Assembly (NCBI GenBank): GCA_965235115.1
Contig: OZ249441.1
Span: 7,998,001-8,062,000 of the forward strand
Origin: Laetmonice hystrix
Taxonomy: Eukaryota
DNA length: 64,000 bases
Direction of reading: 5' to 3'
Position numbers and translations under genes: made by a program. Numbering within the stretch: position 1 is the first letter of the stretch; the number at the start of each line of letters is the position of its first letter. The notes beneath the pieces are model-generated. The model searched no databases and had not been told where the DNA came from. It saw only the letters and a program-made list of their open reading frames with translations. Shown piece after piece: positions 1-64,000 of the stretch.

Positions 1-2463
1 ATCGGGGCCTCCTAATACCATGTACTAGGGACGACCGCGCTTTGTCAATAACATCCAAAGCTTGGACGTGCCATTCACATGATCAGACGTGGGAATACAT
101 GTCAGGACTGGAAGTCGTTTGATCCAGGATTTCTCTGCCATCAGGTGGTTGACGGATGAACATGGATCTCTCACATAAAAAGGTAATCCATGCTTTATCA
201 CGACTCGCCCATATCTACGGCGATACACCACGCTGGGACACATGATTCGGAAGAGCTGGTTGAATTCGTTCTGCTTCGTTGTCACTTTCAAAGTTTGTCA
301 TATTTCTTTTTGAGTAAAGTGTCGTCCCGGACAATCACATACATGTCCGTTCCTTTTCCGTCTCTCTGTATATGCATGTATACATATACATGTAATATGT
401 AAGTGACACCCCGCAATTGGTATTTCCATTGTCTCGGAGTAAGGAGTAAGGATTGTTCTGTAGACCTCCACAAAACAAAACGTAAGAGGTTTGAACTGCG
501 CCAAGGACTGTGACAGTGGTGGGGTACATTTTGTGTAACAGTCGGTCCATTAGTACACTGCTACAATATCTTCGTTCACTTCGGGTATGACGACATTTCG
601 TATAACGGGTGGAGAGAATCGTCGCTCTATTTCAACAGAGTTGGATCTAACCCAACCAGAGAGAAGCGAATTCAGGGAACTCGGTTCATGGACAAAAATT
701 AATCGGATTTGGATTTGGAATGGGCTTTTACGCCTCCGGAACTGCCAAGGTCCTCTCGAGGCGGCCAGTGTGCCGCACGGCGGCCTCATGTAGACTACCC
801 TAGAAACATAGGCCTGTACTTTATGTTTTAAAGTTACCTATATCTCCTCATGGTTATACCATTACAATCTTGGCGAATTTTGCCGAGTAAGTATTGCCTC
901 TTCCTTGAAATGTTACACGTGTCGTGATTGGTTTCTGAACCATATTTTGTAAGAGGCGACAACAGGCACATCGTTAAGTATTCAACACTGTCCCTCCTAG
1001 CAATCCACATACCACCGGAACACAGTGCAAGACCTTTTGATCTCACTCTCCATTCCGTTTCGCCGGATACTGTGAATGGCACCGCCTCTCCCCAGTTTAT
1101 AGTCCAGGAAAGTGGGCACTGCCACCCGGCCTTCTCAAATAGTGTGGAGGAGTCCGAGCAGCTCTCAACCACACATCGTATTGAACATCCGGGATACTGT
1201 GACTTTGTAATGACTGGCTGTGGTCTCCAGACCAGGCCACCCACCGTGATCCAAGCCTACACAACCAGTTTGTATTTGCTTGGACCCGACAGTCGGTACA
1301 AGTCACTCTGATGGCCAACCACAAAGTAATGTCAGTCGTGGAATGGCAGGACACCTCTTAAAGGCGAGGTTCCGCGATGTGGAATCAACAAAATCCGTTA
1401 CATTCTTGCGGGCCCTTCCGGGGCGACGCACTTCTGGAGTTTTTTGAGGTTCTGCCTGTTCCGTCTGGTCAAAATAGAAACAGAATAGTTTTGCTCGGGG
1501 GAGGGCTAGCTGTCCTCAGCAGCAAGGGTTGGGGTACATGTACATTGTTTACAGTAGGATCACCAGTACTGCGAATGGATGGGACACCACGTCGATGTGC
1601 AGATGGTACATCAATGCAAATCTTCTAGCACCAGACAGGGGAACCATTAAAATCCTTATGCAGTCAAGAACAAGGCCGCCCATAGGAGTGGCTACAGTCT
1701 GGCACGATCCCTTCCCCAGTTACACCGTTCTTGAGTCATGACGTTTGAATGCCAGTGTCTGCTACCTGACTCTGTCATTCCTGATTTAATTTTATCTTCT
1801 TTTTTTGCCGGACGGCCAAATGTTTTTCGGTCTGTTACTCCGACAACTCGGAAACCGAGAAGGCAATACCTGCCCTGGCAGAAGTCACGGGCTGTGGGTA
1901 ACGGGGCATAAATACCACAAAGTACTACCATAAAGTAGTTCCTCATGCCTCGAGTGCAGGTGTCACATAGAGTAGCTCCATCAGAGTCACTGCGATACAG
2001 TCGGTGATGCCATAAATATTATTACATATGGCAATGGGTGCATTACTCTGAATTGTCGCATTTGACTGTTCACAGGGAGAGAATGAGCTGTTTGATGCAT
2101 GTTGTTCACAGGTCGAGAATGGGCTGTTTGATGCCATAGAGTTTTCAATCAGACGCAATCGTCTGCGATTTGCTGTCTGCTAATATCACGCGTGGAATGT
2201 CTAATACAGCCAGCCTGTAAACAAAGTGACCAATATCATCCCATGTCCCTCACAAACTGGGCTAAGTTCGGTAACGTGGTGTATGAACCACCGTACTGCA
2301 TGGAACAAACACCCTAGGCTCCGAGTGACAAGGCATTCTCCCAACTCAACCTTTGTCAGGGCCTTGACGTTGGAGTCCGGCGATCCTTAGCTTAGAAATA
2401 GAGCTAAACAAATTAACTGACCAGCTAAACCTAACTTCCTCATTAATCTCTTTCACATTTCAG

Positions 2464-5400
2464 ATGGCTGCGTGCACTAAAGAAGAGCAGTGGTACTACT
2501 ATGTAAGCGTGGGATTGATAACGTTTTTCGGTGGGCTGATTCTGTTGTTGCCGTGCCGTGTTATCTGGTACCTCTGCTGTAAGGAGCACGACGATGACCT
2601 CCAACCGGACGAGTACCACACCCGGAAGAGGACGGCGATGCGCAGTTGTTTCTCGCGCAGCCGAGCTGCTGCTGTCGCTATCATTTCCGGTCATAGTCCA
2701 GCGAGCAAGTTTATGGTAGGGATCTTTTTCCGGTCATGATGTAGGGATCTATGTGAATCTTATCAGATGTGAATCTTATGTGAATCTTATCTTCTTAACA
2801 GATCTGTACCACACTTTTTATACCTTATTCTAGTTTCATAAAGAATAAAAGATGGCGATGGATGCCTTCTCGGTACAATACCACAACTGTCACTCACTTA
2901 GGTGTTATACAATTCTCTCTGACAACATTTTGAGATAATAAAATAAAGGCAGTGTATATTTAGCCGGCATTTGGCGGGGTCATGTGACCATTAAAGCGAC
3001 GGTTTCGTCCTTCAGCATTGTGCGATAGGCGCCGGGCGATAGGCGATAGACTGTCGCTTTAATCTTCAAAATAAAACTAACCCTACAGGCTTGACCCGAA
3101 CCCTAACCCAAATAATTTAGATTCGATAATTAGTCAAACTAGGATAATCTTATTTAGCCGTTGCCGGCTAAATATACACTTTCTAAACGGCAACAAATTC
3201 ACGCCTAATGAGTGTGTTACATGCTGATGGTTTCATGTATACTAATACATGTTAGACCCCCATACTTATACTATGTTCTATGTCCGACTCCAGTTCACAC
3301 ATAACTATCGGATTCCAGGTGGTCATTGTTTTCCTCCTCAATATGACGGCTATCGGGGTCTATCTTATAGAAGTGTCGGAGTGAGTATACGATTTATTAT
3401 CCTACCTAGTTTTACCTTTGACATTATACGCCCACCCCCATTGGTCAAACCCAGGAGGGGGAGGGGCGTTACCCCTGACTGCCCTGTTGCACTGCTTGTT
3501 ACCGGTGTCCATGGGTGTGGACCTGTTACCAGTGTCACTGAGTGTGGCTAATAATAGTAGGCCTATACTGTAAATAATATTTGATGGCATTGTCTGCAGG
3601 TACACGGTGGATGACTGCGGTACCGTGAGAGACAACAATATACAACTTGTCTACATGTCCCTCTGTGCTCTATTCGCCATCCATTATGGAATCAGGGTAA
3701 GTGTATCCAAGAAAGTTAGCGAACTCTCATTCCTCCAGGCATTCTCAAGGAAATAACTACTGAACTCCAAGCCCAAGTCTCCTCCTAAAGTACCGTCCCT
3801 CAAGAGACAGCTTTCAACCAATCCAGCTACCCACCATTGACTTGTTGCATTATTTGTATTAACCATTGGATATATATCACACAGAACTAAAATTATCAGA
3901 ACAGATTATCTCCTAAACGTTTCAGTTTGTCGCGGCCACTGATAAGACGTACTTCTGGTTAGACGTCTACTCCATTGTGGATCATATGACGATTGGTCCT
4001 ACTTTCATGTCCCTGTATACGGACAGAAACTGGCTGGGTAAGTGTCCACCCACAGTCAGAACTTTATATTGGTCCCACTTTAGTGTCCCTGTATACGGAC
4101 AGAAACTGGCTGGGTAAGTGTTCACCCACAGTCAGAACTTTATATTGGTCCCACTTTAGTGTCCCTGTATACGGACAGAAACTGGCTGGGTAAGTGTTCA
4201 TCCCACAGTCAGAACTTTATATTGGTCCCACTTTGGTGTCCCTGTATACGGACAGAAACTGGCTGGGTAAGTGTTCATCCCACAGTCAGAACTTTATATT
4301 GGTCCCACTTTGGTGTCCCTGTATACGGACAGAAACTGGCTGGGTCTACCCACAGTCAGAACTTTATATTGGTCCCACTTTGGTGTCCCTGTATTCTTAC
4401 AGAAACTGGCTGGGTAAGTGTCCATCCCACAGTCAGAACTTTATATTGGTCCCACTTTGGTGTCCCTGTATACGGACAGAAACTGGCTGGGTAAGTGTCC
4501 ACCCACAGTCAGAACTTTATATTGGTCCCACTTTGGTGTCCCTGTATACGGACAGAAACTGGCTGGGTAAGTGTCCATCCCACAGTCAGAACTTTATATT
4601 GGTCCCACTTTAGTGTCCCTGTATACGGACAGAAACTGGATGGGTAAGTGTTCACCCACAGTCAGAACTTTATATTGGTCCCACTTTGGTGTCCCTGTAT
4701 ACAGGCAGAAACTGGCTGGGTAAGTGTCCACCCGCAGTCAGAACTTTATATTGGTCCCACTTTGGTGTCCCTGTATACGGACAGAAACTGGCTGGGTAAG
4801 TGTTCATCCCACAGTCAGAACTTTATATTGGTCCCACTTTGGTGTCCCTGTATACGAACAGAAACTGGCTGGGTAAGTGTCCACCCACAGTCAGAACTTT
4901 ATATTGGTCCCACTTTGATGTCCCTGTATACGGACAGAAACTGGCTGGGTAAGTGTCCATCCCCACAGTCAGAACTTTATATTGGTCCCACTTTGGTGTC
5001 CCTGTATACGGACAGAAACTGGCTGGGTAAGTCAGAACTTTATATTGGTCCCACTTTAGTGTCCCTGTATACGGACAGAAACTGGCTGGGTAAGTCAGAA
5101 CTTTATATTGGTCCCACTTTAGTGTCCCTGTATACGGACAGAAACTGGCTGGGTAAGTCAGAACTTTATATTGGTCCCACTTTAGTGTCCCTGTATACGG
5201 ACAGAAACTGGCAGTTCACCCCACAGTTAGAACCGTGTGTAGGTAAATAATACGTGTGTATCGGCGTACGTATATAATGTATGTAGCCTACAGGCCTTGA
5301 ATGTTGAATGGTAAGGCATTCAGACATGTTTGCGTGCCCCGTCCTACCTATAACTCTCTACCTATTGATATAAATACATGTATAAAACACACGTTCATGT

Positions 5401-8400
5401 TTACATAGATATAATATTAAAGTACATGTGTTTAATTATTACCGGCAGGTCTGAAGTTCCTCAGGCTCCTCTACCTCCTCCAGCTACCGGAGATCCTCCA
5501 GTTGGTACACATCATCAAGTCCTCCTCCAGGATCCGTCTTACCCAGATTGCCTCCATCTTCCTGGCCATCTGGATGTGTTCGGCTGGATTCGTTCACATA
5601 GTATGTATCTCCTTCCATCATCAGTATCCGATCATTATCAATGACCTTGACACAATTAATAAGACCCAAACCCGTCGTCCAGTTCCACTATTTATGTTTA
5701 TACCTAGCATGGCTCTGTTTATACCTAACATTCCTTTTTAACATTATCAAACACTTTTCTTTGGGGGACCATAAGCGCACTGAGAATTCGAGGTCGAGTA
5801 CCTCGGACCTATTCGGAGTACGGAATCGGCGTGGCTGAGTATGATTACAAATGCTCTGGGTTAACCAGACCCATTTTTTAACAGCCTATATATAGCCCTG
5901 CAATGCTCTGCGAGGTCTGAAGATGTTAAACAAATATTTGACAGTTCTTCTAAAACTGCACATATCAGCGTGCACTAATATTGTGTTTATCTTTCTCCAC
6001 CTCTCTCTGTCGCTGTGTGTGTCTCCCTTCGCCTCTCTTTCTCTCTCTCTCTCTCTCTCTCAATCGCTGTCTCGATCTCTCCTGAAACCACGACGGATTC
6101 CTGAGGATTCTGTCATGCGGTATGTTCCTAATGTAGTGCGAGAACAACGGTGACCCGTTCACAGATGACCCAGCCACCTCCCAGGAGCTCACCTACTGGA
6201 GGTGTATCTACTGGCTACTCATCACCATGTCAACTGTTGGCTTCGGTGACATCTCCCCCAACTCCGACTGCGGCCGCTTCTTCATCATTCTCTTCATTAT
6301 GGGAACCTTTGTAAGTACTTCACACAAGACCATCCATTGGTATTGACTTTGTCATAATTCCTCTTTTGCAGAGTGAAAATAACGGAGATCCATTTCACAA
6401 CTATGAAAACGCTCAACCTCTTGGCTACTGGGAAGCCATCTATTGGCTTCTGGTTACCATGTCGACGGTGGGGTTCGGGGAAATCACGCCCACCACGGAC
6501 GTCGGACGGGCGTTTATAATCATTTTCATCATGGGTACATTTGTGAGTTGTTTTAAGAATTTTGGGTGTGGTCGAGGAGCTGTTCTCACACAGCTGGGCA
6601 GCTAACCAAACGTCTTCATGTAGGCCTATTAATTCAAACTCGTAGCGGTCGTTAGCGGGTCACGGTAGTGGTCACCGTAGTGTGTAGAACCGCACTTGTC
6701 TGTCGTTAAGTGTGGTCAATTCACGTGTAGCTGTTTCCCTGCACTTGGCGGGAATTTTAGGTACACTGTATACGAAACGGAGGTTGCTGGGCACAAGGTT
6801 CCAGTATCTTCGCATCAACTGACACATTGAAACTTGACAGCAATTAAGTCTATCTGTAGTAGCCTATGACTGTTAGCAAGGACGTATATATGTAGTATGA
6901 CTGTTAGACTGACTGCGACTTGCTGTAATGTAGCCTATATTCCCACGTGCTGATTCCATCGCGTGGGACTAGCCGTAAAACGAAGTGACCCTAGGGTCCT
7001 GTTTCAGGATGAGCCTGGCGAGGACTTGGAAGTTACTTATGTTAAACAACACTTCTGCAATGATTCAAGCTGTTATCTTTTTGCTCAAGTGACGCCAAGA
7101 AACCGTGGTGTCCGCCAAAATGATATTGACACAGGGTATACACGTTCCTCCTGAAAGTGCTAAAAACGCGCGAAATCCAGGCGCGAATACGCTTAGTTAA
7201 TAATGGATTTACGCGGCGGCAGTTGTCGTTTAAAAATACAATGTATAGCCGTCCTTGATTCAATTCATGTGTCTGACAGTACACAAGGATACACAGACGG
7301 GTGCCTGGAGGCCGCGAATTTATTTTTCCCAAACAGGTTTGCCATTTACTAACTCTAAACCTCTTTGACAAATTTGGAGGGGAAAAACAACTAGATGTCG
7401 TCGACCAATCATGCGAGGTTATTGACGCCCTGAAGCGTCATGGCAAACCTGTTTGGGGAAACAATTCGCTGCCCGCGCGAGACCTCCGTCACTGTGCGCA
7501 GACATTTCCGTTTTGTCAACCAATGGGAGCACGGGACTGCGTCCCGATCGAGAACATCGTTATGTTACTTTCCAAAACATGTCGGGGAACTGGAACTAGG
7601 CCTGTGCTGACTGGCTCTCCTGTCATGCGTACTGGGAGTAAGAAGATACCATCATAAGCGTTTGTCTAACCTAATTGTGTGACCGCATAAAACGTCGGCA
7701 AGACTTTTACCGGCACCACAGGGGTTACACCTGACATTTTTCCGTTCAGATAATATTTGCCCAAATTATCCGACACAACCCCAATCTTACTGGCAGAATT
7801 CGCCTGGCTTACTTACCGATCGGTCCTTCCGTGGGGCCCTTGTATCCCTAGTGGTTCACTCATTGAAAGCCAAAGCCCCGATCCTCGACCGCTTGTATAG
7901 GCCGGGGTTTACACTGTTAACAGCACAGCTGACTATTTGTGAACTTGGTTGTGAGGTTTATAACTTGCATGCAGCTTTGGTGTCATGAAGTGTTACTTGT
8001 GCTATGTTCTGTCCAATATCGGTGTTTTGTTGATTGCTAGGTGTGGGGTTCTATGTCTTTACTTATCAAGAAATGTGCATGTATTACTCCAAATAAATGT
8101 AGTGTTCTAATTTACTGACGCCAGTGGTGGATCTAGGGGTTTATGGGGGTTAACCCCCCCCCTCTGCCACCAGTTTTCCCCCTATTTTTTCTTGTAAAAC
8201 CCTTTGGAACTAGATTTTATTTTATTTTATCATAGAGATTTCTTAGTTGACCAGATTGAGAGGATTTCTGCCTTGAAACCCTTGAAAAATCCTGGATCCG
8301 CCACTGTTAGTGTTTTCATCCTTACTGGTCTTTACAACGCTGTATCAATCTGAAGGAAAGGTTCACAGCCTTTTCTCCATCCGTATTTCAGGTTGGATAA

Positions 8401-11400
8401 AGTCTTTTCCAATACTAAGTCTTCATTTGCCGGATGCAAGGACGTAGTTAATCTCGGGATTAACCCAATCCGTGGATTTACGCAGATTCCCAGTTGCCAG
8501 AAAGTCAGGATTTTCTAGCCTTTTCTCATTCGTGGAGACTGCGCCTTATTTCGCTGGCCAAGCACAATAGAATTCAGTTAAACATGACTCAAACGTATTC
8601 AACCTTTCATCTATAGGCTAGATAGTAAGTTAAGTCATTCTTGGGATTATCCTCACAAAATGTTCTTGCATCCGGCCACATGTGGTTAAGAAGACAAACA
8701 TTTATACATTATTGAAGTGACTGAAGTATTGAGAGACAACTTGAGATCACTGTACCCGGTGTGAATATTATTGGTGATAGTTTGAATATTATTGGTGATA
8801 GTTTGAATATTATTGGTGATAGTTGGATATTATTGGTGATAATTTGAATATTATTGGTGATAGTTTGAATATTATTGGTGATAGTTTGAATATTATTGGT
8901 GATAGTTTGAATATTATTGGTGATAGTTGGATATTATTGGTGATAGTTTGAATATTATTGGTGATAGTTTGAACCATTGTTGTATACAGGCCATGTTTAC
9001 AAGTCTCATCCCCGAGCTGGCACGCCATCTCGGACACAGCACCAAGTATCACAAACCATACAAACGGGTCTACGGGAAGAGGTACCGTATAGACATGTAA
9101 CTCTGGTTTTGTCGGCCAGCCACTATTTACGACCCCCATCTACTCGTACCCTCCCCCCTTGATTCTGTATGGCCGACCGTATATCACCGTCTGACTGTGA
9201 CATAAGCCATGATTTAACATCCTGTCTCGACTCGAGCACAACTATAACCTAATATAGGACCATCATTCTGATTGTCTGGCCGTATTCAATACAGAACAGT
9301 TGCTATAGGCCTAACTTGATTTTAACTTGAATAGGCAACCCTTGTAGACGGCCCAATGTAAAGACACAATTCGCCCTGCTTGTTTCATTAACCTGTTTCC
9401 TTACCTATCTGACCAGACATATTATCGTTTGCGGACATATAACCTACGAATCGGTCTCCAATTTCATCCGCAATTTTATTCACGAGGACGCGGCCATTAC
9501 AAACGTTAATGTCGTCTTTGTGGACAAGTAAGTATATATGGTCCCGGCGTCATGCTGGTTCTCTTGACTCCACATGCTTACCACAGGCCATGAAATCATA
9601 TCATATGGCCATGAAATCATGTGTCATATTCCGGAATGAGACTCTGACTTGCTGTGCCCTTTGATCCAGACGATCTGGTCCCAGTATGTCGAAAATTCTC
9701 AACTTGAGTAAAGCTTAATTAAGTATACGTTACTCAAGTTGATAATTTTCGAGATACACATGTACTAGACACTGGTGTTTCACGCGCCTTACGTTTTTTC
9801 CGGTCGTGGAGAGAGGCCTCCATTATAGTGGTCATTATCTGAGCTCGGTTAACCCACCTGAAACAAAAAGCTGGGCCGAGCATAACGGATGTCTGATGGC
9901 AGAATTTTGAAATTTGGAAACTGGTGCCAGACCAAAATTATACTAGAGCCAAAGATGTTCGGTGTTCACCATTTGCACTTTTAATGACTCCGTTAGTTCT
10001 TTTGCATATGTGCACGTGTGTGCCCTACTACCAAAGATGAAAAGTTAATTGTGCATTTGCATTTGCATTTGATGCCATCTAGAGTCGTATCAAGGCAGTT
10101 TTACTCAAATGGTTGAATATTGAAATAAAGGCAATCTGGAATCTGTATTGTTGATGACATTATAACAACGTGTGGTGATCATCCTGACTGACGATTGGTA
10201 GGATTACATAGGATTTCATTTTTCATCTTGTCGCTGATGTAGTGAACTACTATTCTATATTATGATGTTATGTACAACATCCACCTGTAACACTTCCAGT
10301 ATAAAAACAAAATACGCGGTCTGTTAACTGGGAGATATGAGCAAAAAAAATTCTTGATGGACAATGTTTTATGGAATACTTCAGTCGAAAACCAGAGCTT
10401 GAATTGGAAGCTTTCTTTAAGCGTCACATGAACGATGTGACGTTTCTACAGGGAAGTGTTATGGATGTCACAACGTTGAAGAATGTCAAGGTGGGTGAAT
10501 ATTTAACCTGATCTCATATATCAAAGTTGTCCTTCTTGGGACACTTTTGATCGTTTAGCTCCCAATAACGGACTGCAAGTCATCATCGGTGGTTGTATTA
10601 TCAGGCCTTTTAGGAGGAAATAGTACTCCAGCGCTTTGGTAGATTTACGCGAGATGTTTAAAAATGCGACGGAGATCGCACTTTAGAGCAGAAAGTATTA
10701 TGACTTGTTGACTTGTAATGTTTGGTGAAGCAGGATTGTGACGTTATGCGTCCGTCGGTATGTTTTAGCTGCGGTACTGCGACGCGTGCCTCATCCTTGC
10801 CAACCGTTACTGTGACGACCCTGACGAGCAGGACTCGGCCAACATCATGAGGGCCACTTCCGTCAAGAATTACTACCCGCGGGTTCGGGTCATTATACAA
10901 CTCTTACAGCATCATAACAAGGTCAGTACGCAACCGTCGGTACTGACCCGCACAGAACGGGAACACTCGGGTAAAAAGGGGTTGGAGCTTGGTGAGTCGA
11001 TCAGTCTTGTTTAGATTGATTAATCAACTTTTATTATATCAGCTTGTCCGGCAAAAGTAAAGTTGGAATCCATGTACTGAACATATCGCAGACAACTTTA
11101 ATATCAAACGTTGTATTTCTCCAGGGACAGGCCTACCTCCTTCACAAACGTTGTATTTCCCCAGAGATAGGCCTACCTCCTTTACAAACGCTGTATTTCC
11201 CCAGGGATAGGCCTACCTCCTTCACAAACGTTGTATTTCCCCCGGGATAGGCCTACCTCCTTCACAAACGTATTTCCCCCGGGATAGGCCTACCTCCTTC
11301 ACAAACGTATTTCCCCAGGGATAGGCCTACCTCCTTCACAAACGTATTTCCCCCGGGATAGGCCTACCTCCTTCACAAACGTTGTATTTCCCCAGAGATA

Positions 11401-14400
11401 GGCCTACCTCCTTTACAAACGCTGTATTTCCCCCGGGATAGGCCTACCTCCTTCATAAACGTTGTATTTCCCCAGAGATAGGCCTACCTCCTTTACAAAC
11501 GCTGTATTTCCCCCGGGATAGGCCTACCTCCTTCACAAACGTTGTATTTCCCCAGGGATAGGCCTACCTCCTTCACAAACGTTGTATTTCCCCCGGGATA
11601 GGCCTACCTCCTTCACAAACGTTGTATTTCCCCAGGGATAGGCCTACCTCCTTTACAAACGCTGTATTTCCCCAGGGATAGGCCTACCTCCTTCACAAAC
11701 GTTGTATTTCCCCCGGGATAGGCCTACCTCCTTCACAAACGTATTTCCCCAGGGATAGGCCTACCTCCTTCACAAACGTTGTATTTCCCCAGGGATAGGC
11801 CTACCTCCTTCACAAACGTTGTATTTCCCCAGGGATAGGCCTACCTCCTTCACAAACGTTGTATTTCCCCAGGGATACCTCCTACACATACCAAACTGGA
11901 ACTGGGACAAGGTCAACGGCGATGACGTCATCTGTATATCAGAGATGAAGCTTGGCCTCTTGGCTCAGAATTGCCTAGCTCCAGGAGTATGTACACTGAT
12001 GGCTAACCTATTCACCATGAGATCCTTCAAGGTAGGCTCTATATCCCTAATTGATGTGCGTAAGCGACTCAAGCTTAGAGCTTGAGCAGTAATCTTCGAC
12101 TCAAGCTTAGGCAATCAGCGAGTATCTCTCATTTCAATGATTTCAAAATGCAGACATGGGATGTTAGGTTAGATAAGGTCTTAGACTACATAAATCAATA
12201 AATATATACCCGCAGAAATGGAGAAATCTAACGAAATTCAACATTCAAGATGCCTGACTTAAACAGCCAATGAAATTCATCGATGAACCGATGGCAAACG
12301 CCGGGAGAAAGCCTGGCACCGGCCGGGCTCCTACCTGCATTGATACCGGCCAGTACAAAATTCTTTTTTTTGCCTGTGGCAGTCAGTTAAACATCTTCAA
12401 CAATATTGCCTCAAATCTTCCACCTTCGAGCGCTCAATATCTTCTAACTTGAAAGTTTCTCCGTCGATCTTAAAATTCACTTCTGCCATCTTGCTTGCTT
12501 ATTCAGGCGTGCCAGCGGTGACCACGTGGGTTTGTTTGGGTTCCAAAACCCTAATCCCACAATGCACCGCGCGTGGCGAGATACCAAAATGGCTGATTGA
12601 TTTATGTTGTCTAAGGCCGTATGTAACCTAACGGCCCATGTCAGCATGTTGGAGTCATTGAAATAAGAGATACTCGCTGATTGCTATAATCTCCGACTTA
12701 ATATCCACCAATATCCGGGTCCAGGCCTTGCGACATTCACAGGCCTGGTAAAGCTTCGGCAGAGTGTGGGGTGTCTAGAGTTTAGCCTTTCGAGGCTTGC
12801 TTTTCAAAGGAGAGTTTAGCTTCACTAGTCATTTGAATGCATTTCCTTAAAAAATAATTCAAATCATGAAATGCTTAACTATATCCTCGATGTCACCCCA
12901 TTATATAATACATAAAGCATGTATTATTAATTTTCAGATAAGGAACACCCGGTTATGGCAAGACCTATATCGGTGTGTGGTAGGCAATGGTTAGATATTA
13001 TCATAGAAAATGTATGGTTTCAGATAGGAAACACCAGGTCGTGGCAGGATCTGTACCGGTACGGAGCAGGCAATGAAATCTACGCTGAGGAATTCGCGCC
13101 TGCCTTCGTTGGAATGACGTTCATCCAAGCAGCCGAGTAGGTCGAGTGCCAAGCGTCCCTTTTTTTGAAGAAATGGCAAAAGTTATTGGTAGGCTAGGCG
13201 TAAATGTTTTGAGAAACATCACAATTTCTATCTCCAGATGCCGGGAAACCTTCTAAATTCATTACGATTTCACGTTCTTAAATTGCCCGACCAATCATGC
13301 GATGGCTGCGCCGTCCCTGGCCCGTTGTCTACCGTGTGGGTAACTAAGGTCATCTTACGGTGAAAAGAAGGTTAAGCTATTGTAAAGTAAAAGGGACCTC
13401 TTGTCTATAGCGGGTCTCCACGGCGCATGCTTGTATACCCAAAGGTGACTCCACAGTCACCCTTGTCAAAGCAAGAACCCGACAAAGCTTGTCTAACATG
13501 ATACGGTGTATACCCCGGTGTAGGCTGCCACGGCTCGTCTGGCATGAAATCGTTGAAAGTCGTGTGTGGGAGGTCGTCTGTATATGAGAGGTTATCTATT
13601 TGGGAGGTCTGAGTTGAACGTCGGAGGTAATTAATTAGAAGGCTACCAAATGATATTGAACTTCTCATTGCGGCTCGGATACCAGTGAGAAACATGAACA
13701 AGAGTTCAATAACCGGGTTGGACCGTCCGACTGGCGGCGGACAGTCTATCGCTTGGTTGTCGGGCCTGTAATTTTTGGTCCGTTGCCGGCAGAACGGTCC
13801 GACGCGCTTATTGAAACATCCCCCAGGTCACCTCTCTCCGTGTGTCTCTCCCTCTCTGTCTCTGTCTGAGTGTCTCTCTCTGTCTCTGTTTGTCTGTCTG
13901 TCTCTCTCTCCCTCTCTCTCTCTGTCTGTCTCTCTATCTCTCTCTCAGCCTCACAAATATATATCTGTTTCCTGCAGTGTATTCTCTGTTTTACAGAATA
14001 TGTTTTACGGAGTTCAACGTTCTCCTGCTAGGAGTCGCTGGAGGAAAGAATACGCGATCGAAACTTCGCATCAATCCATTAAAAATGACTCTAGGAGTTC
14101 AAACTACAGGATTTTTCATTGCTCAATCTCCGTCACAGGTCAAAAGGTAAATCAGAAGTTATGTTACCCACGGTAAACTTTTCATGATTTCATCGCTATA
14201 GAGGGTAGCGTTGGGACATGGCCAGGAAGAGCGGTAGGTTTCTGTGTCTTGCCTTCAAACTTTGTTCCGATGTTATCGCTGGCATATTGCGAATAAACAC
14301 AATCTAAAGGGCCTGATCTACTGGCCCGGCCGGGTGGCCGTTTTAGGCATTTTACCGTTAGGATTGACCGTAAAATAAAAAATCACGAATACATGATTTT

Positions 14401-17083
14401 ATGTTTTCGGTGAGATGCATTCTTGATTTTTGTCCACCACGTCCAACCATAGCAAAATCGGCCGGCCATCCGGGCCCGTGGATCAGGCCCGTAAGTCGCT
14501 GTTCCTGTCTGTGGCGCCCTCAATTAATGTATCTCTATCCAAGTTTCATGCGACGTTTAGTAGAATACGTCCTCTAACAGATAGTTGATGCTGTCATGTT
14601 GTATTAATCGCTTCTATAGCCGGACCACCGTTAGGTACATGAAAGGGAGTTGTTTACATTGAAGTACGGAGATAGATGACGCAGTGTGACGTTAGCGGTG
14701 GTGTTAGGGGGCCATGGTTGAAAGGTTAGGCTCGGGAGGTGACGGATACCTCCCCCTGAGCTCATGGAGAAACGGACCACCGACTGTCACGATCCATTAA
14801 CCAGCATAGCCCAAATTCTAAACAAAAGACCAGCAGCCAGTTTTTGTGTGAAACATAGAATCAGGCCCGGCACAACCGCCAAGTGGGTTATCACAACCCG
14901 CACAAAAAAAGGATGTATATAAAACCTTTTAGTCAGGCAGTTTAATTGTTTAAATCTGCACAATAAAAGGGGATTGATAAGGCCCTCTTATTAATCCTAA
15001 AGGAGAGCCTCCTGACAAAATATCGCATGTCTATGCTGTTGCCCTAATGTCCTCTTCAAGATTATGTTAGAGTTATAGGCTATGCGACCGCTCTCAACAT
15101 AATACGGTATACTTGTCTGTTTTCGCAGAGTTACAAAATACAAGTTAGGGACAAAGCCGGTGCCCCCAGCGTACCCGTGTATGGTCAAACAGTCAATCAG
15201 CGACACAGGGCAGTGTAAGTTATCCACCCATTGGACACCTTTAATTATATCTCTACTTTCCACGAGTCTCATCCTGTTTGAATACTAAAAGTCCTGGTTT
15301 CGGAAGAGGAAACCTATGGTTATCCAGATCGTTTGACGAAAGATCTTGGCATACATGTCGTCATGTGAAGAATCTTATTGTCTCACATTGTGAGAACCCT
15401 TGTTGTCATAGTCACCGTTAGATGAGAACCCTTGCTGCCATAGTAACTGTTTGATGAGAACTCTTGCTGCCATAGTAACCGTTTGATGAGAACCCTTGCT
15501 GCCATAGTAACCGTTTGATGAGAACCCTTGCTGCCATAGTAACTGTTTGATGAGAACCCTTGCTGCCATAGTAACTGTTTGATGAGAACCCTTGCTGCCA
15601 TAGTAACTGTTTGATGAGAACCCTTGCTGCCATAGTAACTGTTTGATGAGAACCCTTGCTGCCATAGTAACTGTTTGATGAAGCCTTCGATGTCAAAGGG
15701 ACTGTTTGATAAGAACCGTTGTTGCCATAGTAACTGTTTGATGAAACCTTCGATGTCAAAGGGACTATTTGATAAGAACCGTTGTTGCCATAGTAACTGT
15801 TTGATGAAACCTTCGATGTCAATGGGACTATTTGATAAGAACCGTTGTTGCCATAGTAACTGATTCCGTGGTTGCCCTCAGCCCTCCAGGACGGTACCCC
15901 TATGACCTGCTTGGCGTCGGGCGAGCAACGGGAGGACGCAGACCACTACGCCCAGTACCTGGAGGAGGTCGGATACAGGCTGGCGTCCCATAAGTAAGTA
16001 AGACTTTGCTCCTCTCACGCTGGAGGACAGTGTTGGGACTAGGGTCCGAAAAAGAAAGAAATGGCAGGACAAACAACTGGATCCAAAAGCAGAGACTGAC
16101 TAGTCAAGACTTGCCCCTCCCTGTCGAGTAGATTGAATCACTTTTTCAATTTGTCGCTTGCCAGATTATTCTCACATCATACATTCTTGTAGACTTTTGC
16201 TGATCTGCTCTTTCATAGGCCTACTGCATTGATATGTGCATCGCATGTTGACAGCATGCGATTATTACTACCAGGTTATTCGCCACAGTTGCAAGCAATA
16301 TATAGGTGTCAGTTTAAATCCCGCAGGTGATCATTTTTTAATCGATCCTTCGGTAGTCGTTCTGTGTAGCATGCGTGGTGAACATCAAGCAAACATTTTT
16401 CTTTGCTTTATTGACCTGAAGGGCAGCGGTGTCGGGCGTATCTAGTAGCAATGCTGCATATATGGTCGGAGGCCCATTCTTTGACCACCAAATAACGCAC
16501 GCGGAGTGACATGCTGATCTGAAAATCATTTCCCAGCCGTATTTTAGTACAAAAATGCCTCCTCCAATGGGATTTCTCCTTCGGGTGACGTCACGGTTGT
16601 GGAACGCAGCGTTGAAACAGTAAATCTCAAGGGTAAACTAGAGAAGGGTGTCATGTGGGCTTAGCGTTCGAGGAACGCAAGGAGCGGATAGAACCCCTGT
16701 CTGATGAGCTCGGTAGAATGTTAATCATGCGTGACGAAATGCCAGTGTTGTAGAACCATGTCGAACACCACCGTCCGAACGTCGGGCTCATAGGTAAGGT
16801 ATGGCTTCCATGGTGGCTTATTAATGTCCGTACCTTAAAACGTACATCACATCATGTACGCTAAACTGTATGTATATCCCAGGAAACAGGTATACAATGC
16901 TGTTACCATGGCGATAAAATACCCTTTAAATCCGGGCGGTTGGTGTTGGTCAAAGTTTACACCAGGGTCACTAACATTAAAACATTTTACAACTTGTAGA
17001 AACCAGATCAAAGGTTACGTAATAGGTGTGCTCAACTTGAGTACATTCAGAATAATCTGATCGGTTCCACGGTGTCCTCTGTG

Positions 17084-17125
<42 letters not shown>

Positions 17126-20100
17126 CACCCCTCGCTCTCTCTCTCTATCTCTCTCCTCTCGCTCTCTCTCTATCTCTCTCTATCTCTCTGCATGGACAAG
17201 TATGACACCAGGTTTCTCGCCAGCTCTACATGAGGGCATTACGCTTCTCGCCAGCTCTACATGAGGGCATTACGCTTCTCGCCAGCTCTACATGAGGGCA
17301 TTACGCTCTCCAGATGAAAATATCTCATTTAAACAGAACCCATCAGAATTTTAAGACTCACGGTTTAAAGTCTACATGAGGAACTTTTTTCTCTATGATA
17401 AGATACAATTATAATTTGTAATACATTATTGGCCGGATGTAAAGACGTCTAGTTAGTCTCGAGATTAACCCAATCCCTGGATTTACGTCTATTCCCAGTT
17501 GCCAGAAAATCAGAAATTTTCTAGTCTTTTCCCTTTTTTGGAGACTGACCTTATTTCGCTGGCCAAGCACAATAGAATTCAGTTAAACATGACTACCAAA
17601 CGAACCCAACCTTAAATCTCGGCTAGAAAGTTTAAGGAAAGTTAAGCCATTCCTGGGATTATATCACGGCCATATATCACTCTCTCCAAATGTGACTTCA
17701 TGGACCATTAGGATTTGGCGGTCTTCGAATCTAACTTAGGTGCCCATTGGTTACTAGGCTTATCTTACCTGCTGGTGAGAACCCTGAATGCTTATTGCTA
17801 AAGCTAACCCTCGTAAGACACTCACCTGCTACCTGACCTTTAACCTAACACTGCCGGCTTCTATTGCAGTATCACTACATCAGATGGCGAGCGGACGACG
17901 GTAATTATGTGCCACCTGGTGGCAAAAGTCGTAACTTTGTGGTGTCCGCGTCCCTTCGACCTTTGTGGCCTTGTTTATCTTTATTCTAATCCCGCATGTT
18001 TACAATAACCCATTCTTAATACAGAGGTATGTGTGACACATCTTTCTCACTGATAAACTCAACACTAATCGTTTGTTGTCTTCATTATTCTGATTTCGTT
18101 GTTGTTTTTTTTGTTGTTGGTTTTTTAAAGAAATGGTTGATAGCATGTGTTTTGGGGGTATTTTGTTATATTTATGAGTTCGTTTCGGACTGCCCTTTTG
18201 GAATCTGTTGAACAGATAATCTTCAAGCACAGAAATATTTAATACCATGAGATTTTACAATTGCATGGACATAACTGATTTACCTTGATGAGTAAAGTGC
18301 CGTAAGTCCATGATTGTAAGGTTATAGCAGGATCAAGAAGTCAATAGGGGCTTCCTAATGGCCACTGATGTCTCTGAGATTTGAATGATATCACGAATAC
18401 CAGTAATTTTCAGTCAAAACAAAATCAACCTTTTTATTGTTTCTAACTCCCATTGTGAAACAACAATCTGGTAAAACATACTGCCGGTCCGAGGCAGGCC
18501 CAGCTGTGTGACAAAGATCGACCATATATCATTCCCCTGCCTATTCTCATCAAAAGGCCCAAGAAGGGAGAGAAGAAACGGTTAGGTTCGACAGATAAGT
18601 TTGGCCGGTCGATGAGCGACGAGAGCTCGGAGGGGTACGACACGACAGGAACGTTTCACAGTCGGCCAGCCCGGAGACTGGACGACTGCGTGCTGGTAGG
18701 TCTTACTGTCCCAATCATCATGAACGTGCGCACGCTCTGGGTTTATGGGTCCACAGTGGGATCATTCGTGCAGGGATTACATTGTGCAAGGATGTAATAC
18801 CTGAAACAGTGGGGTGTTAATTCTGTCACTGGTAAGTTTCGATTCGCTGGAGATTTCTGCACCTGTCTTCCTCATGTGCAGCTGACATAAAGACATATAG
18901 AAAGTAGCCTCTCACATAGGCCGTGTGTACGGCCTATCGTCTAGCGAACGGGCTATGAGAACAAACGTTCAACCCGCAGAATAAATGTGCACCCGCACCT
19001 CTTCCATCACTTCAAATAAAAGATTGCCTTTACCTTCAACTACTGAGCCTAATGAACTTACTTGGTGTTCCTCTAAGCAACAGATTCGGCCCATTTTCCA
19101 AACCAAGCGACCACTTTCCATAGTCTTACAACCGGCGCCATTTTTTTAAACCCACATCCGGGGTCAATGTCACGAAGGGAGCAGTCATTTCAGACGTTGG
19201 CTATTAGTTTGGCGCCATAATGGAGGAATTGCTGTTTGGTCTAGAATGATGAATGCTCCCCTGCTGGTCGCCAGTGCGCATGTTTTGAACATGCGCAGTA
19301 GAACAAACAGTATGGCGGCTAACGGCAGTGAACCAGCGCGATTCGGAATTTCGAAAGTCTGATTTATTAAAACTTTGGGCAAAAATCCTCGGAAAAGTGT
19401 GCAGCAGAGGAACAGAAGATGGGCTGCGTTAGAATTGACACCTCAACTAGCAGTAGTTACGATGGATTTTGCACGAGTGATTAACATAGGAGGTAGGGTT
19501 TTTCGCGTTAGCGCCGTCCGTCCCTACTGGGACGATACTCCGTCTAATAGAAAGAAACATACACATCAAACGAGTAATGCCCGATTTCCACCGGACGCGA
19601 GCGAGCGATTTGTTTTGGCGCGCGCGTGCGCGTCAAAGGTAGAAATCGTTAAAGTGATTGCAGTAATTTCCACCCGGCGCGTGCGCCTAGCCAACTTCTT
19701 CTAGAGTGACCCTATTCCCTCGAGCAGAGGTCCGTTCGATTACCTGACCGACTTATGCCAGGGACCTATAGGTAGGGCTGGTCCAATTGGCTTGTGCGTC
19801 TCGTGGTATAATCGGGAACTAATTACCGAGTACGGAGGTACGTCAAAGTCAAAGCCATATGCTGGCTTACAACAATGAACCTTATTGGTTGACTGATTAG
19901 CAAGTATTAAAACTGTCCGCAGGTCGTCAGAAAAACATGCTCGCCTAGAGGTTAAAATTGAAGTTTAGGCGAGTAATTATTTGCTCGCCTGGCATTTTCA
20001 AAGGACAAGGCTCCATTGGTTAGGAGCCTAATGAATCGTTTCCCCTTAAAACCATATTATGACGAGGTTGAACCAAGCCCTGCATACTTTCCATACCACA

Positions 20101-23100
20101 GGACGTTGACGAAGTGGTCCGGAAAGATTTCAAGGGTCACGTGGTGCTATGTCTGCTGGCCGATCACAACTCTCCTCTCATAGGGCTCATTAACTTCATC
20201 ATGCCACTCCGGATGGCCAACATCCGGCGGGCTAACCTCAAGGACGTCGTCATCATGTCTGACCTTGGCTTCGTTATGAAGGAGTGGTCAGCCATCAACA
20301 CCTTTCCCGGCCTCTACGTCTTCCCGGTGAGTCCGCTGCCCCCTATCATAATTTGTTGGGGCATTATTTTATGTCACACTGGCCCAAAATGTCATGGCAA
20401 CTAGGGTGGCGTTTTTGTATCTTTACCGATGTCGTAAATCACTACACTGGCCTTGACGAGAGTTATCAAACATAGAGCGATGCCTCCATATTGAATTATC
20501 CGGTAGACGTTGATGTGTGACGTCATGAGTGTCACGAGTTCCGGTTTAACAGGGTAACCCCGCTCATCGGTCGGACCTGCGGGCACTGTCCCTGGAGAAG
20601 TGTTCCATGTGTGTCGTACTGTCCGCCAAGAAACACATCGTCGTCGACACGACCATGTTGGATAAGGAATCCATCCTCACTGCGCTCAACGTCAAGGGAA
20701 TGTTCAGTGACGACGTGGAGAAAAAAATTAAATCCATTGGCAGTACGTCGTCGCTTATGCAAAAAAAGAGTTTCGTTTCTTGTCCTTTCATATAAAAAAA
20801 TTGGTGTTGTGACGCGGTTTTTTTTCATCTTCTTTTTTTTTTGGATGCAACTAGACAACGGCCGATTCCTCGAATGCAATTGCTGTTGGGTACATGAAGA
20901 AGTCTTGATGAAAAGACTAAATGCACTGATGCTAAATGTTTTCATTAAAGAATGTGTAAAACTCACATAAAAAGCAATAAGACTAACAGAAAAACGCCAA
21001 CGCCAAAGAACCGTTGCTACGTTCTGTCACAGCGCTACACTGCCCACCATATAAAGCAGTCGGATTTGAAAAAAAAAACTTTACGCGGGTTTTTTTAGGT
21101 GACGCGCGCGGGGACAAGAAACGAATCCATTTTTTTGCCTTACGATTGAATGAAATTAGTCAAATACCGCTAAAAACTATAGCTTCGGCCAATATTAATA
21201 CAGAGAACACTTGGGGGGGGACTAGTCTTACTAGAGTAGTCGAACATCTTTGGGCCAATGCCCTCAACACCAGAAAATTTTAAACGTGAACGACCATAAC
21301 TTGCCATTCCTGATCTACTGTGCTGTTATTTTCCAGTCCTAGACAATTATCAAAACTTTCAGCAACACCTGGAATCCATGAAGGACATTCCACTGACGGT
21401 GGATCTCGGTAGGTAAAAACATCGCTGCTTCTGGCGTACTTCTTAGATTATTTTGTTAATCATTTGATTGTAATTACGATGTATTTACCTTGACATGATT
21501 TACTTTTAAATTAACTGTATTTCGTGTCATATCGATGGTGATAATCGTTCGGCCGTCATTATTAAGTAGGCCTACATACCGTTATTGTCGTGGTCACGTG
21601 ACTTGTTGTGACGTCACAGAGTTTGACGAGAACGTAGCGTTCCTAGACCAGGATGACGACGACGATCCGGAAGTTCCTCTCTATATGACTCAGCCGTACG
21701 CCAGCGGTAGCACGTTTGCCGCGAGCTCACTCGACTCCTTACTCAGTGCCGTCAGTAGCATTCCTTCATTCCTACCATGAACCCAAATAAAAAATGACCA
21801 CCCCTTACCATTTTAGTCTTTCTGGGTAATTCTTCTTACCTATGCACGTTTACGAGGACACAGAGGTGGTCTTTGAGTGTTAGACCGACATGTACATTTG
21901 TAAGATTAAATGTAGACACGCCACCCCTATAACATTATGCACGGCAATTGTTCCTGGTATAGTGCCTAATTAATCTTTTTATTGCCCCGTACCAGAGGAC
22001 TCTATGTTTGTGGTTCTGATTGGACCTTTTTATTGACCCGTACCAGAGGACTCTATGTTTGTGGTTCTGATTCGACCTTTTTATTGACCCGTACCAGACG
22101 TACCAGAGCAGTCAGATACTGACCGTTGTGAGGGCACTAACCACGGGTGGAGAGACGGCTGAGATCGAACAGATCCTCTCGGAGGCCCTCGGCATTGTCC
22201 GGAAGATGCCCGAGTCGGGCGCCCGCCGTGACCAATCACATTTATCCCTCCTATCCCTCGACGAATGCCCCCTGGCCAGTCTAAAGGTAACTAGAGGCAG
22301 GCTCTGTCGCCACCCTCCGTTTTAAGATGTTTACCAGCTTCGTAATAGTTCGTCTACAACGCTTATCTACGGTGGCCGATTAGTGCCAACGACGAATACA
22401 AATTCAAAACGACGAATACAAAAGCAAAACGACAAATACAAAAGCAAAACGACAAATACAAATTCAAAACGACGAATACAAAAGCAAAACGACAAATACA
22501 AAAGCAAAAACGACAAATACAAATTCAAAACGAAGAATACAAATTCAAAACGACAAATACAAAAGCAAAAACGATGAATACAAATCCCTCTCACACCACA
22601 AACAACAACTTGGCGTGAAGCACGTTTACAAAAAGGATATCCATGTTCCGGGCCGAGAGTCGACCAGGACGAGTCTAAGTGTAAATGTGGGACAGGGGTG
22701 AGCTGAGGTGATATCTACCGAGGCCTGCTATGGAATACCTGAAGGGAAATTCTTCGACTTCCAGCTCGACCTACATACATTTACTGAGACACCGACCATA
22801 ACTTCGACTTCGACTTCGACGTAAACTTCGACTTCGAGTTGGGAGGCACATTCTCAAACTCGTTCCAAAGGCAACCTTTTTAGCGTGTTTGGGCTTTGGC
22901 GTGGCTCCTCCGTCCATGCAGTGGCGGATCCAACGGGCCAGGCGCGGATTTAGGGGGGTCATTGTCGGGGGGGGGGAGAGGGCGGGGGCGTTGCCGGGAC
23001 GGGGCGGGGGCACCGGGCGGGGGCACCGACCCCCGCACCGGTGTGACTAATTACCGAAATCTACCGAAATCTACCGGAATTCAGAAACCCCATGACTAAT

Positions 23101-24979
23101 TACCGAAATCGACCCCCAAACTTACCGAAATGGACCTCTAGTTGTGTTTGGGAGCCCCCAAACTTTCCGAAATGGACCTCTAGTTGTGTTTGGGACCCCC
23201 AAACTTCCGAAATCGACCTCTAGTTGTGTTTGGGAGTCCCCAAACTTACGGAAATCGACCCACTCTAATTGGGTTTGGGAGCCCCCAAACTTACCGAAAT
23301 CGACCTCTAATTGGGTTTGGGAGCCCCCGAACTTACCGAAATCTGGGGGCTCACAAACACAACTAGAGGTCGATTTCGGTAAGTTTGGGGGCTCCTATAA
23401 ACCCAATTAGTGGTCGATTTCAGTAAGTTTGGGGGCTCTCAAACACAACTAGAGGTCGATTTCGGTAATTTTGGGGGTCGATTTCGGTAATTAGTCATGG
23501 GGTTTCTGGATTTCGGTATATTCCGGTAGATTTCGGTATATTCCGGTAGATTTCGGTAATTAGTCACACCCGTAGACAGTTTCCGCCCTAGTAGGAATTG
23601 GAACGAGTTGCGCATGTCCGAGACTTTGGCTCCCTTATGCCAATCTCCTACCGCAGCGTCTCAGTATCGCCAGAACTAGTCAGAGTGCAAACACCCCTGT
23701 CCACTTAAACTCGCCCTGGTCGTCCCTGGGCCCCGAACATGGATACCATTCTTGTAAGCGTGCTACACGCCAACTTGTTGTTCGCGTTTGTGATCTCTCT
23801 CTTGCATTTGCGTGTTTGATTTTGTTTTCGCGGTTTTTGTTTTGTAATTGCCGTTTTGGCGTTTGCGTTTTCTCTTTTGTTTTTGCGTTTTTGAATTTGT
23901 GGTCGTGGTTTCTGTTTTGTAATCGCCGTTCTAACTTTTGCGTTTGTGTTTTCTCTTTTGCATTCGTCGTTTTTAATTTGTAAACGTGTTTTCTCTTTTG
24001 CATTCGTCGTTTTTAATTTGTAAACGTGTTTCCTCTTTTGTAATCGTCGTTGGCACTAACCGGCCACCGTACTTATCAGCTCATTACCACAAGCAATGTA
24101 GGGGGATACTCACTGTAAAAGGTTGGTCGGCTGTAGTAATCTAATATCAGAATGAATATGGTATCTATGCTACTTCAGCATAATATAATTAGCATGTAGG
24201 GCCTATATTCTTTCTGTATTTTGGCTACTACAGTCAGCCGCGTAATCCTTGTTCAACGTCATGATTTACAAAGATCAATGACTCTAAAATATCTGCTCAT
24301 TCAAATAGCTCTTTTCTTCTATACCTGTATTTTGATTTGTGTCCTACCTGCGGTACAGATGGACAACCTGTACCGGTCGCTGTTTGTGAAGGCACTCCGG
24401 CAGTATGGTATCCTCGTCCTGGGTCTCTACCGCCTCATGGACCCTCACAGCATACATTCACGCGCCAAAAAACGTTACGTCATTACCAACCCGCCGATAG
24501 ACTTCGAGGTCCTGCCGTCAGACAAGGTGAACCGGCGGAAAATGAGGTGTAACCTCAACGCTATCAGTTATTATCAATTATAAGGAGATGGCGCTTCTAT
24601 AGGCGTCAGCCGATCCGAGTGTTATCTGATAGATTAACAGCGTCATCTTAGGACGGTATCAAACTTTGTGGAAGATGAAGCTAAAGTATAAGCTAAGATT
24701 GAGTAGGAAAGTAAGTAGGCCTTTTCAATCATTTTGCAGGTCTACTGTCTGCAGCCATACCCGCCGGAGGAGGATATGACGTCAGTAAAACAAGCCAATG
24801 GGAGCCTACAAGACTCGTCCAATCGGCAGCCGCCGCCGTATGAGTCGACATCAGACAGTTCGTCACGTGATGACCTTGAACCAATCCCTGCTGGCACGAC
24901 AGGCAAAGTGTTCGTCTCGCGCGGACGGCACACGCCATCTGCCGACGAAAACGCGAACCTCAGCGTCTCCAAGCTCTAG
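2464..24979 (+). CDS. KCNMA1-like: Divergent Slo1/BK-family Ca2+-activated potassium channel alpha subunit, about 1094 aa, spliced
   Basis: Exons with consistent phases: 2464-2715 (S0, [20 protein letters not shown]), 3319-3380, 3600-3696, 3926-4037, 5449-5600 (S4-S5, [17 protein letters not shown]), 6137-6310 or 6372-6542 (pore), 8990-9081, 9417-9527 (HIIVCGHIT), 10385-10490, 10769-10921 ([15 protein letters not shown]), 11873-12031, 13024-13136, 13997-14146, 15129-15214, 15882-15993, 18557-18695, 20102-20326 (GHVVLC..MPLR), 20553-20742, 21337-21408, 21620-21750 (calcium bowl [10 protein letters not shown]), 22098-22286, 24359-24526 (KRYVITNPP), 24740-24979 (stop). Motif order and intron positions match Slo1. 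The three linker exons between 15129 and 18695 are less certain because they rest on phase and splice signals. The ATG directly follows an AG acceptor, implying an upstream exon. Confidence 0.95.
2951..3180. mobile_element. MITE-like element, 230 bp
   Basis: 19-bp perfect terminal inverted repeat AGTGTATATTTAGCCGGCA ... TGCCGGCTAAATATACACT; no clear target-site duplication. Confidence 0.6.
4038..5212 (+). repeat. Minisatellite of about 76 bp (later about 63 bp), roughly 16 copies, built from the 3' end of Slo exon 4 plus its donor site
   Basis: Unit gtaagtgt(t/c)ca(c/t)ccacagtcagaactttatattggtcccactttggtgtccctgtatacggacagaaactggctgg; the last 46 nt or so match the end of exon 4. Confidence 0.95.
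6035..6062. repeat. (CT)n microsatellite
   Basis: Direct reading; similar CT-rich tracts at about 13830-13950, 17085-17190 and 40820-40893. Confidence 0.85.
6137..6310 (+). CDS. Slo-like pore exon, copy A (turret, pore helix, filter TVGFGD, start of S6)
   Basis: atgtag|TGCGAG...ACCTTT|gtaagt; 174 nt, phase 0-0; [58 protein letters not shown]. Confidence 0.92.
6372..6542 (+). CDS. Slo-like pore exon, copy B (filter TVGFGE)
   Basis: ttttgcag|AGTGAA...ACATTT|gtgagt; 171 nt, phase 0-0; [57 protein letters not shown]; open frame and intact splice sites. Confidence 0.9.
8122..8306. mobile_element. Short MITE-like element
   Basis: Inverted ends CAGTGGTGGATCT ... GGATCCGCCACTG; the same CAGTGGCGGATCC end recurs at about 22920. 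Confidence 0.6.
8429..8676. mobile_element. MITE-like dispersed repeat, copy 1
   Basis: Inverted ends GCCGGATGCAAGGAC ... GTTCTTGCATCCGGC; the internal sequence recurs at 17431-17677. Confidence 0.7.
8763..8973. repeat. 21-bp minisatellite, about 10 copies, ending just before the exon 7 acceptor
   Basis: Unit gaatattattggtgatagttt. Confidence 0.92.
11107..11872 (+). repeat. Minisatellite of 38-41 bp, about 19 copies, built from the acceptor and first codons of Slo exon 11
   Basis: Unit ttgtatttcccc(a/c)gggataggcctacctccttcacaaacg; the true junction is ttgtatttccccag|GGATACCTCCTACAC. Confidence 0.93.
12110..12685. mobile_element. MITE-like element, Kolobok-type termini, longer copy
   Basis: About 30-bp inverted ends GCAATCAGCGAGTATCTCTCATTTCAATGA ... 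TCATTGAAATAAGAGATACTCGCTGATTGC; related to 37433-37666. Confidence 0.65.
12938..12994 (+). pseudogene. Partial tandem duplicate of the acceptor and first third of Slo exon 12
   Basis: ttttcag|ATAAGGAACACCCGGTTATGGCAAGACCTATATCGGTGTGTGGTAGGCAATGGTTAG reads [18 protein letters not shown] against the true exon [18 protein letters not shown]; it aligns without gaps and ends in a stop. Confidence 0.7.
14308..14491. mobile_element. PIF/Harbinger-like MITE
   Basis: TAA|aGGGCCTGATC ... GATCAGGCCCg|TAA: inverted ends with a TAA duplication on both sides. Confidence 0.6.
15390..15861. repeat. 32-bp minisatellite, becoming a 63-bp dimer at the 3' end, ending about 20 bp before the exon 15 acceptor
   Basis: Unit gatgagaacccttgctgccatagtaactgttt. 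Confidence 0.92.
17214..17307. repeat. 31-bp tandem repeat, 3 copies
   Basis: Unit cttctcgccagctctacatgagggcattacg. Confidence 0.85.
17431..17677. mobile_element. MITE-like dispersed repeat, copy 2 (right end degraded)
   Basis: Clear similarity to 8429-8650, including the shared ccttatttcgctggccaagcacaatagaattcagttaaacatgact. Confidence 0.65.
21976..22097 (+). repeat. About 52-bp tandem duplication that includes copies of the exon 21 acceptor
   Basis: ttttattg(a/c)cccgtaccag occurs three times; the last is the acceptor used. Confidence 0.85.
22370..24069. mobile_element. 1.7-kb non-autonomous DNA transposon flanked by TA, with inverted subterminal A-rich arrays and nested inserts
   Basis: TA|CGGTGGCCGATTAGTGCCAACGACGA ... 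TCGTCGTTGGCACTAACCGGCCACCG|TA; A-rich array 22385-22580 mirrored by T-rich array at about 23780-24050; no transposase ORF. Confidence 0.8.
23040..23570. mobile_element. Nested foldback/palindromic element, about 530 bp
   Basis: GGTGTGACTAATTACCGAAATCTACCG ... CGGTAGATTTCGGTAATTAGTCACACC, with internal tandem units mirrored on the right arm. Confidence 0.75.
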
Positions 24980-26631
24980 AACTACACACCTCTAACGAAT
25001 TCACAGATGTCGACGATACCTGTAGGCATATGAAAAATCCGACAGGTCCAGAGACATAGGAAAGGGGACAGGGTAGGCCTATATCGGGACAGTAGAAGAC
25101 GTGAAAAAAGTCTCTAGTAATACGATACAGGATTGAGCGAGAATATTTCCGGGGCACTGAGACAGCTGGAGTATGACTGACAAGTCTAGAAACGTGCTGA
25201 ACATAGGTGAACTTGCCAAAGTCTCTCAGGAGAGCAGGGGTTAAGATTAACACCCCCTGTCGTAGGAAGGTGACCGGAGGTTCCGAGAAAGAGGGAAAAT
25301 GATCGCCTTATGTTTTCCAATGTTACGAGCTCTGTTACATGGGATTCGGTGAGACAATTCAAAGTCTTTATTATGAGTCTATACTTTTTCAGACCCGTCT
25401 TTAATAGCCGCCTGGAAGTGAAGGAAACTTCATGTTACTGATACCTGTGGCTCCCCCTAGTCGATGGCAGGTGCCCGTCCATGAGTTGGAACGCTAGGAC
25501 TCAACGCCATCTTGCGGGTCTCAGAGACACCGAGAGGTTTTTCAGTAAACGTCATGCAGGAAGATACACCTGTAATTTGTGAACCTAATCCCGATGGTAT
25601 CTAAAGATTGACTCAGGACATTGCAGGTGTAATGTTAGTTTAATCGCAATCGGAACTTTTTGAACAATCATATTCTACCTTTTTTATGTGCTTGTAGAAC
25701 ACATGAGGTCTCCCCATAAGCCCTGTTCAATGGAGAATGGGTCAAACGTCATACTTATTGCATACATGAGTTCTTTGCATTTTGAAAGAGGCCAGGACAA
25801 TCCCATATTATAATAGACGGACTTCATGACATGAAAATTATTGTAATCCTCATCGTGTATATTTCATATGTATATAATCACCATCTATTGCTGTAAAATA
25901 TATGTAGTTAGTCAAAGAAAGCTGTGAGATAGGTTTTCACTCAAAGGGCCATTACATCAATAATGGAAAATAGAAACTCATCAAAGGGGTTTTCAAAAGA
26001 AAGAAACGTAATTATAAACAAGATACATGTATATGAAAGCAAGCTTGGTAGAGCTCCGAAGCCGTTATCATATTACACATGTATACACCGAACCGTAGGA
26101 CATGTAGTGTAAACATACTTAGATGTGGGAGAGAAATTCACGAGGACAGGTGTATTTTAAAATATCTCTTTGCCTCCAAACAGGCGGTGGTGTTATACCG
26201 AGTAGCCTATGTACATCCCATTGGATACACGGACTACCTATCTGTATAGGCCTACCATTGCTACCCCCATTTATACATTTCCATCCATGACTGTATGGGG
26301 GACTGTCTGGTAGGGATGAGGCAGTGTGTAATCAACAAGGCGAGGCCTGGTCTGTATAAGGATAGACGGTGGACAGACACTACTGTAAACTGTAGTTATG
26401 AGCCATCGTATTGTGATTCTATACGGACAAGTAAGAGTTAGAAAATAATGCGTGCACTATATACATCTATACCATATAAACTGTCATCATTTTATAATAC
26501 ACGCCGCACAGAGCACACACCGGCAGACACACATGGGCATCATCATTTTATAAAATGTAGTATGATAATAGAATGCACAAAATAAATATTATATATGTTT
26601 TAAAACGGTCTCACTCCTTAATTAACACTCG

Positions 26632-27235
26632 TCAACACATCTATAGACCGTAGATCTGACAGTGAGAAGCATGTCACTACCTATCAATACATCTATAGAA
26701 TAGACCATAGATCTGACAGTGAGAAGCATGTCACTACCTATCAACACATCTATAGACCATAGACCTGACAGTGAGAAGCATGTCACTACCTATCAACACA
26801 TCTATAGACCATAGACCTGACAGTGAGAAGCATGTCACTACCTATCAACACATCTATAGACCATAGACCTGACAGTGAGAAGCATGTCACTACCTATCAA
26901 CACATCTATAGACCATAGACCTGACAGTGAGAAGCATGTCACTACCTATCAACACATCTATAGAATAGACCATAGACCTGACAGTGAGAAGCATGTCACT
27001 ACCTATCAACACATCTATAGACCATAGACCTGACAGTGAGAAGCATGTCACTACCTATCAACACATCTATAGACCATAGACCTGACAGTGAGAAGCATGT
27101 CACTACCTATCAACACATCTATAGACCATAGACCTGACAGTGAGAAGCATGTCACTACCTATCAACACATCTATAGAATAGACCATAGACCTGACAGTGA
27201 GAAGCATGTCACTACCTATCAACACATCTATAGAC
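26632..27235. repeat. 52-bp minisatellite, about 11 copies, between genes 1 and 2
   Basis: Unit acatctatagaccatagacctgacagtgagaagcatgtcactacctatcaac. Confidence 0.93.
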
Positions 27236-27975
27236 CCCCCTGTGTCCACACAGGTGGACATCTCCTCCCCAAATTTCATCCAGATATCTCAAAAACTCAC
27301 CGAGTATTGCCTTAAAACTACCTAAATGAGACACAACCGTGCAAGATGTTGCAAAAAAATAAAAGAAAAGAAAACATTCCCATTCCACATGAAAGAGAAG
27401 AGGGGCAATCTATTAAACTGGAAACCCGACATTTCAGAATTCCGCTCCTCATTCAGAAATGTCGGGTTTCCCATGGTATGGTGTCAGAATAATAGTCTAG
27501 AACTAAAAAAATGCAAGATTCACGTTTCAAGTTACGAGTATATTGCCTTACAACTACCCCCCCCCCCCCCAATCCCCCCTGCCCCTCTCCACCGTCCCAT
27601 TGGCCATCCCCCAGTCTCCCCGCACCTCGAGCCACCCTCCCACCGGCCTTTCCCTGCCGTCCCTCCGGCTTGCTCCCACACATCAAACAGGTACCGACCA
27701 GACCCTTTGCGTATCATGCCGTGGCCGAACTCTGTATATACAGGTTTACTACAATAACCAATGTACTCTTCCCCATGACCGTTCACACACTTCACTAAAC
27801 ATACAAAGCGCCTCAGGCAATGAGTAGTTTTTTTGGCTGGGGATTGGCCTGAGGCATGGAAGGCAAAGTTGTGGAAGTTTGTTTGGGGTTGGTCATTGTG
27901 TGAAACGGAGTGATGGTGAAAGGTTGGAACGAGAATGGATACAGAGTGACCAGTCAGGTTAGCAGACAACGAGAG

Positions 27976-30900
27976 ATGGTATCAATACTTACTGGTATAC
28001 TTACCATCGCCATGGTTCACAGCTATCCACGTGGCCGAGAAGGTAAGGTATAGATGTGTATTATAATAACGGACCAATCTAGCCTCCGTCAAATCACCGC
28101 GTAGGCTTTTTGCAAAATAATAACTTTCCCACATAATTTGTGTGCAGGCGTTCGGGATAGCATAGGGATACGATATGGATATGTTGTGGGGAGATGTAGG
28201 GACCGGGGTTAGGGGTTAGGGATAAGGTCATGGCTATGTATCTTTACTTTCGACCAAATTTCGTGGGGTTTAATTTATCATGGGCGATCATGTAGCGGTT
28301 TTTGTCACTGGATCTCATGGTGGCCATGGTTTGTTTGTAGCGCTGTCAGTCGTGTCCCGTCACGCATGCCTCTCCTCCTCAGCTCCCACTGTCGACATCA
28401 CCCTGACCTGTCAGACACCGGGTACTCACGTCACCATCCTCAGGATCCTGTACGGATCCAACCCTCGCGGCGTCTGTTCACCAACTCCTGATGGCTGTGT
28501 GGAGGAACGGAGACCCCCACCCCTCCAGTCTCCCGGTCACTGCGGGCGCCGGGTTCGAACCCTGCGGGCCCGGCGGGAGGTTCTCTCCGCCTGCGCCTAC
28601 TCATGGCCAACCTCCTACGTCAAGATCATCTATACATGTCGCCGAGGTTAGTTTAACATTATAAATCACAAATTAAACTTGCATCAACTCTGGGATTAGG
28701 CCGGGGTTAGACCTATAGGAATGGTCTACGATCAGAGTATGGTGCATGGACCTCTTCAAAATATTCATAATAATATAGGCCTATTTGAGTATTTCGTGAA
28801 TCTTCTTATCTTTTCACTTCTTACGCCTAGGTCTACAGATCTAGATATTTCGCAGCCTATTGGGTAACTAATTATCTAGGACTGGCTTAACTATATTTCT
28901 AGATATCACCCTAAATTGCCACCAAAGGGCAGCCAGCTGGACGGCTCAACAACACATGAACCCCAGCGTAGAAGTCCTGGATCACCTGTTGCCGTCAAGA
29001 AACCACTCTCTCCATGAACAAAACGACCAGTCCAAAACACTCGTCTCCCACGACAATGAAACCAAACGACCCCGGGCCCAGACAGTCATTCCCATCGGAC
29101 CGCGCCAGCCACCTGTTCACCCTGGCGGCCAAAAACGGAACTTACTCAAAGCGCCCGAGGCGCCCTCTTACATGTCCCGGGGAGTTACGCCGCCCGAGCA
29201 GACACACAGACAGACTTTCAAGTCCACTGAACACGAGGCGAAAATAACCGTTTCAGCAGCAATTCCCGGAGGCGAAAAAAACATTATAAACGGTTCTCCC
29301 ATCGACGGTGACAGTGGCTCTAGTGTTTTAGCGAAGGAAAAGGGCGCGTCGACGATTATTGTTGCGGAAATCGCTCCCACGTCTCAACCATCGCGAACCC
29401 GGACCGTTTTAACTGGAGGCAACCCCAACACTGCGACCTCAGAAAACACAGGCTCAGTCGGCCTACGTCACCGGGACATTCCTTCCCGGATGGAGGAGGT
29501 ACCCGTGAATACTTACCCAGACAGAGATAGGTTTCCCTCAGCCGTGGAAGACGTTGGTGTGCCGTCTAAACCACCACCACGGGTCCATACACGAGTTCCT
29601 GCTGAGGCTCCAAGCGCGACGCCGAGACGAGGACTTGTGATGACGTCATCAAAGTCTCGCGGGTTCTCAGAGGGCAGGCCGAGGTCACAGCCAGTTAGTA
29701 GGTCTGGAGCGGTGCCGTATGGTCTAACTAGGCCCTCTACGTTTTCTCTGCTCGACCTAACCCGCAGAAACTCTTTCACGTCAAATGGCGAGACTGTTGA
29801 AAAGACATCAGGGTTTAATTTTGCATCCTCCAGTTTTGCATACAATAAAAGCATCATTGACGGCAAAGATAGCGTTTCGTTGGATCCAGAAATTGGCAAT
29901 AATCAGCCAAAACAAGTGGAGACTCTACTGAGTAAGGACTCATACTAGGCTACTTCATTAGGCCTATAGCATGCCCGCTATGCTATTCTTGTAGGCCTAT
30001 AGGCCTATTGTAAAATCTCGCCGATTTATGATGAAATCAGCCTGATTGATAGGCCAAGCTGTAATCAGTCATTTTCTGCTCACAGAAACCACAGTTCTGG
30101 TAGCTACAGGCGAGGCTGTGATCATCCTCGTCTTGGTCGTATCATTGGGCTTCAACTGCATTGTCAGCAGGTAGGGCCTACGTACATCCCTGCCAGTAAA
30201 ATAGTAGGCCCTATCTCTAGGCCTAGCCTGTAGGCCCATCTGGCTATTTATTTATGTATTTATTTATCTTTTTCTTTATTTACTTACATATATGTATTTA
30301 TTTTTATTCATTTAGGCCTATGCTATCCACTTGCAGTAATTGTCCCATAACCTGTTTGTTAAAACTGTTAAGTTTAATGGCTCCTCAAACGGATTTACAG
30401 GCAAAGACGAGAGACCGTCCACGACAGCTACCCAGCACAATCGTCACGACAGTCTCACCCGGAGCCTCCGACAGCCAAACAACCGACCAGGGCCATCATC
30501 AGCTCCCCCTATCGACAAATCAAAACACTACGCGACTTTTATAAAGGCAACAACCGGAAATACCCCGTGAAATGCACCCGACCGCCACCGACGCATCGCC
30601 CATTCCGAACGGGGCATTTTGTTAAACATAAAAGCCCGTATGTAGAAAAGGAACGGGCAATCTCTGGATCAAGACACCAGGCGGCGCCACAAACTCACGT
30701 CAAGGTCAGCTATCCAGGCGTGCGACCTTTCTGTATAAACATGGCGCCAGGGCGGCTGCCGCGTCGTGTTTTATACGAGGAAGCATGTACGCCGTTTAAT
30801 ATCCCAACAAACGCTGGAGATGAGGTTACTAGAACCTATACAGTGATAAACAAACCGTTTTTTAGACCAACAACACTAGTTAGGCCTAAGACTGATGTGG

Positions 30901-31106
30901 ATGTGGCGAATCGTCCACCTACCGTGGCACCACCTAGCGATGAAGAGAACTATTTTGCCGCCAGGGACTGTCTTCCAGTAGAGGGCTCTCGGATAGCAGT
31001 CAGGACTTGGCCGAGGCCGCCTCGGGCGCCAATAACATGGAATATACCACCTGCCGTTTTACAGTCAGGCGGGGCTTGTGGATTTGAGATGCGCTCTTCA
31101 ATGTGA
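27976..31106 (+). CDS. Type I single-pass membrane protein: signal peptide, SUEL/Gal-lectin-like domain, S/T/P-rich stalk, TM helix, Tyr-motif cytoplasmic tail (about 730 aa)
   Basis: Exons 27976-28042 (MVSILTGILTIAMVHSYPRGRE), 28341-28646 (HAC..ITLTC..LYGSNPRGVC..C..C..C..TSYVKIIYTC), 28903-29931 (contains the 330-aa ORF, donor CTGA|gtaagg), 30086-30170 (VLVATGEAVIILVLVVSLGFNCIV), 30401-31106 (RQRRE juxtamembrane, in frame with ORF 30567-31106). Phases 1,1,1,2 all join in one frame. Confidence 0.78.
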
Positions 31107-31209
31107 AAGGGCCTAGGCCCTACATAGCCTGTGTTTTGAACAGGGCCTACCTGCACATGTCTAGACATATAAATATTTGTAGCCTAGGCCCCTATATTCC
31201 CGCCTGGAA

Positions 31210-31215
31210 AATAAA
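31210..31215 (+). promoter_or_regulatory. Candidate polyadenylation signal of gene 2
   Basis: AATAAA about 100 nt after the stop at 31106; supported by position only. Confidence 0.35.
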
Positions 31216-32835
31216 ACACTGTGGCGAATGTAATAGTAGGCGAGAGGGCATGTGTCCATTCTCGTGAAATGTTGTGGTCCCGCCCTGGAACATTTGGAAG
31301 TCTAGACTATATATCATGGTTCTGAAATCATTTCGTACCGGTCGGGGGAATTTTAATCACGTGCCCAACTGGTAACTGAAAGAGGATTGGAAAGTGACCC
31401 GAACCCAACTGGATGGTATGCTGTGGCTATGAGTCAACTTCAGTGGAACGTTGTGAATTTACTCCTAGTCATGATTCCATGTAAGGGCAGGCTGCGAACA
31501 ATTCAATTTTTGCCATGGTAATGATGGACCCTGCAATGTTAAATTGAGATGACAATATGTTAGACGGATTGAACTTGTGAAGGCATGCATTCTTCTCGTA
31601 ATAGATCTCTTGACTTCAATTTTACAAATGGAAGGAGGAGGGGCTAGGAAGAAATTAGCATTCAGTTGATCAATATTAACTTCCACCAGAGCGGTGGCAC
31701 TGACTACATCATGATGCCCCACTTGATAGTTCAAAGGGATTGGCCCTACTGGCACTGTACATAACACCATTATATTGGTCGTGTACGGTCAATGGTTTCC
31801 ACGTTAATAGGTCATAGGGCACGACATCATGTCCTGGATGTTTAACTTTGTTGTCATGTCATAAACTGCCATATTCCTTTCATAGGCGGACCCATGCAGG
31901 GGGCTAGGGGGTTAAGACCCCACATTTGGCACAAATTTCTCTCCTTTTCGTAAATACAACTTTATTAATAGCATTGCCCAAACTTTACCCGATTTCCCCC
32001 TGCCCCGTCCCACCCCTCCTTCCTGGATCTGAATTTCCGGTTTTTACCTGTTCAATTTGTCCTTATATTAGGCCTATAGGCTTATAGTCAGGGTTGGGGA
32101 AGTTTGGTTAGGTAAACTCAAAGGGGGGTTTATACTCTTCACTATACTGCTTCCAAACAACTGCAAAATTGAGGCATGGATGTTATATGCGTATATCATG
32201 CGTAAAATGGAAGAGGGCCATTTAACGCCATACTAGCTGCCCAAGGGTCAAAAAGTGACAGTAAAACCAATCAGATTGCAATGTCGGCCGCCATCAGCTG
32301 ATGAGAGTGGGCGACAAGATTTTACCGTGACGTTGGCGTGACGGAATTCGGCATGAGTGAGCACCTCAAGCGCCACCAAGCGGCAGCCATAGACAGCAAA
32401 CCATGCCATGGCCATGAAGTCATGTACACGCGGGCAGTTGGTTCCGGGCAGTAGGTCCCAGAGCCCGCCAGGGGGAGCTAGTGTCACCATTCCGCACTTT
32501 TTGATTGTCCTGTGATCGGAGCGACAAACATGAGAACAACACCGCATCCCGAGCCGCGAAGAGCGCTCCCCTTTCCTCTCTCGTCGTGTTCATATTTTTT
32601 ACTGTCCTGGAACCCTCCAAAGATCCATGTCATCTCTCTTAATTAAAAAACTACATCAGTACGTGTGCAGCATTCTGTTCCTCTCGTGAGAACGGAACAA
32701 CAGCTGTTCTCTCGCTATGTTGAACCAAACATAAACTTGTACCATAGGGTCGTACGTAGATATAGAATCTGACATAGGCCTCCAACCGACAGCCATTATG
32801 TTTTTTAACTTTTCAAGCAAAAAAAACACCTCCGA

Positions 32836-33177
32836 ATAAACTAAGCCTAGAACACTCACTCACAAAACATTCTCATTGATACACTCGACGTTCATAAACT
32901 AAGCCTAGAACACTCACTCACAAAACACTCTCATTGATACACTCGACGTTCATAAACTAAGCCTAGAACACTCACTCACAAAACACTCATTGATACACTA
33001 GACGTTCATAAACTAAGCCTAGAACACTCACTCACAAAACATTCATTGATACACTCGACGTTCATTTAACTAAGCCTAGAACACTCACAAAACACTCTCA
33101 TTGATACACTCGACGTTCATAAACTAAGCCTAGAACACTCACTCACAAAACATTCTCATTGATACACTCGACGTTCA
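32836..33177. repeat. About 58-bp minisatellite, 6 copies
   Basis: Unit taaactaagcctagaacactcactcacaaaacattctcattgatacactcgacgttca. Confidence 0.92.
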
Positions 33178-34483
33178 ACCACCAGTACTTTATGGCTGAT
33201 CCAATATAACTTAAAGCCTCAGTAGAGATCCATGTACATATTCCATAATGAGGTATTTGCATATTGTGTTCTGTCCATGATACTAAAAAGTGTCAAGGTC
33301 TATACCGTAGCGTGCACAGGGCCATGGCTTCGCATCCCTATCGGCCTATAGCTATCTGAACAAATACGTTTCGATATGACTTATCCATGCGTACGTCGTT
33401 CCATATCTATGTGTAAGGGTGAAAAGTTTGAGTCTGAGAAAAATTGGTTCAAGTCGCCAAGACCCAAAAATCTTCTTTGGGTATAATGAAAGCGGCGTTT
33501 GTAGATTCCGTATTCAGTGAGTGCAAGCCTCGCCCGTCCCCTTGACGCCTCTCTGTCTCCTCCACCCGTTATATTAACAATTATGAACAATTGCCAATCA
33601 GTGCCACCTTGTGGATGAGCAGAACATTAGGATGGCGATTACTGTATTAGTATGTAGAGCTGGGTCTTGTATGTAGTTGATATGAATATAAAATACTGGT
33701 AAGTAAGTCATGGGACCTATAGGATCGTATGTAAATCATGCCCAGCGGATAGACATGTTGGGAGTTGCTGTGCCCGTGTGGACATGTTCAGAGGCTTGGT
33801 TTGTGTCGGCGCCAAGCTTTGTGACAGGCTGCCACCCCTCCCAGCATCAAAGGTTCACAGCCAGAGAACATGGGTCTACCTGGAAGGTAGCGAAATGATA
33901 CAATCCTTTCCAGCCTCCCTACATCACCGCTCATCATGCATGGCGACCGGCTAACCCACACTCAGCCCACACTCAGGACCTTTTAACGAGCGCTGTGGCT
34001 TCAATACCAAAAATGCCCCCAGGCAAATTATGAACCTCATGCCTCAGGCCCTTTGTATGCAAAGTAGCCTCCTGAACGGCCCAACGTCAGTCCACACAGT
34101 GCAACTGGACGTCATAACTCGAGTCGTCCATCTCACGCCCTCAACATTTTCTATTCGTTTCGTTTGACACACTAAGTCAGCATGTATTTTCAAGGGCGGA
34201 GGCGACATAGGGTTGAACAGGAGGTGTAGGTTCCGTGCCGGCGATGACTTACGCCGGAAATATTGAAGGTGTGGTTTAGGCGTTCTAAAAGGGCAAAACT
34301 AGTTGAAAACTTACGCCCAGGACACAATATGGCGAGGCTCCGAGGCCGACATACGTGAATAGACGTTTTCGACACCATTTTTATCATCATTTGGATTTAG
34401 CCGTGAAGGGAAATATTGCTTTTTCGACCGTATTCCGTGGAGTACCCTCACTGGTGACGCCAATCAGAAGGAAACATATCACC

Positions 34484-37400
34484 ATGGCAACTACAAAGTG
34501 GTTGCTTATTATCGGCTTTATGATATATAACTGCGTGGTAGAGGGGCAACGCAATTCACCGACCGAGGAGGTCGCTGGTAAGTTACTTATTGTTAGTAGT
34601 GTGGCTACATGAACTTTAAATCTCTTCCCTGTTATAGCCATGACGCCATGGCCCGGTAGCTATATCTTAGTACTATGTGTTACTCTGTCTAGTTGTTTGA
34701 TTATAGAAGTCTGTATACCTGGGTCTATACGATCAGCTATACATTTTTACTTATTTAATTATCACAGCATCATTAAATTGAATGCTGAGAACACTATAAC
34801 TTATGTATATGATTTCATTTAATCGGCTAAGATCCATTTCATTATGGATGTCGGCCTACAGCCACTCGTGAATAATGTTCAGAAGTACGAAGATGTAAAT
34901 TTCCCGACTGGTTTTGGGGACTAATGTGTCCTAGCAGCGACAACATCGCTTGACCTTGACTTTTTAGAGACGATGTGGTTTTCATTAAGACAGATGGTAA
35001 ATTAATTGTTTGCTGTCAAGGGGCGCTCGAATATCCTCGGGTTATGGTGGGAAGCGAAGATATCCTCTGTCATGAGTGGCAAGAAGACCATAAACGTCAC
35101 GATCAACCTTTATGGACAAAATGTAATGTAGGCGTGGATAAATATTCGTCCAGTAAACTAAGCTACATTGTTGAAAATATTCCTATAGATTAGTTATCAA
35201 AAAAGGTGTGGTCTTACTGTTTGGAAGAGACTACAGTGTGCATTTTGTCACATTTCTAGTGTCTGACGTAGCTGTCATACTAATTGTATCTGCTAAAAAT
35301 GATTAGGGTTTCCATCCGCTTGTAGTTTTCTATAGAATAATTATAAAAGCTATAGGCGGAATTGTTGAAAACAGAAGGACAAAATGTGACTGTAAACACT
35401 TGTTTCATACAACTGTGTATCAATGTTGGCTATTGTTACCGGTTGTACGTTAGGTCTGACCGAGTTATGAGGTTCAATGCTATTAATACGGTCGTTTATC
35501 GCCGATAGGGGGCGTTAATAAGTGCGGAATGAATTCGCGTTCATAGATTATAACTTTTTATGGCATATATCATCCGGAAGTACCATCGAGGCGCTCTCCT
35601 ATTCTATACCGTAAATTTAACGGTTACTCGTTTGTCCTTTATGGTCCACTTGTCTGGGAAGTGGGTATTTATTCATGCTGAGACCTCCATTTCTGGAGAT
35701 ATTACGTCATGTGACGTTTTCCCTTAACTCATTTGAAGAATGGCAGGTATTCTGGTGCGGCATGATTTGAGTACTACCACACGGGACATGAAAAAATCAG
35801 CATATTTTCTGAGATCATTTATGAGCTGGCAGTCATCCCAAGTGATATCATTTGCAAGTTTAACCTTTATTTTAGGGGAAAGGGATTCCAGAGAAAGTGC
35901 CTCTAGTTTAACGATCCAGTATGGATGCATCTGGCGTAATTCAAATTTGGTATAGATGTACAGTAAGTCTCCAAGGTCGTAAGTTGGGGGGGGGCAAATC
36001 CTAAATTTTCCTCTGACCATCCCCGTACTTGCCTGGATTTACTGATTGTAGGCACTGAGTGTATTTGTAAACCTGTTTCCGCTGTATTCGTAAACCTGTT
36101 TCCGCTATATTTGTAGACCTGTTTCCGCTGTATTCGTAAACCTGTTTCCGCTATATTTGTAAACCTGTTTCCGCTGTATTTGTAAACCTGTTTGCGCTAT
36201 ATTTGTAAACCTGTTTCCGCTGTATTTATAAACCTGTTTCCGCTATATTTGTAAACCTGTTTCTGCTGTTTTTGTAACCTGTTTCCGCTGTATTTGTAAA
36301 CCTGATTCTGCTGCCTTTGTCAACCTGATTCTGCTGTCTTTGTAAGCCTGTTTCCGCTGTATTTGTAAACCTGTTTCCGCTGTATTCGTAAGCCTGTTTC
36401 CGCTGTATTCGTAAACCTGTTTCCGCTGTATTCGTAAACCTGTTTCCGCTGTATTCGTAAACCTGTTTCCGCTGTATTCGTAGACCTGTTTCCGCTGTAT
36501 TCGTAAACCTGTTTCCGCTGTATTCGTAAACCTGTTTCCGCTGTATTTGTAGGCCCTAAACCTGTTTCCGCTCTATTCGTAAACCTGTTTCCGCTGTATT
36601 CGTAAACCTGTTTCCACTGTATTCGTAAACCTGTTTCCGCTGTATTTGTAAACCTGTTTCCGCTGTATTTGTAAACCTGTAATTGTTTAAACCTGTTTGA
36701 TACAGAGACACGGATCGAGGACGCTTGTTACGGAGGGTATGTAGACATCAACTGTGACGACAAGCGGATTCAAGTGGTGAACGAGACGTACGGCCGACAC
36801 CCGGACGAACAGTGTGTGCCCAGCTTCAACGGCCGCGACTGCAGGTAAGGTCGTCACGAAATGGCTACAAAAAGCACGGTCCATTCTCAAACTTGTAGAA
36901 CATTGCAGCAGGGGGGCGGGGCGGAGGGCGAGGAATGAAACCATACCAGTAGTATTGGGAAATATATGGTGTACGTCCTGCCCGTCCCACCCAGTTCCGC
37001 CGCCGTTTTCATGGACTGTATGTTCTGCGAGTTGCACCCACTTGTCGTAAGCCTATTCACGCAGGTGATACCGTAATCCAAGTAGCGTTGTTTCTATATT
37101 TCTATTGTCCCATGTTCAATGAAATATCGCTTCATTCTGCATGTATTTCTTCACTTTATTTGATCATACTGTACAAAGAACTTCTTCTTTGTGTTGCAGT
37201 GTGCCGGGATCATTTTATAAAGCTCTATGTCATAATAAAACACGATGTCAACATCTTGGTGTCGGTTGGAGAAACATTAACGAACCTGGCTGCATCGATG
37301 TCTACACCAACTACGTGCACATCATATATCAGTGCCTGGTGGATGTGGGTAAGTGCTCACTATGAGAGGTCCGCCTTGTCTTCACATCAGGGTCCAGGTT

Positions 37401-40400
37401 TTCAAAAAGTATAAGGCCTTGCTAAATCTTAAAGCAATCATCGAGTATCTCTCATTTCAATATTTCTTCAAAATACAGACATGGCCTGTTAGGTTAGGTG
37501 TAGGCCTACGTGCATCAATAAATGTATACCCACAGAAATGTAAAAATCTAATGAAATTCAATATTCTTATGGCTGGTTGTTGACAAAATCTTTGACCTGG
37601 CATTGACTTGAACAGGTCATGTCTGCATTTTGGAGTCATTGAAATGAGACATATTCGATGATTGCTTTAAGCTCAGCGCTTCTTATTGGCCCTTTCCCTG
37701 TAACCAATCAGAGGTAATAAGCTTAAGGTCTGACGTTCCGAGGCCACTTGTCCTTATTTTAATCAATTTCAAAGGGCATCTGCTTTAATCCTCTGTCTTG
37801 GTGGTCCATTCCGAGATGTTTAATCAGTTGTACTGTTGTTGTCGAGGTGTCGGGAGTTTGTACAACCTGAGCACGGAAGGTAATACTAACCAAAAAAAAA
37901 GCGAGGCATCTTTACAAACAAACGTTAACTCTCGGCCACCAAAACAATGGACGGCCTCACTGGAGGTTTCTTATTGGAAGATTTTACTGGAGCCTTACTG
38001 GGATGGTTTTTCTCACACTGGGAGCAGAACTTTCTGGCTGCAACAGAAACAAATTCCTGCAGCACGTGTGCATACATTTTTGTAACACTTGACTAAAAGT
38101 ACTTTTAAAAACAAGAGTACTGTAACACTGGAAGAACCTAAAGGTGACTGCAAACGGAAGTAACGTTACTGTAACGTTAGGTCTGTCGTTACGTTGCTTT
38201 AACGTTGATGGTCATAACAGAACCACTAAATCGATCATTTCTTCCCAGTATTGCGAGGATTAAACGAGTACACATACTCTCGGACTACAGCAGTAACTTT
38301 AAGATGGGTGGTCGGAGATATCAGTCAGCTCGACCTGACAACTTATAAATATTCATAGCGGAGTCCTGTCACTTGATGACGCGGGCCTGTTGCCAAGTTT
38401 TGGGCTCTATTTGGGAGGGACGCCGATGTCTGGTGATGACAAACTGAATTTCTATTTGTGGCTAACTTATCGAGCACAGCATGGTCATAATAGGCAGGTT
38501 CAGCTTATGTATTTAAAGTAGAGTTCGTCTTGTTGTTTCTTTACTGCATCCCTCTGCTGATTGTTCTCCTGGTCTTATTTCTACATTGATGAAGGGAATC
38601 TGGATTGATTTTTCTCGAGAGAGAAGACGAAAAAGTTGTGACGTAGTAGGATCGGTAGCGAGTATAGTGCCAACGACAGGTAGCTGTATTTATGGTCTAG
38701 ATATATGACCTTTGCTCTTACTTAACCTGTGACGTTGGTTTAGGCTGAGCGCCTAGGACGTGGTACGTTAAACTGGATTCGTCCAACGTAGCTGCAGGGC
38801 GTGAGATCGAGAGTGCTCTGTGGTGCAACGACGGTTAACGACACCACCTGATGCTGCCCAAATTAATCAATTTGAAAAGTCATACTTGACAATGGGGGCT
38901 TCTTCATTAGTTTACACGATCCGATTCGACCAGCGCAGCCGGCTGCCAACATTATCTGTCCTGGCCAAAAAAAAGCCATTGCTCTTCAGTGAAGCGTACG
39001 ATTTATCAACAGACCAAAATGACGAATCAATGGCATAGACATTCTGTGGCTTCCCAGCTTGTGTGACCAAGAAATTAGATGTTTGAACATTTGTACAATG
39101 CCAGTGACTTTCTCAAACTTGAGAAGTGCTGACTCATGAGTTTTGTTAAGCAATGACTGGGTGTATCTAGACACACCTGGGTTAGGGAGTGCAGTATGTT
39201 GCGGAGTCCCCCTGTACCTGGCCTGCACTGGCTGGCTCGTGGTAGAACATGGGTGTGACCTTTTACATACAAGACAGATGACTGTTCGATTGGCATTGTC
39301 GTCGGTCATGTGACATTTTATGATTTAAATGACTCATTTTGACAATTTCACTTGGACTGAAGCGGAGGAAACCGTTATTGTCCTCTGACCTAGAAACATT
39401 TGACCTCGATATCTGATTTGACATATATTAAGAAAACTGGGTAGACTATCGCTCTCTCACACTTTACTTCTAACACTCCACTAATGAAATATGCCTTTCT
39501 CATTATTAAAATTGACTGCAGTTCATGACTTGTGCAACAAGGCAGCTGGACCCTGACTAGATTTGTTCTCCCTTCAGAGTTTCTCAGCCGTAATTCCGGG
39601 GTGGGGGGGGGGCCTAGGGGGCTAAGCCCCCCCCCCCCAAACATTTTCAGTGTTGCCTAATAATTATCCTACTTTACCAGGGAGAACCTAGCCCTCTCAA
39701 TAATATGATGAAAATTACGGGCCTGTTTGTGGATGTGTTTTTGATCCCAGATGATTGATCGCAGCGGCGGTCACATGGTTACAGTGGCCATGACAGTGGC
39801 AGTGCTTCCGGTACGACCTGCGCAGAGCTGATGCGCAGAACGCTGCTCCGTTTACGACTTCTGTTAATAGTAGGCCCTACTCTTCACGTGCCAAGGCAAA
39901 CTGATGTTTCAGCTCGTATACAAAACGTTCAACACATAAATACCTTTCCTAGCGTATACGTGGTTTATATCAATTGGATTTGAAACAAGCGACATAAAAA
40001 AAATGAAAAAAAGTTTACAGAATTTTCATAAATAGTTCACAGACAGTGGTGGGTGGAGTGCACTGCAGCGCCGGGGGCGTAGTGAGTTCTGGGAGTCTAC
40101 CTGACATGGGCGTCTGCCAAACCTGGCGTAGGGAGGGAGGGGGCTGACCGCCCCCTCCGACCCACACGACACTGGGGCAATCGACCTTTGAACGAATTGC
40201 CCATCCACCATCGTCACATGTTCTAACGGGTGCCCGGCTGGTCATACCGACAGCACGCTCACCATCAGGTCCCGCATCAGGACTTGTTTGTCCCTTCACG
40301 TCCGGAACAAACATGGAACCTAGCCAACTGTTTCAATTGGGACCAAACAAATTCGGTATCCCGGCATCAGCCGTACAATTCAGAAAAAATTATCATTTCA

Positions 40401-40837
40401 GGAAAAAAGATTTGACGAGAGAAAACATGTAATTTCAGAACGATAAAAGGTGTTCTTGGCGTCCGCACAGTAATAGTGCTCATTGGTAACTCCTGTTTAT
40501 TTGGTTAATTTTACATAGTTTGTGTTGAAGTCATTCCGGGCCATATTTGACAGAGGCCGTTCGCATGACGGTTACTAAGTAGTGTCATAATATTCTCATT
40601 ATTGTATAGTACACGCTATTGTCCGACTAACGCTTATTGTGGGAATCCGTTAAACGTATTGTAATATTTATGGGGGCAGATTGAGTTTAGACAAAGGATG
40701 TTTCGTGAGATACTCAGGAGTCTGGAATTATTATTTGGGTGCATCAATCAAAAGTAGGCCATAGGTGTGATAAAGAATGACTGATTTCAGTGTGTTTATT
40801 AGTCTAAATAATCGCACCTTTTTCTCTCTGTCTCTGA

Positions 40838-40875
<38 letters not shown>

Positions 40876-43800
40876 ATCTATCTCTCTCTCTCCGTTGTTT
40901 ATCCGTCAGTATGTCATATCTGTCGGCTCGCTTCTGGGCACACAAGAAGTCAGGACTCTCGTCCGACGAAAGCCCATGGAAACGACGGAAATAGCCTAAT
41001 ATGGGACAGCACAGGATACCATTATGGACATATAATATAATATACATAAGACTGCCATGGGACCTTTTCAGTCGTTAAAGTTGATTTATTGAAAAAAAAA
41101 AGAGATAGAAAAAGATTCGTTGATGTATTGGGATGAAAGAAGTGTCAGGACTTTTACCAATGGAGCTTAATTAAAGTAGGCCTCTCAAGTCCCCTCATGT
41201 TCTGCGGCGCATGTACTTGGTGCGAATGAGGCAGTCAGGGCGTAGCCTCATAGAAGGCCTGTACTCCTGCTCCGCCTATTAAAGGCATTCACTTAAGCAG
41301 GATAAGACGACATGGTAATGGGAGTGGGACTCTAGGTTTATAGTATGACTTCTCCCATCGGTAACGGTAAAGTAGTAATTCCAGCAGGCCCGTCAATTTC
41401 GGTAAAATGTTTAAAACTGAATCGGTGTAGACGGAAAGGAATGTGGGACAAGTGTGCCTGTCAGTGAAGGATGGAATCACGATCGAAGGGAAACATTTAA
41501 ATGTCCTCGTGGTACTCTGACACTAACCTCTGGGTCACTCTATTAAACTAGATCATTAAAACGGACTCCCTACGAGTACGAGAGCGGGCTAGCAAGGCAG
41601 TGTGGAATATCAAGTGGTATCAATTTTAAAAGGTTTTTAAAATGACGAAACACCTGTTGAGAACGTTTGTGAAATGTCAGGATTTGAATATCAACTCCAT
41701 CTAGCGGGAAACATACATACATACATACATGTATATGTTGTAAAGGGACCAAGATAAAGCAATCCATGTAAGATTTATCAATAATTGTAGCTCTGAAAGT
41801 ATTTTACCCAAAGTTCCTTCGTAATTTATTTATAATATAGCATGTCAGTGGATAAGTAAGCACGGCAAGGAAAGAAAGAGTTCCGTGGCCGTATTTTTGA
41901 CCATTGCGTCGAGATGAAGGGAGGGACAAAACGACGAGTAGGGCCTACCCAGTTTCTAAATGGGACCTAACAACCACCAATTGTAGTCGTTGTGTTGTGT
42001 GATTACAAGCCGTCGTTGTTGTTTCAGTCCCGACTCCCCCTCCAACGACGACGACTACAGCACCACCACCACCCCCGACCACCACACTTTCGGAAATCGA
42101 CCAGTTCTGTAACTCAAACTCGGATTGCCGCGATGAGTTCGCGATATGTGTTCTGCAACGCTGCAAGTGTCGGAACGCCTACTTCTACAAGAACAACAAA
42201 TGCAGTGAGTTTTTTTTTTTCATATTTATTTACATATTCATTATTTATTTATTTATTATTTCCTTTATCTTAAGCATCAGGTCAGTTGATATATTATACC
42301 TCAACCGTCACCTGTCAGTGGTTCTTTAAATTTAAGTGTCACCTATCGGGGGAGGTTTGCGTCAAGCATCACGGTCAGTTATTACCTATAATTAAGCATC
42401 ACCTGGCGTCTTGCAGTACCTCGTATCCCTCTGAACGACGCCTGTAGTGGTAACGACAAGTGTGCCGACGCCAACGCCCAGTGTACTCGCGGATTCTGTC
42501 GGTGTTCGGCTGGTTTCTACGAGGTAAACAACGTGTGCGGTAAGTCGTCCACATTCCATCCTGCTCGCTCGTCGACAGAAACATGTAACGGCACAACATC
42601 ATCGCCAGGGGCCAATCAAGCTTTTTTAGGAAGGGAGGGGGAGGATGAGTGAAATCTTATGCAATGTTTCCTGAATTCCCGATTATACAAATTTAGCAAT
42701 TAAATAAATATAACTGCACAAATGGACGTATAGATATCTACCTGCCAAGGCCGTGTCAGCCATAAGACAAAGGCTTTACCCGCTAGTGTATTTGTGTAGG
42801 TTCCTACTCTGTTTAAAACTTCTTCGATTGCTGAGTTTCAGGGAATAATTTAATGATCCAGTGTTTGTTAAACTATAAATATTCACTATTTCTTGCAACC
42901 CTGCTGGAATACATATCGTGAACCGCTGAGAAAACGTATTCCCACTGTGTCCTTTTATTCACTACTCTCTCCGAAGCTGATGGTAGCGTTTCTTTCATGA
43001 CACGCCTGTATGGGCCTCACATCTAACAGTACTTTTCGTCGAATGCTTACATTGGTGGTTGAAGCGACCCGTGGCATGTTGATCAGGTGGTTAAACCAAT
43101 AGTCCACCATTGGTATGCGGTCGATATGCAGACGACACGAGTGCCTCTCTATCAAAATATCAAACACCATGCCCACCGGCGGCTGTTCCATTACCGGGGC
43201 TGAAAAATATCGGATGGTTTTATAGTCTTGATTATGATGAGAGCCGCGGAAAGCATGTGGTCCCTGTCGACGTAACGGTGTGAGGCCGAAATACGTAACG
43301 AAATACCGACATTAGTGGCTGTAGGGGTGGGTGGGGGACCGGTACACTGCTGACCGACGCTGGTCACTGTCACACAGTCATACATCATTCCTAGCACGCC
43401 ACCTTTGATCTTTGCGACAGTGAGAAAGATCCCGCTGAACGAGCTCTGCCCCAATGGAAACAGGGACGAGTGTTTGGATCCGTACGCTGACTGTACCAGG
43501 GTCTCCAGCGGTCGTGCCAATCTCTTCTGTAAATGTAGACCGGCTTATTTTGAAAAGGATGGAAAATGTGGTAAGTATGACGACGTGTCTAAGGACTCGT
43601 GCTGACGTGTCTAAGGACTTGTGCTGACTAACGAAGTGTTCCATTATCTTTGCAATCAGCTACCGGACGGTTGGTATGTCCTTAGACGAATTCATAATTA
43701 GTTCACGGTGTCACTAAGGCTAAACATATTTGATCATTTCATTTGTTCAGTATTAAACACAGTCACGACAAAATAAAATAAGACAAATTAAATTAGCCCA

Positions 43801-46800
43801 CGAGTAATATTCTTCTTTATTGTCCTTTAAAGAAATGCAATTTTGTATTTGCGGAGGTAAAGTGAGCTGTGTATTAAACGTGGCCTAAGTGTGAGTTTGG
43901 TTGGTTGTGGTTGTTCTGATTGTTGTTGTGGTTGACAGTTCTGAAGATTCCCCTGGGGAGGGCGTGTGAAGAGCAGATAGACGTCTGTCAAGACTCGAAC
44001 GCTGAGTGTCGAGCCGGCGAGTGCAGGTGCCGGTCAGGCTACACCAACAACAACGACATCTGTGGTAAGTTGTGGGCAATGGACGAACAGTGGCACAGGC
44101 CTTCAACCTCAGCATGTGTCTCAGGCCTTCAACCTCCGCATGTGTCTCAGGCCTTCAACCTCAGCATGTGTCTGAACATGTGGCACAGGCCTTCAACTTC
44201 AGCATGTGTCTGAACATGTGGCACAGGCCTTTAACCTCAGCATGTGTCTGAACATGTGGCACAGGCCTTCAACCTCAGCATGTGTCCCAGGCCTTCAACC
44301 TCAGCATGTGTCTCAACATGTGGCACAGGCCTTCAACCTCAGCATGTGTCTCAACATGTGGCACAGGCCTTCAACCTCAGCATGTGTCTCAGGCCTTCAA
44401 CCTCAGCATGTGTCTCAACATGTGTCCCAGGCCTTCAACCTCAGCATGTGTCTCAACATGTGGCACAGGCCTTCAACCTCAGCATGTGTCTCAACATGTG
44501 GCACAGGCCTTCAACCTCAGCATGTGTCTCAACATGTGGCACAGGCCTTCAACCTCAGCATGTGTCTCAACATGTGGCACAGGCCTTCAACCTCAGCATG
44601 TGTCTGAAGATGATATATTGTTATAGACAGAACACGTCTAAAACCTCAGATATTAACTCATCATGGTCTATGTTGGTGCAAAATTGCGTTGGTATAAGCC
44701 TTGTTGATACAAGTCCGTTGATTATTTATAAAGGTGTGTTAATACAAGTCCTTGCATTGATTCAGTGGCGAAGATCCCGTTGAACCGGCCCTGTTCTGCC
44801 GGAGATCTCTGCCTTGACGATAACGCCGCCTGTACCGCCGGTCGCTGCCGTTGTACAGCCAACTACTACGACAGACAGAAGAAGTGCCGTAAGTCGTCCA
44901 AAACTATGTCAGGCCCAATAGAGGTGGAGGAATGAAAGGAGTTAAAATCATTGTTTGGATTCGTGAATTTTAAATATTTTGAAATGATACGCCGGGATGG
45001 CTTATAAAATCAGGTTCACTGAAGCTCAATGGTGGCTACTACATACTTCCTGCACAATAGGCACCCTGTAATACCCATATAGCAAGCTGAACAGGCGATG
45101 TTCTTATTGTTGTAGGAGCGAAGATTCCCTTGGACGAACGATGTGGGAAAGACGACGTCTGTGAGGATGACAATGCTGTTTGTACTCCGACCAATACTGG
45201 ACAGCGGTGTAAATGTGTGGAGACTCACTTCGCAAAGAAAGGCGTCTGTGGTAAGAAACAGTTTCATACCCTTCACTTGTGGAACCTTAGATAGATTCCG
45301 TCAATACGTCTGGCCAGTCGTGGCACCAGTGTCCACAGGCTAAACTGCGTTTGGATATAACTCTACGCTCATTGACCTCTAACTTTGGAGGAGTTTATGA
45401 CGTATGAAACCGTTATGGACGTTATTTTATGACGTTGCTTTGATGACGTTGTTTTATGACGTTGCTGTGATAACGTTGCCCTGATGACGTTGCAGTCCCA
45501 AAGATCCCGCTGTCCTTCCCATGTGAACGCGGTGACGTGTGTCGAACGCGGAACGCCGTCTGCCAAGACGACATCTGTAAATGTCTGTCGAATTTCTACC
45601 AGAGAAACGATGAATGCGGTAAGACCCTGGCATAAGAATAGCCCTACTTTAAAATTACGAATGGGACTAAATAATTTGGTGGGATTTTTGGAGCATCATT
45701 CCATCTTGAGATGATGCCCAAGTTTTGAGAACGCCTCTGGCTGGCTGTTTCACAAAGCGCCCCCTAACGGATGTTTCAGTGGGTACGATCCCGCTGTACC
45801 AGAAATGTGGGCCCCAAGACCGGTGCGAGGATCCCAAGGCTGACTGTAACGACACAACTGGAACTTGTCTCTGTATACCCTCCCACTTCGACAAGAAACT
45901 CATATGCGGTAAGGACTACATTTTGTGTTCCTGGGAAAATGTCTTCATACGCACACTAATAAAGCATGGTGATCATGAATATTTCTAAAGAAAGAGGACC
46001 CCCATGAAATGAATTATAGATTAAAAGTGCAACCGTTATGCAAATTTGGACCTGTTCAAAAATGTATAATATATTTGGATCTAGAAATGTAGAGGTTTAT
46101 ATTATTCGCTCCCTTGATATCGTTTTTTTATCTAATAGTTCCTAAAATACCGCTGAACGACTTCTGCGAGCGAGGAGATGTCTGTAAGGATGAGTTCGCT
46201 GAATGTAATCGGAGAGAGGATAAGTGTTTATGTAAGACGGGATACTTTGACCGAGGGATTCGCTGCCGTAAGTAGAATAAATGTCACTCTGCTAAACTAT
46301 AACGTCATCCACACAAACTTTTTTTTCTTAAAGTCGCCCGTTTTAATCCGTCTTATGCATTGGGTTCAGATCTTTGGTATATGAAGTTTTGATTCTTTAG
46401 AACGAACTCTAGGCACACACAAACTGTAACATTTGACTCTAGAGGGTTTCGGGGTATTTTAGGCCGTCTCTCAAAGTGAGAGTTTTGAAGAGACTTTCAG
46501 GGCGCCCCCTAGCGCGTAGTTTGAGTATTGATGTATGTGGACCATATCTCGTGCGCAGTGCGGCAGGCCGATATTCACCAGGAGTGTAGCAAAGATGACG
46601 ATTGCGCAGACTCGATGCTGGAGTGCAGAGACGGCACGTGCGAATGTCGTGCGACCTACTATGAAAAGGACAATACGTGCAGTTAGTATAAACCGCCGCC
46701 ATGTTGTCTTTTTATTTTCCCATCCCTTTTTTCTGTTTCGACAAGTTACCCTGACACCACACGAAGGGGCGGTGGTCTACTGGATGAACCCCCTCCTCCC

Positions 46801-49800
46801 ACGCCCTCATGCCCCATCACTTCCTCAATGACGCACATTCTCCATCTACAAAATGAGCGCCGCGCGTTGCGGTGTCGCGCATGCGCACATTTGGCTTCAC
46901 TGCTATCCTGACCCCTACAGGTCACCACCCCGATCTATACGCACGCCATGTCAAACTCTATACAGTTGTACAATGAGGGTTAGTCCAGACTGGTGGTCAA
47001 ACTGGCAAAGAAAACTTTCTCTCCGACAAACTCTTCTGACAGATGTTGATTAAGAAAGTGCATGTTTAGAGACCCACTGACTGATGCTCCTCATGTGAAG
47101 GTCGGGCCTGTGGCGACATTAACGGGATCAGGAAGCAGTTAGTGGAATCAGTCATGGCAGTCCATCCGGCTAAAGCTCTGATGCACTAATACGAACGCAT
47201 GCCTTTGTACGTGTGTCTGGGAAAAAAACAAGCTTGTAATAGAAATCGACCAAATCATGTGACGACTCATGGACATGTTGGACTTCCTCCAGTCACAGGA
47301 TGATCCACAGTGAGACTGACTGGCGGTCTCCCACGCTGGCCAAGGAAACTTTTCCAAATAACCTTTGATAAACAAAGCGAGAGCATGGCTGATGATCTAT
47401 TTGGTCTATTTCGTTTACAGGAACGTTTTGCCACCTTCCAGTGTAAGATTGTGTTTCGTTCCTGCTTTCCGACTTGAAACACTTCATTCGTAAAGATGTG
47501 ATTCTCATTGCGCCTGCGCAGTGTGGAATGGGTGTATGCGTGATTCTGCAGCTTTGTAAACATGCTGAGCGCGCGTGTGATGATTAATCATGGCTTAATC
47601 TGGCGCTTGTACGCATGCGTAGCGATTCGCGCCTGCTTTCATGACTGTAGCGCCCCCTGGCAGATAATTCAATACTATTTCATGACGTAGCGTTGTAAGG
47701 CGTCCCGTATGATAGTTAAATAATGACATACAAAGAAAGGCATTGGTGGCAGTAGCTGGTCGAGTTTAGAACATTCCCAGATATGCTAACCATGTTTAAA
47801 CCTGAACAATCAGGCGCCCTTTTTGGATCCCGTGAAGGAAATGGTAACCAAGGTGAAGGTAGTGACCTTAACCTATTGACCTTTCAGTGGGTAAGATCCC
47901 CTTGGACGGAGTTTGTAATTATCGCGATGTGTGCGAAGACCTAAACGCGAGGTGCACTGCCGGAAAGTGCAAGTGTGTGCAAGATTACTACGCCCGTGAC
48001 GGCGTCTGTAGTAAGTGACCCTTTCATAGTGACGTCATCATCATTATGACGTCTGATTGCTGTTTTTAAGCTTTTCCGTTTTCAATCTATGGTAACTTAG
48101 CTTTGCTATGCATTTATTAAAATGTATGCTGACACAGTGAAATGATAAGTGTGGTAATAGAGGTCATGTATTTTGCATCATGGCCCCCAAGTATGGTTAC
48201 GGTGTACTTGCCCTTTCAACAGTAATGGTCTTACAGGCCTACAACATGTAATGCATTTCGCAGATTATATTTTAAATTTCATTAATTTTTGCCAAAACCT
48301 TTGCTGTAAGAGTATTCATCCTATCTTATCTTTTTTCTTCGCATTATCGATTTACGTTTGACGTCGACCTGTGAGTAGACTATACGTGGGTTACTAATAT
48401 CGTGTTAAATGTTTATGCTATGTCATGTTTTCCCTGAGTTTGTTAAACAAGGTGTGACGGTGAGAAATGTTTGATAAGTTTTGTCCTTGGTGAACCAGAT
48501 GTCAGACTTCCACTGAACGTGGACGGTTGTCAAGACGACGACGACTGCGCAGATCCCAATGCGCATTGCGTCAACGGCATTTGTGTCTGTAAACCGCCAT
48601 TCTACGAGAAAAACATGAAATGTGGCAAGTTAACCTCTGTCTCTCAGTCTCTCTCTTTCTTTCTCTTCTGATATTGAGACACCACCTTTGAGACACCCCC
48701 TGTATGCCAATTGAGATGCCCCCTTTGTGCCCACAGAGCCGCGCGGTTACCTTGACGTGCCCTGCCTGCCCGGCTCGTCGTGCATACAGGCCAGGACAAC
48801 GTGCGACACCAGCACCGATATATGTGTCTGCGAGGAACAATACTATCCCAAACAGAGCAAATGCAGTAAGGCCAGAAAAACGTTTTATTTACGGAGAGTA
48901 ACCTTTCAAAAGCAAGAGAAGATAAGTCAAGTCTCAAGTCGCCAATGCTTCACAAACAAGTATCAAATCAAGTCACTCCAAGACTTGCGACTCAAGCCAA
49001 AATTAATTTTAACTCTGCTCATGAACCTGCACCAGAAGGATCCCGATTTTTAAGACGGCTAGAACCGTGCCGACCCACCCTGTCCCGAAGTACCCAGCCT
49101 GAGACTGGCGTGTTTGTGTTTCAGTCGACAAAGTCCCACTCCGGTACCCGTGTGGTCCTGTGGACGTATGTAAGGATGACAACGCCCAGTGTAGCAACGA
49201 TGGCACCTGTCAGTGTACACCCGACTTCTACGAGTCGGAGGGACAGTGCAGTAAGTGGACTTCTCTGGGTACTCATTCATGTTCTTTTGTTTAACGTTCA
49301 GACAGCGGAGGGTATCAAATTCACATACCAATGTTGTCGGAGTAAACGTTGAAAAAGTTGGAGAGGATTGGGAAGGCCATATTCACGTTAACACACTGCT
49401 TTAACTCGAAAAGAGTTGCAAGATTTGAACTCGGTCGCTACGAGTGCGTTATGCTTCCATATTTTATGCATAATATAACTTTAAGTTAGCGGTGCCAGCG
49501 TGTGCTTAAAGGTAATAATGTATCTGTTTAAGAACCCCGGGGCCGACTGACCGTACCCTGTCTGCCAGGAGGACGCTGCCTTGACGCTAATACCATGTGT
49601 GACCAGGGATTCTGTATCTGTGCACCCGGCTACTTCATGAAGGACAAGTCGATATGTAGTAAGAATAGTCTTACATTCTTTATCTCACACGGAGCCGCAG
49701 TGCTAGTACTTATTGTGTACTTTCACCTATTAACCTAATTAAAATATAAAAGACGGTAGATTAGTGTGATTCATCAGGTATTTTAGTTTTCATAACCGAC

Positions 49801-52800
49801 ATTGTATCATAACTAAAGGCTTTACTTTACACAGAGGAGCCTGATGGGATTCTATTGTGTCCTTGACCTACCGCCGTAACCTTTCCCATGAATTCGTTGC
49901 CCTCTGCTCCTGCTGGTCCCCTGCCCCTCCTTTTCTTCTCTCTTTCCCCTCCCTTTCCCCTCCCCACTTCCCCGTCCTGTTCCCCATGAATGCCTTGGTC
50001 ATATTGCAAGTATCCTGTCTGACCTCCAGAGCCGTACATCCCGCTCTTCTACCCGTGCGAGGACGGAGACATCTGTGAGGACAAGAATGGCGAGTGTCAG
50101 GGAGACCGGTGTCTCTGCAAAATACGTTTCTTCCACGAAAAAGGCGTCTGTAGTAAGTATAGCATCTGTCATGTAGACTGTATATTGTGTGTGTGGAAGG
50201 GGGGACACAGCCTTCGTAAGCTCCGAATACTAATAGGTCATTTTGAACGCTTACTCGTGGATACGACGTCAAGTACTTACATGAGGAGCTACGTGACTTC
50301 TGGTAGTGGTCTATCAGACGTCACCATGTCCTGTTTCCGGGCGTGGTCCAGTGCTCAGTCGGCCCTAACCATGTATTTATAATTCCAGAGCCCAAGGGTA
50401 AGCTGGACACGCCATGCCTGCCTGGTGACGTATGCACGGACGCTCTGTCAACATGTGACGAGTCCAAGATTTGTGTTTGTCAGGATACGCACTTCATGAG
50501 GAACCAGCAGTGTGGTACGTAGGCACACTCTGCAGTCCATCCCTTCTCGCCTTGTCATGCTCGGGGTCATGCATGTTGGCAATGTTTAGAGATATCATTA
50601 GATAGAGAAAGAAAGAAAGAGACGTTTGTATCAAAGTTGAGTGTTTTCTGGTAGCTAACCCCTTCCCGCTGCCCACAGTTCGCAAGGTGCCTCTCGGTGA
50701 CCTGTGCTCCCAGGGTGACGTGTGCGCAGATACGAACGCTGGTTGCACGGGCGGACGCTGCACGTGTCGCAAAGAATACAACAAAGATGGCGACATCTGC
50801 AGTGAGTTGATTCAATTTTGTAGCGTGTGTCACTAACTTCATGGAATCGTATTCCGTAAAACTCGTTAGTTACGCCACTCCCCATCCATCGTGTTAATAG
50901 ACCGCCATTGACCTTGAAATTGACTGTTCGCATTGTGACGTATTTCCGTTTCCGTTTGCCAGCCCAGGCCGGACGTCTCAACTCTCCATGTCTCTCAGAC
51001 GGCCGCTGTCTGGACTCCAACTCTGCCTGTCAGAACAACCGCTGTCAGTGTGCCACTGGGTTTTTCTATAAGGAGGGAAGCTGCAGTAGGTCATACACAC
51101 ACCTCTTCACAGTTAATCTAGACATGGAAACATGGAAACATTATTTGGCTATAAACGGAAGTAAGGCCTAGAGTCTACATGTTCGTTCAAGGAGGGTATT
51201 TAAAGTAGGTATCATAAAGCCCAGAGTATAAAGACAGAGCCTTTTATGACTGTTTACATATTGCCCCCCTCAGAACGGCGGATCCCACTGAACCAAGCCT
51301 GTGACATTGAGGACACCTGTGAGGACGCTTACGCGCAGTGCCGAACCGGAACTTGTTTGTGTCGCGACGAATATTTCGACGATAACGGAATGTGCCGTAT
51401 GTAATGCAATGCTTCATGGCCCTTCTCGCCATGAAACTTAGACTATGTATGTAGCGCCTATAAAAGCTCATTTCTAAGTTTTATTGTTTTGGGATAAACT
51501 TGTCATGTACGGCACCTATCAAATCTCCCACCATATATCGCCATGGTAACCAATGTATCCAACCCAAACCCATTACATATCAATATAATGCATTTCATAC
51601 AAAGAACAAGAATTTTTGATTTTAAAAAATGTTAAGATATCTTTATGGGAAATTTATGTCTGCCGGTGCTGCTGAGGTCCCTATTTTTCTCTGAGACTGA
51701 TACACTCTCCATGACCTGCATTCTGACTGTTACATTCTCTGTGACCGATACACCGTGTGACCGTTACAGATGAGAAAGGTCATTACAACACGCCGTGTCT
51801 AGAGGGTCGGGAGTGTATTGACAGTGATGCCGAGTGTGTGGCCGGTCAGTGCAGGTGTCATTCGGACTTCTACTTTAAGGACGGCTCCTGTGGTGAGTAG
51901 GCCAACTCAAACCAAAACCGGAGCCAGGTAAAAATTTCCAGGAGAGCTCTAACAAAACCGGTTCCGATGATGGTCATGAAATTAAAGAATTAAACCATTG
52001 TACTCTCCGATGACTGCGGCGATTGTTTCCCAATATTTTAATCACCCACCAACACATTTGACATGCCTGATGCCAAACTTAAATATAACCCATTATATTA
52101 TCCCTTTCATAATAGACAAAAAGGAAACACACCGAAAATGGAAAAGTTCTCCAATGAAGCGTCTGTGAACCCGAACGAGGCAACTTTTAGGGTAGAACAG
52201 GTCAAAAGTTCAATATTACAAGGAGATATTTTGAGATCGTTTCCTCTGATTTATTTTTCTCTCTCCAGTGCCCAAGAAGCGGTTGGGGAGCGTGTGTGGA
52301 GAAGGAGATATCTGTATGGATGAGAATGCCCTGTGTACGGACGGTCACTGTAAATGTAGACCTTCCTTCTACGAGGACGGCACCAACATCTGCAGTAAGT
52401 AACAACCTTTATCTTCTAGTCATCTTGAGTTGTCAAGGTGCATCGCGCATCCTGCATTCTACCCCTTGAGCTCAGCCCAGGCTAAACTGGCAGAAGTTGA
52501 CCTTGAGGTCAACCTTATGAATATTAATGGGACCTGCCATCGTCGTCATAGACTCACCACCCACACTAAACGGTCCTCACCGAAGGCTTACTTCTCGCAA
52601 AAATGCCTGATAGCTTTCTCAGTTGCAAGCAGGGCCGTTAGCCCACCTTTGACCCTGAGGGGTTGTTCACAGGGTCAACAAGATTATCGATGGCTGATTA
52701 TGGGATGTTAGCAATGGTCACAATGACGGCATTGTGAAAATAGACACGCTCCAATGAAACAGTACTAGTCACATGATGAGTAGATCTATGTTCTGTAAGG

Positions 52801-55800
52801 TCGCCTTATACCTTATACATAAACATGATCTATATAGATGATATCAACAGGATCCTAGGACAGACAAGAACATCTGATTTAGCACGGGGTAATTTTCATT
52901 TATTCCTATTTCCCCCCTCCAGAGCCCAAGGGTCACATTAACACCCCGTGCCTACCGGATGGCAAGTGTCACGATCGTAATGCCGAGTGTCACAGTGACG
53001 TCTGCGTCTGCGGATCGGATTTCTTCGAGAAAAAGGGCATTTGCCGTAAGTAGGAACGCGTTTCCGGCTCTACTTTTACGACTTTGGTTCACTTTGAAAG
53101 TAACGTAATATATAGGTGGTGTAAAATTGGAAGTGATTAGAGTAATTGACGAGGACTTTCCTAACCGCACATTGACTCCACAATTTCTCCACATTGACTC
53201 CACAATGACTCCACACCGCCTCCACATTGACTCCACATTGACTCCACATTGACTCCACATTGACTCGTGCCTGTAGGTCCTAAGATCCGGCGGGATCATT
53301 TCTGTGAGACGGGAGACGTCTGTGCCACAGAGAACGCTGAATGTCGAGGCGGAAAGTGTGTCTGCATGGAGGGTTACGGACCCGAGGCCGGCGTCGACCG
53401 CTGTGGTGAGAGATTCTCATTCTTTTTCTTATCCTTTTACTTCTCATTCTCCTCGTCCTCTTCTTCCCCATTCTTCTTCTTTTGCTGCTTTTTCTTGTTC
53501 TGTTTCTGCTAAATAATGAATATTGTCCCCATCATTGTGATCTGATTGCGGTTTTAATTTGATGATATCATTAAATCTTGTAATTTTATTGTCAGTTCGA
53601 TTAAATAATCCCACATGACTACCTCGGATGATTAGCGTCCCGTTACTTGACCTCAGTAACCTCAATGTACAGATATTTTATGATTGATCTAGTTGCCCTT
53701 GGTGGTTTGAACAACCCGTGCCTGCCGGATAACATGTGCCTCGACAAGTATGCCGAGTGTAACGGTCTCGTATGTCGGTGTCAGGCCACCCACTTTGAAA
53801 AACTCGGTATTTGTGGTAAGTGAACCAATAACCTTTCAAATTATTGTCTCTCAATATTACGGTTTCGATGTTCTAAGGTCATGTTCTCAGCCACAGCGGC
53901 AACATAGTGCAATGTGAACCTCACAGAATATACATAATAGTTAACCCATAATAGAGCCCTCATCAACTGCATGCATGGTAGGCCTTTTTTATGGGGGCGG
54001 GGGTGCCAGTTTTTGAAGTGGTTGTGAGTGACTGTTTCCTATTTGTAGGACCTAGTCCTTTAACATTTACACCACATTTGTTCAGCCGTTTCCGTTTCCG
54101 TTTGCAGTGCCTAAGATTCCACTAGATGCGTCCTGCGGGGAGGGCGACCAGTGTCTCGATCCCAGCGCTGAGTGTCGTACTTCTTCCTGTCGGTGTCGGC
54201 GCGAATTTTATCCCATCGATGGCGTCTGTCGTAAGTAACACGTCGAGAAAAATTCATTTTTTAATTAAACAATTTTACGAACGATCGAAATAATATTTCG
54301 GTTTGTAGAGCCGTATAATCGTTCATATTTTCATACCAATCTCCAGGTAGCCCTATCAGTTTGTTGTTGTGAGAAAAACTTGTGTGTTGTGTGACCAGGT
54401 GCCCGGGGTCGACTGAATGCTCCCTGTCTAAGTGAAGACATATGTCTGGATACCAATACTGTCTGTGACAGTAACATCTGTACCTGTGGATCTGACTACT
54501 ACGAACGTGACGGAGTCTGCCGTGAGTCTATAATAACGCAATTACCGCGCTCTCTGTCCCTTTCTGCTTTTGTCTCATTTTAATTCTCTAAAACATGTAC
54601 TGACCACTGCTCAGCTCCATCAGTGGGGCCCCTTTTAAGATCATGTTTTTTATGCATAGGGAGGAGTGGGGGGATGTTAGAATTCCCTATTACATGCTAA
54701 TGGCTCCCTTATTATTTCCCTATTTCGTGGTTTTTAAAATGACCCTAATGTGTTATTTACCATTATGTGTAAATTCATTGTGTGTAAATTACCATTGTGT
54801 GTACTTCCCCACAATATGTAAATTACCATAACGTGTACAACCTGAGCCTTTGTTATAAATGCAGACCCCAAGATCCCGCTGTCGGACGCGTGCACCATTG
54901 GGCGTGACGTGTGTAAAGATCATAACGCCATATGTAAAAACGGGCGGTGCGAATGTAAAGATGGATATCGCGAGGGTGACGGCGCCGAGAGTAAGACCTG
55001 TGGTAAGTGTCACATCATGCCCCCCCCCCCCCCCCCCCCACGGCTGACGGCGCCGAGAGTAAAACCTGTGGTAAGTGTCACATCATGCCACCCCCCACCC
55101 CCCCTGTGAAAAAAAATCCATCTTGTACATGTACATGTACCTATAGACAGGAAAATAACAGCTGAAACTGGAAATGGAGAGATAGAACACACTCCATACA
55201 CTTCTAACTGTGGCCTGCGTTTGTTCCATTCAATTCCTATGTTAAAACAATAAGACCTTACCTGTAACTAATTCATATCTAGCTCTGTCTATGAGTATTA
55301 ACTAATCTATATCTAGCTCTGTCTATGAGTGAGTATTAACTAATCTAGGCCGATATCTAGCTCTGTCTATGAGTATTAACTAATCTAGACCTATATCTAG
55401 CTCTGTCTATGAGTATTAACTAATCTATATCTAGCTCTGTCTATGAGTATTAACTAATCTATATCTAGGTCTGTCTATGAGTATTAACTAATCTATATCT
55501 AGCTCTGTCTATGAGTATTAACTAATCTATATCTAGCTCTGTCTATGAGTATTAACTAATCTATATCTAACTCTGTCTATGAGTATTAATCCGATCCTGA
55601 TATTTCTGTCTAATCGAACATGGTAAGCCAGGGGCTATTAGACGTGGCTGATTATTTAGAGATTATACCCCGATATGTATTCCTCTGCACTCTCCAGCTT
55701 GGCCCAGATTTCATTCACAGAATACGATAATAAACTACACATGTATCTAATGGCGGCAGTGCCCCCCCCCCCCCCCCGCGACGTGATGCCGCGTTCTGCC

Positions 55801-58800
55801 GCAGGGGGCGCTGCAGTCATACCTGACATTGTTCTGTGTATCATGTTGACAGCTCAGGTCATGCGTGCTTCAAATGATTTACACGTAATCAGTTCAACTC
55901 TACACCTTTTTCTATAGCTGGCTAGCTCCTCTACATGACATTGTGTTGTTGAATATAGGTCAATCACCTCCGTCAATTTGGGAGGAGGCCCTATACGTTT
56001 AAGCCCTGGGGGAGCCTTTTAGAAATTTGATTTTATTTGTTGAAAATATTATGTATATTAAGACCTAAGTTCAAATACGATAATGGCAAAACATTTGGTA
56101 CTTAATTTTGGAATAACAGTTGACGCTTTATAGCCCTGCATGCTATGAAATGTGACTGTTGTAGTTTATTACCAAATGGTGACCTCCCGACCACCAGGGT
56201 CACGACCACATTGATCATTATGATGAGATTTGATTGTAAGTTTGACGGTAGTTGTGATGTTTTCAGTATCCACCCTGAAGCGAGGTTCACCAGATGCACC
56301 CTGTCTGTCTGAGAGCATATGTATAGACACCAACTCGGCGTGCGCGTCTGGCGTCTGTCGTTGTAATCCTGGATACTACCCCCAAAACGGACAGTGTCGT
56401 GAGTACAACTGAGTCGTTCTCGTCTGCCAGCCACAGGGCAGACGCATTGATCGACCATGTGTCTTAACTTTCCTAACTTAAAGTGACAAAACAATTCAAA
56501 ACATTACAATAAAACTGGATACCAATTCGTTATAAAACGATATAATTAATTCGATAAATCCCATTTAATGCGTGGTTCATTTTGACAGTACAACGAAAGC
56601 CGCTTGGATCGCGGTGTATGGACAACGCTGAGTGTCGGGACAACAACGCCATCTGTCGGGAGAATATATGCAAATGTCTGGACGCCTTCTACGAGGAGAC
56701 GGGCGAGTGTCGTAAGTTTCTACTCCCTCATTACAAGCCAAGTTCCTACTCCCTCATTACAAGCCAAGTTCCTACTCCCTCATTACAAGCCAAGTTTCTG
56801 CTCCCTCATTAAAAGCCAAGTTTCTGCTCCCTCATTACAAGCCAAGTTTCTGCTCCCTCATTACAAGCCCAGTTTCTGCTCGCTCATTACAACCCAAGTT
56901 TCTGCCCCCTTATTACAATCCAAGTTTCTGTTCCCTCATTACATGCCAAGTTTCTGCTCCCTCATTACAAGCCAAGTTTCTGCTCCCTCATTACAAGCCA
57001 AGTTTCTGCGCGCTCATTACAAGCCCAGTTTCTGCTCCCTCATTACAAGCCAAGTTTCTGCTCCCTCATTACAAGCTCAGTTTCTGCTCCCTCATTACAA
57101 GCCAAGTTTCTGCTCTCTCATTACAAGCCAAGTTTCTGCTCCCTCATTACAAGCCAAGTTTCTGCTCCCTCATTACAAGCCAAGTTTCTGCTCCCTCATT
57201 ACGAGCCAAGTTTCTGCTCTCTCATTACAAGCCAAGTTCTGCTCCGTCATTACAAGCCAAGTTTCTGCTCTCTCATTACAAGCCAAGTTCTGCTCCCTCA
57301 TTACAAGCCAAGTTTCTGCTCGCTCATTACAAGCCAAGTTTCTGCTCCCTCATTACAAGCCAAGTTTCTGCTCCCTCATTACAAGCCAAGTTTCTGCTCC
57401 CTCATTACAAGCCCAGTTTCTGCTCCCTCATTACAAGCCCAGTTTCTGCTCTCTCATTACAAGCCAAGTTTCTGCTCCCTCGTTACAAGTCCAGTTTCTG
57501 CTCTCTCATTACAAGCCAAGTTTCTGCTCCCTCATTACAAGCCCAGTTTCTGCTCGTTCATTACAAGCCAAGTTTCTACTCCCTCATTACAAGCCAAGTT
57601 TCTGCTCCCTCATTACAAGCCAAGTTTCTGCTCCCTCATTACAAGCCACATGGTAGCAGCAACGTTTAGTTTGGGAATTCTGGCGGTTCATATACGCTCA
57701 GAGACAATATCATCATTGTTTTGGGTGGATTGGGTCGTGATTTTCTTTTATAAAGAGGAAAGTTTATTTAAGAATAAATGCAATTATAATGTACGTGTAG
57801 AGTCTATATATCTCGATCGGGAAAAGGTCAGGGCGGGATTTTAAAGTATCTGTCAAAAGGAGGGTCCAACGGGGTCAACAATGGTAAAACTTGGTGCCAA
57901 GGAGGAGGTCATTATTGTACATGAGGATTTTTGTGGACAGGGTCGCGGGGTCGATACGGAGGGCCGTGTCTGGAGCCTGAGAAACACTGCCTGGATACGA
58001 ACACGATCTGCCGCCAGGACATCTGTCTGTGTCAGCGAGGGTACTACCGCAGTCTGGGACAGTGCAGTAAGTCTAGATACATGTTACCGGCTTCAGCCGC
58101 ACCGGTGGTCAGTCTTGGCCCAGGCAGTATCTCTGAGGCCAGGCTGTAAAAGTCTGAGGCCAGGCTGTAAAAGTCTGAGGCCAGGCTGTAAAAGTCTGAG
58201 GCCAGGCTGTAAAAGTTTGAGGCCAGGCTGTAAAAGTTTGAGGCCAGGCTGTAAAAGTCTGAGGCCAGGCTGTAAAAGTCTGAGGCCAGACTGTAAAAAT
58301 CTGAGGCCAGGTTGTAAAAGTCTGAGGCCAGGCTGTAAAAGTTTGAGGCCAGGCTGTAAGTCTCAGCCCACGTGCAGTATAGGTCTTGATTGCAGGTGTA
58401 CTGCGCCTCCAACCATGTTTGAATTTTGCATTGTTCTAGCTCCCAAGGTGCCGTTAGGTGAGGCATGTAGCAGTATCGACGTGTGTAACGACACATACGC
58501 CGAGTGCCATGGTGTCTGTGCCTGCCAGAAGGGTAGTACGAACCTGGGAGGTTACTGCTGTGAGTAGGCCGATATTAATACATTCTCTTACTTATCAATC
58601 ATCTCAGGGGAAGCCTTGGTCCGTAAAATCTCCACAGGGTATTTATAATTATACGAGGATTAGAAGACCAGGACCAGCTTTCACCCTGTTAATTAGCCTA
58701 ATAAATGTCAGTGTGAAAACAAGACATTTGAGATAGCTTTGTTTTAATAGCATTAAATTCCAATAAAATGAGACTTCCGCCTGTTTCTGCATTAAAACAT

Positions 58801-61800
58801 TAAATTATTGTTAGAACTAGCATTGAGTGGTACACTGTCTACTTTCTACGTTCCTATACACCACGGGAATCAAGTCAAAGACGGCTGGTATTGGCAGACA
58901 CCAAACTTAATGCTCTGATTTCAACTTGCCCACTGCCATTTTACAACCGTGTCCAATGCAAGCGCCAGATTCCTCACATATTTCTGTAACAGCAAGCTGT
59001 TTGAAGGTCACTGACTTTAGTTTAATGATGAAGTTTTGATTGATGTTTCTAGCTGAACCTAAAAGCCCCTCCCACACACTCTGTGGACCGAATGGTGTCT
59101 GTTCGGATCCCAACGCTCAGTGTAACAATGAGGTGTGTGTATGTCGTCTTGGATTCTTCCTGAAGAACTCCATTTGTAGTGAGTAGAGTCTTTTCATTAC
59201 CATCCTATGCAAGAAAAGGATTCATGTGGTACTTTCTATTCTCCAATAAATTTAGATCTATCTTCATGCGTTAAAATTTCGAAGGTTTCGTTTGCTGTTG
59301 CCGGTTTCTCCGTATCATGAAAGGGGCGCATGGTGGTTGCTAACCGGGGGTCCTGCTGAAATCTTTCTCCAATCCCATGTCCTGTATGTAGGTCTACATG
59401 TGTCGCCTGTCCCGCTTTCCTAATAGACCATGTCCCGTTTTAGCAGGTTTAAAAATTCCTTGTCCTGAATCCCGGAGCCAGGTGCTAGCCGACCCTGGCA
59501 TCCCGAAAAAAGCCGCCCTCTTTTACTATAATCTCACGTTGTTGTATGTTCTTCCAGCCCCGAACGTTCCGCTGAATTCACGCTGTGACCCGACAGACAT
59601 CTGTGCCGATACTAACGCCGCTTGTCGGAGCTACGCCTGTCTCTGCAATGACAACTTTTACGAACGCTACGGAGTCTGTCGTAAGTCTGTTGGTCTCCCG
59701 TGACGTCATCTCACTCTCACGTCACAAATGTAGTCGCTGTGACGATAACAATTTCCTGCTCCGTTTTAGCGGCTGACGTATTGTCTCCTGACGAACTCTC
59801 TTTGGCTTTCAGTTCCGAAAGGACGGCTGAGTGCTCCTTGTCTAGACAACCAAGTTTGTACAGACGCCAACACTCTGTGTAGCCGAGGTGTTTGTGTCTG
59901 TACCTCCGACACTTACGACAAGAACGGTCTGTGTGGTAAGTACATGGAAACAATGATCTCAGTAACTGGTCAGTGGGGTCAGAGGGACAATGAGATGGCT
60001 TCTATTCAAGGACGGATCTAGGACGGATGGAAGGGGCTCGTTGCCCCTGGGTCTCTCCTGATTCCTTATAAAGGTGCTCCTCTATATTGTGGTCCGTGTG
60101 GCCCAGGCCCTTTAATGATGTTACAAATACTACATACATAGGTCCTCTGGTATCTCTGTTAGCGTATCGTAGCGCTCTATGTGCCCCTTACTGTATATTT
60201 ACAGTACCCAAGAGTCGGGTATCAGAAGCCTGTAGCAGCCCCAACCAATGTGCTGACGACAACGCTGTGTGTAAGGATGGTTCCTGTGTCTGTAACGACC
60301 CTTACATCGACAGACAGGGCGACTGTGGTAAGTATATAACACCGCTATCTTATACATCAGTCTTGTACAATCATTGGCTCCAGAACAGAAAAAGTACATT
60401 TGCCAATTGGGTCATTTCAGTTTGAATGACAGTCTCATGTTACCATCATGTTACCATCATGTTACCATCACGTTACCATCATGTTACCATCACGTTACCA
60501 TCATGTTACCATCATGTTACCATCATGTTACCATCATGTTACCATCAAGTTACCATCATGTTACCATCATGTTACCATCATGTTACCCATCATGTTACCC
60601 ATCATGTTACCCATCATGTTACCATCATGTTACCATCATGTTACCATCATGTTACCATCATGTTACCCATCATGTTACCATCAAGTTACCATCATGTTAC
60701 CATCAAGTTACCATCATGTTACCCATCATGTTACCATCAAGTTACCATCAAGTTACCATCATGTTACCCATCATGTTACCATCATGTTACCATCATGTTA
60801 CCCATCATGTTACCATCATGTTACCCATCATGTTACCATCATGTTACCATCATGTTACCATGGGGGATCGACCCAGTCTAACGTGTGTCTCCGTGACCAT
60901 GCTATGACAGTGTCGCTGGGAGCTGGAGGGACACTAGACGCTCCCTGCCTGGATGGTTCCTGTTCTGTCACCAACTCTTACTGTAATCAGCGCGTCTGTA
61001 AATGTCTGCCGGACTTCTTCGAGAAAGGGGGACAGTGCGGTAAATATAACAACCATTTTAAACACGGTGATTTCTATCATGAGGTTTTATATAAGTGATC
61101 AGGAAGACGATGTTAATGAGATTGTAACAATAGCGTCATATGTCCTCAAAACGACAACACCTCTCTTTAGCAAGAAATGGCGTTGTCTACATTCCAGTTC
61201 ATCAAGTTATTAACGAATTTATAACAACTGGTATGAAAACAAAGTAGTAAGAACTGTTTGAGTGTGATTTTGTTCTCCGTACAGTCCCCAGGATTCCGCT
61301 GAGAGGTCCCTGTTCTCATGGAGAATTCTGCCATGATCCTAACAGTGAATGTAACAACGGAGTTTGTCAGTGTGCGCCTGGATTCTTCGTCGGCATCGAG
61401 ACTGGCACCTGCGGTACGTAACTTTACATGTCAGGGACCTGCGGTACGTACCGGTAACTTTACATGGCAGGGACCTGCGGTACGTACCGGTAACTTTACA
61501 TGGCAGGGACCTGCGGTACGTATTGGTAACTTTACATGGCAGGGACCTGCGGTACGTACCGGTAACTTTACATGGCAGGGACCTGCGGTACGTACCGGTA
61601 ACTTTACATGTCAGGGACCTGCGGTACGTAACTTTACATGGCAGGGACCTGCGGTACGTACCGGTAACTTTACATGGCAGGGACCTGCGGTACGTACCGG
61701 TAACTTTACATGGCAGGGACCTGCGGTACGTACCGGTAACTTTACCGGTGGTCCCTCAGAGATCGGCGGAGCAAGACTTTGCGGTGTCAAATGACAAGGG

Positions 61801-63909
61801 TTGATGGTAATAATAGCATAAAACAAACTATCATAATATCAACCAGTTTTATTTTACAAATTATCCCGGCCAAGAGAGATTCCAGATATCATTCCACCAA
61901 GATCGTTCATCGTTGTTCGTGCTTTCTGTTTGAGTAGAGGGCAAAGGCGGGCTGGGATACCCATGTCTTCCAGGCGACGCATGCGCAGACTACAACGCTA
62001 TCTGTACCATGGGATACTGTATCTGTCGGGAGAACTTCTATCAGAAGGAAGGACAGTGTGGTAAGTGGGTCCAGTGACCCAGACAGGCATCGACCTCCTG
62101 GGAAGTGGGCGGGAAGGGATTCGAAAAAACGGTTATGAAGAAGTTATGGAACTAGCTTCCGTTTACTTCATACAAGCTAATTTGACGAGTGAAATTGTCA
62201 TACAGTGATCTGTGAAAACGGGACACAAATACCTAGGTAATATTACTAATTTATCCGCTTAACGGACGTGTGGGTGGAGTAGTGCTGTGATTGACAGTGT
62301 GAACGGGTGGGTGGAGTAGTGCTGTGATTGACAGTGTGAACGGGTGGGTGGAGTAGTGCTGTGATTGATAATCCAGGGTTCTGTGATTGACAGTGTTGAC
62401 GGGTGGGTGGAGTAGTGCTGTGATTGACAGTGTTGACGGGTGGGTGGAGTAGTGTTGTAATTGACAGTGTTGACGGGCGGGTGAAGTAGTGCTGTGATTG
62501 ACAGTGTTGACGGGTGGGTGGAGTAGTGTTGTAATTGACAGTGTTGACGGGTGGGTGGAGTAGTGCTGTGATTGACAGTGTTGACGGGTGGGTGGAGTAG
62601 TGCTGTGATTGATAATCCAGGGTTCTGTGATTGACAGTGTGAACGGGTGGGTGGAGTAGTTCTGTGATTGACAGTGTGATCAGGTAGATAGAGTATTGCT
62701 GTGATTGATAATCCAGGGTTCTGTGATTGACAGTGTGATCAGGTAGATAGAGTATTGCTGTGATTGATAATCCAGGGTTCTGTGATTGACAGTGTGATCA
62801 GGTAGATAGAGTATTGCTGTGATTGATAATCCAGGGTTCTGTGATTGACAGTGTGACCAGGTAGATAGAGTATTGCTGTGATTGATAATCCAGGGTTCTG
62901 TGATTGACAGTACCCCGTGGACACCTGGACACGCCCTGCCTGCCGGCCCGGTTCAGCAGGCGTTGTGTCGACCCTCACACCACCTGCCGTCAAGAACTCT
63001 GTGTCTGTGACAGAACCGCCATCTTCTCCAACATGCAGTGCAGTAAGTATAAGGCCTACAACCAGAACTCGTTTATGCGAACAATATGTTCGGATTGTGA
63101 AACATGCGGATTACTCAATGATTTGAGAAGTAGAATGATGATATAACACGACTACATCTCTTCCTCCACCAGTTGGTCTGAAGGAGTTGGGTGAAAGTTG
63201 CCGGCCTCTAGATGAGGAATGTCATGACTACCGTGCCCTGTGTGGAGCCACCCCCAAGGGTATCTGTGAATGCGGCCCCGGCTTCGTACCCAAATATAAG
63301 GTTTGCTGTAAGTACACTGAATGGGTTCAGCTTGTTTATGATATCAGTACAAATATTTGCCATCATCGTTTTATTTTTCATTTATCTAATATTATATTTT
63401 ATAAACATTTTTTTATTGAATCCTTAACTTGTCACTCCGGCATATTTACAGCGACACCTGGTGAGGAGGGTCGGCTAAACGAGCCGTGCCTGGCGGGCCG
63501 GAGATGTACTGACCCATACACGACGTGTGTGGCCCGAGTCTGCCGCTGTCAACAGTCACACATGGACAACCGCAAGGGGCGCTGTGGTAGGTCCTCTCCC
63601 TGGTTCTCCTATTCTCCACCAGGAGGCGTCGAGTAGCCCATAGCGTTGCATTCGTTACCAAACATTCAGCCTTTTTAACCTGTAAAACATCGTAACGGAT
63701 GCCAGGTTTATGTGCTGTGGACTTTAAATTCGAAAATATATATGTTACTAATGGGAAATTTGCTTACACTATTTCAGTGCCTAAGATCCCATTGTCTCAG
63801 TCATGTGGACCCATGGACCAGTGCCGTGAGCTGGGTGCCCACTGCAGTACCAACAGCCAACAATGTGAATGTCATCCCAACTACTACCAGGCTCCTAACA
63901 ACACATGCC
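34484..63909 (+). CDS. Large secreted or cell-surface protein: signal peptide, 8-Cys SUEL-like domain, Thr/Pro spacer, at least 43 tandem six-Cys EB/EGF-like modules; continues past the window (about 1960 aa so far)
   Basis: accATGG start. Exons 34484-34577 (signal), 36706-36844 and 37200-37348 (SUEL-like). Module exons: 42028-42204, 42417-42539, 43421-43570, 43939-44064, 44766-44888, 45116-45250, 45496-45618, 45780-45908, 46139-46267, 46559-46681, 47888-48010, 48499-48624, 48737-48865, 49125-49250, 49533-49658, 50030-50152, 50389-50514, 50679-50801, 50963-51085, 51274-51396, 51770-51892, 52269-52394, 52923-53045, 53277-53405, 53693-53815, 54108-54230, 54399-54521, 54865-55002, 56267-56398, 56589-56711, 57941-58066, 58440-58559, 59053-59178, 59558-59680, 59813-59935, 60205-60327, 60911-61039, 61285-61413, 61938-62060, 62911-63042, 63173-63307, 63452-63586, 63778-63909. 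Each is phase 1-1, open, with pattern C-x5/9-C-x6-C-x3/10-C-x-C-x10/15-C. The link between the SUEL exons and the module exons across a 4.7-kb intron is inferred from phase only. Confidence 0.88.
36061..36680. repeat. 23-bp minisatellite, about 27 copies, running up to the acceptor at 36705
   Basis: Unit gtaaacctgtttccgctgtatt(c/t); the acceptor region aaacctgtttgatacag resembles the unit. Confidence 0.93.
36706..37348 (+). CDS. SUEL/rhamnose-binding-lectin-like domain split over two exons
   Basis: ACYGGYVDINCDDKRIQVVNETYGRHPDEQCVPSFNGRDC|SVPGSFYKALCHNKTRCQHLGVGWRNINEPGCIDVYTNYVHIIYQC: 8 Cys in SUEL spacing with the YGR motif. Confidence 0.75.
37433..37666. mobile_element. Kolobok-like MITE, 234 bp
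   Basis: TTAA|AGCAATCATCGAGTATCTCTCATTTCAAT ... ATTGAAATGAGACATATTCGATGATTGCT|TTAA; TTAA duplication with a purine-purine terminus. Confidence 0.7.
44090..44606. repeat. 38-bp minisatellite with shorter variants, about 14 copies
   Basis: Unit gtggcacaggccttcaacctcagcatgtgtctcaacat. Confidence 0.92.
53168..53266. repeat. 11-bp tandem repeat immediately upstream of an acceptor
   Basis: Unit ccacattgact. Confidence 0.85.
55275..55588. repeat. 34-bp minisatellite, about 9 copies
   Basis: Unit atatctagctctgtctatgagtattaactaatct. Confidence 0.9.
56712..57648. repeat. 26-bp minisatellite, about 36 copies, starting at a donor site
   Basis: Unit aagtttctgctccctcattacaagcc; the first unit overlaps gtaagt. 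Confidence 0.94.
58133..58358. repeat. 21-bp minisatellite, about 11 copies
   Basis: Unit ctgaggccaggctgtaaaagt. Confidence 0.92.
60437..60860. repeat. 11/12-bp tandem repeat, about 38 copies
   Basis: Unit catgttac(c)cat. Confidence 0.93.
61414..61745 (+). repeat. 36-bp (some 30-bp) minisatellite, about 10 copies, that repeats the donor junction ACCTGCG|GTACGT
   Basis: Unit gtacgtaccggtaactttacatggcagggacctgcg. Confidence 0.93.
62268..62910 (+). repeat. Compound minisatellite (36-bp and about 58-bp units) that repeats the acceptor tgtgattgacag
   Basis: About a dozen ttgacag copies; only the last (62910) opens a coding exon. Confidence 0.9.
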
Positions 63910-64000
63910 GTGAGTGTACACGGCCCAGATCGTCAAAACTTAACTTTTTGCTTAAGCTTAGGCAAGATCTTAAGTTTTTACAAACTGGGCCCAGGACTTC

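What the first reader, a model, noticed from the sequence alone, without database searches (positions are those of the whole stretch)
3600..10490. BK-type channel with a disarmed voltage sensor and no Mg2+ site but intact Ca2+ sensors
Seen in sequence: S2 reads [19 protein letters not shown] and S4 reads [15 protein letters not shown]. Counting from the conserved R167 and GL.FLR anchors, both the D153 and R213 equivalents are Tyr, while R167 and D186 are kept. The four interdomain Mg2+ ligand positions read A (D99), T (N172), N (E374) and T (E399). D367, M513-R514, E535 and the calcium bowl DQDDDDDP are conserved. Established: D153, R167, D186 and R213 carry most BK gating charge; D99, N172, E374 and E399 form the Mg2+ site, which acts through R213. 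Inference: the interacting partners have been lost together, giving a Slo1-architecture channel (S0 plus calcium bowl) that is Ca2+-gated and largely voltage-independent. That combination is unlike Slo1, Slo2 or Slo3.
Basis: partly seen in the sequence, partly recalled or inferred. Interest (0 to 1): 0.75.

Follow-up and report, generated by a model that had tools for sequence, protein, structure and literature searches.

The report
BK-like channel with tyrosine-swapped voltage sensor
This animal gene encodes a calcium-activated potassium channel of the BK (Slo1) type in which two key voltage-sensor charges are replaced by tyrosines, a change kept in distant relatives, so it is a natural experiment on how BK channels sense voltage.

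Summary
A multi-exon Slo-family gene lies on the + strand at about 2464-24979. The first 13 exons all have GT-AG borders and matching phases. It encodes S0-S6, two RCK domains and a calcium bowl.

Alignment to solved human BK chains places Tyr at R213, Thr at N172, Asn at E374 and Thr at E399. It also shows D367, M513-R514, E535 and the bowl aspartates kept. A multiple alignment places Tyr at D153 and Ala at D99.

The gene is neither canonical Slo1 nor Slo3. The same genome has a separate canonical Slo1, a second Slo1-like gene and a Slo2-like gene. Two environmental contigs carry orthologues. One has the same intron positions and both tyrosines. Synonymous sites are saturated and dN is 0.28, so the tyrosines are selected features of an old clade.

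- R210, now regarded as a gating charge alongside R213, is kept.
- D153 is a tuning residue that pairs with R207/R210, not with R213.
- Loss of R213 and of the Mg2+ ligands recurs in other invertebrate Slo1-like proteins.

The unusual part is Tyr at 153 combined with fully kept Ca2+ sites. Weaker voltage sensing and no Mg2+ activation are likely, but near voltage-independence is unproven. No RNA data were found.

The parts
2464..2715 (+). Exon 1: start codon, S0 helix and S0-S1 linker. The D99 equivalent is Ala (codon 2665-2667).
   Evidence: AG before and GT after. S0 aligns to S0 of the Tubulanus Slo1-like protein P0030 and of the orthologue L020 (58% identity).
3319..3380 (+). Exon 2: S1 helix ([20 protein letters not shown]). 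It ends in phase 2.
   Evidence: Read from sequence, with canonical sites. L020 has an exon with the same borders and phase.
3600..3696 (+). Exon 3: S1-S2 loop and S2. Tyr replaces D153 (codon 3652-3654). F160 and R167 are kept.
   Evidence: L020 also has Tyr here.
3926..4037 (+). Exon 4: S2-S3 loop and S3. N172->Thr (codon 3938-3940). E180->Asp (charge kept) and D186 kept.
   Evidence: Alignment to solved BK chains, residues 168-205.
3992..5212 (+). Tandem repeat. About 14 copies of 76 bp plus 4 copies of 63 bp, each repeating the last 46 bases of exon 4, its GTAAGT donor and the start of the intron.
   Evidence: Tandem Repeats Finder. Repeated DRNWLG frames with a donor after each.
5449..5600 (+). 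Exon 5: S4, S4-S5 linker and S5. R207->Lys, R210 kept, R213->Tyr (codon 5472-5474), E219 kept.
   Evidence: Alignment to human BK 206-255. Orthologues P0151/L017 and L020 keep FLRLLYLLQ. Read-derived DNA contigs agree.
6137..6310 (+). Exon 6a: pore helix and filter TVGFGD. It is the more diverged of two tandem pore exons, both phase 0-0.
   Evidence: Pfam Ion_trans_2. 32 of 57-58 residues match the L020 pore exon.
6372..6542 (+). Exon 6b: pore helix and filter TVGFGE. It resembles the single pore exon (TVGYGE) of orthologue L020.
   Evidence: 70% identity to the L020 pore exon.
8990..9081 (+). Exon 7: C-terminal part of S6 and the linker to RCK1. In the inner-pore acidic ring E321 is kept and E324->Arg.
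9417..9527 (+). Exon 8: start of RCK1. D362->Asn, D367 kept, E374->Asn (codon 9508-9510).
   Evidence: Alignment to human BK 344-378. Pfam Slo-like_RCK.
10385..10490 (+). Exon 9: RCK1. Q397->Asp and E399->Thr (codon 10440-10442).
   Evidence: Alignment to human BK 383-414.
10769..10921 (+). Exon 10: RCK1.
   Evidence: Pfam Slo-like_RCK, with canonical sites.
11873..12031 (+). Exon 11: RCK1 and BK_channel_a. M513-R514 are kept.
13024..13136 (+). Exon 12: RCK1, E535 kept. A 58-nt partial copy of its acceptor and 5' end lies at 12932-12989.
13997..14146 (+). Exon 13: end of RCK1 ([12 protein letters not shown]).
18557..18695 (+). Linker exon ending in YDTTGTFH...DDCVL. The 5' border is uncertain. 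Acceptors at 18494 or 18557 would join in frame to exon 13.
   Evidence: No RNA support is available.
20102..20326 (+). RCK2 first exon.
20553..20749 (+). RCK2 exon. The 3' border is uncertain (20701, 20746 or 20749).
21570..21750 (+). RCK2 calcium-bowl exon. DQDDDDDP lies at 21646-21669. The 5' border is uncertain (21567 or 21570).
22098..22286 (+). RCK2 / Slowpoke_C exon.
24359..24526 (+). Slowpoke_C exon.
24740..24979 (+). Last exon and stop codon.

Best explanation
The gene is an intact, selectively maintained member of an old Slo1-derived side branch of BK-type potassium channels. It is built like Slo1, with S0-S6, a K+ pore and a gating ring of two RCK domains.

Both high-affinity Ca2+ sites are complete (D367/M513/R514/E535 and the calcium bowl), so intracellular Ca2+ is most likely its main activator.

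The voltage sensor is not degenerate. The D133 and E180 positions stay acidic (Glu and Asp), position 207 stays basic (Lys), and F160, R167, D186, R210 and E219 are unchanged. Two positions, D153 and R213, are both Tyr, and this is conserved across species. By analogy with mutant BK channels, loss of R213 should remove about half of the sensor's gating charge. Loss of R213 and of D153 should each bias the sensor towards rest.

The expected result is a shallower voltage dependence and an activation range governed mainly by Ca2+. The interdomain Mg2+ site is absent (A/T/N/T), and so is its electrostatic target R213, so millimolar Mg2+ should not activate the channel.

Shown here: gene structure, residue identities, paralogy and conservation. 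Inferred: all gating behaviour.
For: - Gene model: 13 N-terminal exons have GT-AG borders and consistent phases.
- Pfam: Ion_trans_2, Slo-like_RCK (three exons), BK_channel_a and Slowpoke_C all score above their cut-offs.
- Residue mapping to solved BK chains and a 14-sequence site table.
- Paralogy: the same genome has a canonical Slo1 with D153/R207/R210/R213/E374/E399 and a bowl, plus a second Slo1-like and a Slo2-like locus.
- Orthologues: L020 (JAAUYG010203113.1) has the same exon borders, Tyr at 153 and at 213, Ala at D99 and Ser at N172. P0151/L017 has Tyr213.
- Selection: dN is 0.28 with dS saturated over 211 codons.
- Tree: ours and L020 form a 100/100 clade on a stem of 0.6 changes per site.
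- Literature: R213Q lowers zQ and shifts V0 to +394 mV, and D153N biases the sensor to rest (PMC9231616). The Mg2+ site is D99/N172/E374/E399 and acts through R213 (PMC5677106).
Against: - No RNA runs were found. Expression, the choice of pore exon and the linker exons are unverified.
- R210 and Lys207 remain, so substantial voltage sensing could persist.
- Tyr is not a simple neutralisation, and compensating changes elsewhere could restore the set-point.
- S4 is among the most conserved segments between orthologues (66-72%), which argues that it still does something important.
- The E324->Arg change and the GFGD/GFGE filters mean that pore properties may also differ from BK.
- The D99 assignment rests on a weakly conserved linker.
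Confidence: 0.6

Rival explanations
1. The channel is still a true voltage- and Ca2+-activated BK-type channel. R210, with Lys207, carries enough charge. The two tyrosines only retune the set-point or the kinetics of the sensor, for example through hydrogen bonds or cation-pi contacts with R210 in the charge-transfer region.
For: - R210, F160, R167, D186 and E219 are all kept, and the E180 position stays acidic (Asp).
- R210 is one of the two measured gating charges (PMC9231616).
- S4 is strongly conserved between orthologues (FLRLLYLLQ is invariant in three species), as expected for a working sensor or gating lever.
Against: - In human BK, R213Q lowers zQ and moves V0 to +394 mV, and D153N also favours rest (PMC9231616).
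- Both substitutions point the same way, with no obvious compensating new charge in S1-S4.
Confidence: 0.3
2. The protein is mainly a modulatory subunit. It co-assembles with the canonical Slo1 of the same animal and alters the voltage and Mg2+ sensitivity of the heteromers, and is not a stand-alone channel.
For: - Three Slo1-like genes coexist in one genome.
- The pore, S6 and gating-ring interfaces remain Slo1-like, at 44-50% identity to canonical Slo1.
Against: - Nothing here tests assembly.
- All parts needed for a homotetramer are present.
- No expression data exist to show co-expression.
Confidence: 0.08
3. The locus is a decaying duplicate or an assembly artefact. On this view the tyrosines are neutral drift, and the internal duplications (exon-4 donor repeats, two pore exons, a partial exon-12 copy) are signs of breakdown.
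For: - There are three local duplications of exon parts.
- No RNA evidence was found.
- The linker exons are unresolved.
Against: - Every identified exon is open and has canonical splice sites and phases.
- Both tyrosines and the exon borders are conserved in an orthologue with saturated synonymous divergence and dN of 0.28.
- Read-derived contigs reproduce the S4 exon and both pore exons.
Confidence: 0.04

Closest known systems
Canonical Slo1 / BK (KCNMA1; solved structures of human 6V22, Aplysia 5TJ6, Drosophila 7PXE)
   Same: - S0-S6 layout, pore, two RCK domains, the RCK1 Ca2+ site and the calcium bowl.
- F160, R167, D186, R210 and E219 are unchanged, and the E180 position stays acidic (Asp).
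- 44-50% identity to canonical Slo1 proteins over the conserved parts.
- Solved BK chains are the best matches for every conserved exon tested except S2.
   Different: - Tyr at D153 and at R213, and Lys at R207.
- All four Mg2+ ligands are replaced.
- Filter GFGD or GFGE in place of GYGD.
- E324->Arg in the inner acidic ring.
- It forms a separate clade, and a canonical Slo1 sits elsewhere in the same genome.
Slo3 (KCNU1), the vertebrate sperm channel
   Same: - A Slo1-derived paralogue with S0 and a GFG filter.
- An 'LP' motif in the S4-S5 linker.
- E399 is replaced by Thr or Ser.
   Different: - Slo3 keeps D153 and R213 but lacks the calcium bowl and the RCK1 Ca2+ site (PMC5337896 uses bowl absence as a criterion for Slo3).
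- This gene shows the reverse pattern.
- The tree gives Slo3 its own 100/100 clade.
Other divergent invertebrate Slo1-like proteins: Tubulanus XP_074641051.1 (P0030), Owenia CAH1784201.1 (P0043), tapeworm BK (P0153, P0176), and unnamed ENA proteins P0064 and P0146
   Same: - S0 plus a gating ring.
- R210, R167 and D186 are kept.
- R213 is replaced by G, I, T, S or W.
- The Mg2+ ligands are mostly replaced.
   Different: - All of them keep an acidic residue at 153.
- Several have lost R514 or M513, or parts of the bowl.
- None groups with this gene in the tree.
Slo2 (KCNT1/2)
   Same: Slo family, with a gating ring of two RCK domains and weak intrinsic voltage sensing.
   Different: - Slo2 has no S0, an uncharged S4 and no calcium bowl (textbook knowledge, not tested here).
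- The genome has a separate, distant Slo2-like locus on contig C8.

Membership tests
Slo family (Slo1-type BK alpha subunit) | K+ pore with a TVGxG filter between S5 and S6 | tested here: met
   TVGFGD (exon 6a) and TVGFGE (exon 6b). Pfam Ion_trans_2 scores 49.6 and 51.0 bits against a cut-off of 22.5.
Slo family (Slo1-type BK alpha subunit) | An extra N-terminal S0 helix before S1-S4 | tested here: met
   Exon 1 encodes [20 protein letters not shown]. It aligns to S0 of P0030 and of L020. This is by sequence only, with no topology test.
Slo family (Slo1-type BK alpha subunit) | Cytosolic gating ring: two RCK domains, BK_channel_a and Slowpoke_C | tested here: met
   PF22614 on three exons, PF03493 at 54.3 bits and PF21014 at 66.2 bits, all above their cut-offs.
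Slo family (Slo1-type BK alpha subunit) | Calcium bowl (D892, D895, D897) | tested here: met
   DQDDDDDP aligns to human chain residues 892-899.
Slo family (Slo1-type BK alpha subunit) | RCK1 Ca2+ site (D367, M513, R514, E535) | tested here: met
Slo family (Slo1-type BK alpha subunit) | S4 gating charges R210 and R213 | tested here: not met
   R210 is kept and R213 is Tyr. The same holds in two orthologues.
Slo family (Slo1-type BK alpha subunit) | Interdomain Mg2+ site (D99, N172, E374, E399) | tested here: not met
   The four positions read A, T, N and T. This site is also incomplete in most invertebrate Slo1-like rows, so it is a weak criterion.
Slo family (Slo1-type BK alpha subunit) | Orthology to canonical Slo1 (KCNMA1/slowpoke) | tested here: not met
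   A canonical Slo1 lies at G000:C1:14.83-14.88 Mb. In the tree this gene and L020 form their own 100/100 clade.
Slo family (Slo1-type BK alpha subunit) | Large conductance, and activation by Ca2+ and voltage | not testable with these tools
   This needs electrophysiology.
Slo3 (KCNU1) | No calcium bowl and no RCK1 Ca2+ site, with placement inside the vertebrate Slo3 clade | tested here: not met
   The bowl and the RCK1 site are intact. The Slo3 rows form a separate 100/100 clade.
Slo2 (KCNT) | No S0, an uncharged S4 and no calcium bowl | tested here: not met
   S0, Lys207, R210 and the bowl are present. A separate Slo2-like locus lies on C8.

The most novel reading that the evidence does not exclude
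An uncharacterised, evolutionarily old clade of BK-type channels carries a conserved Tyr153/Tyr213 pair in place of an acidic tuning residue and the primary S4 gating charge. Both Ca2+ sites stay intact. Such a channel would be gated essentially by Ca2+ alone over the physiological voltage range, despite Slo1 architecture. It would be a natural counterpart of the R213 and D153 neutralisation mutants. The residual S4, which is strictly conserved, would then serve as a structural gating lever and not as a sensor.
Probability: 0.3. Interest if true: 0.7.

Novelty: new variant of a known kind. Interest (0 to 1): 0.5.

Why it matters
BK channels are the textbook case of dual gating by voltage and Ca2+, and which residues carry the gating charge has been argued over for two decades.

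This is a naturally selected channel in which R213 and D153 are both Tyr while R210, the charge-transfer Phe and both Ca2+ sites are kept. It offers a ready-made test of the 'R210 plus R213' model and of how much the sensor contributes to Ca2+ gating.

The site table also shows that R213 and the Mg2+ ligands have been lost repeatedly in invertebrate Slo1-like proteins, including the BK channels of tapeworms. Vertebrate-style voltage and Mg2+ regulation is therefore not a universal property of the family.

Tried and rejected
**Searches that found little or nothing**
- The full-library search with the 75-aa RCK2 exon found no relative above about 57% identity. The best full-length hits are Slo1, Slo3 or other divergent paralogues.
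- A profile made of a full-length scaffold plus the window's exons (A1) was badly aligned and recovered only the scaffold, so that search was wasted.
- A search for fragments of the calcium-bowl exon found no candidates. Bowl conservation in the orthologues is therefore untested.
- A metagenome scan with the S2 open frame found nothing. The scan with the S4-S5 alignment found L020.
- The S2 exon alone has no hit among solved structures.

**Expression and read data**
- No RNA-seq run holds the locus. Read laying could therefore only confirm the DNA.

**Steps not possible**
- Structure prediction, and homologue searches with the whole protein, were not done. The spliced protein has no reference and long sequences may not be typed.
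- The RCK1-RCK2 linker could not be resolved. No AFFYC-type exon was found, and in-frame direct joins exist.
- The organism could not be named because ids are coded.

**Readings rejected**
- Slo3 orthology is rejected: the bowl is present and the gene falls in a separate clade.
- A pseudogene is rejected: the frames are open and the orthologue is conserved.
- 'D153 and R213 are interacting partners lost together' is rejected: published simulations pair D153 with R207/R210.


Full report
**What is there**

The window is animal DNA with short exons and GT-AG introns. A Slo-family gene lies on the + strand from the ATG at 2464 to the stop at 24979.

I rebuilt the N-terminal half exon by exon:
- 2464-2715: S0
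- 3319-3380: S1
- 3600-3696: S2
- 3926-4037: S3
- 5449-5600: S4 to S5
- 6137-6310 or 6372-6542: pore
- 8990-9081: S6
- 9417-9527, 10385-10490, 10769-10921, 11873-12031, 13024-13136 and 13997-14146: RCK1

Every border is AG...GT, and the phases join into one open frame of 577 residues.

The RCK2 exons are at ...18695, 20102-20326, 20553-about 20749, about 21570-21750, 22098-22286, 24359-24526 and 24740-24979. The RCK1-RCK2 linker is not resolved, but in-frame joins from 14146 to 18494 or 18557 exist.

Pfam assigns the exons to Ion_trans_2, Slo-like_RCK, BK_channel_a and Slowpoke_C, all above their cut-offs.

Exons were aligned to solved BK chains. In the ungapped stretches chain index equals residue number (for example 6v22_A).

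| Human BK position | Residue in this gene | Basis |
|---|---|---|
| R207 | Lys | |
| R210 | Arg, kept | |
| R213 | Tyr | |
| E219 | Glu, kept | |
| N172 | Thr | |
| D186 | Asp, kept | |
| D367 | Asp, kept | |
| E374 | Asn | |
| D362 | Asn | |
| E399 | Thr | |
| M513-R514 | kept | |
| E535 | kept | |
| Bowl D892/D895/D897 | kept | |

The S2 exon is too diverged to hit a solved chain alone. In multiple alignments it is ungapped from the conserved loop Cys to R167. The D153 column then reads Tyr here and Asp or Glu in every other Slo1/Slo3-like row. D99 aligns to Ala in the poorly conserved S0-S1 linker.

**What kind of gene it is**

The genome (627 Mb, 35 contigs) has four loci with BK_channel_a:
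- **G000:C1 at about 14.85 Mb.** A canonical Slo1 with D153, R207/R210/R213, E374, E399 and the bowl.
- **C6 at about 14.2 Mb.** A second Slo1-like gene that keeps the sensor charges but has Lys at E374 and Val at E399.
- **C8.** A distant Slo2-like gene.
- **This gene**, on C6 at about 8.0 Mb.

This gene is 44-50% identical to canonical Slo1 proteins and 32-39% identical to Slo3 and to other divergent paralogues. It is not a known fish-type Slo3, because those lack the poly-Asp bowl (PMC5337896).

**Orthologues**

A fragment search with the S4-S5 exon found one protein, P0151. It comes from an ENA metagenome contig (L017), is 70% identical, and carries [15 protein letters not shown].

A metagenome scan built on that pair found L020 (JAAUYG010203113.1, 4952 bp). 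L020 carries S0, S1, S2, S3, S4-S5, one pore exon and S6, with the same splice positions and phases as here. It has:
- Tyr at the D153 position (IQIVYIGLC...IIR)
- Tyr at R213
- Ala at D99
- Ser at N172
- a TVGYGE filter

Over 211 aligned codons the proteins are 61% identical. dN is 0.28 and synonymous sites are saturated.

In maximum-likelihood trees this gene and L020 form a 100/100 clade on a stem of about 0.6 changes per site. Its relation to canonical Slo1, the second paralogue, the Owenia protein and Slo3 is an unresolved polytomy.

The two tyrosines are therefore conserved characters of an old clade and not drift. Whether the clade is confined to one phylum cannot be told from this sampling.

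**How unusual it is**

The site table compares 14 sequences.
- R167, D186 and R210 are universal.
- R213 is replaced in the nemertean (Gly) and annelid (Ile) paralogues, in two tapeworm BK proteins (Thr, Ser) and in two unnamed ENA proteins (Trp).
- The Mg2+ ligands are incomplete in nearly all invertebrate rows. An otherwise canonical Slo1 (P0169) has Ser at N172 and Lys at E399.
- Only this clade has a non-acidic residue at 153.
- Unlike most of the divergent paralogues, and unlike Slo3, it keeps every Ca2+ ligand.

**Mechanism**

Direct gating-current measurements (PMC9231616) later found that only R210Q and R213Q lower the charge per sensor. The same study reports:
- R213Q moves V0 to +394 mV.
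- D153N, like D133 and R167 neutralisations, biases the sensor towards rest without changing the charge.
- In simulations D153 pairs with R207 at rest and with R210 when active.
- R213 contacts D186 and F160.

Mg2+ bound at D99/N172/E374/E399 activates BK through R213 (PMC5677106).

Applied to this protein, one of the two gating charges is gone and both substitutions would favour the resting sensor. The Mg2+ site and its target are both absent. F160, R167, D186, R210 and E219 are unchanged, position 207 stays basic (Lys), the E180 position stays acidic (Asp), and S4 is strictly conserved.

The most likely outcome is a channel driven mainly by Ca2+, with a shallow voltage dependence and no Mg2+ activation. 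A 'disarmed' sensor and near voltage-independence go beyond the evidence. All of this paragraph is inference.

**Limits**

- No RNA run holds the locus.
- DNA contigs from one sample, probably the one that was assembled, confirm the S4 exon and both pore exons on one contig.
- The whole spliced protein could not be submitted to the homologue or structure tools because it has no reference.

**Other features**

- Two tandem pore exons have equal phase. Exon 6b is the ancestral-looking one.
- A 76-bp tandem array repeats the exon-4 donor about 17 times.
- A partial copy of the exon-12 start lies 86 bp upstream of it.
- E324 in the inner acidic ring is Arg.

Noticed in passing
window 6137-6310 and 6372-6542: Two tandem pore exons have the same phase (0-0) and canonical splice sites. 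They encode the filters TVGFGD (6a) and TVGFGE (6b). Orthologue L020 has a single pore exon (TVGYGE) that is 70% identical to 6b and about 55% to 6a, so 6a looks like the derived copy. Both lie on single read-derived contigs. Whether they are mutually exclusive is unknown because no RNA was found.
   Followed up: partly
window 3992-5212: A tandem array of about 14 copies of 76 bp and 4 copies of 63 bp repeats the last 46 bases of exon 4, its GTAAGT donor and the first intron bases. About 17 potential donor sites therefore follow the true one.
   Followed up: partly
window 12932-12989: A 58-nt partial duplicate (76% identity) of the acceptor and 5' end of exon 12 lies 86 bp upstream of the real exon start at 13024.
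   Followed up: partly
window 8990-9081: The inner-pore acidic ring of BK keeps E321 but has Arg at the E324 position (Thr in L020). From my own knowledge of BK mutagenesis, this ring contributes to the large conductance, so the unitary conductance may be smaller than in BK.
   Followed up: no
G000:C1:14837543-14878065 (L007-L011): The canonical Slo1 of this genome also has a GFG filter (TVGFGD) in the pore exon found, and Pro at the N172 position. GFG is therefore not special to the gene under study.
   Followed up: partly
P0153, P0176 (tapeworm BK), P0030 (Tubulanus), P0043 (Owenia): R213 is replaced by Thr, Ser, Gly or Ile in annotated BK or BK-like proteins of other invertebrates, while R210 is universal in the sample. 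Loss of the main S4 charge appears to be recurrent in the family.
   Followed up: partly
window 28872-31103: Two long open frames on the + strand (358 and 242 aa) lie downstream of the channel gene. They are rich in Ser, Pro, Thr and Arg. They were not analysed.
   Followed up: no
window 8464-8613 and 17469-17612: Two introns of the gene hold similar open frames ([26 protein letters not shown]), probably copies of an interspersed repeat.
   Followed up: no
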